Assembly: GCA_947259175.1 (NCBI GenBank)
Contig: CAMYKW010000001.1
Location: forward strand, 17,897 to 81,896
Reading direction: 5' to 3'
Length of the DNA stretch: 64,000 nucleotides
From: an uncultured Gammaproteobacteria bacterium
GTDB taxonomy: Bacteria; Pseudomonadota; Gammaproteobacteria; Arenicellales; JAANXG01
The position numbers and the translations under genes were made by a program. The notes under the pieces are model-generated. The model searched no databases, was not told the DNA's origin, and saw nothing but the letters and a program-made list of their open reading frames with translations. Below are positions 1-64,000 of the stretch, one piece after another; positions within the stretch are counted from its first letter, which is position 1, and every line of letters begins with the position of its first letter.

Positions 1-638
1 CCGCGATGCGGTAAGCCGGCCGTCGCCATCTCTATGCGGTCTCTGAGCGACTGACGAAAACGGTGTAACGACAGTCCGGAGCCGCCCAGGAATTGATTCG
101 CTTCATCGTCGCGGATATAGCCGACGGCCCGGATACGATGCCGCAGCAACCACGCCTCATAATCGAAACCACCGGGATTCTGGAATCCATGTGGGCGCTT
201 GAGCCGCGCGCGAAACCGCCAACGTTCGCCGGCGCGCACCCGCGCACCGGCCCGGTAGTCCCGCAGGCGGACACGCCCTGGCGAGGGAAAAACGCGGTCC
301 TGGTGGGTCATTTCCTCGACATCGAGGTCAAACTTCAGGTACCGTTGGCTGTGCTGGGGTAGAGAATGCACCGTCCCCGTCAGGAAGACGTCTTGAGACT
401 CCAGGAACTCCGGTAATTCCTGGTCTAGGATCAAGTAAGCGCGCAACACCGCCCAACCCATGGCGGCCAGGAAAACGATTAACAGGCTTGACCAGCGACT
501 TCTGCGTACCAGCCAGGCGACGGGAATGAAAAGCAGCACCCACCAAGAATCGGACAGTGCGGGCAGTCGTGACACCACCAGCGTGGCGACGACACACGCC
601 AGCGCATGAAGATGGATATGCCTCCGGTCTATAATCAT
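1..638 (-). CDS. comEC: DNA internalization competence protein ComEC/Rec2, N-terminal part; runs off the window edge
   Basis: Not in the ORF track. Manual translation from ATG 638 gives hydrophobic N-terminal helices, then LKRPHGFQNPGGFDYEAWLLRHRIRAVGYIR, the NPGGFDYE motif of ComEC DUF4131/OB regions. Lies next to DUF2062 and lolD. Confidence 0.88.
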   Translation of the reverse strand, partial: MIIDRRHIHLHALACVVATLVVSRLPALSDSWWVLLFIPVAWLVRRSRWSSLLIVFLAAMGWAVLRAYLILDQELPEFLESQDVFLTGTVHSLPQHSQRYLKFDLDVEEMTHQDRVFPSPGRVRLRDYRAGARVRAGERWRFRARLKRPHGFQNPGGFDYEAWLLRHRIRAVGYIRDDEANQFLGGSGLSLHRFRQSLRDRIEMATAGLPHR

Positions 639-690
639 AGCGTCTTCCCTGACTCTCGCGTCTGCTCACAGCATACGCCGGCCTCATTAT

Positions 691-1338
691 ATGCGCTTTG
701 ACTCCATCAAGCATCGTCTCCCGACGCGGGAGCAAATCGAAAAGAACTCATGCCTGAGAATCCTGAAGCACCAGTGGCGCGACAAGAATCTTTGGCATTT
801 CAACCGGCGGTCGGTGCCGCGGGCCACGGCGATTGGATTGTTCTGCGCGTTCTTGCCGATGCCGTTCGAGATGTTGCCTGCGGCTATCGGCGCCATCGCC
901 TTCAGCGCTAACCTGCCGTTGGCGCTGGCGTGGGTATGGATATCGAACCCACTGACCTGGATCCCCTTGTATACCCCGGCCTATCTGCTCGGTGCGCGGC
1001 TGCTCGGGGTGCAGGCGATGCCGTTGGAAGACATCACCCTGGGCATGCTGGGCACCCAACTCGCGGCCTTGTGGCTCGGGTGCCTGATCGTCGGAGCGGT
1101 GGCGGCCGTGACTGGCTACTGGGTCATGCGTATATTATGGCGCATCAAGGTGGTCAGCAGCTGGCGGGATCGGCGCCATCGTCACCGGTTGAAAAAGGCG
1201 CTGAAGAAGGCCAAATCACAGGTCGTCTCGGCAGCGAAGAAACATCGCGCCGCATCTACCCACCAACAGATTCCAGCCTCCCATCAATCAGGCGCATCAC
1301 ACGTTGCATCTTCGTCGCCAGCTCAGCGTCATGAGTAA
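691..1338 (+). CDS. DUF2062 family membrane protein
   Basis: [26 protein letters not shown]...[17 protein letters not shown] is the typical DUF2062 signature. The basic C-terminal extension overlaps the lolD 3' end. Confidence 0.85.
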
Positions 1339-1954
1339 CCACCACCAGGCTGGTATTTAGCTCGCGATTCAAGTCCAGCATCAGCCGGTAGACCTGATCC
1401 GCGGTGCGGCGATCGAGGTTCCCGGTGGGTTCATCGGCGAGCACGCATTGCGGTCGTGTCACCAATGCGCGGGCCACCGCCGCACGTTGCCTTTCGCCGC
1501 CGGAGAGTTCCCCCGGCTTGTGCTGCAGCCGATGCGCCAAACCCACCTGTTCGAGGCATTCCGACGCCCGCGCCAGCGCCGACTCCGGGCTGAGTCCCGC
1601 GATCAGCAGCGGCATTGCCACATTCTCCAGCGCTGAAAATTCCGGCAACAGGTGATGAAACTGGTACACGAAACCCAAACACCGGTTGCGGAGCCGGCCG
1701 CGGGCGGTCTCGCTGAGACCGGCCAAGTCGCGCTCGGTCACGAACACACTGCCTGCGGTTGGCGAGTCGAGCCCGCCAAGCAGATGCAACAAGGTACTTT
1801 TACCCGAACCGGAGGCTCCGACTATGGCAACTTGCTCGCCGGGAGCAACGTCCAGGTCCACGCCTCGCAACACTTCCACCGGCACCGCCATGCCTTGCAC
1901 GAAGGTCTTCGCCAGGCCGGCGCAGCGGATCACCGGGACCTTGGCCCTATTCAT
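1256..1954 (-). CDS. lolD: Lipoprotein-releasing ABC transporter ATP-binding protein LolD
   Basis: Walker [30 protein letters not shown] and ADEPTGNLD; follows the LolC/E permease. Confidence 0.95.
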
Positions 1955-3203
1955 AGCGCAGCGCCTCGGCCGGTTGGGTTCGTGCCCCGCGCCATGCCGG
2001 ATACAGGGTCGCTATCGCGCTCATGATGAATGACGCCCCGGTAATCCTGATCACATCGTTCCAATGCATTTCCGCCGGGAAGTCACTGATCACATACACG
2101 TCGGCGGGAAAGAACTGGACGCCGAACAAATTCTCGAAAAACGGCACCAGCGTTTCTATATTGAGCGAGGTTATGACCCCGGTGATTCCGCCGAGGAGGG
2201 TTCCGATCACGCCGATGATGATGCCCTGGACCATGAATACTCCCATGATGCCTCCGGGGCTCATGCCCAGGGTGCGCAGGATCGCAATGTCGGATTGCTT
2301 ATCGGTGACCGCCATGACCAAGGTGGCGACAATGTTGAAGGCGGCGACCGCAACGATCAAGAAAAGGATGATGAACATCACCCGCTTTTCTATCTTCAGC
2401 GCACGGAAAAAATTGGCGTGCTCGCGGGTCCAGTCGCTGACGAAATAGCCCGGGCCCAACTCGCGATCGAGATCCCGCCGCACCAGCGGCGCTGTGAATA
2501 AATCCTGCAGTTTCAGCCGTACCCCGCTCACGTGACCGCCGCTGCGGTACAGGCGGCTCGCATCGTCGAGATGAATCAGCACCAGCCCTGCATCGTATTC
2601 ATACATGCCGATGTTGAAAACGCCGACAACCGTGAAGCGCTTCAAGCGCGGCAGAAGACCGGCCGGGGTGACCTGCCCTTTGGGCGCCACCAGCGTCACT
2701 TTGTCGCCCAAGGAAACCCGCAGCTGCCGCGCCAATTCACCGCCGAGCACGATGCCGAAGTCTCCCGGCCGCAGGTGGGTCAAGCGCCCCTCGGTCATAT
2801 TGTCGGCGATTTTGGACACCTGGGTTTCCTCGGTCGGCAACACACCGCGTATCAAGGCCCCGGCCACTTCGCGCCCCTTGGTCAACATGCCTTGTGCGAA
2901 GATGTACGGCGCACGGCCAACGACCTGTCCGTGCGCCAGCACTGTGGAATCCAGAGCCCGCCAATCCGGTAACCAGTCCCCATTGGAACGCACTGTGACA
3001 TGAGACGCGACACCTAGAATGCGTTCACGAAGTTCGCGCTCAAAACCATTCATTACTGAAAGCACCGTAATCAGCGCCCACACTCCCAGGGTGATACCCA
3101 GCATCGAAATCAGTGAGATAAATGAGATGAAATGGTTGCGCCGCTTCGCGCGCGTGTAGCGCAGGCCGATAAACAACGGCGGCATTCGCAGCAAAGAACG
3201 CAT
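1947..3203 (-). CDS. lolE: Lipoprotein-releasing ABC transporter permease (single LolC/E-type subunit)
   Basis: [44 protein letters not shown] and [16 protein letters not shown]. Only one permease gene is present, so lolC versus lolE versus lolF is uncertain. Confidence 0.88.
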
Positions 3204-3293
3204 ATCTAGGGGTGGTGTGATGGCCCCGTCGACCTTGAAAATTTAAGAATCATAGTCATGTTATTTATTAAAAGAATAGTTTTACTTATTGTT

Positions 3294-4796
3294 TTATTTA
3301 TCATTATTAGCCCCAAGCTCTGGGCGCATGTGCGGAAACAGCAATACGTCACGGATCGATGGACTGTCGGTAAACAGCATCACCAGGCGGTCGATGCCGA
3401 TGCCCTCACCCGCGGTCGGTGGCATGCCGTACTCGAGGGCGCGCACGTAGTCGGCATCGAAATGCATAGCCTCGTTGTCTCCCGCATCTTTTTCGGCGAC
3501 TTGCCGTCGCAGGCGCTCGGTTTGGTCATCGGGGTCGTTCAACTCCGAGAATCCGTTTGCGATTTCCCGTCCGCCGATAAATAACTCAAAGCGATCGGCG
3601 ATTCGTGGATCCTGGTCGTTGGTGCGCGACAGCGGCGACACTTCAACCGGGTACGCAATGACGTAGGTCGGCGCCTGCAATTTCTGCTCCACCGTTTTTT
3701 CGAAAATTTCCACCTGCAGCTTGCCGACTCCGTAACTCGGCTTGACCGGCAGCCCGAGATGCGTGACCACCGACGCCAATTTGTCGCGATCCTCCAGGTC
3801 CGCGGGACTGAGGTCGGCGTTGTACTTTAGAATCGCGTCCTTGAGGGAAATCCGGGTGAACGGTTCGGCGAGATCCAGGGTCTGGCCCTGGTATTCGATC
3901 GCCGGCGCCCCCAGAACCTCGATGGCCATCTCCCGCAGCATTTCTTCCGTCAGCGCCATCAGATCCCGGTAATCGGCATACGCCTGATAGAACTCGAGCA
4001 TCGTAAATTCCGGGTTGTGCATGGTGCTGATGCCTTCGTTGCGGAAATTGCGGTTGATTTCGAATACCCGCTCGAAACCTCCCACCACCAGGCGCTTGAG
4101 ATACAGCTCCGGGGCAATACGAAGAAAAAGATCCATATCGAGGGCGTGATGATAGGTCTGGAACGGGCGTGCCAGCGCGCCGCCGGGTATCGCCTGCATC
4201 ATCGGCGTCTCTACCTCGAGATAGTCCCGTTCGAGCAAAAAGTGGCGCATGAAATTAACCATCGCCGAGCGGGTGCGGAAGACCTCGCGCGCCGGTTCAC
4301 TCATGATGAGATCCAAGTACCGCCGCCGATAGCGAATCTCCTGGTCGGCGATGCCGTGATACTTCTCCGGGAGCGGGCGCAGCGATTTGGTCAGCAAACA
4401 AATGTCATCAACACGAACACTGAGCTCGCCGGTCTTGGTCTTGAACAGCACGCCGGACGCGCCCACGATATCGCCGATATCCCATTTCTTGAACTGATCG
4501 TTGTACACGCCTTCCGGCAGCGAGTCGCGTGCGAGGAACAACTGAATCCGTCCCGACATGTCCTGCAGGTGGGCGAAACTGGCCTTGCCCATGATACGCC
4601 GGCTCATCAGGCGTCCCGCCACCCGCACCCGCCGCGTCTGCTCGTCCAGGTCGGCGGCGCTGTTGCCATCGTAATGCGCATGCAGCGCTGCCGCCAGCAC
4701 GTCACGACGAAAATCGTTGGGAAACGGATTACCCCGATCACGCAACGCGGCGAGCTTCGCGCGCCGTTGTATTATTTGTTCGTTCTCCTCGGTCAT
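3294..4796 (-). CDS. lysS: Lysine--tRNA ligase (class II)
   Basis: [37 protein letters not shown] and GIGIDRL; downstream of prfB. Confidence 0.98.
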
Positions 4797-4851
4797 TATT
4801 TATTATAATTCATTTGGTTGTAGAGATTATCTTGAAATGACTTGATTAATT

Positions 4852-5947
4852 TTATACGCCTGATTTAAGGCTCGCTTCGATGAATCGATCCAGGTCGCCG
4901 TCGAGGACCCCTTGCGTGTCACCAACTTCGACGCCGGTGCGCAGGTCCTTTATCCGCGACTGATCGAGCACATAGGAACGGATCTGCTGACCCCAACCGA
5001 TATCCGCCTTGCTGTCCTCGAGCACCTGCTGCTCGGACCGTTTGCGCCGCAGTTCGGCATCATACAGCCGCGCTTTGAGCATCCGCATCGCTTCGGCCTT
5101 ATTCCGATGCTGGGAGCGGTCGTTCTGGCATTGCACGACTATTCCAGATGGTAAATGCGTGATGCGCACCGCGGAATCGGTCCGGTTCACGTGTTGCCCG
5201 CCGGCGCCGCTCGCACGGTAGGTGTCGATGCGCAGCTCAGCGGGGTTCACATCGATCTCGATGTCTTCCTCGACCTCGGGATACACAAACACCGACGCAA
5301 AAGAGGTGTGGCGGCGGTGACCAGAATCAAAAGGCGATTTTCGCACCAGGCGATGAATACCGGTCTCGGTGCGCAGGTAGCCGTAGGCGTAGTCACCGGT
5401 TACCTTGACCGTAGCACTCTTGATGCCCGCCACCTCGCCTTCCGACAGCTCGATGAGCTCGGACTTGAAACCCTTGCGCTCCGCCCAGCGCAGATACATG
5501 CGCAGCAGCATGTTCGCCCAATCCTGGGCCTCGGTGCCCCCTGAACCCGCTTGTATGTCCGCGAATGCATTGTGCTCGTCCATGTCCCCGGAGAACATGC
5601 GCTTGAATTCGAGCGCCACCAGATGTCGTTCCAGCTCGTCCAGGTCCTGGCCGATCGAGTCAAAGGTTTCCGCGTCATTCTCCTCGCGCGCCAAATCGAG
5701 CAGATCCGCTATCTCGCCGCCTTCTCTGTCGAGCCGCAGCAGCACCTCGACCGTCTGCTCCAGCCGGGCTCGCTCCCGGCCCAGGGTCTGGGCGCGATCC
5801 GGGTCCGACCATACCGCGGGTTGTTCCAGCTCCAGCCGGACCTCCTCTAACCGCTCCTGCTTGGCCGGCAGGTCAAAGATACCCCCTCAAGGCCTCGCTG
5901 CGACCTTGAATATCTTTGAGCTTCTCTACCAGAAAATTAATTTCCAT
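4852..5947 (-). CDS. prfB: Peptide chain release factor 2, 364 aa, with programmed +1 frameshift after codon 24
   Basis: Frame 1 (5947-5876) reads [24 protein letters not shown], then CTT TGA C. The +1 frame continues [12 protein letters not shown]... through the SPF and GGQ motifs to 4852. Confidence 0.97.
5872..5887 (-). promoter_or_regulatory. RF2 programmed frameshift cassette (internal SD AGGGGG + TAT CTT TGA C)
   Basis: The minus strand reads AGGGGG TAT CTT TGA C, the canonical prfB autoregulatory frameshift site. Confidence 0.96.
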
Positions 5948-6096
5948 GGTTCATCCACACTGTCATCAAAAACGGGGATCGCAGCATACCGGAATTAATC
6001 GCCCGATGGTATGCGCCTGATACCTCGCAACCTGTATATGTCTTTGAAAAACCGTGTCTTAAGCCGCGGCGGACGGTGGCATCCGCGAGGCCCTGC

Positions 6097-6143
6097 CCCG
6101 CGGCGCGACACGTCGTTGCCGACCCGATGTGTCGCGCCGCGGG
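6097..6143. repeat. Long GC-rich inverted repeat (15 perfect bp, 19 bp with one G.U pair, 9-nt loop)
   Basis: CCCGCGGCGCGACAC(GTCG)-TTGCCGACC-(CGAT)GTGTCGCGCCGCGGG in the prfB/FHA-PilZ divergent intergenic region; no U-tract. Confidence 0.8.
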
Positions 6144-6310
6144 AACGGCGGCCGCGGTGCGCCGGATTGGCGGGCAATCACCGGAGCAGGCGCATAAGGG
6201 GAGTTTTTACCGCCGTTCACGCGAACTTGGGGAGAACCGTCAAATCGGTTACTCTGTTCGTTAATTAGAAGGCGTAAGACCTTTGGCGGCGGCTTATCGG
6301 GGGGCGCTAT

Positions 6311-7069
6311 TTGGAAATCAGTGTCCGCGAGACACTCATGGTTGGCGGGGTGATCGTCTTCGCCGTGATCCTGTTGTGGTTACGGTTCAGCGCACACCGC
6401 AACGGCCCGCGCCCCTACGCTTACCTGTATTACTTGTCCCGGCGCAAGCTCGTAAAATCGGAAATCACCAATCCGATATTCCGCATCGGCCGGCATCCCA
6501 ACAATGACCTTCGGCTCAGCGAGCGATCGGTGTCACGATTTCACGCCGAGATCGTACGCAATCAAAACGGCAGCTTCAGCATTTACGATATGCGGTCAAG
6601 AAACGGGATAAAGGTCGGCATGCGTCCGGTGGAGTCCACCGTGCTCGCGGAAGGCGATGTCATCGACATCGGCCGCATGCGCCTGCGTTTCACGAAGTTC
6701 CCCAGGGATTACAATATGTTCCAGCATACCGACATGCTGGAGCCGATATCCGCTGCGCAGCACCGTCGGCGGCGGCATAAGCGCCATGACGTGGCGGTCA
6801 GCGTGCGTCTTTATGACGATTCATCCGGATGGCTCAAAGGGCGTATCCGGGACGTGAGTCAGCAAGGCGCGTTCATTGAAGTCGAACGGCCGATCGCGCC
6901 GCGGGCGCCCGTCGATGTGGTTTTTCCGATTTTTCACGGCGCGCGACAGCGATGGCTGCGGCTTCCGGCCAAGGTCGTGAGGGGAACCCCCGACGGCGTC
7001 GGAATCTCGTTTAGCGCGCTGGATGATTCCGCCAGCAAGGCTCTGAGAACCATCGCCAAAGCGGCTTGA
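6311..7069 (+). CDS. Membrane-anchored FHA domain + PilZ domain protein
   Basis: N-terminal TM helix (VGGVIVFAVILLWL). FHA motifs FRIGR, VSRFH, SRNG and LAEGDVIDIG. PilZ motifs RRHKR (RxxxR) and DVSQQG (DxSxxG). Confidence 0.82.
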   Translation: MEISVRETLMVGGVIVFAVILLWLRFSAHRNGPRPYAYLYYLSRRKLVKSEITNPIFRIGRHPNNDLRLSERSVSRFHAEIVRNQNGSFSIYDMRSRNGIKVGMRPVESTVLAEGDVIDIGRMRLRFTKFPRDYNMFQHTDMLEPISAAQHRRRRHKRHDVAVSVRLYDDSSGWLKGRIRDVSQQGAFIEVERPIAPRAPVDVVFPIFHGARQRWLRLPAKVVRGTPDGVGISFSALDDSASKALRTIAKAA

Positions 7070-7125
7070 TGACCGTCGCGCGACGGGACCTAATTCCGCG
7101 GATGGTCAAGTTCAGCGCCATTTTT

Positions 7126-7138
7126 GTTGCATTGCAAC
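7126..7138. promoter_or_regulatory. Palindrome GTTGC-ATT-GCAAC upstream of pntA (PhaR/AniA-box-like TGC-N3-GCA)
   Basis: Perfect dyad about 80 nt upstream of the pntA start; the regulator assignment is inference. Confidence 0.4.
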
Positions 7139-7217
7139 GCGGCATGTAGGAGAATTGCGCGGCGCTTCGATAGCAAAGATCGACAGAAAAAAGTCTCTAG
7201 TCAATAACCACTAACAA

Positions 7218-8777
7218 ATGAGAATCGGAGTCCCCAAAGAGATCCACGACGCGGAGCACCGCGTCGCCACCACCCCCGAGGTCGTCAAACAACTCACCAA
7301 GCTCGGATTTTCCGTGGCCGTGGAGACCGGCGCTGGCGCGGCGGCGAAGTTCAACGACGACGCCTACCGCGAGGCCGGCGCGGAGGTCGTGTCCGACACC
7401 CGCGAGTTGTGGGCGCAATCCGATATCGTGTTGAAGGTGCGCGCCCCCGAAGATCATCCCGAATTAGGTGTGCATGAAAGCGAGTTGTTGCGCGAGGGCG
7501 GCAACCTGATCAGCTTCATCTGGCCGGCGCAAAACCCGGAACTGATGGACAAGCTGGCGGCCAGGCGCGCAACCGTGCTGGCCATGGATTCCGTGCCCAG
7601 GATCTCGCGCGCGCAGAAGATGGATGCGTTGAGCTCGATGGCCAATATCGCCGGATATCGCGCCGTGGTCGAGGCCGCGCATCACTTCGGACGTTTTTTT
7701 ACCGGACAAATAACCGCCGCCGGGAAGGTGCCCCCCGCCAAGGTGATGATTATCGGCGCCGGCGTGGCGGGTCTTGCCGCCATCGGTGCCGCCGGCTCCA
7801 TGGGCGCCATCGTCCGCGCGTTCGACACGCGGCCGGAAGTAAAAGAACAGGTGGAGAGCATGGACGCGGAGTTTCTGGAGCTCGATTTCAAGGAGGAAGG
7901 CGGTGGCGCGGGCGGTTACGCCAAGGAGATGAGCAAGGAATTCATCGACGCGGAGATGGCGTTGTTCCGCGAACAGGCCAAAGACGTCGATATCATCATT
8001 ACCACCGCGCTGATTCCGGGCAAACCGGCGCCCAAGCTGATTCTTGCGGACATGGTGGAATCCATGCGCAACGGCAGCGTGATCGTCGATCTCGCAGCCG
8101 AGCAAGGCGGCAACTGCGAATTGACCGAACCCGGCCAGGTGGTGGTCAAAAACGGCGTCACCATCATCGGGCATACCGACCTGCCCAGCCGGCTGCCCAC
8201 CCAGTCGAGCCAGCTTTACGCTACCAATCTACGCCATCTGCTTACCGACCTTACGCCGGAGAAGGACGGGAATATCGTCGTGGACATGGAAGACGAGGCG
8301 ATTCGCGGGGCAACGGTGATCAAGGAAGGCGAAGTCACGTGGCCACCGCCACCGCCCAAGCTGTCGATGCAGCCGCCGAAACCGGCGCCGGCGTCTCAAG
8401 CTGCAGCGGAACCCGTGGTGGAAGCGAAAAAACCGTCGCCGTGGTTCACATTAGCCTTCATGGCCGTCGGCGTTATCGCCATCCTGGCGCTTGGCTCAGT
8501 GGCGCCGGCGGCGTTTATGAGCCATTTCATCGTGTTCGTGTTGGCGATTTTTGTCGGCTATCAGGTGATCTGGTCGGTGACCCCCGCCCTGCACACACCG
8601 TTGATGAGCGTCACCAATGCCATCAGCGGAATCATCATCATCGGGGCCTTACTGCAGATCGGAGCACCCAGAGGCATCGTCGTGTTTCTCGCCGCCGTAT
8701 CCGTGCTCATCGCCACCGTCAACGTCGCGGGGGGATTCCTGGTCACCCAACGCATGTTGAAAATGTTTCGCAAATAG
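7218..8777 (+). CDS. pntA: NAD(P) transhydrogenase subunit alpha (fused dI + membrane part)
   Basis: [34 protein letters not shown] and [13 protein letters not shown]. Confidence 0.97.
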
Positions 8778-8787
8778 GAGCTAGTCC

Positions 8788-10182
8788 ATGCCTGCGGGAG
8801 TTGTCGCCGCCTCTTACATTGTTGCCAGTATTTTATTCATACTGAGCCTCGGGGGCCTGAGCCACCAGGAGTCGGCCCGCCGCGGTAATATTTATGGCAT
8901 CGTCGGTATGACGATCGCCATCGTCGCGACCATCACCAGCGAACAGGTATCGGGCTTGGGTCTTATCATCCCGATGATGGTTATCGGTGCCATCGCCGGA
9001 TTCTTCGTCGCCGCCAAGGTGCAGATGACCGACATGCCCCAACTGGTTGCGATGCTGCACAGTTTTGTCGGCCTCGCGGCGGTGCTCGTGGGTTTCGCCA
9101 ACTATATGGACCCCACCAGTCATTTCGAGGGCGTGGAAAAAACCATCCACGAGGTCGAAATCTACCTCGGCGTCTTCATCGGCGCGATCACCTTCACCGG
9201 GTCGGTGATCGCTTTCGGAAAACTCCAGGCCGTAATCAAGAGTGCGCCGTTGATCCTGCCCGCACGGCACTGGCTGAATCTCGCCGCCGGATTGGTTTGC
9301 ATCTGGCTGGGTGTTCTATTCGTGGGCGCCGAAAGCATCGGCGCAGGCTTGATCCCGTTGATCATTATGACCCTCATCGCATTTGCCTTCGGGGTGCACA
9401 TGGTGATGGCCATCGGCGGCGCGGATATGCCGGTGGTGATCTCGATGCTGAACAGCTACTCGGGTTGGGCGGCGGCGGCGACGGGTTTCATGTTGTCCAA
9501 TGACCTGTTGATCGTCACCGGCGCCCTGGTCGGATCGAGCGGTGCGATTCTGAGCTACATCATGTGCCGCGCCATGAATCGTCGATTCCTGGCGGTCATC
9601 ATGGGTGGATTCGGAACCGAAGGCGGTACGGCCGCGGCCGCCGCAGATGAAACCGGCGAGGTCACCGCGATGTCGGCGGAAGAAACCGCCGATCTGCTGA
9701 CTGCAGCGAAAGAGGTGATCATCGTCCCCGGCTACGGCATGGCGGTGGCCCATGCCCAGCATGTTGTTTCGGAATTGACGCAAAAACTGCGCAGCGCCGG
9801 GGTCAACGTGCGCTACGGGATTCACCCGGTCGCCGGACGTATGCCCGGCCACATGAACGTACTGCTGGCCGAGGCCAAGGTGCCCTACGACATCGTCCTG
9901 GAAATGGACGAGATCAACGACGATTTTCCCAACACCGATGTGGCGATGGTTATCGGAGCCAATGACATCGTCAATCCTTCCGCCCAGGAAGATCCGAACA
10001 GCCCGATCGCCGGAATGCCGGTGCTCGAAGTGTGGAAGTCCGGCACCGCGGTAGTGCTGAAGCGCAGCATGGCCACCGGCTATGCCGGGGTGGATAATCC
10101 CCTCTTTTACCGCGAGAACACGCGCATGCTGTTCGGCGACGCGAAGGATAGTATCGAGGCGGTCGTAAAAGCCCTGGGCTGA
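8788..10182 (+). CDS. pntB: NAD(P) transhydrogenase subunit beta
   Basis: [44 protein letters not shown] and [16 protein letters not shown]. Confidence 0.97.
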
Positions 10183-10203
10183 GCGCAGTGCTCGGACGCG
10201 CTT

Positions 10204-11082
10204 TTAACTGAGGGCCTCGCGCATTAGTTTGCCGATGTCCGCGGGATTGCGAGTCACACGAATACCGGCATCTTCCAGAGCCTCGATTTTTTCCGCGGCG
10301 GTGCCTTTGCCGCCGGATATGATGGCTCCCGCATGTCCCATGCGCTTGCCCGGCGGGGCGGTAACACCGGCGATGAATCCAACTACCGGCTTGCTCATAT
10401 GCCGTTTAACCCAGGCGGCGCATTCCTCCTCGTCGGTGCCGCCGATTTCACCCACCATCACCACACCCTCGGTGTCGGGGTCCTCATTGAACATCCGCAT
10501 GACATCCAGATGTTTTACCCCATTGACCGGGTCGCCGCCGATGCCGATACACGTGGATTGTCCGAGCCCCAGTTGCGTCAGTTGATCGACCACTTCGTAA
10601 GTCAGGGTTCCTGAACGAGACACCACCCCGATCGGACCTTTTTTGTGAATATACCCGGGCATGATCCCGATCTTGATTTCGTCGGGGGTGATGACGCCCG
10701 GACAGTTCGGTCCCACCAGTATCGTGTTCCGATCGCGCATCTTATAACGCGTGATGATCATGTCCTTGACTGGTACACCTTCGGTGATGCAGATCACGAC
10801 TTCCATGCCGGCCGTGACCGCCTCGTCGATTGCGGCGGCGGCAAAGCGCGGCGGCACGTAGATCACTGAGACATTGGCGCCGGTATTGTCCTTCGCCTCT
10901 TGCACCGTGTCATAGACCGGAATGCCTTCGACCTGCTGCCCGCCCTTGCCCGGGGTGACACCGGCGACGAAGCACTCTGTCCCCAGCGCGTATTCGACGC
11001 AGTACTTGGTATGAAATTCTCCGGTCTTGCCGGTGATGCCCTGGGTAACGACACGGGAGGTTTTGTTGATCAAGATGGACAT
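10204..11082 (-). CDS. sucD: Succinate--CoA ligase subunit alpha
   Basis: [23 protein letters not shown] and [10 protein letters not shown] (phospho-His). Confidence 0.93.
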
Positions 11083-12251
11083 TATTTGTGCCCTCGCGCG
11101 GCAGCCACCACCTTCTCGGCCGCATCGGCCATGGTTGTAGCGGATGTGATCTCAATACCGGAATTGGCGATGATTTCCCTGCCGCGATCGACGTTGGTGC
11201 CTTCCAGCCGGACCACCAACGGCACCGACAGATGAACTTCCCTGGCGGCGTTGACCAATCCTTCAGCAATCACGTCGCATCGCATGATGCCACCGAATAT
11301 GTTGACCAGGATCGCCTTCAGATTGGGATTGCGCATCATTATGACGAACGCCTCGGTGACCTGCTCGGTAGTCGCACCGCCTCCTACATCCAGGAAATTA
11401 GCCGGCTCCGCCCCATACAGCTTGATGATGTCCATGGTCGCCATCGCCAGGCCGGCGCCATTGACCAGGCACCCGATATCGCCGTCCAAAGCGATATAGC
11501 TCAGGCCGTACTTGGATGCCTCGATCTCGTTCGGATCCTCCTCATCCAGGTCCCGCAATTCTTTGGTTTCCGGATGGCGGAATAACGCGTTGTCGTCGAA
11601 ATTGAGCTTCGCGTCCAACGCGACTACTTTATTGTCAGTGGTCAAGATCAACGGATTGATCTCCGCCAAAGACGCATCAGTCTCCCAATAAACCTTATAC
11701 AGGCCGAGTAACAACCCGGCGGCGCGATCCACGGCGGCATCGGGCAGACCAATCTTGGACGCCAGGTCTTCAGCCTGGTCGACCGTCAAACCGGCGACGG
11801 GATCAACCATGGCCTTATGAATCTTTTCCGGCGTTTTCGCGGCGACTTCCTCGATCTCGGTGCCACCCTCCGAACTGGCCATTACCACGACTCGCTGTGC
11901 GGAACGATCAACTACCATGCCGATATAAAATTCGCGTTCGATGTCGGCGCCTTCCTCAACCAACAGTCGTTTGACGACTTTTCCCTCGGGACCCGTCTGG
12001 TGAGTGACCAGGGTCATCCCCAGGATGTCCGCCGCGTGCTGTCGCACCTCGTCGAGCGAGCGCGCCAAACGCACGCCGCCGCCCTTGCCGCGGCCACCGG
12101 CGTGAATCTGCGCCTTGACCACCCACAGCTCGCCACCCAGCGCTTCGGCTGCGGCCACCGCCTCGTCCACGCTGAAACATGCGCTGCCCTGCGGGGTCGC
12201 CACTCCATAGCTTCTTAATATCTCTTTTCCTTGATATTCATGTACTTTCAT
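11082..12251 (-). CDS. sucC: Succinate--CoA ligase (ADP-forming) subunit beta
   Basis: [39 protein letters not shown] and NIFGGI. Confidence 0.93.
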
Positions 12252-12317
12252 AGCTTTTTTCCAAAGTTACATTAATTTTTTTCGTGTTGCCGGCGGCCGG
12301 GGAAGCGGCGACGACCG

Positions 12318-13517
12318 TCAGCTCATCGCCGCCTCAGCGACCCGTGGCGGTACGGTTTCAATTAACCGCGGGTCGAACTGGGTTGGGATGATGTACTCGG
12401 GGCCGAATGACAGCTCCTTGATCTGATAAGCCTCGAGCACCTCTTTGGGGACCGGCTCTTTGGCCAGACTGGCAAGTGCGTGGGTCGCAGCCACAAGTAT
12501 ATTTTCCGTAATCTTGTGTGCCTTGGCGTCCAACACGCCACGGAACAAAAACGGAAAGCAAAGTGAATTGTTGATTTGATTGGGAAAGTCGGATCTTCCC
12601 GTGGCGATGATGATGTCGTCTCGCACTGCGCGCGCCGCGTCCGGCATGATTTCGGGGACCGGATTCGAAAGTGCAAACACGATCGCGCGATCGGCCATCA
12701 CCCGGACCATGTCCGCGGTGAGCAGATTTGGGCCGGAAACCCCGATAAACACGTCCGCATCCAACACCGCCTCATCGAGCGTTTCCAGCGGAGTATCCAC
12801 CGCATACGCTTGCTTGTAGACGTTTACGTCCGTTCGTCGGGTATGGATCACACCTTTGCGATCCACGAGAATGATATTTTCTCGTTTTGAGCCAAGTGCG
12901 ATGAGCAGGCGCGTCGCCGCAATTCCCGCCGCACCGGCGCCCAGAATAACAATTCTTGCATCCTCCAGACGCTTACCTTGGATCTCCAACGAGTTCAGCA
13001 GGCCGGCGCACACGATCACCGCGGTACCATGCTGGTCGTCATGAAATACCGGGATTTGCAAACGATCCCGCAACGACTGTTCAATAATGAAACAGTTCGG
13101 GGCGGCAATATCTTCCAGATTGATGGCGCCGAAGGTCGGCGAAATATTAACCACGGTCTCAATGAATGCTTCAGTGCTGGGAGCCGCAATCTCGATATCA
13201 AATACGTCGATATTCGCGAAACGCTTGAATAAGACAGCCTTACCCTCCATAACCGGCTTACCGGCCAGGGGACCTACATTGCCGAGTCCCAGCACCGCGC
13301 TGCCGTCGGTGATGACGGCGACCAGGTTACCCTTGTTGGTGTAGCGATACGCGTCGTGTTCGTTCTCCGCAATTGCCATAACCGGTTCCGCGACACCCGG
13401 CGTGTAAGCGAGCGACAACTCATTGCCGGAAGTAAACGGCTTTGTGGGCTGTATGGAGATTTTTCCCGGCGTCGGAAATTCGTGGTAATCGAGCGCTTTG
13501 GCTCTGTTTTCAGACAT
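12318..13517 (-). CDS. NAD(P)-dependent malic enzyme (short MaeB-like form, no PTA domain)
   Basis: LSLAYTPGVAEP, KPVMEGKAVLFK, NLEDI, HDDQHGTA, GAGAAG and ATGRSDFPNQINN. Confidence 0.92.
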   Translation of the reverse strand: MSENRAKALDYHEFPTPGKISIQPTKPFTSGNELSLAYTPGVAEPVMAIAENEHDAYRYTNKGNLVAVITDGSAVLGLGNVGPLAGKPVMEGKAVLFKRFANIDVFDIEIAAPSTEAFIETVVNISPTFGAINLEDIAAPNCFIIEQSLRDRLQIPVFHDDQHGTAVIVCAGLLNSLEIQGKRLEDARIVILGAGAAGIAATRLLIALGSKRENIILVDRKGVIHTRRTDVNVYKQAYAVDTPLETLDEAVLDADVFIGVSGPNLLTADMVRVMADRAIVFALSNPVPEIMPDAARAVRDDIIIATGRSDFPNQINNSLCFPFLFRGVLDAKAHKITENILVAATHALASLAKEPVPKEVLEAYQIKELSFGPEYIIPTQFDPRLIETVPPRVAEAAMS

Positions 13518-13617
13518 AAATACTACTCAGGCAGTTACCCAAACGGTCCCGGATTCGCCACCGCGAGGTTCGATGAGCGTGGAACAATAACGTTGAACAG
13601 ATGTATTATTTTCAATC

Positions 13618-13638
13618 GCGACAATGGGTTATTGTCGC
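13618..13638. promoter_or_regulatory. Perfect inverted repeat GCGACAAT-N5-ATTGTCGC, candidate operator for mae-sucCD
   Basis: 8-bp arms with a 5-bp spacer, about 100 nt upstream of the malic enzyme start in an AT-rich stretch. Confidence 0.45.
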
Positions 13639-13777
13639 ATAGTGGGATTATGCTCAGCAAAATTTTGTTCCGCCGTTCACGTGGATCGGATGGCCTGCCG
13701 CCCGCGCCGGGGTCCAGGGGCGCCAGCGCAGGAAGCGATCCTAATTACGCGCCGTGGAGTGGTGGCGCGCTGCGCGC

Positions 13778-17106
<3,329 letters not shown>

Positions 17107-17142
17107 AGACATCTCCAAGATTAAGCGTGCACAACCAGTTTA

Positions 17143-18120
17143 TCAGATCGTGCCTTTACACCAGCTTTCAATCAATCTTCGCGATACCGAGAACGCGGGT
17201 GGAAGTTTGATAGAACCACAACCGGCCATCGCGTCGAACACCTGCGAGCGCGTAAACCAGCGGGCATCCTCTAGTTCATTGTCGTTTCGTTGTATCTCTG
17301 TCGACTGCGCTGTAGCGTGAAAACCCAGCATCAAAGAGCTCGGAAACGGCCACGGCTGAGAAGATTGATAAGACATGCGCTGTATCTTTATTCCGGTTTC
17401 TTCGGAAACCTCTCGCAATACTGCTTGTTCTGCCGATTCACCGGGCTCGACAAATCCGGCCAGGGTCGAATACACGCCTTCCGGCCAGCGTGCCTGGCGA
17501 CCCAATAGACACCGGTCTTCCCGGAACACCAGTACAATAATTGCCGGATCGGTGCGCGGAAAGTGGCTCACGCCGCAAGCCGAACTTGTGCATAGCCGCA
17601 GGTGACCGGCCTTGCTATTGGCGGTGGGTGAGCCGCACACGCCGCAGAACCTGTGGCGTTCATGCCAGTAACAGATCCCTTTGGCATATGCGAGTAGCGA
17701 TGCGTCCCAGTCGTCCAGAACCGGACCCAGGCGCCGCAGATCTTCAAACGCCGTATCGGCTGGCAAGACATGCGCATCCGCCGGATCGCGCTTATCGTCA
17801 ATGAGATAAGCAAAATAGGTGTCCCGCTCATGGCGGCCCAGCAAAATTGACGACTCCACCAGCGACTCGGGCCGTGTCATGTCCTTTTGCGTCAGTGTCG
17901 CCGCCTGGGGCCGGTCGACTCTGACCAGGTTTTTTTGTCTCCATACCGGAACGAAGTGCGTTCTGTCATCGTGCAGGCGCCGTGCAATCCACTCGAGATC
18001 ATCCCTCCGGTGGGTGATGCGGTCGAACGTACTGTTCACCAGGCCGTTTTGCCGCGCTTGCTGAAGATGGTCAACAGTTACAACGCCCGATTTACCGGGG
18101 TAGTCCTGCAAATTTCTCAT
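17143..18120 (-). CDS. nudC: NAD(+) diphosphatase NudC
   Basis: Zn ribbon HRFCGVCG...C...C, FPRTDPAII, Nudix box AGFVEPGESAEQAVLREVSEETG and SQPWPFPSSLM. Start placed at the ATGA overlap with the SDR stop; the ORF track starts at 18186. Confidence 0.92.
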   Translation of the reverse strand: MRNLQDYPGKSGVVTVDHLQQARQNGLVNSTFDRITHRRDDLEWIARRLHDDRTHFVPVWRQKNLVRVDRPQAATLTQKDMTRPESLVESSILLGRHERDTYFAYLIDDKRDPADAHVLPADTAFEDLRRLGPVLDDWDASLLAYAKGICYWHERHRFCGVCGSPTANSKAGHLRLCTSSACGVSHFPRTDPAIIVLVFREDRCLLGRQARWPEGVYSTLAGFVEPGESAEQAVLREVSEETGIKIQRMSYQSSQPWPFPSSLMLGFHATAQSTEIQRNDNELEDARWFTRSQVFDAMAGCGSIKLPPAFSVSRRLIESWCKGTI

Positions 18121-18929
18121 CGTGACGACGATACGAACTGTCCTGCGAGGGTATTCATCAGAGCTCCAAAGCCGGTTAGCGACCAACCCCCATCCACCGG
18201 AACCACCGCCCCGTTGATAAATCCGGCGAGTGGCGACGCCAACACCAATGCCACCTTGGCCACGTCATCGACGGATCCCATGCGTTTCATCGGCACGCTC
18301 TCGGCTACCGCCGCTTGTGCCGTCTCGCTCGGCGCCAGGCGTGCCATTCCTTCCGTTCCCGCGATTGGGCCGGGTACAATCGAATTGACGCGGATCCCCT
18401 GATCTCCCCATTCCAGCGCCAGCACCCGTGTCAGCATGTCCACACCCGCCTTCGCCGCACAGACGTGGGCCTGTAGCGGAGTCGCAACATAAGCCTGAGG
18501 CGCGGAAATATTGATAATCGCTGAGCCCGGTTTTTTTAAATACGCGTGGCCCGCGCGCAACACATTGAAAGTGCCCAACAAATCAATATCAACCACTGAC
18601 TTGAAGCCATTGGCGGACATCCCCAGCACCGGCGCAGGAAAGTTCCCGGCCGCGCCGGATATCAGCACGTCGATTTCGCCAAAGACCTTATGTGCCTCCT
18701 TCAGCGAGGCTTCGACTCCCGCAAAGTCCCGCACATCGGCGGAAAATCCGATCGCATCCGATCCGCAGTCCTTTAACCGGGCCACCGCGGCGTCAACCTT
18801 TTCTTGCGAACGGCTGAGTACCGCCAAATTGGCACCGGCCGCCGAGAATGCCTCTGCGATGCCCAGATTGATGCCGCTGGTGCCGCCGGAGACAAAAACC
18901 GTCTTTCCGTGATAATCAAGATCTTTCAT
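18117..18929 (-). CDS. SDR oxidoreductase, 2,4-dienoyl-CoA reductase-like
   Basis: SGGTSGINLGIA, GAAGNF, NGFKSVVDIDLLGTFN, AAKAGV and IVPGPI; co-oriented with nudC-fadBA. Confidence 0.8.
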   Translation of the reverse strand: MKDLDYHGKTVFVSGGTSGINLGIAEAFSAAGANLAVLSRSQEKVDAAVARLKDCGSDAIGFSADVRDFAGVEASLKEAHKVFGEIDVLISGAAGNFPAPVLGMSANGFKSVVDIDLLGTFNVLRAGHAYLKKPGSAIINISAPQAYVATPLQAHVCAAKAGVDMLTRVLALEWGDQGIRVNSIVPGPIAGTEGMARLAPSETAQAAVAESVPMKRMGSVDDVAKVALVLASPLAGFINGAVVPVDGGWSLTGFGALMNTLAGQFVSSSR

Positions 18930-19024
18930 ATAGGTCGCCACCCATTGTTTGACTCCTCTAGCCGGATCGCCGCCGGATAACTGAAAATCGCCGATGAGGA
19001 CTCGAACCACTCATCATCCGATGT

Positions 19025-19112
19025 TGGCGGAGAGGGAGGGATTCGAACCCCCGGACCCTTTCGAGTCAACGGTTTTCAAGACCGCCGCTTTCGACCACTC
19101 AGCCACCTCTCC
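19025..19112 (-). tRNA. tRNA-Ser (anticodon TGA), 88 nt, long variable arm, CCA encoded
   Basis: GGAGAGGTGGCTGAGTGGTCGAAAGCGGCGGTCTTGAAAACCGTTGACTCGAAAGGGTCCGGGGGTTCGAATCCCTCCCTCTCCGCCA; acceptor stem, D loop and TTCGAA T loop all present. Confidence 0.97.
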
Positions 19113-19455
19113 GGGACATAGACATAGAACGCTCGCGCCACGCACACCGACCGTCGCCGTTTTGTGTCGGCGGCCGAGTTTGCCGGTTGCCCGCGCTGCG
19201 CGATACTCGGGATCTTCCGTAACGCGGCGAGTTTACTCCAGCAGGCATATTGCACCAAGGCGCAACGCCCCCGTAATCAGCCTTCAAGCCGTCGACCCAT
19301 ATGCCCTTGGCACACCCCACGCGAGCGTCATTCGCGGGCGTTCGCAAGCGGGCTCCGGCGTCGGCGGTACCGGCGCTTTGCGCCGCGGCTGGTTTCCGCC
19401 GCCCAGTTTCGGTATGTTTCCGCTCAACAGCCTTACGAAATAATGACTATAACCA

Positions 19456-21171
19456 ATGGCTAAAGCGATTAGGATCGGTGTCTTTGCGGGCCTACCCGTG
19501 GCCGTCTTTTTGTCCTTTTTCGGTTACAGTCTGTTGCAACCCGCGCGTATCGATTATCTATTCGTCACCTTTTCGTACTTCATCCTTCTCGCCGTGTGCG
19601 CCGTATGGATCGTAAACGCACTTCGCCTTTACGAGCGGTTCAAATTTCCTTTGCGGCGCGTGGTGTCGAACAGCTGGCGCGGATTGTTATTTTGCCTGCT
19701 GATCACGATCTCACTGTGCAGCGCGGTTAAACCCCACTTCCGCGTACTCGACGATGAGACCAGCCTGCTGAGTGTCTCGAATTCGCTGGCACGGGAACAC
19801 AAGGCTCGCGGTGTCACTCACGCCAAATACCTGCTCGGACGCGACTACATAGTGCTCGAACAGTATATCCCCAAGCGACCTCTGTTGTATCCGTTTCTGG
19901 TGCACATAACCCATTTGGTTCGCGGGCAGCATTGGCAAAACGGATTCATTCTAAATGCGATACTCCTGTTTGCATGTCTAGCGCTGGTATATGTTGGCCT
20001 GCGTAATCATCTCGATGACTGGGGGGCTATGGCCGGCGTGCTGCTCGTATTGGGCAATCCGATTTTCATTATCAGCGCGCGCTCCTCGGGTTTTGACTTT
20101 TTGTCCGTGTTCATTTTTTTGCTGTCTTTGGCCGGCATGTATATTTTTCTGCGTCGACCAGGACCCGTATCTTTCGGCTTCCTGTGGAGCACCTTGGTTT
20201 TGTTTTCGCACATTCGTTATGAAAACGTTTATCTGTTCGTGCTGGCGATCTCATGCGTCGCATTATTTGGACGCATGAACAAAGAATTAATCAAGAATAA
20301 TTATCTTCTGATAGCGTGGACGCCCGCCTTATTACTGCCGTACATCTGGCAGCTGTATCTTTCCAGGTCCTTTTTTGGCGACGGCATCGTGAGCAGAGCT
20401 TTTGGCGCGGATTATCTGGTCGCCAACAGCAAACGATTTGCGCTCAACCAAAGCGATCTGGGGTCTTTGTTCGACACTACGCTCTCTGATTTTACGCTGC
20501 CGGTAGCCGTGGTCATTGGCGTTTGGATGTTGTTTCGGGCGTTGCAGCGGGAATTGCGTGTTGATGACAGCGCATATCGGCAGTTCTTAGTCTTTCTGGT
20601 TCTCGTTGTCGGTATACATCTGCTGATTTTGCTTTCGTTCTACTTCGGGGACTTTACTCTCACCTACATGCAGAGGATTTATTTGCCCGTATTCAGCCTG
20701 TTGGCTTTGGTTCCGCTGATGACGCCCTGGTTGTTCGGTACGTGGATCAACACCCGAATTGTCTTTATCATTGCGGCGTTGTTGTTCGCACTCTACCTCC
20801 CGGTAAGCCTGTTCCCGCAGCGCACTGGATTGTTTTATCCCGACTTGGAGCATCAAATCGAATTCCTGCGATCCTACAATCCGAAAACGACATTGATCGT
20901 AACCGCGCGCCCGGTGCGTCTGAATGCGCTTGGCTTCGGTGCGGTCAGTTTTGATTATATGAATAACAACAAACAGACGTTCATAAACGACATACAACTG
21001 AAATCGTTCACCGACGTAATCGTGTTTCAAAGAGTAAATCACGCCACCAAGGCAGTGGACGACGGCGACTGGCTATCCGCCGACTTCTTGCTGGAATCTT
21101 TGCAGACCTTTCGCACCGCCCCACACCAACAAACGCGTATTTCGCGAATCAAGGCGTCATTGCCAAGATGA
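19456..21171 (+). CDS. Polytopic membrane protein, probable GT-C fold glycosyltransferase (ArnT/PMT_2-like)
   Basis: Many TM segments; acidic DDE motif in the first large loop, then KRPLLYPFL, LGNP and IRYE, and a soluble C-terminal domain. Family assignment is inference. Confidence 0.6.
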   Translation: MAKAIRIGVFAGLPVAVFLSFFGYSLLQPARIDYLFVTFSYFILLAVCAVWIVNALRLYERFKFPLRRVVSNSWRGLLFCLLITISLCSAVKPHFRVLDDETSLLSVSNSLAREHKARGVTHAKYLLGRDYIVLEQYIPKRPLLYPFLVHITHLVRGQHWQNGFILNAILLFACLALVYVGLRNHLDDWGAMAGVLLVLGNPIFIISARSSGFDFLSVFIFLLSLAGMYIFLRRPGPVSFGFLWSTLVLFSHIRYENVYLFVLAISCVALFGRMNKELIKNNYLLIAWTPALLLPYIWQLYLSRSFFGDGIVSRAFGADYLVANSKRFALNQSDLGSLFDTTLSDFTLPVAVVIGVWMLFRALQRELRVDDSAYRQFLVFLVLVVGIHLLILLSFYFGDFTLTYMQRIYLPVFSLLALVPLMTPWLFGTWINTRIVFIIAALLFALYLPVSLFPQRTGLFYPDLEHQIEFLRSYNPKTTLIVTARPVRLNALGFGAVSFDYMNNNKQTFINDIQLKSFTDVIVFQRVNHATKAVDDGDWLSADFLLESLQTFRTAPHQQTRISRIKASLPR

Positions 21172-21276
21172 GCCTCCGTGCGTGCAGTCGCAGTACCCAA
21201 TCGTCGCCGACTGCGTTAGCGCCGTGCCCGCACGCGGTTGCAGTGGTGCTTTGCTCGCCGCACGCTTGAAAAACCA

Positions 21277-21304
21277 TTGAAAACCCTCTGGCAAGTCCCC
21301 ATAT
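21277..21304 (+). promoter_or_regulatory. Sigma32 (RpoH)-type promoter of yccA
   Basis: TTGAAA-N14-CCCCATAT, matching the heat-shock consensus. Confidence 0.65.
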
Positions 21305-21337
21305 TTCCAGGGAAATTACGGAATTGTAAAGGTCCTT

Positions 21338-21364
21338 GAACTTTCCGCGGGAAACCGTATCCTA
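21338..21364 (+). promoter_or_regulatory. Possible sigmaE/AlgU-type promoter of yccA
   Basis: GAACTT-N16-TCCTA. An overlapping sigma70-like reading (TTGAAC-N16-TATCCT) is also possible. Confidence 0.35.
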
Positions 21365-21417
21365 AAAGGACGACATTTTGCGATTATTAGCCTAATTCGA
21401 CGTTTTTTGGAGGTCAC

Positions 21418-22092
21418 ATGAACTCAGATCCGCTTCGCGCCGCGGTCGCCCAGCCAGTACCTTCCACGCTGGCGGTCAACAAAGTGTTGAAAAACACTTA
21501 TGCTCTGCTCGCGCTCACGCTACTCTTCAGTGCCGCCGCCGCGGCGCTGTCCATGGCGTTAAATTGGCCGCATCCGGGGCTGGTGTTGACGTTGGTGGGT
21601 TATTTCGGATTACTGTTTCTTACCACCCGCTTCCGCAACTCGGGGTGGGGCCTGCTGTTCGTGTTTGCGCTGACCGGTTTCATGGGTCTGACCCTCGGGC
21701 CCATTGTCAGCTACTACGTGAACGCCGTCCCCAACGGGCACCAACTGGTTATGATGGCCATGGGCGGGACCGGCATCATCTTTTTAGGGCTGTCGGGTTA
21801 CGTCCTGACCACGGGAAAAGACTTCAGTTTCATCGCGGGATTATTGTTCTCGGGCATCTTGGTGGCATTCCTGGCCGGATTGGGCGCCGCGCTCTTCGGC
21901 ATCCCGGCACTCTCCCTAGCCGTGTCCGCCATGTTCGTTCTGCTGATGTCCGGCTTAATTCTGTATCAAACCAGCCAGATCGTTCACGGCGGTGAAACCA
22001 ACTATATTATGGCGACCGTCACGCTGTTTGTCGCCATATTCAACTTGTTCACCAGCCTGCTGCATCTACTCGGGATTTTCGGCGACGAATAA
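21418..22092 (+). CDS. yccA: Bax inhibitor-1/YccA family membrane protein (FtsH modulator)
   Basis: NKVLKNTYALLALTLLFSA, FALTGFMG, GGETNYIMAT and IFNLFTSLLHLLG. Confidence 0.93.
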   Translation: MNSDPLRAAVAQPVPSTLAVNKVLKNTYALLALTLLFSAAAAALSMALNWPHPGLVLTLVGYFGLLFLTTRFRNSGWGLLFVFALTGFMGLTLGPIVSYYVNAVPNGHQLVMMAMGGTGIIFLGLSGYVLTTGKDFSFIAGLLFSGILVAFLAGLGAALFGIPALSLAVSAMFVLLMSGLILYQTSQIVHGGETNYIMATVTLFVAIFNLFTSLLHLLGIFGDE

Positions 22093-22123
22093 GACGCCGC
22101 CGCACTCAATACTCGAAATACCC

Positions 22124-22154
22124 AGCCCCGGAGCTCGCTACCGGGGCTTTTTTT
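22124..22154 (+). terminator. Rho-independent terminator of yccA
   Basis: AGCCCCGG-N9-CCGGGGCT followed by a T run; overlaps the 3' end of the convergent WecA-like gene. Confidence 0.8.
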
Positions 22155-23193
22155 CGTGCCGGGCAATTCCTCTCGAAGCAATTCTTCTTTCCGCCCACCC
22201 CATCGTGACCAAGTAGATTCCAAACAAGCCGAGAAACAGGAAGAACATCACATGTTCCGGAACACCCGCATACCAAGCCGCGAGCCCCGTCGCCGCGCAC
22301 ATAAGCGCACATCCGACGGCTATCAGCAGTGTCTGATTAACGCTGAATCCAAGCGCCAAGAGATAGTGATGGTAATGCGCCTGGTCCGCCAGAAACGGCG
22401 AACGGCCTCTGACAGCCCTCCTGAGCAAAGAACCCACGGCATCTATCAGAGGAACTGCCGTAATCCACAGCGCCGTCACCGGGGCCATCGCCCTTGCTTC
22501 GCCCTGGGACAATGCAATCAAGAACCAGGCCAGGGTCAACCCCAGCCACATACTTCCCGCATCGCCCATAAAGACACGAGCACTTGAACGTCCCAAGATT
22601 CTCGCGTTGAACAAAAGAAAAGCAACTACCGCACAAGCCACGACCGCCAACACCTTAGCCGCTTGACCGCTGTCGGCGACAATTGAAACTACGATTAGGG
22701 ACGCGGTCGTAACCAGCGTGAGGCTGCCGGCAAGGCCATCCATGCCATCCGACATATTCCAGGCGTTAATGACCCCGACGGTAGCAAAAAGCGTTAATGC
22801 GACCGACCAACGGTTTAAAGGCACCAAATGCTGTGAAGTGAGTTGGCCCAGATCGTCTAACACGATACCGCCCGCTTTTACCATGATTGCGGCCGCGATA
22901 AGTTGCCCAACGAACCTGAAGAAATAAGTGGTCTGATGGCGATCGTCCCAGATGCCGATTGCCAGCATGACGCCACCCGATACCAGCAGTGGAAGTGTCA
23001 AAGACGTGCCGGCAGAGGTCCAGACGGCGCCGACAACTGAGCCGGCAAACATTGCAATGCCGCCTACGCTTGGCGTTGCCGTAGTGTGCTTGCGGTGCTC
23101 GCCCGGAAAATCCAACAATCTCAACCTGGTCGCCAGCGGAATCAATAACACGATTACCACCACCGTTGTAAGAAACGTAAACAAATAAGGCAT
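22138..23193 (-). CDS. wecA: WecA/MraY-family undecaprenyl-phosphate HexNAc-1-phosphate transferase (initiating enzyme)
   Basis: RKHTTATPSVGG, GIWDD, NAWNMSDGMDGLA, FMGDAGS and ADQAHYHH. Start taken at ATG 23193; the ORF track uses TTG 23214. Confidence 0.85.
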   Translation of the reverse strand: MPYLFTFLTTVVVIVLLIPLATRLRLLDFPGEHRKHTTATPSVGGIAMFAGSVVGAVWTSAGTSLTLPLLVSGGVMLAIGIWDDRHQTTYFFRFVGQLIAAAIMVKAGGIVLDDLGQLTSQHLVPLNRWSVALTLFATVGVINAWNMSDGMDGLAGSLTLVTTASLIVVSIVADSGQAAKVLAVVACAVVAFLLFNARILGRSSARVFMGDAGSMWLGLTLAWFLIALSQGEARAMAPVTALWITAVPLIDAVGSLLRRAVRGRSPFLADQAHYHHYLLALGFSVNQTLLIAVGCALMCAATGLAAWYAGVPEHVMFFLFLGLFGIYLVTMGWAERRIASRGIARHEKKPR

Positions 23194-23227
23194 AAAAAAA
23201 TAAGCGCTCCGCAACTACGCGGAGCGC
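23194..23227 (-). terminator. Intrinsic terminator directly in front of the wecA-like ATG
   Basis: The minus strand reads GCGCTCCGC-GTAGTT-GCGGAGCGC-TTATTTTTTT-ATG: perfect 9-bp stem plus U-tract. Confidence 0.75.
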
Positions 23228-23261
23228 CTTTGAATTTGCGAGGAATGGATAAGTTGATCCC

Positions 23262-23414
23262 TTAAAACAACGTATAAATGAATGGCGCCATTGCTGATCC
23301 CTGGGCAAACACGATGAGCGCACCCAGCATCAGTAACACGATAATAATGGGTGCGAGCCAGAACTTTTTCCTGACTCTCATGAAATCCCAAAGGTCTCTC
23401 AGAAATTCCGTCAT
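23262..23414 (-). CDS. DUF5989/SxtK-like 50-aa membrane microprotein
   Basis: Not in the ORF track. MTEFLRDLWDFMRVRKKFWLAPIIIVLLMLGALIVFAQGSAMAPFIYTLF carries the family signatures RKKFWLAPII and APFIYTLF. Directly after the carbamoyltransferase. Confidence 0.88.
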   Translation of the reverse strand: MTEFLRDLWDFMRVRKKFWLAPIIIVLLMLGALIVFAQGSAMAPFIYTLF

Positions 23415-23449
23415 ATGCCGACTAGTCTCCCGTTGCAATCGTAACTGAT

Positions 23450-25195
23450 TTAAGTTCTGAAAACGACATGGTTTCCGAGCACCAACATGTCCATTTTAGT
23501 GCGAAGAAAACAATCGAGTGCCTCTTCCGGTGTGCACACGATAGGCTCGTTTTCATTGAATGAAGTATTTAGCAGAATAGGAATACCCGTCTTCACGGCG
23601 AACAATTCTATCAGCCTGTAAAACCGTGGATTTGTGTGTTTATCTACAGTCTGCAGCCTCCCGGACCCGTCAACGTGAGTTACAGCAGGTATTTGCGCCC
23701 TTTTCTCCGCGCGCACCGGATACACCTTCATCATGAATGGCACGTCATCATCGACTTCGAACCAGTCTTTAACCGCCTCTCGCACGATCGAAGGCGCGAA
23801 CGGCCGGAAAGATTCTCTCCTTTTGATTTTTTTATTGAGCAACTCCTTTATATCCGACCTTCTGGGATCACATAAAATTGAACGGTTGCCCAGTGCCCGT
23901 GGACCCCATTCCATTCGACCCTGAAACCAGCCCACTACCTTGCCCTCCAGAATCGACTCCAACACGCGGTGGCAAAGCCGGTCTTCACACTCAATTATTT
24001 CGAATCCACACCGTTCTGCGGACAACCGATTGTTTCCTTGTTCCAGCAGTTCATTAATATACTCGTCCGAAAATACGGGGCCCCAATAGGCGTGGTCCAT
24101 GACAAACGGAACATCCTTCTCTTTCACTCTATGCCAGACCGCGAAAGCGGCGCCAATTGCGCCACCGGCATCGCCCGCCGCCGATTGTACATAAATGTCT
24201 TGGAATTGGGTCTTCGACTTGATCTTTCCGTTAGCGACGGAGTTCATCGCACAGCCGCCAGCCAGGGCAAGGCGACGAAGTGCATATTTTGATTGAACGC
24301 AATTGAGGAGATTAAAAAACGCTTCCTCATATGCGGCTTGCACCGAGCTCGCTATCGCTTCGTGCCGTCCGCCAATAGCGTCCTTTTCACGTCTTGCAGG
24401 CCCAAGGAGACTCGTCAACTCTTCGCTATACAGGCGAGACACCCGAGGCTCTTGATCCACCCACTGGTATCCTATTTCATGTGTTTGATGTCGGAAATAC
24501 CGCAGGTTAAGCAGGAAAGTTCCATCACCATTGAGGCTAATGAGTTCCCTCATGTGGTCCAGGTAGGTCGGTTTACCATAAGAGGCGAGGCCCATGACCT
24601 TATACTCATCTCCGTAATGCGGGAATCCCAAGTATTGAGTCATGGCCTGATAAAACACCCCCAACGAATGCGGGAACCTTACTCGGCCATCAATATGGAT
24701 ATGTCGTCCATTAGCTATGCCCCAGCAGGTGCTGGTGAAGTCACCAAAACCATCAACGGATACAGTTACCGCCTCATCAAATGGCGATACATAAAAGCTC
24801 GATGCCATGTGCGCCAGGTGGTGTTCGACGCGATGGATCTTGGCTCTTAACTCCTCACCTGGAAACGTGTTCTGCAATCGTTCACGCAGACCCTGCCGGC
24901 GTTGCCGTATTTTTATTTTTTCGACCAACAGCGGCAATCCCGCCACACCGGAGATCACGTAACGCAGCTTCGGCCAGAAACCTGCCAATCCATCGCTATT
25001 GACCGCCACATGAGTCACCGCGCCAAGACCAATTTTTTCCGAAGTCAGGCAGTAACGAATCGCTTCTGCGGGAAACCCGGCCCAATGTTTAAGTCTGCGG
25101 AACCTTTCTTCTTCCGCCGCGGCTACCAGCCTGCCATCTTTAACGAGGCAAGCCGATGAATCTCCGTGAAAGGAATTCACTCCAAGAATGTACAT
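23450..25195 (-). CDS. NodU/CmcH-family O-carbamoyltransferase
   Basis: HGDSSACL, EEERFRR.KH, EHHLAH, DGFGD, EYKVMGLA, AGGCAMN, GPRALGNRS, RESFRPFAP and NTSFN. Confidence 0.93.
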   Translation of the reverse strand: MYILGVNSFHGDSSACLVKDGRLVAAAEEERFRRLKHWAGFPAEAIRYCLTSEKIGLGAVTHVAVNSDGLAGFWPKLRYVISGVAGLPLLVEKIKIRQRRQGLRERLQNTFPGEELRAKIHRVEHHLAHMASSFYVSPFDEAVTVSVDGFGDFTSTCWGIANGRHIHIDGRVRFPHSLGVFYQAMTQYLGFPHYGDEYKVMGLASYGKPTYLDHMRELISLNGDGTFLLNLRYFRHQTHEIGYQWVDQEPRVSRLYSEELTSLLGPARREKDAIGGRHEAIASSVQAAYEEAFFNLLNCVQSKYALRRLALAGGCAMNSVANGKIKSKTQFQDIYVQSAAGDAGGAIGAAFAVWHRVKEKDVPFVMDHAYWGPVFSDEYINELLEQGNNRLSAERCGFEIIECEDRLCHRVLESILEGKVVGWFQGRMEWGPRALGNRSILCDPRRSDIKELLNKKIKRRESFRPFAPSIVREAVKDWFEVDDDVPFMMKVYPVRAEKRAQIPAVTHVDGSGRLQTVDKHTNPRFYRLIELFAVKTGIPILLNTSFNENEPIVCTPEEALDCFLRTKMDMLVLGNHVVFRT

Positions 25196-25269
25196 ATTCG
25201 AGCCGTGTGCCAGCAATCATGGATCGGGGTGTTTTTCAACTTTCGACTTGCCTCCAATGATCGAAACAA

Positions 25270-26124
25270 CTATTTTCCTTTTTCTATATCGAACTTTTTT
25301 ATGGTAATCATGCGTTGATACATAGACCGCATAAGGCAAAACATCAGTCCCTCTTTACCATCCAGAAAACCTCTACGCCATATATAACTGTATACAAAGT
25401 ACCAAAACGCGCGTCCTGGAATGGCCCACGATAAACGTTTCATAGCCGACCTTTGAACAACCGGATCTCTTGAAAATATTTCCATAGCGCGAAAAGGTTG
25501 TCGTTGTTGATCAATCTCGTATTCCGCTTCTTTCCGGGAATACTGGTTTTGTCTTTCAAACCAAGCATCGATACCTTTGTGACTTTCATCAATGATGTCG
25601 TTGGCCAGAACGCCTATTTCCCCATCCACGATTTGTGTTTCCGCATGACCTCGATTGACGTAACGAACTTTTTCATCGCGAATCAAGCGAATCACCCAAG
25701 TTGGATAAAGGCTGCTGTGTTTTAACCACTTCCCCCAAAGATAAAACCTCCTTCTTATGCGATAGGCGCATACTTTCTCGTCGTCCTCGGCGATTCTCTC
25801 TTGTATCTCTTGCGCCAACTCACGGGGTACTCGTTCGTCGGCGTCGAGGATCAGAATCCAGGAATACTTCTTGTCTACGTTCTCAATCGCCCAATTTCGT
25901 TGACTACCAAATCCATCAAATTGACGTTGATAAACACGTATGTTTCTCTCGTTACAGATTTCCAGCGTACGGTCCGTGCTGTACGAGTCGATCACGATCA
26001 CGTCATCGGTCCACCACAGGCCGTCCAGGCACAAGGGAAGATTGCGCTCCTCGTTCAGGGTGAACACGAAAACCGAAACGTTATGCTTTTGTGACACGTT
26101 ATACAGGCCGGGAGTTGACCACAA
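25270..26124 (-). CDS. GT2 glycosyltransferase (WaaE/KdtX-like)
   Basis: TLNEERNL, DSYSTDRT, FGSQRNWA, LDADE and GFLDG. The start may be GTG 26097. Confidence 0.88.
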   Translation of the reverse strand: MWSTPGLYNVSQKHNVSVFVFTLNEERNLPLCLDGLWWTDDVIVIDSYSTDRTLEICNERNIRVYQRQFDGFGSQRNWAIENVDKKYSWILILDADERVPRELAQEIQERIAEDDEKVCAYRIRRRFYLWGKWLKHSSLYPTWVIRLIRDEKVRYVNRGHAETQIVDGEIGVLANDIIDESHKGIDAWFERQNQYSRKEAEYEIDQQRQPFRAMEIFSRDPVVQRSAMKRLSWAIPGRAFWYFVYSYIWRRGFLDGKEGLMFCLMRSMYQRMITIKKFDIEKGK

Positions 26125-26340
26125 ACTCGACTATATCTACATGATATTTATGGGAATATTATGATATCTATTGTTGTTGACGGTGATGCGGCACGGCGGC
26201 GGTATGGCGACTCGGAGATACAGCACTCTGCCGTCTGTGGGCAAACCGGCCCGAGGCGGTCTTCGTTGCGGGCCATCACGCCGTCCGCAACACTATTCAT
26301 TCAACGGCTGATATTCTCGTCCAACAGCAAACACCGTGCG

Positions 26341-27519
26341 TCAGTCACTCACAGCATCCATAGCCTGCAACAAACCCTGAGTCGCTATCGGAATTGTATA
26401 GTTCTGAATATGTTGTTGCGCGTTTCTACCCATCCGTTTCAAGATTTCGGGCTCGCGCGCCGTTCGTATCATTATTTGCGCCATGTCCTGTACGTCTCCA
26501 TACTCAAATGTCAAGCCAGTGTGATCTGGTATCACTAAATCCGGTCCGCATCCGACTCGGTCGCTGACTATTGCCGGTAATCCACTCGCCATAGCCTCGT
26601 TCACGACCAATCCCCATGTTTCACCATGATCAGAAGGCAGCACCAAACAATCTGCTGCGATGTATGCATTGCTAATCTCGGTTTGATTCAAGAATCCTGA
26701 AAAGGAAACCGGGATAGAACTTCTCTCGATTAAGTCACGTATCTGTCCTGATTCTTCACCTGATCCGACAATAAGTAAGTGCACTGATTTAGTTTTTCTT
26801 CTAGCTATATCGATCGCTTTGATAAGATCGGTCAATCTCTTTTTTCTTTCGAATTTTCCGGCAAACAAAAAACACACCTTATCGTCTTCGATTCGCCATC
26901 GCCTTCTTATTTCGCCTCGTCTATATCGTGTGTTTTCCGCCTGCTTGGCAAATCTTTCGTTATCAACAAAGTAGGGGCACCAAAATATCCGTTCAGCATC
27001 TACGCCGTTGTCAATATAAAATTTTTCGTTTTCCTTGCCGATAGCCAAAAACCCGTCATATCTTCTTAGCAACATTCGATGTAAGCCGCGTTTCCAACGA
27101 GAGCGCGGATGTATGGAATTAGATTCACCTCGCACCAAAACTTTTATACCGAGTCTTCGACATAAAAAAAGCGCCTGTAATAATCCAAGCGCTTGCCAAC
27201 CGGTTATAAGACAAATGTCGATTCTGTCAGCTCTCAACTGATCACTGAATTGATATATCCACTTACCAAACAGTCCGAGGGAATCATTATTTACCCGTGA
27301 TTTCATTACCGTCCAATCGTAACCATCGAGTAGCGGTATGTCCCATTGAAACGCATGACCAAATCCTTTTCCCTGCTGTCGGTCGTCGGGCATAAAAATG
27401 TAATATACCTTCACGCATATCTTGCTATTCGTGGATAGGTATCGAAACCACGGGGCGTGATATTGAATAGGATGGGTTGCAACTATCCCCAGATTTTTCC
27501 GTTTCTTAGCCACAATCAC
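26341..27519 (-). CDS. GT4 glycosyltransferase
   Basis: THPIQYHAPWF, FAGKFERKK and ETWGLVVNEAMASGLP. Confidence 0.9.
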   Translation of the reverse strand: MIVAKKRKNLGIVATHPIQYHAPWFRYLSTNSKICVKVYYIFMPDDRQQGKGFGHAFQWDIPLLDGYDWTVMKSRVNNDSLGLFGKWIYQFSDQLRADRIDICLITGWQALGLLQALFLCRRLGIKVLVRGESNSIHPRSRWKRGLHRMLLRRYDGFLAIGKENEKFYIDNGVDAERIFWCPYFVDNERFAKQAENTRYRRGEIRRRWRIEDDKVCFLFAGKFERKKRLTDLIKAIDIARRKTKSVHLLIVGSGEESGQIRDLIERSSIPVSFSGFLNQTEISNAYIAADCLVLPSDHGETWGLVVNEAMASGLPAIVSDRVGCGPDLVIPDHTGLTFEYGDVQDMAQIMIRTAREPEILKRMGRNAQQHIQNYTIPIATQGLLQAMDAVSD

Positions 27520-28934
27520 TGGACTGGATAAAGATTCTTCTTGTTGTCACTTTTGACTTCCGAATACCCACCTTCGCAACTGAACACTCTTGGCAACGCC
27601 AACACAAATCCTACCATTATGCCCAACAGCAACAGTATGTATAAGTCGCCGTAAACTTGTGACGCGATTATGAAGGTCAAAACGTTTGCGCCGAGAAACG
27701 CGGTAATAGCTACGCCTATGTGCGCGGCGGTTCTGTCTATGTGGCCGCAGTAGCGCAATATCGCGAATATCAGTTTAGACAATCTCCACGTCAACCAAAA
27801 CATGATCAATACACCCGGTACACCTAATTCCACAATGAGCTTGCCCAAGCCTCCTTCGGTTGATCCTCCTACTCTTGCAGTAACGGATTTGTCGGTAAAA
27901 AATCGCGCCCCTTGACTTCCAAGGCCCATGCCTGCGCCCATCCAACCGGTGCGCCGCAACGCGCTTTGGGCGCTTCCCAACCCAAGCAGCGAAAAGCGTT
28001 CCGGCGCATCTTCAAACACCGTCGCACCCCGTTGTAAATACAAATCCAACTGCCCTTCATATTTATCTGGAAATATCTGTTGTAGTCCCAGCCATAAACT
28101 CAGTCCCAGTGCCAACATCGTGGTTCCGACAAATATTCTTCTGCCACTCGTTTGCGTGAATACGACAAGAGAAAAATACAGTGAAAAAAATACGACAATC
28201 TCGAGGAGCATCTTACGACGACCGGTTAGGAATATCGCCCCGACGAAAACCACAAGTAGCGCGGCAAACCATAGTCTGTGCGCAGGCCTGTTTGTGAAGA
28301 TACTGATCGTCCACAACATGCAGACACTTGCGGCCAAGTGCCATGCCGTAATCTCCGGACTCCGTAGAAATCCCGAATGTGCTGTCAAAACTACACCCAG
28401 GTCATAAATAACAAGCCCTTTCCCGACTTGCTGTAAAATTTTCCAATCGACTCCAAAAAACGAGATATACACGCTTGCAGCGACAATGATGTTGAAGCCG
28501 ATATACACAGCGAGCAATCGCTTTATGTCATCAATACCGTTCACATAAAAATACGCAAGCGGAAAAGCCAATAACGGGGCGAGATACCCATTCACTCCCG
28601 CGATCGCCAGTACCACTTCATCGTAGCGCAATATCGTAGCCAGAGTTTGTATCAATAGTACCAGTAGAAATAAAATCAACGGGAGAAACAGAAGTCTGTT
28701 GAGACCAGACAACGGAACGAAATAACGCGCACCATTCCGCAAAATCGCACCTACCATCCCCGCCGCAAAAAATACACCGACCAGCACCACAAAAAACACC
28801 GGTTCATCCGGGACAAGTTTTCTAATTGGATCCTGAATGAACCCTACCGTGATGACGACAAACAACGTCATACGGGTACTGTTGAAGCACAAAATCATCA
28901 AAACCAGTGTAACGATAATAAACGCGGCCAACAT
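27516..28934 (-). CDS. Wzy/O-antigen-ligase-like polytopic membrane protein (putative polymerase)
   Basis: Many TM helices; QDPIRK, FLTGRRK, GAGMG and EGGLGKLIVELGVPG. Embedded among glycosyltransferases. Confidence 0.65.
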   Translation of the reverse strand: MLAAFIIVTLVLMILCFNSTRMTLFVVITVGFIQDPIRKLVPDEPVFFVVLVGVFFAAGMVGAILRNGARYFVPLSGLNRLLFLPLILFLLVLLIQTLATILRYDEVVLAIAGVNGYLAPLLAFPLAYFYVNGIDDIKRLLAVYIGFNIIVAASVYISFFGVDWKILQQVGKGLVIYDLGVVLTAHSGFLRSPEITAWHLAASVCMLWTISIFTNRPAHRLWFAALLVVFVGAIFLTGRRKMLLEIVVFFSLYFSLVVFTQTSGRRIFVGTTMLALGLSLWLGLQQIFPDKYEGQLDLYLQRGATVFEDAPERFSLLGLGSAQSALRRTGWMGAGMGLGSQGARFFTDKSVTARVGGSTEGGLGKLIVELGVPGVLIMFWLTWRLSKLIFAILRYCGHIDRTAAHIGVAITAFLGANVLTFIIASQVYGDLYILLLLGIMVGFVLALPRVFSCEGGYSEVKSDNKKNLYPVQ

Positions 28935-28942
28935 AATATGGG

Positions 28943-29839
28943 TTACCGATTAAGGTATTGTGGACCTTTCATATATAGCCGCAACGCCCAGATAAAACCC
29001 GAGATTTCGCTGACAAAAGTAACCGGAATCCACCATGGTCTGCGAAGATGATGTTTGGTCATGCTGGCCCCTAGCAAGCGTTTGCAGACATTCCAGATTC
29101 GATATTTTACTCCGGGGGACCGCATGAAAAAGTAGTAAGCGCCGACAGAATGATTCGGTTTCAAGGTCGTCAAGTGATTTCCGAATGTTCGCGTGCCGCC
29201 CTGCTCCAGTTTCATGTGAGTTATACTCGCTGCCGGATAATAATAAATCCCGCCGCCCCGACTGGTCACTCTATGCGCGAAATCGTCCTCGAACCGGTAG
29301 GCGACGCGAACGAAATTTTCATCAAAACCGCCAACATCGATGGCCTGTTCTCGATTTACCGACATATTGCCTGCCATAGCACAATTGATGTAACGCGGCG
29401 TATCCGACGTAAAATCGAACTTACCGCTTTTCCAGCCGTAATTAGACTGTTCGTGCCACGGCTGCATTATCCTACCAACGACTACCATCGCGTTGCTTTC
29501 AACATGCCCCGCAAGGTGCTCCCTGGCCACCTCGCTCGTAATGTCTATGTCATCGTCCAAGTACAACACGATGTCACATCGCGAGCGTATTAAAGCGACA
29601 TTCATCGCCGCTGGGATGGATGGGTTGGGCAACCGACACCATACGATATCACCTTTTCTATGCATACCGCTCAATTTCGTTGCCGTTTTCTCCGGGTGAT
29701 TCTCCGTTTGGTCCATCACCAGGATCTGTTGCGGAGGATATTCAAGCGTGAGCACCTGCGTGATGGTTTTAACGATCGTTTCGCTACGTCGATACGTTGG
29801 AATCGCTACTGACAACGTCAATTCTCCACCGGAAGGCAT
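28943..29839 (-). CDS. GT2 glycosyltransferase
   Basis: SVAIPTYRR, YLDDD, GNMSV and GGFDENF. Confidence 0.88.
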   Translation of the reverse strand: MPSGGELTLSVAIPTYRRSETIVKTITQVLTLEYPPQQILVMDQTENHPEKTATKLSGMHRKGDIVWCRLPNPSIPAAMNVALIRSRCDIVLYLDDDIDITSEVAREHLAGHVESNAMVVVGRIMQPWHEQSNYGWKSGKFDFTSDTPRYINCAMAGNMSVNREQAIDVGGFDENFVRVAYRFEDDFAHRVTSRGGGIYYYPAASITHMKLEQGGTRTFGNHLTTLKPNHSVGAYYFFMRSPGVKYRIWNVCKRLLGASMTKHHLRRPWWIPVTFVSEISGFIWALRLYMKGPQYLNR

Positions 29840-29978
29840 GAGACTCGTTATGCTGAACGAAAAAAGATCACTTGCATGAGGAAATACTTGAGACCGCTTG
29901 ATACTTTCGGGAAATTTTCGACGCTAAGGGACGATGAGTGTTGTTTGTTGTTTTTCGCATCAAACATGCATAACCTTC

Positions 29979-30941
29979 TTAACGTAGAAATGTAGACAAA
30001 TAGCGAACCCAGGACCGTAAATGGAGTGGATATTTTTTCAACGCGCGGCGAAAATAATGGCGCGCGCGATGACTGTCTCGCGAGTTTATGCAGGCGCCAA
30101 TATAATATAAGCCTTTCGCCTCCTTCTTATTCTCGTAGAAAGGTTTAAATCGGCCCGAGTCCGATTTTCCATATTTTTGACCGCCTACCCAGTTTAAGAC
30201 CTCTAAATCATCCCCACCCATACGCCTGCGACGCGCCGCCTCGAGAATCATTTTGGTGGTTTCCATCTGATTGTTTCGATATAAGCTGCTAATGTCCTTA
30301 GGTCGGATCCTTGACTCGTAGCGAATTGTTTCATCCGCTATGGTTCTTCCGATTTCGTAAAGCCGCAACCACAAATCCAGATCTTGGGCAACATAAAATA
30401 CTTGACGATATCCGCCTACCTCATCGTACGCCGATCTACGCATCATTGCGCTGCAATGACTCGGAGGACCCTTGACTGTCTTGCTGTCGAGACTTTCCAG
30501 TCCGCGGTTGAGCTGCTCCTGAGACACCACTGAATCGTACAGATACTCTCCTTCCGGGCCGACGAAGCGCGTACCACTGCCGACCATCACGGCATCCTCA
30601 TTACGTTCCAACATTAGATATTGGGCGTGCAACCTTCCTGGAAGAGATATGTCTCCACCCGCGTCCTGCCTGGCGATGTATTTGCCATTGGCCCGCTTAC
30701 AACCCTGAATTAACGCGCATGTCAATCCCTTATGCGATTGTTCTACAATCCTTATGCGATCATCCGCGTATTGATATTGTGCGACTATTCGGCTTGTATT
30801 ATCGCTCGATCCATCGTTTACAATTATAAATTCAAAATCGACATTCGATTGAGAAAGTATGCTTTCGATAGACTGCCCCACAAATTCTTCATCATCCTTC
30901 ACACCCATGACGACAGATATTTGCGGAGTCTTTTTTGGCAT
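29979..30941 (-). CDS. GT2 glycosyltransferase
   Basis: ISVVMGV, NDGSSD, GKYIARQDAG and AQDLDLWLR. The ORF extends to 31031; the likely start is 30941. Confidence 0.86.
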   Translation of the reverse strand: MPKKTPQISVVMGVKDDEEFVGQSIESILSQSNVDFEFIIVNDGSSDNTSRIVAQYQYADDRIRIVEQSHKGLTCALIQGCKRANGKYIARQDAGGDISLPGRLHAQYLMLERNEDAVMVGSGTRFVGPEGEYLYDSVVSQEQLNRGLESLDSKTVKGPPSHCSAMMRRSAYDEVGGYRQVFYVAQDLDLWLRLYEIGRTIADETIRYESRIRPKDISSLYRNNQMETTKMILEAARRRRMGGDDLEVLNWVGGQKYGKSDSGRFKPFYENKKEAKGLYYIGACINSRDSHRARHYFRRALKKYPLHLRSWVRYLSTFLR

Positions 30942-30967
30942 TGCGTCAGTGGGACGGATTGTTGATC

Positions 30968-31945
30968 CTATCGGCTTATTATTGATCGAAACTGATCCAG
31001 TTTTTCGCTGACAATACCCATGCGGTTCCAACCAACCAGGTCCGCCAGAAATCTATATATACGAAACTCCGCCAAACGCCCCTGGTCTTCCGACGCTTCC
31101 CACGCCAGATTGAACAAAATCTTCGCCTCCGCAGTCAAACCGACGCCCGCACACTGGCGCGACACAAAGAACAATTCCCTTGCAAAGTGTCGCATTTCCG
31201 GCGTTTCCCTACCTATTCCCGCTCGAACGGCATGTTGATAAATTCGCTGGTGGGCCAATGCACGATCTTCCATTACCTTTGGAGAACTGGTGAAATCCTT
31301 GCACAAGCGATGGTCATCATGATCGCGTGTATCGGAGACAAACTCATCGCAGTAGTGCAAACGGACATCCATACTTGCAATACGGCAATCGTACTCCCAA
31401 TCTTCCTCGTTATTTAGTGGCAACCATGGTCCTGCTCGATCACATATATTTCTCGTAAACAATGGTGTCGACGTAGACCACCATCTGGACTGTAGAAACG
31501 CCGGAAACATTTTGTCAATTCGCTCTCCGGTTCGTTTGTGCGCGACGTTTGTTGGTTGTTCCCCAACACGATAATAGCGGGTTTTTCCGTACGATACTGT
31601 GCACTCCGGATTGGATTTGAGTCCGGCGACTTGGCCTGCAAACTTATTCGGCAAAAGCAGGTCATCGCTGTCAAGATACTGAATGTACTCCCCCTTGGCT
31701 GTTTGTCGACCCAGCTCTCTTGACACACCCGGCCCGGCGCGTTCCTGACGCAGATAAGTTATCGTATCGCGATGTGTCGCTGCCAGGTTCTTTGCCACTG
31801 CCGTAGTCTCATCCGTCGACCCATCGTCGACAATGATAATTTCGATAGGGCGATAGGTTTGAGACAGTACGCTATTAACCGCCTCGATCAGCAACTCGGC
31901 GCGATTCCAAACGGGAATGATGGTAGTGACGATACTTGTGGTCAT
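30968..31945 (-). CDS. GT2 glycosyltransferase
   Basis: IIPVWNR, VDDGSTD, YLDSDD and EDWEY. Confidence 0.88.
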   Translation of the reverse strand: MTTSIVTTIIPVWNRAELLIEAVNSVLSQTYRPIEIIIVDDGSTDETTAVAKNLAATHRDTITYLRQERAGPGVSRELGRQTAKGEYIQYLDSDDLLLPNKFAGQVAGLKSNPECTVSYGKTRYYRVGEQPTNVAHKRTGERIDKMFPAFLQSRWWSTSTPLFTRNICDRAGPWLPLNNEEDWEYDCRIASMDVRLHYCDEFVSDTRDHDDHRLCKDFTSSPKVMEDRALAHQRIYQHAVRAGIGRETPEMRHFARELFFVSRQCAGVGLTAEAKILFNLAWEASEDQGRLAEFRIYRFLADLVGWNRMGIVSEKLDQFRSIISR

Positions 31946-32035
31946 CTGTGGCCAAGTCCCGAAGTTAAAGAATCCTCGACTTGATGGCGGCTAACATGGC
32001 TGAAACACGGGAGGCAGGAATTGGTTTAAAGCCAG

Positions 32036-32959
32036 TTACGCCTTGTTGCGTTTAGGCCGATTTCCCAGATAATTTCGTATGCCTACTTCACGACCGGCGT
32101 TAATCAGGCACTGCCGAAATCTGTCCCCCCTTCCCCGGGCGAATTGCGCGACACCTCTGATAATTGACCTCATCGCGCGCATATAGCTTCCGTTGGTGCT
32201 CGCACATCCACCGATTGCCTCACTGGCCCCCTTTTGCTTTCCATGTCGATACGCATGAATCAACTTCAATTTTTCTCTTTGCAACCTGTGATAACACGCT
32301 GCCTCGCCAACGTAAACACCCCCCGCACCCAGGGCCCTGGCTCGCATGAGATAGTCTGTTTCCTCACCTCGACCCGGTACCGAGCCCTTCACACCAAGCC
32401 CCACATGAAAGTAGCCTACGCTCTCGAACAACGTTCTTTTAACCGCAAAGTTTCCTCCAAACGGCAACGGATCCGCTGCATCATACGCCCGCGTCGACTC
32501 ACCCAAGTCATAATTACCGAACAACCCGGTCAACAATGGGAGGGCATCGTCTTTCAACCACCGCGGCCTAGCATTATTCCAAATGGGTACTATCTTACCG
32601 CCAAAATATTCCGCCTCTGGAAAACGCTCGGACGCGCGCAAATAAGCATTCAGCCAATCCTGCGACACGTCCATATCATCGTCGGTAAAAACCAGGAAAT
32701 TACTCGAACATTCAGCGATACCCCTGTTTCTCGCCGACGATAGTCCTTGAATCGGTTCGAAATAGTACTTCAACGGAAGTGCTGAACTTGTTTCGCTACA
32801 GATCTTCTTCGTGTGGTCGCTTGAATTGTTGTCAATTACAAGAATTTCCCAGTTGACAGATTTGGGGGCCGACATCTCTGTCAACGACCGGAGTGTCTGC
32901 GCTAGACTTTCAGCACGACTATATGTGCATATGCAAATAGATATGTCTGGACGCGCCAT
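32036..32959 (-). CDS. GT2 glycosyltransferase
   Basis: ICICTYSR, IDNNSSD, GLSSARN, FTDDD and GEET. Confidence 0.88.
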   Translation of the reverse strand: MARPDISICICTYSRAESLAQTLRSLTEMSAPKSVNWEILVIDNNSSDHTKKICSETSSALPLKYYFEPIQGLSSARNRGIAECSSNFLVFTDDDMDVSQDWLNAYLRASERFPEAEYFGGKIVPIWNNARPRWLKDDALPLLTGLFGNYDLGESTRAYDAADPLPFGGNFAVKRTLFESVGYFHVGLGVKGSVPGRGEETDYLMRARALGAGGVYVGEAACYHRLQREKLKLIHAYRHGKQKGASEAIGGCASTNGSYMRAMRSIIRGVAQFARGRGDRFRQCLINAGREVGIRNYLGNRPKRNKA

Positions 32960-33019
32960 AAGTTAATAACAATCGGTCAAACGAAAGATTCGGCAGAATG
33001 TTTCCTGCAAAAAGGCGCG

Positions 33020-34339
33020 CTAATTGCGCATCCCATCCAGCGTCTTCGCTAATGTCCAAAATGAAACATCATTCTGATCGCGGACGCCATAGGAGTGCGG
33101 CCACTCTGATCCCGGCGACTGATGGACATAGCGCTTCCCGATATTCGCACGAATCGTTTCACCAAATTCAGTCCCGAACAGCAGATCCAACCGCCCGCTT
33201 GGCGGAATAGTAGGCCAGACGGTTTTCATGTCATGATCGACGGACGACGCCAGGATTTCGCTGAAGCAACGCTCCCAGGCATCCACCGATGAGTTCCTGT
33301 TGTATTTTCCCGCTACTAGATGATACCCGCCGGTTATCAGCTTCGCCGCCAGTTCATTGTCGATAATTTGCTTGATGCAGGCAGCGGCCTCACGGGAATC
33401 CCCAGGCGGGAACATCAGACAATTAACGCCATCGATCAGAGAATTCTCTAACCCCGAACCGATATATCGACTGGTTACAACGGGCACCCCTGATGCCATC
33501 GCCTCCCAGATCACGATGGGTCCGGTTTCCCATGAAGATGTCACTATCAACGCATCCGTTCTGGCATACACCGTACGTTTCATTTCGTGCAATTCAATAG
33601 CGCCCAGGAATTCAACGGTCTTATTTTCGATCCTGCCGGCTAACTCTCGCTTCATCCATTGTTCTTCCGGTCCCGATCCGGCGATAAGTAGTTTGAAGTC
33701 GACGCCGGCTATCTCCAAGTTTTTCAATATGGCCGGTAAGTCATGGACCAATTTTTGATTTCTTTCCAAACGACCCACGTACGCGATGCAAAAAGGCTCG
33801 CGATATGGGTTTTGGGCAGGAATATCCACATCAAATGCCACTCCATACGGCGCATAGAATATTCGCGATTCATCGATTCCGGCATCGATATTCACTAGCG
33901 CACACGCCAATCTATTGGTACACACTATTGCGTCCAAAACTCCGGTATTCTCTTTCACATCATCGTAAAAGTCCGGCTGTATAGCATGTAACGTCATCGC
34001 AATTTTCGGAAAGCGCTTCTTTCCGCGAAATTTTGCCGCGGCTAAGTAGCAATCGGGTATGTTCACACCGACGACCAGTTTTGGATCCACCTCTTTGACC
34101 GTATCCAGCAGCGCCCGCACCCTGCCCTGCCTCGTTCCCGTTTGGTAGGTTATTGTTGTCGTGTTCAATCGGCGGTGCTTTCTTGTGTACTCCTCAATAT
34201 CGTGCCATTCACCTCCGGCCAGACCCACGACTATCTCCCAACCTCGCCGCTCCAATCCTTCGCTTAGGTAATCCAACCATGTGGCAACCCCGCCGAGGGG
34301 ATAAGCGCTCGGAGATATGAACAAGATCCGGTTTTTCAT
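33020..34339 (-). CDS. GT4 glycosyltransferase (paralog of 34492-35841)
   Basis: GGVATW, YVGRL and WETGPIVIWEAMASGVPVV. Confidence 0.87.
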   Translation of the reverse strand: MKNRILFISPSAYPLGGVATWLDYLSEGLERRGWEIVVGLAGGEWHDIEEYTRKHRRLNTTTITYQTGTRQGRVRALLDTVKEVDPKLVVGVNIPDCYLAAAKFRGKKRFPKIAMTLHAIQPDFYDDVKENTGVLDAIVCTNRLACALVNIDAGIDESRIFYAPYGVAFDVDIPAQNPYREPFCIAYVGRLERNQKLVHDLPAILKNLEIAGVDFKLLIAGSGPEEQWMKRELAGRIENKTVEFLGAIELHEMKRTVYARTDALIVTSSWETGPIVIWEAMASGVPVVTSRYIGSGLENSLIDGVNCLMFPPGDSREAAACIKQIIDNELAAKLITGGYHLVAGKYNRNSSVDAWERCFSEILASSVDHDMKTVWPTIPPSGRLDLLFGTEFGETIRANIGKRYVHQSPGSEWPHSYGVRDQNDVSFWTLAKTLDGMRN

Positions 34340-34491
34340 TCGATACCGAACGATTAATACAATGAAGTCGTTTTATCGCGGAACAAAACGCCGTGCGCGA
34401 GCACGGGGACATTCAATTTTCTGCAAAAAGCAAGACAAGCCCAAAGACTCCGCATTCCAGGTCAACCAAAACAATCGAGCATCTATCATAG

Positions 34492-35841
34492 TTACCCGCT
34501 CGCGGGGTACCGCTGCGTCTCCAAGCTGCGTAATCTTTCGTCAAAATCACAGCTTTCTTGCTCTTTTTCCGATATCGGCAAGTAGGGAGGCCATTCCAGA
34601 TGTGAGCTGCCATGCCAGTAGGGTCTGTTCATCATCCAACGTGCAAGATTCATCATCCTTTCACGTATTGAGAGACTGTCAAACTGTTTCTTGCTGTTGC
34701 CGACTGGCCCCGTTTTGTATCTTGTATCGCCAGATGATCGCGAAATCTCCTGGATAAGTTCGATCCATTTGCCGGTCATCGTATCCATGGACAGAAATTT
34801 CTTCGCAGTTATGACCGCGTGAGTCGACAATCGATCGAACAACGCTCGATTACGCGCCATTTCACTGATTTTGTCGGCGGCTACAACCGGTTCCCCAATC
34901 GGGAATATGCGACAGTTTACATCATCGTTGAGAAGCCCTTCGGCGGAAAGTCCACGATATCTTGACGTAACCGGAACCACACCATGTTGCATTGCTTCCC
35001 ACGCGACCATCGGACCAGTTTCCCACTCAGACATAATAATCAATACATCCAACGTCGGATAAAATTCACGATACAATTGATCGCGGGTCCTCCGCCCCAG
35101 AAAACATATTTTTTTCAGTTCTGATTCTTCGCGAAACGCGGTCTTAAGGAATAATTCTTCAGGCCCGTCTCCCACTATGGTCAGCTCAAAGTCGGTTCCG
35201 TTTGCGCGTAATTGTCGCGAGATAACAACTAAGTCTCGCACCTTTTTCGGTCTATCGGTCAACTTCCCGCAATAACCGATACGCAACACACCTCTGTCGT
35301 CAGCGTTTCGTCTAGATTTGGGGAGCGGGACTCCGCAACGGATATGATGCAACAGCTCGACAGGCCAGTCGTACCAGGCTGACAGTGCATCGAGAAATAG
35401 ACGATTTACAGACACCACTGCGTCTATACCGGATCGAAAATGGTTAACCATCCTGAATGCATTGAGACTGTTCTCGTGCGCGGGATAAATGATTCTTGGT
35501 TTCTTGTTCCCTTTAATCCCCACAGCCGCGGATAAAGCATCGTACAACAACACTGGCACCAGAATGTCCGGCTGAACGTAGTCGATGATCTTGGACAAAG
35601 ATTTTTTGCGTACTTTGGGTATTCCCAAAGTGCCGTCTATATCGATCTTCCTGAAAGAATTCATTTCCTGGTGAAAGTCAAAATATTGTTCCGGAATATG
35701 AAATCTCAATCCGCGCGCCGGCGCCAACACGATGTCTGCGCCCTCTGCGCCCAACCCGACACATAAATCAGCCAGCCACTGCTCAACACCTCCGTATACG
35801 GAGTTCGTTGGAAAACAGAATAGAATTCGTGAATTCATCAC
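34492..35841 (-). CDS. GT4 glycosyltransferase (paralog of 33020-34339)
   Basis: GGVEQW, YCGKL and WETGPMVAWEAMQHGVVPV. Confidence 0.87.
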   Translation of the reverse strand: MMNSRILFCFPTNSVYGGVEQWLADLCVGLGAEGADIVLAPARGLRFHIPEQYFDFHQEMNSFRKIDIDGTLGIPKVRKKSLSKIIDYVQPDILVPVLLYDALSAAVGIKGNKKPRIIYPAHENSLNAFRMVNHFRSGIDAVVSVNRLFLDALSAWYDWPVELLHHIRCGVPLPKSRRNADDRGVLRIGYCGKLTDRPKKVRDLVVISRQLRANGTDFELTIVGDGPEELFLKTAFREESELKKICFLGRRTRDQLYREFYPTLDVLIIMSEWETGPMVAWEAMQHGVVPVTSRYRGLSAEGLLNDDVNCRIFPIGEPVVAADKISEMARNRALFDRLSTHAVITAKKFLSMDTMTGKWIELIQEISRSSGDTRYKTGPVGNSKKQFDSLSIRERMMNLARWMMNRPYWHGSSHLEWPPYLPISEKEQESCDFDERLRSLETQRYPASG

Positions 35842-35985
35842 GTGTTACGGTAGATTCCGCAGATTGCCCGAATCAGTGATGTTTGATCATCTTCGAATCC
35901 CCGTAGGCGAATACAATGATCGTTGAGACGTCATCAATCCGCAAAAACCGACTTTCGGACGAGCCCTTAACGATTGACGTTGTTA

Positions 35986-37125
35986 TTATGAATCGATGTC
36001 GGTGGGATTTTCCGTCGCCTTCTTGCCATCCATTAATGCTGATTTAACAATCTCAAAACCGAATTGACGCAAATACTTCAAAAATCCCCTCACCCGGCCG
36101 TAATCCTGTTGAAAAACCAGCCTTCTTAGCCGCAGCCGATCGCTTCGCGACCGCTCGTCTTCGGGCGTCATTGCAAGATCCCAGGGCACCAAGGCGCTCG
36201 CAACCTGAACCGACCGGTTCCGCGCGCGCTCATCGAGCTGAGCTGTAAGCGCCTCTTTCGAATACCCTAGTTTATTAACCAGCTCACTACCAAGGGCATC
36301 CATATATTCATATGCATAATGCAAGGTCTGTGACCGATCTGCAAGCGCCAACCACTTGTCCCTTGCCTCGCTGGTAACTGATGTGTAGTTCTCAATGTTA
36401 TCCGGATCACCAACAAACAACCGTGCGTTCGTCGTCTTTGGCCGGTCGGGCACATCGTAGCGTAGCGAAAAGCCGGACCTCTCCAGCCCCAAATAATCAG
36501 CGATTCTATTTAATTGAAAACACGGATTATCGACCAGATTCTCGTAGCTGACCTCGATACAATTACCATTAAGCGCCGCCCTTCCGTCGACCAGATCCGC
36601 CGGACCCTCTAACAAATCATAGCGACTCCAATACAACTTCTCCCATTTTCCTTTTGTCCATGTTGTCAATACCGAGTACAGATTAGCCAATGGATTTCTT
36701 GTAAGAATGACAAATTTTGCCTCGGGAAATAATACGCCGATTTCCTTTATAACCCGCGTATAAGGGGGCGACTTATCCAGGAAATACTTTTTTCCGGTAT
36801 TATGCAATGCGGTATTGTACAAACAACATGCATACCGTCGGACTGCATCGTAGAAGGCATCTTGCCCCTCCTCAAAACCGCTCAAATAATGTATTAATGC
36901 CTGCCGTGCGCCATAATGACCATATTCGGCGGATATGCCCGCTTGCCTTGTTGCGTATATGGGATGCAACAGAAACCACGACTCAACGTCGGTGTGAATT
37001 TCTTCGTTCGTGGCGAGCAAGCGCTGCAACAGCGTCGACCCGGACCTCGGCGTCGAAAATATGAATATGAGCGACTCACCTTTCAACTGTGAATCTACTT
37101 CGTGCCTTCGTGCGCCGGTTCCCAT
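35986..37125 (-). CDS. PAPS-dependent sulfotransferase (Sulfotransfer_3-like)
   Basis: 5'-PSB motif PRSGSTLLQRLL, DKSP, 3'-PB motif LTRNPLA..S and YENLVDNP. Start position uncertain. Confidence 0.88.
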   Translation of the reverse strand: MGTGARRHEVDSQLKGESLIFIFSTPRSGSTLLQRLLATNEEIHTDVESWFLLHPIYATRQAGISAEYGHYGARQALIHYLSGFEEGQDAFYDAVRRYACCLYNTALHNTGKKYFLDKSPPYTRVIKEIGVLFPEAKFVILTRNPLANLYSVLTTWTKGKWEKLYWSRYDLLEGPADLVDGRAALNGNCIEVSYENLVDNPCFQLNRIADYLGLERSGFSLRYDVPDRPKTTNARLFVGDPDNIENYTSVTSEARDKWLALADRSQTLHYAYEYMDALGSELVNKLGYSKEALTAQLDERARNRSVQVASALVPWDLAMTPEDERSRSDRLRLRRLVFQQDYGRVRGFLKYLRQFGFEIVKSALMDGKKATENPTDIDS

Positions 37126-38345
37126 TTTAAAATTGGTGTGATTATACCGACACGGCCAGGTTGCATTGGCCAGCCGACACTCATTACTTCCAGCGAAACA
37201 CTTACCTCATCGACAAGACGCGCTCTATTCAGTGTCAGTTCCTGCGCGAGAACACTTGCAACATAGTTTCCGGGGCGCAGTAGATTTGGCGGGATATAGC
37301 AACGAAGCAGCCCTCTGCCGGGTTTTTCGCTACTGTTTGAGTCGGTGTCCCATGAGGTGAGGATAGTGTTTCCATAACCGTCCATTATCCGCACCGCGAT
37401 CGTAAACCGATTGCCGGACAACTTCGAATCGTAGCCTATCTCGAGACAACCTCCCTTGTCATATCTTATGTGCTTTTCTTCCCTGCCGTCATTCCCTAGA
37501 AGTCGAATTGCATCGATATTTATCAGACGTACTTCCCGGTCAGGCGGAGCCTGCCAGTGGTTCACGGACTGTGACGTAGACGATATATACTTGTCTACAA
37601 TCTCGTTTATCGATCCGGTTGCCCTCAATCTCCCCTGATCAATGTACATACCGTTATCGCATAGTGCGGACAGTGCGTTCAAATTATGACTAACAAATAG
37701 AACAGTACGGCCCTCCAAGGCCACGTCTTTCATTTTTCCCAAGCATCGTTTTTGAAATTCCACGTCGCCCACTGCCAATACCTCATCCACCAGCAAGATA
37801 TCCGGCTCCAAGTGACCGGCTACGGAAAAAGCAAGTCGAACGTACATCCCGCTAGAATACCGCTTAACCGGTGTATCCAGGAATGTTTCAATGCCCGCGA
37901 AAGAGACGATGTCATCAAATTTCTCCCGTATTTCACTTTGCTTCATACCGAGTATTGTGCCGTTTAAATAGATGTTTTCGCGGCCGGTAAGTTCGGGATG
38001 AAAACCCATTCCCACTTCGAGAAGGCTGGACAAACGTCCCGCTATTTCTATACGACCTTGTGTCGGAGATGTAATACGACTCAGGAGCTTTAATAAAGTA
38101 CTTTTTCCCGCACCGTTGCGACCAACGATACCTATGACCTCACCGGGTTTGGCCTCGAAACTCACATCTTTCAACGCCCAGAATTTTTCGTCCTCGCCAA
38201 CCTCACCTCTCAACTTTCTGAATTTTCTGATCGGTGTGGTTGCGATCCCCGATATCATCTCTCGAAAAGAACTGTACATCTGTTCAGCACCGCCAACGAC
38301 GTACTCCTTTCCCAGATCTTCCGCTTTTACCGCCGGTCTCGTCAC
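37095..38345 (-). CDS. wzt: Wzt polysaccharide ABC transporter ATPase with C-terminal Wzt_C-type domain
   Basis: FWALKDVSF, GRNGAGKST, GFHPELTGREN, YSSGMYVRLAF and DEVLAVGD, plus a C-terminal extension. Confidence 0.92.
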   Translation of the reverse strand: MTRPAVKAEDLGKEYVVGGAEQMYSSFREMISGIATTPIRKFRKLRGEVGEDEKFWALKDVSFEAKPGEVIGIVGRNGAGKSTLLKLLSRITSPTQGRIEIAGRLSSLLEVGMGFHPELTGRENIYLNGTILGMKQSEIREKFDDIVSFAGIETFLDTPVKRYSSGMYVRLAFSVAGHLEPDILLVDEVLAVGDVEFQKRCLGKMKDVALEGRTVLFVSHNLNALSALCDNGMYIDQGRLRATGSINEIVDKYISSTSQSVNHWQAPPDREVRLINIDAIRLLGNDGREEKHIRYDKGGCLEIGYDSKLSGNRFTIAVRIMDGYGNTILTSWDTDSNSSEKPGRGLLRCYIPPNLLRPGNYVASVLAQELTLNRARLVDEVSVSLEVMSVGWPMQPGRVGIITPILKWEPAHEGTK

Positions 38346-38371
38346 TATCAGTCGTTACTCACACTGGACAG

Positions 38372-39229
38372 TCAAATCACATCGGCGAAACGCCGTTCTA
38401 CTTTATAAAAGTATGCAATCGCTATTACAAAAATTACTATCGAGACAAAAATAGAAATTGACAGCATCGCAAGATCGAACGGCTTGCCCAGAAACGCTGC
38501 TCGAAATCCTTCCACAATTCCTGCCATGGGATTTAATGCAAGTACCCAGTGCCATCTATCTGGAATAAGGCTGAGTGCATACACCACGGGTGTGCAATAG
38601 AGCCATATCTGAATCATGAATGGGACCACAAAACGAAAATCTCTATACGCGACGGTTAACGCGGCAAGGATGGTACCAAAGCCTAACGCCGTAAAGATAA
38701 CCGCCACAAAGAGCAATGGAGCAGCCAGAATATTGATTGTCAGTGGCACACCGTAATAAGTGATCAGCAACAATAGAATAACGGTAGAAATTGCGGCATC
38801 AACGAGCCCCGCACCGATTGAGGACAATGGGATTATGAGCCGAGGAAAATACACCTTGCTCAATAATTGGCCTGCTCCTACCAGCGAACCGCTTGCGGTC
38901 CCCGTAGCTTGAGCAAAAAAATTCCATGGCAATAATGCGGCAAATATGAACACCGGATATGGAAACTGGTCCGACGGCAGTTTCGCCAATCTTCCAAAGA
39001 TAACCGTGAACACGATCATCATCGTGATCGGCTGAAGTACCGCCCACGCCACCCCGAGTACCGTCTGTTTGTACCGGACTTTGATGTCCCGCACCGTGAG
39101 CACGCCAAACAGCTCGCGATACGCCCAAAGCTCCCTGATATCCAAGGTGTGCCAACGTTTGGGCGGCTCTATCACAGTAACGCGATCCGGCCCGAAATAT
39201 TCGTCATGAATCGGATCTGATTGCTTCAT
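38372..39229 (-). CDS. wzm: Wzm polysaccharide ABC transporter permease
   Basis: RDIKVRYKQTVLGVAW, KVYFPR, YRD, TPVVY, NPM and ERRFADVI. Confidence 0.92.
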   Translation of the reverse strand: MKQSDPIHDEYFGPDRVTVIEPPKRWHTLDIRELWAYRELFGVLTVRDIKVRYKQTVLGVAWAVLQPITMMIVFTVIFGRLAKLPSDQFPYPVFIFAALLPWNFFAQATGTASGSLVGAGQLLSKVYFPRLIIPLSSIGAGLVDAAISTVILLLLITYYGVPLTINILAAPLLFVAVIFTALGFGTILAALTVAYRDFRFVVPFMIQIWLYCTPVVYALSLIPDRWHWVLALNPMAGIVEGFRAAFLGKPFDLAMLSISIFVSIVIFVIAIAYFYKVERRFADVI

Positions 39230-40260
39230 GCTGTACTGAAGAGATTTTTGTTTTTAACAATCCAATCAAGCAACGACTCGATACCCTCGAAAACATCAAT
39301 TTTCGGCGACCACGACAAAGTAGAAACAGCGCTTTCTATATCCGTTACGTATATCTTCTGATCGCCCGGTCGCGCAGGCTGATAACTAACGACCAGTTTC
39401 TTCCGCAACGTACCTTGCAAGTAATCAATCAATTCCTGGAGTGACAGCGTTTTGCTCATACCCCCCCCAATATTGAACGCCTTGCCTGCCATCGTGTCTG
39501 CATGTGCGATTACAGCGTCGTAGGCCGACAAGAGATCGTCGATATGCAAGATATCTCTAACCTGCTTGCCATCGCCGTAGATCGTTATCGGGTGATTTAG
39601 GATCGCCGCGATGGCGAACCACGCCACCCAGCCCTGGTCTTCGATTCCACATTGCCTGGGCCCGTAGATACAGGACTGCCGCAATGTCACGGTATTCAGC
39701 CCATAAATTCTATGGTAATCGATCGTGTACAGATCGGCCGCGCCCTTGGAGCATCCATAGGGCGACACCAAATCAATAGGACGGCTCGCGTCCACACCGT
39801 TGAATCCGTGACTGTATTCATATCGAGTTTCGGCTTCGTGTACGGGCACGTCAGCCATCTTCCCATACACTTTGTTTGTAGAGGCATTGATATATACCGA
39901 TTCGGGACTGTATTCCCGGACTGCCTCGAGCACGTTAAACGAACCAAGTGCGTTGGTTTCGAAATCCTCCCTCGGATTGCGCACCGAAGTCGTCACCGCC
40001 ACTTGTCCCGCTAAATGAAGTACGATGTCTGGTCTGTATTTATTAATGGCATCGTCGATCTTTTTCGAATCGCGAATATCGACATGCTCAAATACAATCT
40101 CATACCGCTCTTTCAACCAGATCAAATTGTTCTCCGAACCTTTTCGGCTAAGATTGTCGAGTACGATCACATCGTAGTCTTGTTTCGCATAGTGTGCAGC
40201 TGCGTTCACGCCGATGAACCCCGCACCCCCGGTTACTACTATGGATTTAGCGTCAGTCAT
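39226..40260 (-). CDS. Extended SDR, CDP-paratose/tyvelose 2-epimerase (RfbE)-like
   Basis: TGGAGFIG, DNLSRKGS, HLAGQVAVTTS, STNKVYG, SPYGCSKGAAD and DQGWVAWF. Confidence 0.8.
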   Translation of the reverse strand: MTDAKSIVVTGGAGFIGVNAAAHYAKQDYDVIVLDNLSRKGSENNLIWLKERYEIVFEHVDIRDSKKIDDAINKYRPDIVLHLAGQVAVTTSVRNPREDFETNALGSFNVLEAVREYSPESVYINASTNKVYGKMADVPVHEAETRYEYSHGFNGVDASRPIDLVSPYGCSKGAADLYTIDYHRIYGLNTVTLRQSCIYGPRQCGIEDQGWVAWFAIAAILNHPITIYGDGKQVRDILHIDDLLSAYDAVIAHADTMAGKAFNIGGGMSKTLSLQELIDYLQGTLRKKLVVSYQPARPGDQKIYVTDIESAVSTLSWSPKIDVFEGIESLLDWIVKNKNLFSTA

Positions 40261-41443
40261 TAGCAAATGTCTTTTGGAAGCTTTTACTCAATTGTTCTTG
40301 TACCGCGTCAACGGAATATCTGGATTCAATAAATTCTCTCGCCCGTTTGGACAGATCCTCGCGCATACGTTTGTTGTTCAGGATGTTCAATATGCTTTTC
40401 GCGGCTTGCTCGGCATCGGCTTCAACCAGTAGTCCGGTTTCTCCATGTATAACAAATTCTTCCGGTCCTCCGCATTTCGTCGAAACTACCGGAACCCCAC
40501 AACTCATTGCCTCGAGGGCGGCTATGCATAGTCCTTCCTGGTGAGAGGGAATAAAAAAAGCATCCATTCTTACCAGATAGTCCGGCAGCCGCTCTCTCTC
40601 TATGGAATCAATGATCATTATTTGATTCGCCAGCCCCAAGGTTCGAATTCTCTGGTCTATCTCGTCGCTGACGGCGCCCCCAATCAGAACTCCGTGGATG
40701 TCCCGATTATTTTTTTGGCAGTGCGCCAAGGCGTCGACAAAAAGCCCTATGTTTTTCCTTGGATCATCGAGCCTGCCTACGAAACCAATAGTTTTTACTG
40801 AGTTTCTCTTGCGTTTCGGCGCGAACAATCCGGTATCCACCGCCATCGGCAGAACCTGCTTGACCGTGTCACCGCCCGCGATCGCGCTTAGTTGCCTCCT
40901 TGTATAATCGCTCAACGCGACGACGTTACCGGTATTCAGTATCCTCTTCTCCAGCCTCATTATTACCGGGGCTATCACGAATTTATCAAGCCATTGCCTT
41001 GGTAGCGAAAATCCCTTGACTCGATCTTTTCGATCCTCGTGCCACGGTGTAGCCACCCACGCCCAGAACGGTTTTCCCGTTGAAAGAAACGGTGTAGCAG
41101 CGAGGCAGTTCCCCGACACCGAGACATGATACTTACAACTCGTTATCAACTTCTTCCAAAGACGCGTTGGGGAATAGTGAGTGAACTCAAGCTCCGGCAG
41201 CCAGGCGCCTAATGCGTGAGCCTCCACGTCGTCAAACACGCGATGTTGTCGTTCGCTTACCGATCCGCGCAACAGGCGATAGCTGGGTGCGGACAAGTCC
41301 GGCGCAATACGGTACGGTTGATAGTAAGCAATTACCGGCTCGAGCCCCAAACGCCGTAGTTGCTCAACGACGAACCGCGCCATTTGCGGGACACCCCCGC
41401 TGACAGGCGTAATCGTGGAAATCAATACTCGTTTGTCGAACAA
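40253..41443 (-). CDS. GT4 glycosyltransferase
   Basis: GGVP, FVGRLDDPRKN and EGLCIAALEAMSCGVPVV. Confidence 0.88.
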   Translation of the reverse strand: MFDKRVLISTITPVSGGVPQMARFVVEQLRRLGLEPVIAYYQPYRIAPDLSAPSYRLLRGSVSERQHRVFDDVEAHALGAWLPELEFTHYSPTRLWKKLITSCKYHVSVSGNCLAATPFLSTGKPFWAWVATPWHEDRKDRVKGFSLPRQWLDKFVIAPVIMRLEKRILNTGNVVALSDYTRRQLSAIAGGDTVKQVLPMAVDTGLFAPKRKRNSVKTIGFVGRLDDPRKNIGLFVDALAHCQKNNRDIHGVLIGGAVSDEIDQRIRTLGLANQIMIIDSIERERLPDYLVRMDAFFIPSHQEGLCIAALEAMSCGVPVVSTKCGGPEEFVIHGETGLLVEADAEQAAKSILNILNNKRMREDLSKRAREFIESRYSVDAVQEQLSKSFQKTFAND

Positions 41444-41450
41444 TAGGGCC

Positions 41451-43307
41451 TTAAGTCGCTTGCATAATCGGCGACATCACCGTGTAAGCCCAACGCCGCG
41501 CCCAATGGCACGGGTGTTTGGACAACAAAGGTACGCGCCGCCATCCATCCAGCATCGGTATCGACTCTAACCATACCTGTAGTGGTACTGTAAAGCCGGT
41601 CTTGCGCCTGTGTTGCACCTTTGCGGGCAGGGGCGTGCGCGGTGTGGTCGCCAATAACCGCTTCGGGTCTTGACGCGCATTGACGTCAACGAGAAAAGGT
41701 GCGAGCTCATGCAGCAACACCGAATCCACAAATGGCGTACGAATTTCCACTGAGTGATCCATCCCCGCCCAATCGGAGTCACGCAATAGCTGATTCCGCA
41801 AATAAAATGTCGATTCCAATGAGGCGACGCGCCCAAAAGCGGTCTTCGGATCCGGTCGCAGGCCCTCTCTTAAGTAATCAACAGGAGCAAGCCTGGCCAG
41901 GCCCTCATGCGCGAATTCCGTTCCCACCAGGTCCTGAAGTTCCCAGGGCATGAACAGACCGCGTCGCAGAAGATAGGCGCCGGCATAACTGCCACCCAAC
42001 GTCAATAACCCGCTTGACTTTGGACTCACCGGTAAACCAGCGCTGATAAGCGCCTGTACGACCCGGCGGAACCAATCAGCAAGGTTCGGGAACCGTTTGA
42101 AGCTTCGAAATAGATTTACAGATCGGGGAAGATCTCGAAATGACGGATAGCCCCCCATCAACTCGTCGCCGCCAAGGCCGGACAACACGACCTTCAAGCC
42201 GAGATCTTTTGCGGCGCGGCTAATCAACCAGGTGTTCAAACCATCTATCGATGGTTGGTCCATGGCACCGAGAAATTTTGGTATATATCCTCCGATTTCA
42301 TCGCCGGAGACGGTATATCGGGTGTGACGTGCGCCATAAAGCTCAGCGACCGTCGCGGCGAGCGGTGCTTCGTCGTTCGAAGTGCCCTTGTAATCTTCGA
42401 AAGTCAACGTAAGCGCGTCGATCGGATCGTTGCACACTTCACGCATCAGTCCCAATATTGCGCCGGAATCTATTCCAGAAGATAGAAAAACGCCGATTGG
42501 AACATCCGACACCATGTGTTGGTGTACCGAGTCGCGGATCGCGCGGTAAAACTGCCCCGACGTGGCCAAAGCATCGTTTGAGGACGGCTGCGCTCGGTTT
42601 TCCGCAAATGCGTTCGCATATACCTGCGACACAGAAAAAAACCGACGAATTTCCGGTGTTCCTTCGAGTGGACACTTCAAAGTATTACCCGCGGGCACGG
42701 TTTTGATATCCCTTAGATACGTGTAGGGCTCGGGTATGTGTCCGAATAAATAAAATCCACATACTCCCGCGGGGTCAATCTCATTGGAAATTGCGTCACT
42801 TTCCTGGAGGGCTTTGACCTGCGACGCGATGCGTAACGTCTTACCATCATCACAGTAATACAACGGTTTAATTCCATATGGGTCCCGCGCACAAAACAAG
42901 GTCTTTTTTCTAGCGTCCCAGATGACGAACGCATACATGCCACGCAGACAGTCTACCAAAGCTTCTCCCCTTTCCTGGTATAGATGAAGCAAAACCTCAC
43001 TGTCCGTCGTCGAACGAAATCTATACCCCTTGGTCTCGAGTTGCTTTCTTATTTCTTTGAAATTGTAAATCTCCCCGTTAAATATCAGTACGCTGTCATT
43101 TTCCGAATCGATCATAGGTTGGGCGCCGGCATTACTCAAATCTATAACCGACAATCGGGTATGAGCCAAACCGATACGATCTTCCAGCCATATTCCGTGT
43201 CCGTCTGGTCCACGATTGCGAATCCTGTCCTGTATCTGGACGAGTTCTTTCTGCGACACACCAGATCGACGACTACTGTAATTGAAAATAGCAGCTAAAC
43301 CGCACAT
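41451..43307 (-). CDS. asnB: Asparagine synthase (glutamine-hydrolysing) family amidotransferase, polysaccharide-associated
   Basis: N-terminal MCG nucleophile, RGPDG, HTRLSVID, FNGEIYN, RDPYGIKPLY, LSSGIDS, SGLGGDE and RKTGF. Confidence 0.9.
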   Translation of the reverse strand: MCGLAAIFNYSSRRSGVSQKELVQIQDRIRNRGPDGHGIWLEDRIGLAHTRLSVIDLSNAGAQPMIDSENDSVLIFNGEIYNFKEIRKQLETKGYRFRSTTDSEVLLHLYQERGEALVDCLRGMYAFVIWDARKKTLFCARDPYGIKPLYYCDDGKTLRIASQVKALQESDAISNEIDPAGVCGFYLFGHIPEPYTYLRDIKTVPAGNTLKCPLEGTPEIRRFFSVSQVYANAFAENRAQPSSNDALATSGQFYRAIRDSVHQHMVSDVPIGVFLSSGIDSGAILGLMREVCNDPIDALTLTFEDYKGTSNDEAPLAATVAELYGARHTRYTVSGDEIGGYIPKFLGAMDQPSIDGLNTWLISRAAKDLGLKVVLSGLGGDELMGGYPSFRDLPRSVNLFRSFKRFPNLADWFRRVVQALISAGLPVSPKSSGLLTLGGSYAGAYLLRRGLFMPWELQDLVGTEFAHEGLARLAPVDYLREGLRPDPKTAFGRVASLESTFYLRNQLLRDSDWAGMDHSVEIRTPFVDSVLLHELAPFLVDVNARQDPKRLLATTPRTPLPAKVQHRRKTGFTVPLQVWLESIPMLDGWRRVPLLSKHPCHWARRWAYTVMSPIMQAT

Positions 43308-43322
43308 GCAGAAGGTACTAAA

Positions 43323-44294
43323 CTATTTCTTGAACCAGTTCCATGCTGTTCTTATGATTGCATCCAGAGAATCGTATTTTGGCTGCCAACTTAGTTCACT
43401 TTTCGCCTTGCCGGCGTCGGCAATTAACACCGGTGGATCACCTGCTCGACGCGGTCCGATTTCGACTGGAATATCGCCCCCACATATCTCCCTGGCGGCA
43501 TCGATAATATCTTTTACCGAATATCCTCTTTCATTGCCTAAATTGTAAGTCTTGAGGCCCGGACCGGCCGCCAACGCATCGAGTGCGAGCACGTGCGCCT
43601 CTGCAAGATCAGTTACGTGTATATAGTCGCGAACACAGGTACCATCTTGTGTATCGTAATCATTTCCAAACACGGTTATCGATGCACGTTTTCCCGCAGC
43701 GGCTAACAATACGTTTGGGATAAGGTGGGTTTCCGGTTCATGCCATTCGCCTAACTCACCGTCGGGATCCGACCCTGCGGCGTTGAAATATCTTAGTGAA
43801 CAAGCATGAATCCCATATGCCGTTGCGTAGTCCCGAAGCATATGTTCAATTACCAGTTTAGAACGACCATATGGATTAACCGGCTCCTGCATATGGTCAT
43901 CCGGAATAGGTATGGTTTTGGGTGCGCCATAGGTCGCGCAGGTGCTGGAAAATATTATTTGTTTAATCCCGCATTGGCGCATGGCATTCAACAACGTCAT
44001 GCTGCCGTGTACGTTATTATGGTAGTAACGCATGGGATCCGTCACCGATTCGCCGACATACGCATAAGCGGCGAAATGCATCAGCGCATCAGGCTGATAC
44101 TTCTCAAATACTTCACATAAGCGATCAATGTCGGTGATGTCCCCCTCTTCGAAAGGCCCCCACTGAACGAATTCCCGATGGCCGTACACGAGATTGTCGT
44201 AGCAAACCGGTTCAATTCCGCGGGCGTGCAGTGACTTGCAGGTATGACTGCCTATATAACCGGCGCCGCCGGTAACGAGAATTGTCCGACTCAT
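43323..44294 (-). CDS. galE: UDP-glucose 4-epimerase
   Basis: [42 protein letters not shown] and RDYIHV. Confidence 0.92.
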
Positions 44295-45274
44295 TGATTG
44301 TTGCTGCTATTGATATTACCGCCGCGTGTGAGATATTCATCGAAGTAAGCAATGGTTTGTTTCAAACCTTCTTCCAAGGCGACTTTCGGCTCCCAGCCCA
44401 AGTGCTGCTTAGCGAACGCTATGTCCGGGCATCGTTGCCTCGGATCGTCGTGAGGCAAGGGCATATTTGTGATTCTCGATTTCGAACCGGTCAAGGCAAG
44501 AACAGTTTGCGCCAGTTCCAATATGGTGAATTCTGACGGATTCCCTGCGTTGAGAGGTCCGGTAAATTCCGCCGGCGTGTCCATGAATTTTGTCATCACG
44601 TCTATCAAATCTGATACGTAACAGAACGACCTTGTCTGCGAGCCGTCCCCGAAAATGGTTATCGGCGCGTTATTCAACGCCTGGACAATGAAATTCGACA
44701 CCACGCGGCCGTCATCAGGATGCATCCTGGGGCCATAGGTGTTAAATATGCGCAGCACCTTGATCGGAAGCCGGTGCTGCCGGTAGTAGTCGAAAAACAA
44801 GGTTTCGGCGCAGCGTTTACCTTCGTCATAACATGCCCGAACTCCCACCGGGTTTACGTGGCCCCAATAATCCTCTTTTTGCGGATGAACCACGGGATCA
44901 CCGTAAACCTCGCTGGTGGACGCCTGAAGTATGGGTGCTTTGATGCGTTTGCTCAATCCGAGCATGTTTATCGCGCCATGAACGCTCGTTTTCGTGGTCT
45001 GAACCGGATCGTGCTGGTAATGTATGGGAGATGCGGGACATGCCAAGTTGTAAATCTCGTCGACTTCCACGTAAAGCGGGAATGTTACGTCGTGCCGCAA
45101 CAATTCGAAGTTGGCGTTTCCGAGCAGATGAACAATGTTCGCCTTGGTGCCAGTGAAATAATTATCCACACATAATACTTCGTTTCCCTTTTCAATAAGT
45201 ACATCGCACAAGTGCGATCCAAGGAAACCTGCGCCACCGGTAATCAGTACTCGCTTGGTGTTATTGGTCCTCAT
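44291..45274 (-). CDS. uxs: UDP-glucuronate decarboxylase (UDP-xylose synthase)
   Basis: [41 protein letters not shown] and DGRVVSNF. Confidence 0.92.
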
Positions 45275-46712
45275 AAGAAATGGTATTCCCGTTTTTTCTG
45301 TACAAAGTTGTCGACACCAGCCCCATCGCCGAAATTATGTAGAAATACGCAGCGTTGGCCGGAATCCTGAAATTAAAATCCACAAACGCATGAATCAGGA
45401 ACGCGGTCATCGAAATCAAACAACCAAAAAGAATACTTCGATAAAGCGGGTGAGATTGCGTGTTGAACGAATAGAACAAGGTCTTGATAATCAGGAAAAA
45501 TGCCGTTCCCAAAAGCAGCGCCCCCACCAGACCATGCTCCGATAACAACTCCATATAATCTTGATGGGCATGATCATAAGTCAATTTTCGCAAGGTACCT
45601 TCCCTGTAGTTCGCAAATACCCAGCGGTAATTACCACCGCCTACGCCGAAAACCGGAAAATCCTGAATCAAGTGGCTTGTTAGTCTCCATTGCTCCAGGC
45701 GTTCGTCATTACCCAAAGTTTTAAACCTCGAGACCAGGTCCCCCACCCCCAACCATGCTGCTGATAAAACCGCAACGAGACCAAACGTAATAATAATTGT
45801 ATAGCCACGTTGTTTCCATGCCTTTTGGCGGAGCGCCGCAATCATCACTATAACAAATCCGCCAATCAATGAAATTATCCCCCCGCGGGACTGACTTAAT
45901 AACAGCGCGGAAAAAAGCACCACAAGACACATAAAGATCCACCCGGAAGGCCTCAGCAACAACTCCGTTACATTCATCATTATGTATCTCAGCTTCGTCC
46001 ACGGTCGTCGTTGGTGGAACTGGGAGAAAAACAATCCAAATCCTATGCCCATCGTCATAACAATATGCGCTGCAAAGTGATTTCGGTTCACGAATGTTCC
46101 GATAACCCAGCGATGACCATCTAGAGTTTCCTTTGGAATCAGATAAATATCTGCATACATTGCGTAAATACCGAACACAGCCTCCAACGACCCTACTGCA
46201 AAAAGCACGTAGGCAAGGGTCAGCAGTTTTCTTTTCGAATCAACCAACACGATAGTAAGAAGAAACATCGCGACGTACGCGCTGTACTTTAACAATTCCT
46301 GCAAACTGGAATTACGATCCAGACTTAAGCCATACGCCCAAAAATCTTCCGATTCGGACATTGCATCGTGATACAGGGAGTAAGTCACGGGCGAGAGGAT
46401 CTTTACGACAGATTCCGGTAACGGCAGGACTTGAAATATCTGGTAAGTCAACCACAGCACCATAAAAAACAATATGACTCTAATCGTCCCACGGTCCAAT
46501 GCAGTCTTGGACCGGGAAAAATTGTTAGCCAGAAGCCACATCAGCAAGATGGCGAAAGTCACCAGTAACATGAAATCTATTGACCACTGCATCCTGCTTC
46601 CCAGCGGGATGGGAAGCCATACAATCAGCGCGATTAGCAGCAGGTAACATATCTGCTTGGCCGATCGTGCAACGGCCTGAAAAGACTCAACGCCTAGTCC
46701 GATAACGCGCAT
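45261..46712 (-). CDS. O-antigen ligase (Wzy_C) family protein
   Basis: [25 protein letters not shown] and [14 protein letters not shown]. Confidence 0.85.
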
Positions 46713-47382
46713 CGATGCTGTTAAATAGTTTCAATAACTTTTCGTTGTCTTTCAGCAAGGGCTGTAAAAAGGCGTGCCAGTTATGTGCGACTGCCGCCTC
46801 GATAACAATGCTTGAAAGCTTCGCATCGGCAAGGGCACGGCCGACCATCTTCGACACCCGCTTTCGAGTTTCGCCCGGGAGATGAGGCCAGGCTTGAATA
46901 CCAATGACGGCTACCTTGTGTTGCACTTGTAGCTCCCATGGACCCAATGCCATCGCCTTTTCCACAGCGAAGATCATTTCCTGATCGTTTTCTCCCGTTG
47001 CAATTTTCACCGCGGCCAAAGTGGCCCAGGCCAAGCCCCAGGACGGACGTCTACGGCAGGCGGTACGCAGGTATTCGATAGCCCGCTGGTGAGACTTCCG
47101 GGCGAATTTCGGAGTCAGCCTCTGGTCGTATGCCCGCCATTGATGCATTCGCGCCGTCTGCATCAGCAGATCCACGTCCAGCGGATTAGATGACAACGCC
47201 CCGTCGAGCCGTTCCACAGAAGACGTCCAGTTATTGATGTTCTCGATCCAGCCTCGCGCATCCAATTCCGCCAAATAACGCCCCGAGGCACTCGACACGC
47301 GGTAGCCCGCCTGCGTGATGAAACACCAGGACAACAGGACAGTGGTAGCGGCGATCAGTACAAAACTGACGGGTCGGGACAA
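46687..47382 (-). CDS. VpsP-like TPR/helical polysaccharide biosynthesis protein
   Basis: N-terminal hydrophobic anchor and a helical body with RPSWGLAW...AMALGPWE, as recalled for VpsP-type proteins. Lies directly after wzc. Confidence 0.6.
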   Translation of the reverse strand: MSRPVSFVLIAATTVLLSWCFITQAGYRVSSASGRYLAELDARGWIENINNWTSSVERLDGALSSNPLDVDLLMQTARMHQWRAYDQRLTPKFARKSHQRAIEYLRTACRRRPSWGLAWATLAAVKIATGENDQEMIFAVEKAMALGPWELQVQHKVAVIGIQAWPHLPGETRKRVSKMVGRALADAKLSSIVIEAAVAHNWHAFLQPLLKDNEKLLKLFNSIDARYRTRR

Positions 47383-47677
47383 CTTTGTTTTCGGTGAATA
47401 AATAAAAGTACGCGAGATGTCAAATTACCCATACGACTCTCGTTACACCCATCGCTCTACTTTAGGAGTAGATGGACAACCACGACACGTCGGATCAGTG
47501 ATGTGACTGATATGCAGTTTACTTTTGAAATGTTAGCGGGACAACGCGTCATCGCTTCCACGTGGTAAGCGAGATAACGGGACGTTGATAGCAAGTGACA
47601 GCGCGTATCGTTGCCACAACGGTGTTGTCAAGCCACCGCGTCAACCATCGTCCCGACCTTCGATCGTCTTGTGCGCG

Positions 47678-49777
47678 CTACGAGGCCCTTTTTACCGGCG
47701 CATTCTGTTGCTCAGCACCCCCATAATAATAGCCGTACTTTCCGCTATAGTAATATGGCGCCTTCTTGAAACTCACCTGGCTCAGGACGAATCCCAGCGG
47801 CACAATATTGGCCGATTCCAAACGCCTGAGCGCGTCACGCACCATCTGTTGCGTCGTATGCTCGGATTGGATCACCATGACTACCTCATCAACGATGTGG
47901 CCCAAGACAACTGCGTCGCTTACCGGCAATATCGGTGCGGTGTCGATAACGATGTGCGCAAAGCTTTTCTTGAGTTCAAGGATAGCCTTTTCCATTCTTT
48001 GGGATGAGAGCAACTCCAATGGATTTGGAGGAATGACTCCACACGCCAGGATAGACAACTCCGGACAATCCGAGTCTTGTTTTACACATTCCCTGAGGGG
48101 CTTGGTCCCGGCGACGAAATCGATTAATCCGACATCGGTGTCGATTGTGGCGATCTGTCCGAGCCTGGGTTTTCTTAGATCGGCATCTATGAGCAATGTG
48201 TTGCCAAGTTGCGCCAACGACAACGCAAGGTTCGTCGCCAACGTCGTCTTTCCTTCCGCCTGAACCGATGACGTGATCAGTACAACTTGAGGGGGATCGT
48301 CGATATTCGAGTACATGATCCCGGTACGTATATGGTTTACGGATTCAGAGAAGGATGATTTCTTTTCGTTGAGGAAGAAGCGTTCCGGGCCACCCAAATA
48401 CTTGCTTTTCGACGACTTGGTCGCTTGCGTGATGTTTTTCAACTCCCTGGAGCTCACCAACGGGACAACCCCGAGCACCGGTAGATTGAAGCGTTGTTCT
48501 ATCTTCTCCGTATTACTGAATGTGTTATCCAGATGATCCCGAAGAAAAGCAAGCAGCACACCGATACCCAAACCAATCAAACCCCAAATAGTCAGAATCT
48601 GCGCTTTGTCCGGCTTGAAGGGTGCCTTGGGCGGTAACGCCACGTCGACTACCCGTGCGCTACTCAATTGATTGTCTACCGACAAATCGGTCTCGCGGAA
48701 TTTATTCAGGAATACGTCATACAGCTCTCTATTGGCGTTCACTGCTCGCTCGAGTTCCGCCAACTCGAACTCCTTGGTGCGGGTATCTACGACGCGCCTT
48801 GAAGTTTCCGCCAAGCGGCGCTTCGTCGTATCCAATTCCCCACGCGCGGCAAGCATTCTAGGATGTTTAGGGCCATACCTTTTCGCCAGTTCCGAATACT
48901 TGGTGTTTGCAGTAATCAACTCTTGATTCAGCGTGTTCAACTCAACACTAGTAAGTTGCTCGATGCTCTTCAGGTCTATCATCCCTTCCCGCGATTGAAA
49001 CTCCTGTAAATTACGTTCCGATATCGTCAATTTCTGTCGCAAGTCGTTCAGCCTCTCAGTCAGCCAGTTGCTGGCGCGTTTGGCCCGATTGAGGCGCGAT
49101 TCCAGTTCCAGTTCAATATACGAATCCGCCAGTGTATTAGCGACTTCAGATGCAAAATTCGGATCTACGGAATCGAACGACACATACACCAATTGGCTTT
49201 GTTCTCCACCCCGAACACTTACGCCTCCCTGGATCATTGCGGCCATAGCCTCACGTTTGGCTTTCTCTTGATGAGCGCTCAAGGATGGCTTCTGGTTTGT
49301 ATTCTCTGTTTTCCCACCGCTGCCGAAGTCAACAAGCTTTTTTATTTCATCGATAATAGAAAATGTAACCCGTGATTTCGGTGCCCCGCGGTTTATAAGA
49401 TCCATCTTATTCGCCACACGCTCCGCCACCGCGCGGCTACGCAGAAGATCGTATTGCGTCTCGTAAAAACGCCACGCAGTTGCGTAGACGACTGCGCCTT
49501 GGTTCGCAGACGCCAAAGATGAAAAGTCCGGCTCTACTACCATAGTGACGGTGCCCCGGTAAACAGGGACCCCGGACATTACCTTGAGACCGCCAATGAT
49601 GGCGCCCATCAGAGCCATGGCAAGAATGCTCCATTTATAGCGCTTGATAACGCCCAGATAATCGCTGAAGTTTATTCCTGGATCATCGGCTTGAGAGAAA
49701 ATAACCGGTAATGACGACGCTCGCGCACCATCACCTGTTTTCACCGTCTGAAGTCTTAAGTTCGATCCCGAATCCAT
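47678..49777 (-). CDS. wzc: Wzc/GumC-type polysaccharide co-polymerase with BY-kinase domain
   Basis: Two TM helices around a coiled-coil periplasmic domain; Walker A' SVQAEGKTT, IDADLRKP, DTAP and Tyr-rich tail PYYYSGKYGYYYGG. Confidence 0.92.
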   Translation of the reverse strand: MDSGSNLRLQTVKTGDGARASSLPVIFSQADDPGINFSDYLGVIKRYKWSILAMALMGAIIGGLKVMSGVPVYRGTVTMVVEPDFSSLASANQGAVVYATAWRFYETQYDLLRSRAVAERVANKMDLINRGAPKSRVTFSIIDEIKKLVDFGSGGKTENTNQKPSLSAHQEKAKREAMAAMIQGGVSVRGGEQSQLVYVSFDSVDPNFASEVANTLADSYIELELESRLNRAKRASNWLTERLNDLRQKLTISERNLQEFQSREGMIDLKSIEQLTSVELNTLNQELITANTKYSELAKRYGPKHPRMLAARGELDTTKRRLAETSRRVVDTRTKEFELAELERAVNANRELYDVFLNKFRETDLSVDNQLSSARVVDVALPPKAPFKPDKAQILTIWGLIGLGIGVLLAFLRDHLDNTFSNTEKIEQRFNLPVLGVVPLVSSRELKNITQATKSSKSKYLGGPERFFLNEKKSSFSESVNHIRTGIMYSNIDDPPQVVLITSSVQAEGKTTLATNLALSLAQLGNTLLIDADLRKPRLGQIATIDTDVGLIDFVAGTKPLRECVKQDSDCPELSILACGVIPPNPLELLSSQRMEKAILELKKSFAHIVIDTAPILPVSDAVVLGHIVDEVVMVIQSEHTTQQMVRDALRRLESANIVPLGFVLSQVSFKKAPYYYSGKYGYYYGGAEQQNAPVKRAS

Positions 49778-50784
49778 TAAAACAAACTCGCACCCACTGT
49801 GATTACATCACCAGGCTCAACCGAAACATCGAGCCCAACTCGTTTCATCCGTACGAACTCCCCGCTTTCGTTCTCGCGGGAGATCTGTATCTTTCGTTTT
49901 GACGCACGATCGCTGAATCCACCCGCCAAAGCCAGCGCTTTTTCGACCGTCAACTCTTCCCTATACTCGTAGCTTCCCGGATTCTTAACCTCACCATGCA
50001 AGTATATGAATTGTTTGGGGTCGTCCTCGATCACCTCGGGTATGGTGACAACGTCGCCCGGCAGGATCCAATATTCCAGACCCACTGACTGTGGTTGACC
50101 ATTGTCACGGAGCACGGTGATGCCTTCCACCTGGCCCGACTTGGACAAACCGCCGGCCAAAGCAAGTGCTTTTTCCACGGTAAGCCCTTCGGCGTAGCCA
50201 TGGGCGCCAGGCGAATTGACACCACCCTTCACGAATACAGGTCGATACTCGACGATAGACACCGAAACTTTCGGCTTTATTAAAAAACCGTTACTTAGAA
50301 GCGTCGTAAGGCGCTTTTCCAATGAACGCACGGTGTGTTGGTTGATGCGTATCTGCCCCAATAAGGGATAGGACACCAAGCCGTCTGTCGGCACTCTGAT
50401 ACTGTTCAAACTCAGGTCAGGCTCGCCAAACACGCGCACGGAAATGACGTCGCCCGGTGAGATTAAGTATTCGTGCAGAGCCCGCCGCGCACTGGGTGCG
50501 GCTTTTGCCGACATGCTGGCGATAGCGCCATACACCGGCGGCGCAGCGTTTGCCCGCGGAGCGGGCCGACCTTTCATCAACGGTCTCGTCGCAGTTTTGC
50601 GGGAAGCGACGCCGGCGGCAGCCGGTGCAACGGGTTTGGAATCGACCGGGTTGGTACCGGATTGCACATTTCTGCCAACCCGATATTCCAGATCCAGGCG
50701 GACACTCAAATTGTCGGCTTGCAGCATGCTGGCGACCGGAAGACTGGCCGCCAGACCCAAGAATAACACTAGCCACTTACCCAT
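49777..50784 (-). CDS. OPX/Wza-family export protein (Poly_export + two SLBB), no lipobox and no C-terminal OM helix
   Basis: YLISPGDVISVRVFGEPDLS, YPLLG, two GxVxxPG...ALALAGG SLBB repeats; ends PGDVITVGASLF. The ORF extends to 50826. Confidence 0.87.
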   Translation of the reverse strand: MGKWLVLFLGLAASLPVASMLQADNLSVRLDLEYRVGRNVQSGTNPVDSKPVAPAAAGVASRKTATRPLMKGRPAPRANAAPPVYGAIASMSAKAAPSARRALHEYLISPGDVISVRVFGEPDLSLNSIRVPTDGLVSYPLLGQIRINQHTVRSLEKRLTTLLSNGFLIKPKVSVSIVEYRPVFVKGGVNSPGAHGYAEGLTVEKALALAGGLSKSGQVEGITVLRDNGQPQSVGLEYWILPGDVVTIPEVIEDDPKQFIYLHGEVKNPGSYEYREELTVEKALALAGGFSDRASKRKIQISRENESGEFVRMKRVGLDVSVEPGDVITVGASLF

Positions 50785-50838
50785 AAGACTTGGGGCGAGA
50801 GATACGCAAAACTGATCCTGGCCCAACCGGCACGCGTG

Positions 50839-52185
50839 TTAACGTGCTCGACTGCCCATTCTAAAATCACCTCTCAAGAAGATGGATGCGACCTCGTCTT
50901 TATATTCCACTTCCGGCACATTGGAATCCCGCTTCACTTCGCCGTACTGGGCAGCAACATTCAGCCAATCGTTTATTTTGTAGCTCACGCCAACACCATA
51001 ATCATTGATTTTGTCGAGTCGATCGTCCGTATAATCGTCTTCGATATGATTATAAAACGCGAAAAAACGCCACCTTGATGTCAAGTCGTGTATCCAGTTC
51101 ACACCGATCAAATCGCTGACAAAATAGGCCGACCCGGAGGGATCGAACTCCTGCTGTGCGGCTTCTTCAGTTGTGCGGGATGCATAAAGATCAAATCGAC
51201 TGTAGGGCCTGGGCGCCCAGAGAATCTTGCCCAAATAGGTCGAACCGTCATAGTCCGGCAAATTCGGGTCATCCATGTCTTTGTCCAGTTGACCAACCTT
51301 CGCGAGCACATCGATGAGATTGGTGGCGCGCCACCGAACGCCGACAAAATACGCCTCTTCCTTACTATCGCGATTTTCGATTTGCTGCGGATATTCTATG
51401 TCCGTGTGCCTGGCCTCCAGAAACAGGCTGGTCTTTGGAGCCACGTTGTAAAACAACGCTCCGCGAACACTTGCATAATCTCGATCGCGAAATTCTTGGT
51501 CATTGTTTTGATATTCCCATTCAGACTTGCTGGCGCCTACCACGACACGGAACGTTTGCGACGGGCGCCCGAAGATGAGGTTACCACCGTAGGTCAGGGT
51601 TTCGACTTTGTCGGGTTCCAAGTCCTCGAAAGTCCTGGAACCGGAACCGCCGCGTTCTTCGGATGAGTCGTTAAATTGCCCGAACAGGCCGATCTCCAAC
51701 GCTGGAGTCAGGTCGAACCGCAGCGCGCCGGTGAGGCTTTGATTGGTGACATCCTCATTGTCAAGGTCACGATGCCGCAGGATATTCGCCGCATATCCAA
51801 TCCTGCCTCGGTGGCGACCGCGTATGTCATTCTCGTAGGCCAGCTCCGGCTGAATCACAAAAGCGGTATCACTTATTTCACTGTTGGCAGTACGCCTGAC
51901 GTTGCTGTGGCGCCGCGCTCCAACGCCCAGTGCGGCGTAAAAACCAAACAAGTCCGGCTGCCACCCCTCGGGGGGCGGTCCGATAATGCGTGCCGTTTGT
52001 GCGGCAGGCGATACCCCAAACACTGGTTGCTGATTCGCGAGGTTTTCCGTATCCACCGAGTTGTCTTGCGCCGCACCCGGCAGCGCCAGCAGCGTGGCCG
52101 ATATCCCTGCCACCAACCGCGTAACGAAAAGACACTTTCTGTTACGCGCGTGGTGCGGGTCCGGTTGTCGTCGTTGACTGATCAT
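50839..52185 (-). CDS. Outer-membrane beta-barrel protein (VpsM/EpsX-like, BBP2 family)
   Basis: Signal peptide and many alternating aromatic/polar strands (ALFYNVAPKTSLFLE, YFVGVRW, YGVGVSYKIN). Immediately upstream of the OPX gene. Confidence 0.78.
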   Translation of the reverse strand: MISQRRQPDPHHARNRKCLFVTRLVAGISATLLALPGAAQDNSVDTENLANQQPVFGVSPAAQTARIIGPPPEGWQPDLFGFYAALGVGARRHSNVRRTANSEISDTAFVIQPELAYENDIRGRHRGRIGYAANILRHRDLDNEDVTNQSLTGALRFDLTPALEIGLFGQFNDSSEERGGSGSRTFEDLEPDKVETLTYGGNLIFGRPSQTFRVVVGASKSEWEYQNNDQEFRDRDYASVRGALFYNVAPKTSLFLEARHTDIEYPQQIENRDSKEEAYFVGVRWRATNLIDVLAKVGQLDKDMDDPNLPDYDGSTYLGKILWAPRPYSRFDLYASRTTEEAAQQEFDPSGSAYFVSDLIGVNWIHDLTSRWRFFAFYNHIEDDYTDDRLDKINDYGVGVSYKINDWLNVAAQYGEVKRDSNVPEVEYKDEVASIFLRGDFRMGSRAR

Positions 52186-52198
52186 GCCCTGCCCTCCC

Positions 52199-53494
52199 CT
52201 AGGGCCTCACCGGCGATGGCGGCGGCGGAGGCGTCGTAGTTGGCGGCGGCGTTGTCGGCGGTGGTGTCGGTGTCGGCAACGGCGAACCCCCCCCGCCGCC
52301 TCCGGAGGTGCGATAGGGTTGCCCAGGAACCGGCGGCGGTTGACAGATCGACGGGCTTGCGCCCCCCGCGACCGCAGCGGCGCAGATCAAAACGGTGTTA
52401 CGAATCAGGTGGCCACAAGGCGGCCGCCCGAGGTCATGGTAAAGATACACCACCGGTATTTCAGTGATGCCCAATTCGGCTGCGGCGACCAAGCGGTCTG
52501 CTTCGTTGGCCCAAACCTGTCCGTCCCCGGAATTGAACAACGACAGCAGCAACGGCTCTTGAAAACCATTGTCCCTGATGTCCTGTGTAATGCGTTCCCA
52601 GCGACCGGGATCAATTTCGTTCTTGCTCCTGGCATTGATTAAACCCAGCAGTTCTTGCACCGACCCAAACATGTGGAAATCCCCCACATCCTGCCACTCG
52701 GGAACAGCGGTGAGTTTGAGCCCACGCTCGAAGAAATCATTGACGATTTCCGTAGCGGTAACGTCGGCGGGATAGCGGCTGATCGGCCGCGTGCGTATGT
52801 CGTTGTATACGAAAACCACCGGCAACTCGAGGATTCCCTGTTGCTGCGCTTTACGAATACGCTCAACACCACTGTCGATCACGATTTCATTCTGATCCCG
52901 GTAAAATGAGATAAATATTGGACGATTTGACGCATCTCTCGGTGAGCCGGGTTGCAGGGTTCCCTTCTGGTACCAGAACTCGTCGCTGATCAGCCCGGCG
53001 AGTTCCGCGGTCGTCGCCATGATGTGAAATTCGCCTTGATTCCATTTCGGAAACGGACTGATGCGCTGATCTTCGTCGAAAAAGCGGCGCGCCACTTCTG
53101 CAACCGTGGATAGTGCGCCGAGATCACCGGCGAGATAGGTGATGTAATAGCGATCGGCGCTGTCAACGTCCTGTATTGTCCATCCCGGCAGCAGCGGTAA
53201 CAATGACACCGCCGTGTCATAAAACTCCTGCGCACGGCTGGGATCCGCCTTTACCGCCAGATACACGACGTCGTTAATCGACGTGCCCAATGAAACGATG
53301 TGCAGCATCACCGAAACCGTAGGATATCCCTGGTTGAGCAATGACTTGATTTCCTCAAAGGTCCTCCTGTCAATGTCCAAACGGACCGGGTCGGTATCCG
53401 ATTGAATGTGCACGTCGGTGCTGATTTCAGCCTGAACCGCAAATGGAATTACAGCAATCGATAGCAGAATTCCCAAGATTGTTCTTTTGTTCAT
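52199..53494 (-). CDS. Secreted protein with tandem ParB/sulfiredoxin-like repeats and Gly/Pro/Thr tail; first gene of the polysaccharide locus
   Basis: Signal peptide ending AVQA, GAGG RBS, internal duplication aa 130-232 / 246-354 and tail GGGGGGSPLPTPTPPPTTPPPTTTPPPPPSPVRP. The CDS call is firm; the fold is inference. Confidence 0.7.
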   Translation of the reverse strand: MNKRTILGILLSIAVIPFAVQAEISTDVHIQSDTDPVRLDIDRRTFEEIKSLLNQGYPTVSVMLHIVSLGTSINDVVYLAVKADPSRAQEFYDTAVSLLPLLPGWTIQDVDSADRYYITYLAGDLGALSTVAEVARRFFDEDQRISPFPKWNQGEFHIMATTAELAGLISDEFWYQKGTLQPGSPRDASNRPIFISFYRDQNEIVIDSGVERIRKAQQQGILELPVVFVYNDIRTRPISRYPADVTATEIVNDFFERGLKLTAVPEWQDVGDFHMFGSVQELLGLINARSKNEIDPGRWERITQDIRDNGFQEPLLLSLFNSGDGQVWANEADRLVAAAELGITEIPVVYLYHDLGRPPCGHLIRNTVLICAAAVAGGASPSICQPPPVPGQPYRTSGGGGGGSPLPTPTPPPTTPPPTTTPPPPPSPVRP

Positions 53495-53604
53495 GGTAGA
53501 CCTCGAAAAGCTGTTCGTACCGTTAGTTGGACATCATCGGTAATCTGTTATTATTCCAGATCATTTCGACGTTTTCTTGAGTGCCGTTTACCGTCCCCAC
53601 CGCC

Positions 53605-53634
53605 ATTGTACCGCCAACTCTCCCCGCTATACAA
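53605..53634 (-). promoter_or_regulatory. Candidate sigma70 promoter of the polysaccharide locus
   Basis: The minus strand reads TTGTAT-N18-TACAAT, about 110 nt upstream of the 53494 start. Confidence 0.45.
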
Positions 53635-53736
53635 AGAACTGTCGCGGCGCTTGTGGCCGGTCCGGCAGACGCCCCGAAACACGCCCATGGCCGGCCGATG
53701 CCGGAGTCATAAGTCTTTGTATTTTTGTCTATATTT

Positions 53737-55026
<1,290 letters not shown>

Positions 55027-55335
55027 TCAAATATTGACATTTGCCTGCCAATGAACCACGTGACCAGGTTCAAATTCATTCTCCAGATGAGCCAAGATCA
55101 TCTCGATCTTACTTGCATCGTCAAAGAACTCCACCACCAGCGGCAGATCACTGGTTAATTCCAAAAGGTGAGAAGAATGCATCCTGCCCGATTTGCCGAA
55201 GCCCGACACACCGCGAAATACCGTGACTCCTCTGACTTTTTCAACATCATGAAGCCGCCTCAATAACGGATCGATCTGTCGTTCGCCCTCGGTGAGATAG
55301 ACGCGAACGAAAATGACGCGTTCGGTTTTCATCAA
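55027..55335 (-). CDS. DUF190 (PII-like) protein, CrcB-associated
   Basis: RGVTVFRGVSGFG and DLPLVVEFFD; directly after crcB. Confidence 0.85.
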   Translation of the reverse strand: MMKTERVIFVRVYLTEGERQIDPLLRRLHDVEKVRGVTVFRGVSGFGKSGRMHSSHLLELTSDLPLVVEFFDDASKIEMILAHLENEFEPGHVVHWQANVNI

Positions 55336-55338
55336 CGC

Positions 55339-55713
55339 TTATACATGCCGGGCAAGACTAACGCCGATCCAGGTTCCCGCGAGGCATAGTGACACACTGA
55401 ATATCACGTTGGCCGCGGCGCGCCAGTAATAGCCGGACGCTACCAGGCTATACGTCTCCAACGTAAAACTGGAAAATGTCGTGAAGCTTCCTATAAGACC
55501 AACTAATACCGCCAAACGCCACGCCTCGCTCGCCGCGGACCTATCCAAAAACCATACGAACAGATAGCCGATCAAAAATGATCCGGCCAAGTTGACGACC
55601 AGCGTCCCATAGGGAAACCCCCTGCCAAACAGCTGATGAACGCCGGACGCGACCATATAGCGCAAAACCGCCCCGACAGCGCCGGCCGCCGCTATCGCGA
55701 GCAAATTACTCAT
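55339..55713 (-). CDS. crcB: Fluoride efflux channel CrcB/FluC
   Basis: GAVGAVLRY, FPYGTLVVN and GSFTTFSSF. Confidence 0.93.
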   Translation of the reverse strand: MSNLLAIAAAGAVGAVLRYMVASGVHQLFGRGFPYGTLVVNLAGSFLIGYLFVWFLDRSAASEAWRLAVLVGLIGSFTTFSSFTLETYSLVASGYYWRAAANVIFSVSLCLAGTWIGVSLARHV

Positions 55714-55752
55714 TGCACCCTGAAACACGGACGAACGCAAAAACGACGATTG

Positions 55753-56391
55753 TTAATTCTTGGTTTGATCGATCACGTCAACACCACGGGGAGGCACGAA
55801 TGCGAACCTGTCATCCGCCACACGAGGATTCTCCACCACCTCGAGGAATGTGATACGGGTAGTCTGACCAAGATTGTCAACGAGCTCCATGACACGCAGG
55901 TTGCCATTCTCAAACCCGATGCGCATGTCGGCAAAGGCGCTGTCCTCCTGTTTCGACCGCATACCCACCCAGGACAACTTACCGTAAGTGCCCAAGTCAG
56001 TGACGGAGTAGTTTTGGGATATATTTCCTTTACCCGCCAATATGCTGGCCGGTGTCTTACCCAAAGTATCCTCCAGCGGGCGGACAGTCACTTGTTCCAG
56101 ATCAATATCGTGAATCCAAACTTTGTCGCCATCGCTGATTATCTTTTGCTCCAGCGGAGGATCGTAGTCCCATCGAAAACGGCCTGGTCGTTTGATAGTC
56201 ATACGGCCGCCGCTTTCCTCGATCTGATTGAGTTCCTCGTCAAGCACGACCTGTTCAAAACGAGCGCTTAAGGTCAACACCTCACGGAAAAACCGGTTGA
56301 GGCTGTCCGCCCCCTTGGGCGCGGGTACTGCGGGCCACGGCCAGGCAACGGCAACCACCAGCAACAATCGCATCATATTTCGTAGCAGCAT
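55753..56391 (-). CDS. lolA: Outer-membrane lipoprotein chaperone LolA
   Basis: ARFEQ, KRPGRFRWDY, SDG..W.HD.DLEQV, TPA and PPRGVDVI. Confidence 0.93.
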   Translation of the reverse strand: MLLRNMMRLLLVVAVAWPWPAVPAPKGADSLNRFFREVLTLSARFEQVVLDEELNQIEESGGRMTIKRPGRFRWDYDPPLEQKIISDGDKVWIHDIDLEQVTVRPLEDTLGKTPASILAGKGNISQNYSVTDLGTYGKLSWVGMRSKQEDSAFADMRIGFENGNLRVMELVDNLGQTTRITFLEVVENPRVADDRFAFVPPRGVDVIDQTKN

Positions 56392-58701
56392 TTAAGACCT
56401 CGGCGGCGGCGGGGCCAGAACTTCGCGTTTGCCGTTCGACTGCAGCGGCCCAACCACCCCGGCCTGCTCCATCGCTTCGATCATCCGCGCTGCGCGGTTA
56501 TATCCCACCCGAAGCTGTCGCTGAACGGCGGATATTGATGCCCGTCGAGTCTCGGTAACCAACCGCAACGCCTGATCATACAATGGATCGTCTTCCACAT
56601 TACCGTTGCTGTCCGGCGTTATACCGGCTGACGCGGCATCCGCCGACTCAAACGCACCGGCGAGCACCTGTTCGTCATACCGCGGCTCGCCCGCTTCTTT
56701 GAGATAAGCCACCACACGATGGATTTCCTGGTCGGACACGTAGCTGCCATGCACCCGGGTCGGCGTACTCGTACCCGGCGGGAGATAAAGCATATCACCA
56801 CTACCCAACAACTGATCGGCGCCGATTTGATCGAGTACTGTCCTGGAATCCACGCGCGCGGACACCTGAAAGGCTATTCTTGATGGAATATTGGCCTTGA
56901 TAAGACCGGTGATCACGTCAACCGAGGGTCTTTGCGTGGCGAGTATCAGATGGATGCCGGATGCCCGGCCTTTTTGCGCCAAACGTGTTATGAGCTGTTC
57001 GACTTTCTTTCCGACCACCAACATCAGATCCGCCAACTCGTCAATGACCACGACAACATAGGGAAGCGGCGACAAAGGCTCGGGTTCCTGATCCGCCTCG
57101 CTCGTCAACGGATCCATTACGGGCTTGCCTTCCGTAATCCCCGCTTTCACCTTGCGGTTGAAACCGGAAATGTTTCTTACGCTCATCGCGGCCATGAGGC
57201 GATACCGGCGGTCCATCTCTACGATACACCAACGTAGCGCGTTGGCCGCCTCTTTCATATCGGTGACCACGGGAGCCAGCAGATGCGGAATCCCGTCATA
57301 AACCGAAAGTTCGAGCATCTTCGGGTCCACCATTATCAAGCGCACATCCTGCGGCGACGATTTGTAGATAATGCTCAGAATTAGCGCATTGATACATACG
57401 GACTTACCTGATCCGGTGGTGCCGGCGATCAGCAGATGCGGCATCTTACACAAGTCGGTTATGACCGGAGCGCCCCCGATATCCTTCCCCAGCATCAACG
57501 CCAATGGCGTATTCGCATCTTCGTAAGGACGTGCGGAAAGGCCTTCAACCAAACGTACGGTTTCGCGGACTTCGTTGGGTACCTCGAGCCCGATAACTGA
57601 CTTTCCCGGGATATTATCGACAACCCTTACGCTGACAACGGAGAGCGCCCTGGCAATGTCTCGCGAAAGCCCGCCAATCTGGCTCGACTTGATTCCACGC
57701 GCCGGCTCTATTTCGAAGCGCGTAATTACCGGCCCCGGATGCACGGCGACCACCTCAACATCGATATTAAAATCGCCCAGCTTTTTCTCAACCAGCCTGG
57801 ACATCGTCTCCAGGGTCTGCTTGGAGTATCCGGCATCGTGAATTTCCGGCGGATCGAGCAGAGTCAACGGCGGCACTACTGACGAAGAACTCGGTTTCGC
57901 TTCGAATAGCTTGGATTGCTTTTCGCGCTCCAGGCGGCCGCTTTGCGGCAGCGTCTCGATCTTCGGTTCGATTCGAGGCGAGCGTTTTCTGGTTAATTTT
58001 TCCTTGAATTGCATGACCGCATCTTGACGGGCACGGCGCGCACGTTTACCCACCGAGCGATCGATCATTGCTCCGAATCTGGTCTGAATAAGGTCAAACA
58101 GCTCAAAAGCGTACTCTCCGGTCCGGTCCATCAGCCAGAACCAGGACAACCCGGTAAAGAAAGTCACTCCCGATAGAAACATGGTGAGCAGAAAAACAGT
58201 ACTTCCCACATCGCCGAATGCGGGTGACAGGGCGCCCGCCGCCAGTGAACCCAACACGCCGCCGGCTACATACGGTACATTTTCAGCCGTGTGATAAAAA
58301 TGCTGATATTCCAGACCACAAGCACCGACCATGGTCAATAGAAAACCCGCCGCAATCAGCGCCTTCTTTGGGTACTTCGAATGCGCACCACTATGCCTGG
58401 CCTGATATACCCGCCAGCCTGTGAACAATATTATCAGTGGAAACAGGTACGCTACGCGGCCGAACCCGTGGTGAAGAAAATCCGCTATCCAAGCACCGAA
58501 TCGCCCGCCCATGTTCCGTATCGCATCGCTGGCGCCGGTATGCGACCATCCTGGATCTTGTGGTGAGTAACTGGCGAGCGACATCAACAGGTAGGCCGCG
58601 ATAGCCACGACCACAAAGACACCGCTCTCGCGCAGTAAATTGACTATTTTCGGTGTTAACACGGGTGTAGAGACAACCCGGGTGCGACGTGCTTGTGCCA
58701 T
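56392..58701 (-). CDS. ftsK: DNA translocase FtsK (short linker)
   Basis: 4TM N-domain, PHLLIAGTTGSGKS, DPKMLEL, ATQRPSVDVITG and gamma domain GYNRAAR. Confidence 0.96.
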   Translation of the reverse strand: MAQARRTRVVSTPVLTPKIVNLLRESGVFVVVAIAAYLLMSLASYSPQDPGWSHTGASDAIRNMGGRFGAWIADFLHHGFGRVAYLFPLIILFTGWRVYQARHSGAHSKYPKKALIAAGFLLTMVGACGLEYQHFYHTAENVPYVAGGVLGSLAAGALSPAFGDVGSTVFLLTMFLSGVTFFTGLSWFWLMDRTGEYAFELFDLIQTRFGAMIDRSVGKRARRARQDAVMQFKEKLTRKRSPRIEPKIETLPQSGRLEREKQSKLFEAKPSSSSVVPPLTLLDPPEIHDAGYSKQTLETMSRLVEKKLGDFNIDVEVVAVHPGPVITRFEIEPARGIKSSQIGGLSRDIARALSVVSVRVVDNIPGKSVIGLEVPNEVRETVRLVEGLSARPYEDANTPLALMLGKDIGGAPVITDLCKMPHLLIAGTTGSGKSVCINALILSIIYKSSPQDVRLIMVDPKMLELSVYDGIPHLLAPVVTDMKEAANALRWCIVEMDRRYRLMAAMSVRNISGFNRKVKAGITEGKPVMDPLTSEADQEPEPLSPLPYVVVVIDELADLMLVVGKKVEQLITRLAQKGRASGIHLILATQRPSVDVITGLIKANIPSRIAFQVSARVDSRTVLDQIGADQLLGSGDMLYLPPGTSTPTRVHGSYVSDQEIHRVVAYLKEAGEPRYDEQVLAGAFESADAASAGITPDSNGNVEDDPLYDQALRLVTETRRASISAVQRQLRVGYNRAARMIEAMEQAGVVGPLQSNGKREVLAPPPPRS

Positions 58702-58789
58702 ACTTGTTACGGTTCGTCCGATAATAGATAAAAATACATCTCACATTAAACCGGTATCATAAATCGCCGGCTTTAGGATATCCAAGATC

Positions 58790-58818
58790 TTGAAATGAAG
58801 CCCCGTGAGACCCACATA
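58790..58818 (+). promoter_or_regulatory. Possible sigma32-type promoter upstream of trxB
   Basis: TTGAAA-N15-CCCACATA, an imperfect match to the RpoH consensus. Confidence 0.35.
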
Positions 58819-58927
58819 CTCAGGGCCTTTACGACAAGCGGAAGTGTTGCGTAACATTACCAGCCGTTCAATCTCATACCAGTCTTTATCGAGCAAGGAT
58901 AACATCTTTCTTTCTTCACAAGGTTAA

Positions 58928-59902
<975 letters not shown>

Positions 59903-59903
59903 A

Positions 59904-60431
59904 ATGGTTTCCCACCCGGATCGCCGCCTGTTTCGACATTCCATGGAGGGAACCACAATATTAAAACAGGACAGGATTCGCCCGTACCGTAAAAAGCCGG
60001 CGCCATATCCCGCGCAAACCCGCAGCGAAGAACGAGAGGTGTTGCGCGAAACCCTCAATTGCAGCTTCGACCCGTCGGAGCATGAAAACGGCGACGAACT
60101 GCTGTTCGTTCGCGGGGGCGTGCAACAGAAAATTCTCCGCAAACTGCGACGTGGAGAGTATCTGGTCGAAAAGGAACTTGATCTCCACGGATATCGGGTT
60201 CTCCAGGCGCGCGATACGTTGAGAGAATTCCTGCGTGATGCACAATCTCAAGGTCGTCGTTGCGTCCGCATCATTCATGGCAAGGGACTACGCTCGCCGG
60301 AAAAACAATCTGTTCTCAAACAGAAAGTGCATCACTGGCTGAAACAACGAGACGACGTACTTGCTTTCTGTACTGCCCGCTCTTTCGACGGTGGCACCGG
60401 CGCGATATACGTACTGTTGAAGAAGAAGTAA
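59904..60431 (+). CDS. Smr/MutS2 domain protein
   Basis: LRKLRRG, LDLHG, IIHGKG, LKQKV..WL and GGTGAIYVLL. Confidence 0.9.
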   Translation: MVSHPDRRLFRHSMEGTTILKQDRIRPYRKKPAPYPAQTRSEEREVLRETLNCSFDPSEHENGDELLFVRGGVQQKILRKLRRGEYLVEKELDLHGYRVLQARDTLREFLRDAQSQGRRCVRIIHGKGLRSPEKQSVLKQKVHHWLKQRDDVLAFCTARSFDGGTGAIYVLLKKK

Positions 60432-60436
60432 CTTCG

Positions 60437-60916
60437 CTACTGCGAAATATCGCGCAACAAGACAACTGCGTGCGCCGCGATCCCCTCTTCCTTCCCCAGA
60501 TAGCCCAGCTTGTCGGTCGTCGTCGCCTTGACGCTGATGCGCTCTCGTTCAACACCTAAGTCTTCGGCAATCAATTGCCGCATGCGAGGAATATATGGTG
60601 CGATTTTGGGTTGTTGCGCCACCACAGTTGAATCTACGTTGACCACCTGCTGGTTGTTTTCTCGCATCAGTCGGTTTACCTCGCGTAGCAGATGTCGACT
60701 GTCCGCGTCCTGATAACGGCTGTCGTTGTCCGGGAAATGTTGGCCCAAATCTCCCGCAGCCAGGGCTCCGAGGCAGGCATCGCAGATTGCATGGATCAAG
60801 ACATCGGCGTCTGAGTGGCCCATCAGCCCTTTGTCGTGATCGATGTGTACGCCGCCGATAACCAACGGTCGGCCCGGGACGAGCGCATGCACATCGAATC
60901 CGTGACCGATTCTCAT
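60437..60916 (-). CDS. ispF: 2-C-methyl-D-erythritol 2,4-cyclodiphosphate synthase
   Basis: RIGHGFDVH, GHSDADV, GDLGQHFP and KATT. Confidence 0.96.
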   Translation of the reverse strand: MRIGHGFDVHALVPGRPLVIGGVHIDHDKGLMGHSDADVLIHAICDACLGALAAGDLGQHFPDNDSRYQDADSRHLLREVNRLMRENNQQVVNVDSTVVAQQPKIAPYIPRMRQLIAEDLGVERERISVKATTTDKLGYLGKEEGIAAHAVVLLRDISQ

Positions 60917-61650
60917 GCCGACTGTCCCACTGGCGCACGCTGACGCAGGTAAAACGACGCCAGCGACAAGTCCGCGGGCGCGGTTACCTTGATATTCTCC
61001 GACGTTCCGGTTACGACCTTGGGATGATATCCGACATACTCCATCGCGCTCGCTTCATCGGTAATGATAACGCCATCGGCCAACGCACGATTGAGCGCCT
61101 GTTCCAACAGACGCATCTTGAACAACTGGGGCGTTTGCGCCAACCACAATGAGTCGCGATCAATGCTGAGCTCGACGCGATGATCGAAATTCACCTTTTT
61201 GACGGTGTCGGTAACCGGGACGGCAAGGAGACCTCCATCGTCAGTGTGCACGCTGCTGATGAGGGTCTCAACGCTCTGTGGCCGAACGCAAGGACGGACC
61301 GCGTCGTGCACCAGCACCCAATCTTCCGGTCCGGTCCGTTGTTGGAGAAAACGCAGCCCGTTCAATACCGACTCCGCGCGCGTATCGCCGCCGGCGACGG
61401 CGCCAAGGAGTTTCGGATGCCGTAATTCCAGTTTTCCCCAATGTGTGTCCTGTGCATGGATGCAGACAACAATCCCATTCACCGACGGCGCCTGCCATAA
61501 ATGCGTTAGTGTATGTTCCAACACTGAACGCCCTTCGATCGTCAGGTATTGCTTCGGCGTCTCGGATTTCATGCGTTTACCGATGCCCGCCGCGGGCACG
61601 ATAGCCCAGCAAGTTCGGATCGTCGTTACGCCTGGTTTTGCTGGCGGCAT
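60913..61650 (-). CDS. ispD: 2-C-methyl-D-erythritol 4-phosphate cytidylyltransferase
   Basis: PAAGIGKRM, PKQY, RAESV, HDAVRP, QTPQ, TDEASA and NIKVT. ATG 61650 lies behind GGAG. Confidence 0.96.
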   Translation of the reverse strand: MPPAKPGVTTIRTCWAIVPAAGIGKRMKSETPKQYLTIEGRSVLEHTLTHLWQAPSVNGIVVCIHAQDTHWGKLELRHPKLLGAVAGGDTRAESVLNGLRFLQQRTGPEDWVLVHDAVRPCVRPQSVETLISSVHTDDGGLLAVPVTDTVKKVNFDHRVELSIDRDSLWLAQTPQLFKMRLLEQALNRALADGVIITDEASAMEYVGYHPKVVTGTSENIKVTAPADLSLASFYLRQRAPVGQSA

Positions 61651-61668
61651 GTCCACTCCATCGTTACA

Positions 61669-64000
61669 ATGCGTAGCTTTTTACGGCAGTGCTACCCAGT
61701 TTTGAGCCCCGACTCCACTTCTAGCTACCGGGCCTCGGTATTCGACCCAGGTCTACCCAGTGCCGATAAACCACTGGTTCATTGGCAGCAGTTGTACGGC
61801 AGTAGCCTCGGTTTGGCCATTGTACAAGCGGCTGAACGGCTGGGCGTCGTAATCGTCGTCACCGCGGACACTCGTACCGCGCAGCGGTTAGAAGATCAGA
61901 TTCGCTTCTATTCCCGCGTTTCCGATCCCGTGCCTGTATTTCCCTTTCCGGACTGGGAATGTCTGCCATACGACAGTTTCTCTCCTCACCCGGATATCGT
62001 GTCCAACAGAATGCTTGCCCTGTCCCAACTGCCAAGTCTGCAACGGGGAATCGTTATCATCGCCGCCGGTAATCTGCCGCAACGACTTGCACCCGTTGAA
62101 TATATCAGCGGACACAGTTTTTCCATACGAGCCGGGGAAGATCTGGATATAGACAGGCTCAGAGTGAAACTGCAAACCGCCGGATATCATGCCGTCGACC
62201 AGTGCATCGCACCCAGCGAATACAGTGTCCGAGGAGGTTTGATCGATATCTTTCCGTCCGGTAGCGAGGATCCTTTTAGGATCGATTTGTTCGACAATCA
62301 AGTGGAATCCATACGTTATTTTGATCCGGAAAATCAACGATCAAAAAGCAAGATTGAATCGATACAACTGCTTCCAGCGCGAGAATTTCCCGTCGACGAA
62401 AACGGCATCAGGCAATTTCGCAGCGCGTTCCGGCGTTTGTTCACAGGCGATCCCCAGCGGTACAACGTCTACCGGGACATCAGCAGCGGGTTGATGCCCC
62501 CGGGTATCGAATTCTTCCTGCCACTGTTTTTCACGCATACCGGTTCATTCCTCGAATATCTGCCGCCGCAGGCCGCATTCGTGCTGGTAGAGGACATAGA
62601 AAACGCATTAAAAACGACCATGGCTGAAATTGAGGATCGTTATAGCAATGCGTCCTTGGACCCCGAGCGGGCGTTGGTGCCTCCCAACCAGCTATTTCTC
62701 GGTGCCGACGAGTTGACGGCCGGCATGAACCTTTATCCCCGGATCCAAGTTTCGGCGTTTCTCGATGCGGATATCAGCGATTCGTTCCATTTTCAATGTA
62801 AGGCTCCGCCTGAATTCTCGGTAAATCTCAGGGCGCCCTCACCCTACGCCCGATTCTATGAGTATCTCGCAGGATTTTCAGGACGGGTACTGTTAGTCGC
62901 GGAGACCGCTGGCCGTAGAGAAAATCTTCTTGGTCTGTTGCGGGACCACTCATTAAGCGCCGAAGTGGTAAGCAGTTGGGAGGCATTTCTCGATTCCTCC
63001 AACGCTCTGGCGGTGACAATTGGATCTTTAGAGAACGGACTATTGTTGGACGATCCGCAGCTCACGGTTATGACCGAGGGACAGCTCTATGGCGCCCGTG
63101 TCCTGCAAAGGCGGCGTCGAAGCACTGCAAGCCAAGACCCTGAGTCGGTAATCCGCTCCCTGGCGGAGCTCAAGATCGGTGACCCGGTAGTCCACGAGGA
63201 ACACGGTGTAGGCCGCTATCGGGGACTGAGCACCTTAAGCATTGAAAATAACCAGACAGAATTTCTAACACTGGAATACTACGGCGGCGACAAACTCTAT
63301 ATCCCGGTGCTATCGCTACATACGGTCAGCCGTTTCGTGGGCACCGGTGCCGAAAGCGCGCCTTTGCACAAGCTAGGCAGTGACACCTGGCTGAAGGCAA
63401 AACAGCGCGCCAAACAGCGTGCCCACGATGTTGCGGTTGAACTCTTGGAGATGGAAACGCTCCGCGCAGTGCGTAAAGGCACCCCTTTCCCCCCACCCGA
63501 CGACACCTATATGTCGTTCGGCGCCGCATTTCCGTTCGAAGAAACACCGGACCAACTCCAGGTAGTAGACGATGTTATTGCGGATATGTGCAGTGACAAG
63601 CCAATGGACCGTCTCGTATGCGGAGACGTCGGGTTTGGCAAGACGGAAATAGCGTTGCGTGCTGCATTCCTCGCAATCCACGGAAACAAACAAATCGCGA
63701 TACTGGTGCCGACCACGCTTCTGGCGCAACAACATTATTACAATTTTACCGACAGATTCGCGGATCAGCCGGTGGTAATTGAACTTTTATCAAGATTTCG
63801 GAGCAAGAAAGAACAAACGGAAGTTCTTTCAAACCTCAAGAAAGGAACAGTGGACATTGTTATCGGAACCCACCGGCTGTTACAACACGACGTGCGATTT
63901 GCTCGTTTGGGCCTGATCATAATCGACGAAGAGCATCGATTCGGGGTGCGTCAAAAGGAACAACTGAAAAAGCTGCGGGCACAAACCGATATATTGACGC
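61669..64000 (+). CDS. mfd: Transcription-repair coupling factor Mfd, partial; runs off the window edge
   Basis: Not in the ORF track. Manual translation gives FPDWECLPYDSFSPHPDI, VVHEEHGVGRY, FPFEETPDQ, CGDVGFGKTE and DEEHRFGVRQKE. The start is ATG 61669 or TTG 61702. Confidence 0.95.
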   Translation, partial: MRSFLRQCYPVLSPDSTSSYRASVFDPGLPSADKPLVHWQQLYGSSLGLAIVQAAERLGVVIVVTADTRTAQRLEDQIRFYSRVSDPVPVFPFPDWECLPYDSFSPHPDIVSNRMLALSQLPSLQRGIVIIAAGNLPQRLAPVEYISGHSFSIRAGEDLDIDRLRVKLQTAGYHAVDQCIAPSEYSVRGGLIDIFPSGSEDPFRIDLFDNQVESIRYFDPENQRSKSKIESIQLLPAREFPVDENGIRQFRSAFRRLFTGDPQRYNVYRDISSGLMPPGIEFFLPLFFTHTGSFLEYLPPQAAFVLVEDIENALKTTMAEIEDRYSNASLDPERALVPPNQLFLGADELTAGMNLYPRIQVSAFLDADISDSFHFQCKAPPEFSVNLRAPSPYARFYEYLAGFSGRVLLVAETAGRRENLLGLLRDHSLSAEVVSSWEAFLDSSNALAVTIGSLENGLLLDDPQLTVMTEGQLYGARVLQRRRRSTASQDPESVIRSLAELKIGDPVVHEEHGVGRYRGLSTLSIENNQTEFLTLEYYGGDKLYIPVLSLHTVSRFVGTGAESAPLHKLGSDTWLKAKQRAKQRAHDVAVELLEMETLRAVRKGTPFPPPDDTYMSFGAAFPFEETPDQLQVVDDVIADMCSDKPMDRLVCGDVGFGKTEIALRAAFLAIHGNKQIAILVPTTLLAQQHYYNFTDRFADQPVVIELLSRFRSKKEQTEVLSNLKKGTVDIVIGTHRLLQHDVRFARLGLIIIDEEHRFGVRQKEQLKKLRAQTDILT

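Follow-up and report, generated by a model that had tools for sequence, protein, structure and literature searches.

A predicted exported protein with paired, motif-decayed ParB/sulfiredoxin-like inserts at the head of a polysaccharide export operon

The 64,000-nucleotide stretch of an uncultured Arenicellales genome analyzed here (the window) holds a polysaccharide export operon whose first gene encodes a 431-aa protein with a hydrophobic leader and two internal repeats reminiscent of ParB and sulfiredoxin (Srx). What would such a fold, best known from inside the cell, be doing in the envelope, and what might it have to do with a glycan on its way out? A sequence-only reading had drawn attention to positions 52433 to 53107, which correspond to residues 354 to 130 of the 431-aa open reading frame (ORF). 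Sequence comparison places the protein in an undescribed family that is homologous to ParB/Srx, whose member here is predicted from its motifs to be inactive, and that sits within a known kind of export system. Neither Pfam nor NCBIfam holds a curated family for it, a search of the ESM Atlas returned no usable match, and no description of the family was found in the open-access literature.

A predicted exported protein and its export operon

The N terminus of the protein runs from K/R through a hydrophobic stretch to AVQA, and a hydrophobic stretch is found at the N terminus of 61/67 homologues compared to 1/67 in a mid-protein control, which supports the sequence-only reading in calling the protein exported. 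Conserved Cys pairs in the family fit an oxidizing compartment. The claim that the gene leads the operon also holds: it lies 242 bp after serS and is followed by gaps of 13 bp to the porin gene, 12 bp to the OPX gene and -1 bp to wzc (Table 1). A search for a σ70-like promoter found none. In most members of the order, too, the export operon follows serS. Positions 53737 to 58701 of the window carry the block ftsK-lolA-crcB-(DUF190-like)-serS without rarA, a gene that some relatives do have (L030, L046).

Table 1. Features of the 431-aa protein and of the surrounding glycan cluster, in window positions
Feature	Position	Strand	Basis or remark
Exported-family protein, 431 aa (helical scaffold, two ParB/Srx-like inserts, Gly/Pro/Thr tail); operon gene 1	52199..53494	-	
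Predicted Sec signal peptide, aa 1-22	53429..53494	-	Sequence and hydrophobic N termini of homologues
N-terminal helical scaffold, aa 40-107	53174..53377	-	Shares homology with small exported proteins that lack inserts and belong to the same operons
ParB/Srx-like repeat 1, aa 128-238	52781..53113	-	Remodelled further than repeat 2; W174 invariant
ParB/Srx-like repeat 2, aa 243-358	52421..52768	-	
C-terminal scaffold helix, Cys pair 371/384	52337..52417	-	Relatives homologous to LapA retention-module DPxxxxxxTAAG
Poly-Gly, then Pro/Thr-rich tail ending SPVRP; candidate glycan acceptor	52202..52336	-	Putative function
BBP2 / VpsM-EpsL-like outer-membrane β-barrel (porin)	50839..52185	-	PF10082, E = 1.6e-34
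OPX protein, short periplasmic type	49777..50826	-	Poly_export and two SLBB
Wzc-type co-polymerase / tyrosine kinase	47678..49777	-	
VpsP-like TPR protein	46687..47382	-	Scores below NF038257 cut-off
Wzy_C O-antigen-ligase-like protein; candidate transferase onto tail	45261..46712	-	HAHQD motif
Wzm/Wzt ABC glycan flippase, same cluster	37095..39229	-	
10-TM protein, 472 aa; candidate second Wzy-like enzyme	27516..28934	-	No Pfam/NCBIfam match

The operon resembles the composite OPX/β-barrel translocons EpsX/EpsY and VpsM/VpsN (10.1101/2022.04.04.486985, as far as the accessible text goes) in that a short OPX gene is coupled to a β-barrel gene and a PCP, here Wzc, in one operon. Compared to those systems, the cluster here additionally has Wzm/Wzt and a Wzy_C ligase, and the accessible part of that study mentions no extra carrier protein for them. 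The Wzy_C protein is the sole PF04932 match in this genome and could therefore be an LPS ligase or a polymerase; its ligase His motif, HAHQD, is present by strict pattern in 9/15 orthologues. The 472-aa membrane protein is a possible polymerase. Between positions 21000 and 53500, Wzm/Wzt is thus combined with Wzc, OPX, the porin and two Wzy-like membrane proteins, alongside UDP-sugar epimerases/decarboxylases, many glycosyltransferases, a sulfotransferase, a carbamoyltransferase, an AsnB-like amidotransferase and WecA, which would amount to an unusual, hybrid pathway for a decorated glycan. The OPX protein also carries a low-complexity N-terminal extension of ~100 aa ahead of Poly_export.

Two ParB/Srx-like repeats with decayed motifs

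The duplication noticed in the sequence-only reading is real: repeats 1 and 2 share 28% identity over 117 columns, and their local alignment scores 132 compared to 26.1 ± 4.6 (maximum, 51) in 2,000 shuffles. Profiles of the two repeats align at 99.35% (hhalign, E = 6.6e-21), although the A3 profile used in the profile-profile comparisons includes three stand-alone proteins (P0118, P0125 and P0126) and leans towards ParB. Several lines of evidence, each modest when its score is taken alone, agree that both repeats are homologous to ParB/Srx at the level of sequence profile and predicted fold. A profile built from the family only matches SbnI (E = 0.024). With the family profile, ParB-type N-domains were recovered from 12 genomes of the class (13 loci, 11 of them with GERR; per-genome E = 4e-7 to 8e-5), and the profile's second-best match among the 15,195 ORFs of this genome is the chromosomal ParB (E = 2.4e-5), to which the ParB-leaning A3 profile aligns at 89% in hhalign. 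ParB-like PHROG families match both repeats (E of ~0.006 each). The stand-alone proteins P0118, P0125 and P0126 are small, have an intact EGNHR, match ParB_N themselves and align along the full repeat with its N-terminal extension, thereby bridging the repeats to recognized ParB domains; they likely represent the donor type of the insert. Looking up the origin of P0125 revealed no viral contig.

Structural modeling agreed with this assignment. The AlphaFold model of the protein (pLDDT, 93; pTM, 0.89) returned ParB, Srx, Noc, SerK and SbnI as the top Foldseek rows, with modest E values (at least 0.03 in PDB and 8.5e-4 in BFVD). The best structural match of repeat 2 was sulfiredoxin (PDB model 6ky4; Z = 6.4, rmsd of 3.5 over 80 aligned residues), and repeat 1 matched at Z = 4.6. 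PF02195 (ParB_N) did not match the 431-aa protein and reached 2/32 family members, at best with E = 0.12 and below the gathering threshold; the repeat-1 profile had no match among PDB sequences. Two rows pointing to a flavin oxidoreductase or 2Fe-2S subunit (E ≤ 0.11) were dropped, as fold searches gave them no support. The earlier description of two degenerate ParB/Srx-like domains is therefore upheld. Both repeats share a homologous core with the N-domain of ParB, Noc, sulfiredoxin, SerK and SbnI, but unlike PF02195 members, the family is predicted to be exported, is tandem, falls below the Pfam cut-off, has decayed P- and C-motifs, lacks a helix-turn-helix (HTH) or dimerization domain and adds an N-terminal helix-strand extension.

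How far the nucleotide motifs have decayed differs between the copies. The sequence-only reading held that GxxR was altered in both, which does not strictly apply to repeat 1, where DSGVER formally retains GxxR (GVER, 52859 to 52870), but does apply to repeat 2, where NEADR (52493 to 52507) has lost the Gly, and describes the family as a whole: GxxR occurs in 29/116 repeat-1 and 1/110 repeat-2 sequences, Gx[HR]R in 0/116 and 0/110 and the C-motif [QN]PR (Box I) in 0/116. As neither the P- nor the C-motif is conserved, NTPase activity is unlikely, and from its motifs, the tandem is predicted to be a noncatalytic pseudo-enzyme pair. It is barely credible that the domains work as a ParB/Srx-type phosphotransferase or hydrolase outside the cytoplasm. 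The fold is predicted with high confidence to have been kept, repeat 1 reads GVER and the P-motif Arg persists in repeat 2 of this protein and in 71/110 repeat-2 sequences, but the motif counts stand against it, and both Gly and Arg are essential in ToxB, a toxin of the same fold (10.64898/2026.05.05.722872, available text). Nevertheless, W174 (115/115), H157 and H274 are strongly conserved in the inserts, which may indicate a role beyond bulk.

The premise that ParB/Srx folds are cytoplasmic proved too strong, since ParB toxin domains that are exported have been described (PMC3482391 and 10.64898/2026.05.05.722872, in the portions accessible), though these act inside the target cell. Tox-ParB/ToxB domains of polymorphic and CDI systems share with the present family a repurposed ParB fold in an exported protein. 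According to the same partial sources, they differ in keeping G[NH]HR, acting in the target cytoplasm and having immunity genes, none of which was seen here; ToxB hydrolyzes ATP, a capacity of which the family gives no sign.

The composition of the tandem bears on the further suggestion that the exported fold binds the anionic polymer or extracellular DNA. Net charge has a median of -12 across the family, is -12 in the 431-aa protein and is positive in 8/111 members, which argues against simple polyanion or DNA binding and leaves that suggestion unsupported. We therefore regard a surface or matrix protein with polymer- or DNA-binding ParB-like domains as very unlikely, even though genes for a sulfotransferase and UDP-sugar epimerases/decarboxylases belong to the cluster, conserved aromatics could stack sugars and binding may be bridged by cations. 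A dedicated route for the protein across the outer membrane was not found. Furthermore, ParB itself does not bind DNA through its N-domain. ToxB, with the same fold, does not bind DNA (10.64898/2026.05.05.722872, available text).

A helical scaffold with a LapA-like helix and a terminal serine

What the sequence-only reading does not mention is a conserved helical scaffold with a Ser tail, in which the ParB pair is an insert that some members lack. At class-wide vpsP loci, an Ala-rich protein of 136 to 221 aa with a leader precedes the porin gene in 8/11 loci with a recognized porin, and the profile of this insert-free scaffold aligns to residues 44 to 110 of the 431-aa protein (hhalign, 93.9%; E = 1.5e-7). 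The AAIxAGADP helix of the scaffold corresponds, by inspection, to residues 370 to 386, and helical matches to the model cover both ends of the chain. The ParB units are therefore insertions within a scaffold loop. Two Cys flank the insertion and were lost together in the clade of the 431-aa protein (72 members with both, 8 with neither and 6 discordant), and members carry 0, 1, 2 or 3 inserts. Mature family members have an odd number of Cys in 42/68 cases; Cys360 (52415 to 52417) may be unpaired or in an interchain bond.

The scaffold is unevenly spread. It directly preceded the porin gene in 0/20 loci picked by porin score and lay nearby in 2/20, both adjoining the ligase gene, and no scaffold gene was found within 1.5 kb of the porin at the 30 top-scoring porin loci outside the class. 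Genome-wide, it was matched in 7/24 porin-operon genomes (2 of the 7 being in the profile) versus 1/20 controls, the single control match falling in a LapA-like adhesin, at its retention module. Three of the matches in porin-operon genomes are ~1,050-aa FecR fusions (L223:1237-4347, L225:4816-8028 and L227:4064-7354) with Ala-rich helical repeats and a PSPS end, which are large, undescribed versions of the scaffold.

The likeness to LapA extends to the helix that follows the inserts. As described for LapA (10.1101/198937, accessible text), the LapG cleavage site is [T/A/P]AA[G/V], with a helix and DPxxxLxx ahead of it and poly-Gly behind. Relatives of the 431-aa protein carry an element of this type in register (e.g., DPNSCLSATAAG and DPTTITPPTAAG) and thus share helix, DPxxxxxx[TAP]AA[GV] and poly-Gly with the LapA retention module (NF033682, retention_LapA), which gave weak, below-cut-off matches in 6/13 scaffold proteins (best E = 2.2e-4) and none in the 431-aa protein. 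Some relatives also have a FecR-like N-domain. By the published pattern, lapG is present in 7/9 genomes with the site versus 7/25 without (P = 0.017), a correlation that spans ~3 lineages when the strict pattern is applied and draws on related, non-independent genomes; an earlier motif pattern (9/10 versus 5/24) had been picked post hoc and was replaced by the published one. Of the two site-bearing genomes without lapG, one owes its match to a sequence inside repeat 1 and the other is 77% complete. Where site and lapG coexist, the two genes are within ~8 kb of one another in 4 of 7 genomes. A loose TAA/AAG motif was found in only 12/104 family members.

The 431-aa protein itself lacks the site, and its genome (97.7% complete) lacks PF06035, ruling out cleavage by LapG; LapD was not matched in this genome by a search whose control matched nowhere either. 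LapA modules, in the accessible account, belong to RTX adhesins and type 1 secretion, whereas the family here has a Sec-type leader and no RTX adhesin. The chain, moreover, ends 21 to 65 residues past the helix (10th to 90th percentile; 45 residues in the 431-aa protein) in a Ser-Pro motif. All 19 insert-free members, a set that excludes P0115 with its one insert and different ending, have Ser at -3, and 11 of them end in SP[SN]. Among insert-bearing members, SP[SN]-COOH terminates 25/116, compared to 0/223 neighboring proteins, and Ser/Thr is at -3 in 52/115. The SPVRP that closes the Thr-rich tail of the 431-aa protein is a variant of this Ser-Pro-[SN] terminus. A PEP-CTERM-like sorting signal serving multiple substrates was rejected for this genome, as this ORF alone among 15,195 combined a credible leader with the tail. 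Clade-specific ends in L023, L024, L025, L040 and L041 (QCTS/QCTAS and CASPPC) put the terminal Ser beside Cys.

Gene neighborhoods and candidate roles at the pore

Homologues number 32, including the protein itself, in the 90% collection and 99 at the 50% level. Matches occur in 25/41 relatives and, across the order, in 42/121 genomes, two of these by weak ParB-type matches only; relatives are found among records of Arenicella, a genus with cultured strains. Outside the order, members are rare, with two full two-repeat members and one three-repeat member in 400 class genomes. The 36 loci around matches in relatives divide into 26 of subfamily A, three of them cut by a contig end, and 10 of subfamily B. 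In subfamily A, the porin gene is directly downstream in 23/23 loci with downstream DNA, followed by OPX in 19, and in two loci the gene-porin pair stands alone elsewhere. One member at class level (L105) adjoins vpsP, with the porin not adjacent. The expectation that homologues precede vpsM/N/O/P-like genes is thus borne out for subfamily A but not for the 10/36 loci of subfamily B, where FecR, HD, CHASE2 and lapD genes are found instead.

One reading of the subfamily-A arrangement is that the protein is a noncovalent periplasmic partner of the porin/OPX translocon (an assembly factor, gate or chaperone) to which no glycan is attached, with the Ser-Pro tail docking on the barrel and the ParB pair serving as an interaction surface. 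The porin is the tightest linkage in the family and the only companion in two loci, the 13-bp gap is a distance typical of translational coupling and each operon has a single copy of the gene. We nevertheless consider such a partner somewhat unlikely: in three loci the insert-free gene is next to that of the ligase, in two of them without an adjacent porin, and the LapG site and the invariant Ser would be left unexplained.

The simplest account, in that it makes use of the porin and ligase linkage, the retention-type helix with its LapG site and the terminal Ser alike, is that the 431-aa protein is a periplasmic carrier and stopper, whose Ser tail takes a glycan from the Wzy_C ligase and keeps it anchored at the pore; we put this forward tentatively, at a little short of an even chance. 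The operon's Wzy_C ligase would transfer a lipid-linked glycan onto the C-terminal Ser/Thr tail, and the tail with its glycan would thread through the pore, the folded body being retained in the periplasm. The dead ParB pair would mainly enlarge this periplasmic body, as structural bulk or as a binding surface. In relatives with an intact DPxxxxxxTAAG, LapG could cut the tether; with both site and protease lost in this genome, the anchor would be permanent. Wzy_C enzymes are reported to glycosylate the C-terminal Ser/Thr of small partner proteins with lipid-linked glycans (PMC9829042, available text), and the vps-linked, ligase-like RbmD of Vibrio cholerae appears to use a VPS-derived glycan (PMC6901666, available text). 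As in such Wzy_C oligosaccharyltransferase (OTase)/acceptor pairs (TfpO, TfpM, PglL and RbmD in the accessible parts of these two sources), a ligase gene is near that of a small exported protein whose C-terminal end has a conserved Ser. In contrast, the known C-terminal OTase acceptors in these texts are pilins that receive the glycan at their final residue, whereas the family here is no pilin and its Ser is mostly at -3. A survey of Vibrio clusters describes vps-2 as traveling with rbmDEF, with no function given in its available text (10.1101/2024.08.19.608685).

Several observations count against the carrier and stopper role: the SPVRP terminus of the 431-aa protein deviates from the motif, Ser/Thr is at -3 in fewer than half of the insert-bearing members, the known C-terminal OTases act on the last residue, the lapG correlation covers few lineages, the scaffold gene is not universal in porin operons, 10/36 loci lie away from export genes, the Wzy_C protein could have either of its other functions and the conservation of W174, H157 and H274 may mean more than bulk. 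A broader version, which we find rather doubtful, is that porin/OPX/VpsP/O-ligase operons across Proteobacteria encode a covalent capsule anchor built on a Sec-exported, retention-module-like carrier that LapG could release as c-di-GMP falls. The glycan would be ligated to the C-terminal Ser and the tail threaded through the pore, with the folded body as stopper, bulked here by a dead ParB/Srx pair derived from stand-alone ParB-like genes. If true, this would be a protease-releasable covalent anchor for capsules and might represent the "unidentified component" to which VPS is reported to be bound (PMC6901666, available text). Even without that broader version, the family is a candidate carrier, marked by a terminal Ser, an adjoining ligase and, among some members, a LapG site, that bears on how polysaccharides of composite OPX/β-barrel systems stay on or leave the cell. 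Apart from function, the locus offers a well-supported case of a duplicated, motif-decayed ParB/Srx fold in a likely envelope protein, with intermediates present as an intact stand-alone domain and as one, two or three inserts.

Subfamily B directs attention to signaling. A FecR gene is adjacent in 9 of its 10 loci, with an HD protein in 7, a CHASE2 adenylate cyclase in 5 and lapD within 8 kb in 4; some family members are fused to FecR, OmpA or further envelope domains, the FecR fusions including P0049 and P0071. The ParB-like pair might thus keep a ligand pocket (for phosphate, sulfate, a metal or a sugar) and act as an envelope sensor reporting via a FecR-like domain to cyclic-nucleotide enzymes of the inner membrane, a role with which the conserved His, Glu, Asp and Trp and the P-motif Arg retained in most repeat-2 sequences are consistent. 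We think a sensor unlikely. FecR is also fused to insert-free scaffolds (the three cases above), so the signaling link belongs to the scaffold and not to the ParB pair, and a subfamily-A copy is present in each of the 10 subfamily-B genomes as well. The FecR paralogue of this genome (G000:C46:36698-37759, minus strand) likewise counts against a sensor; it has the short β motif of subfamily B without a helical or ParB part. In four subfamily-B loci (L033, L034, L035 and L042), a module of FecR, a paralogue from the present family and an HD protein lies beside lapG/lapD and a UDP-sugar dehydrogenase gene, and each paralogue has the LapG site in register, making these proteins candidate nonadhesin substrates of LapG.
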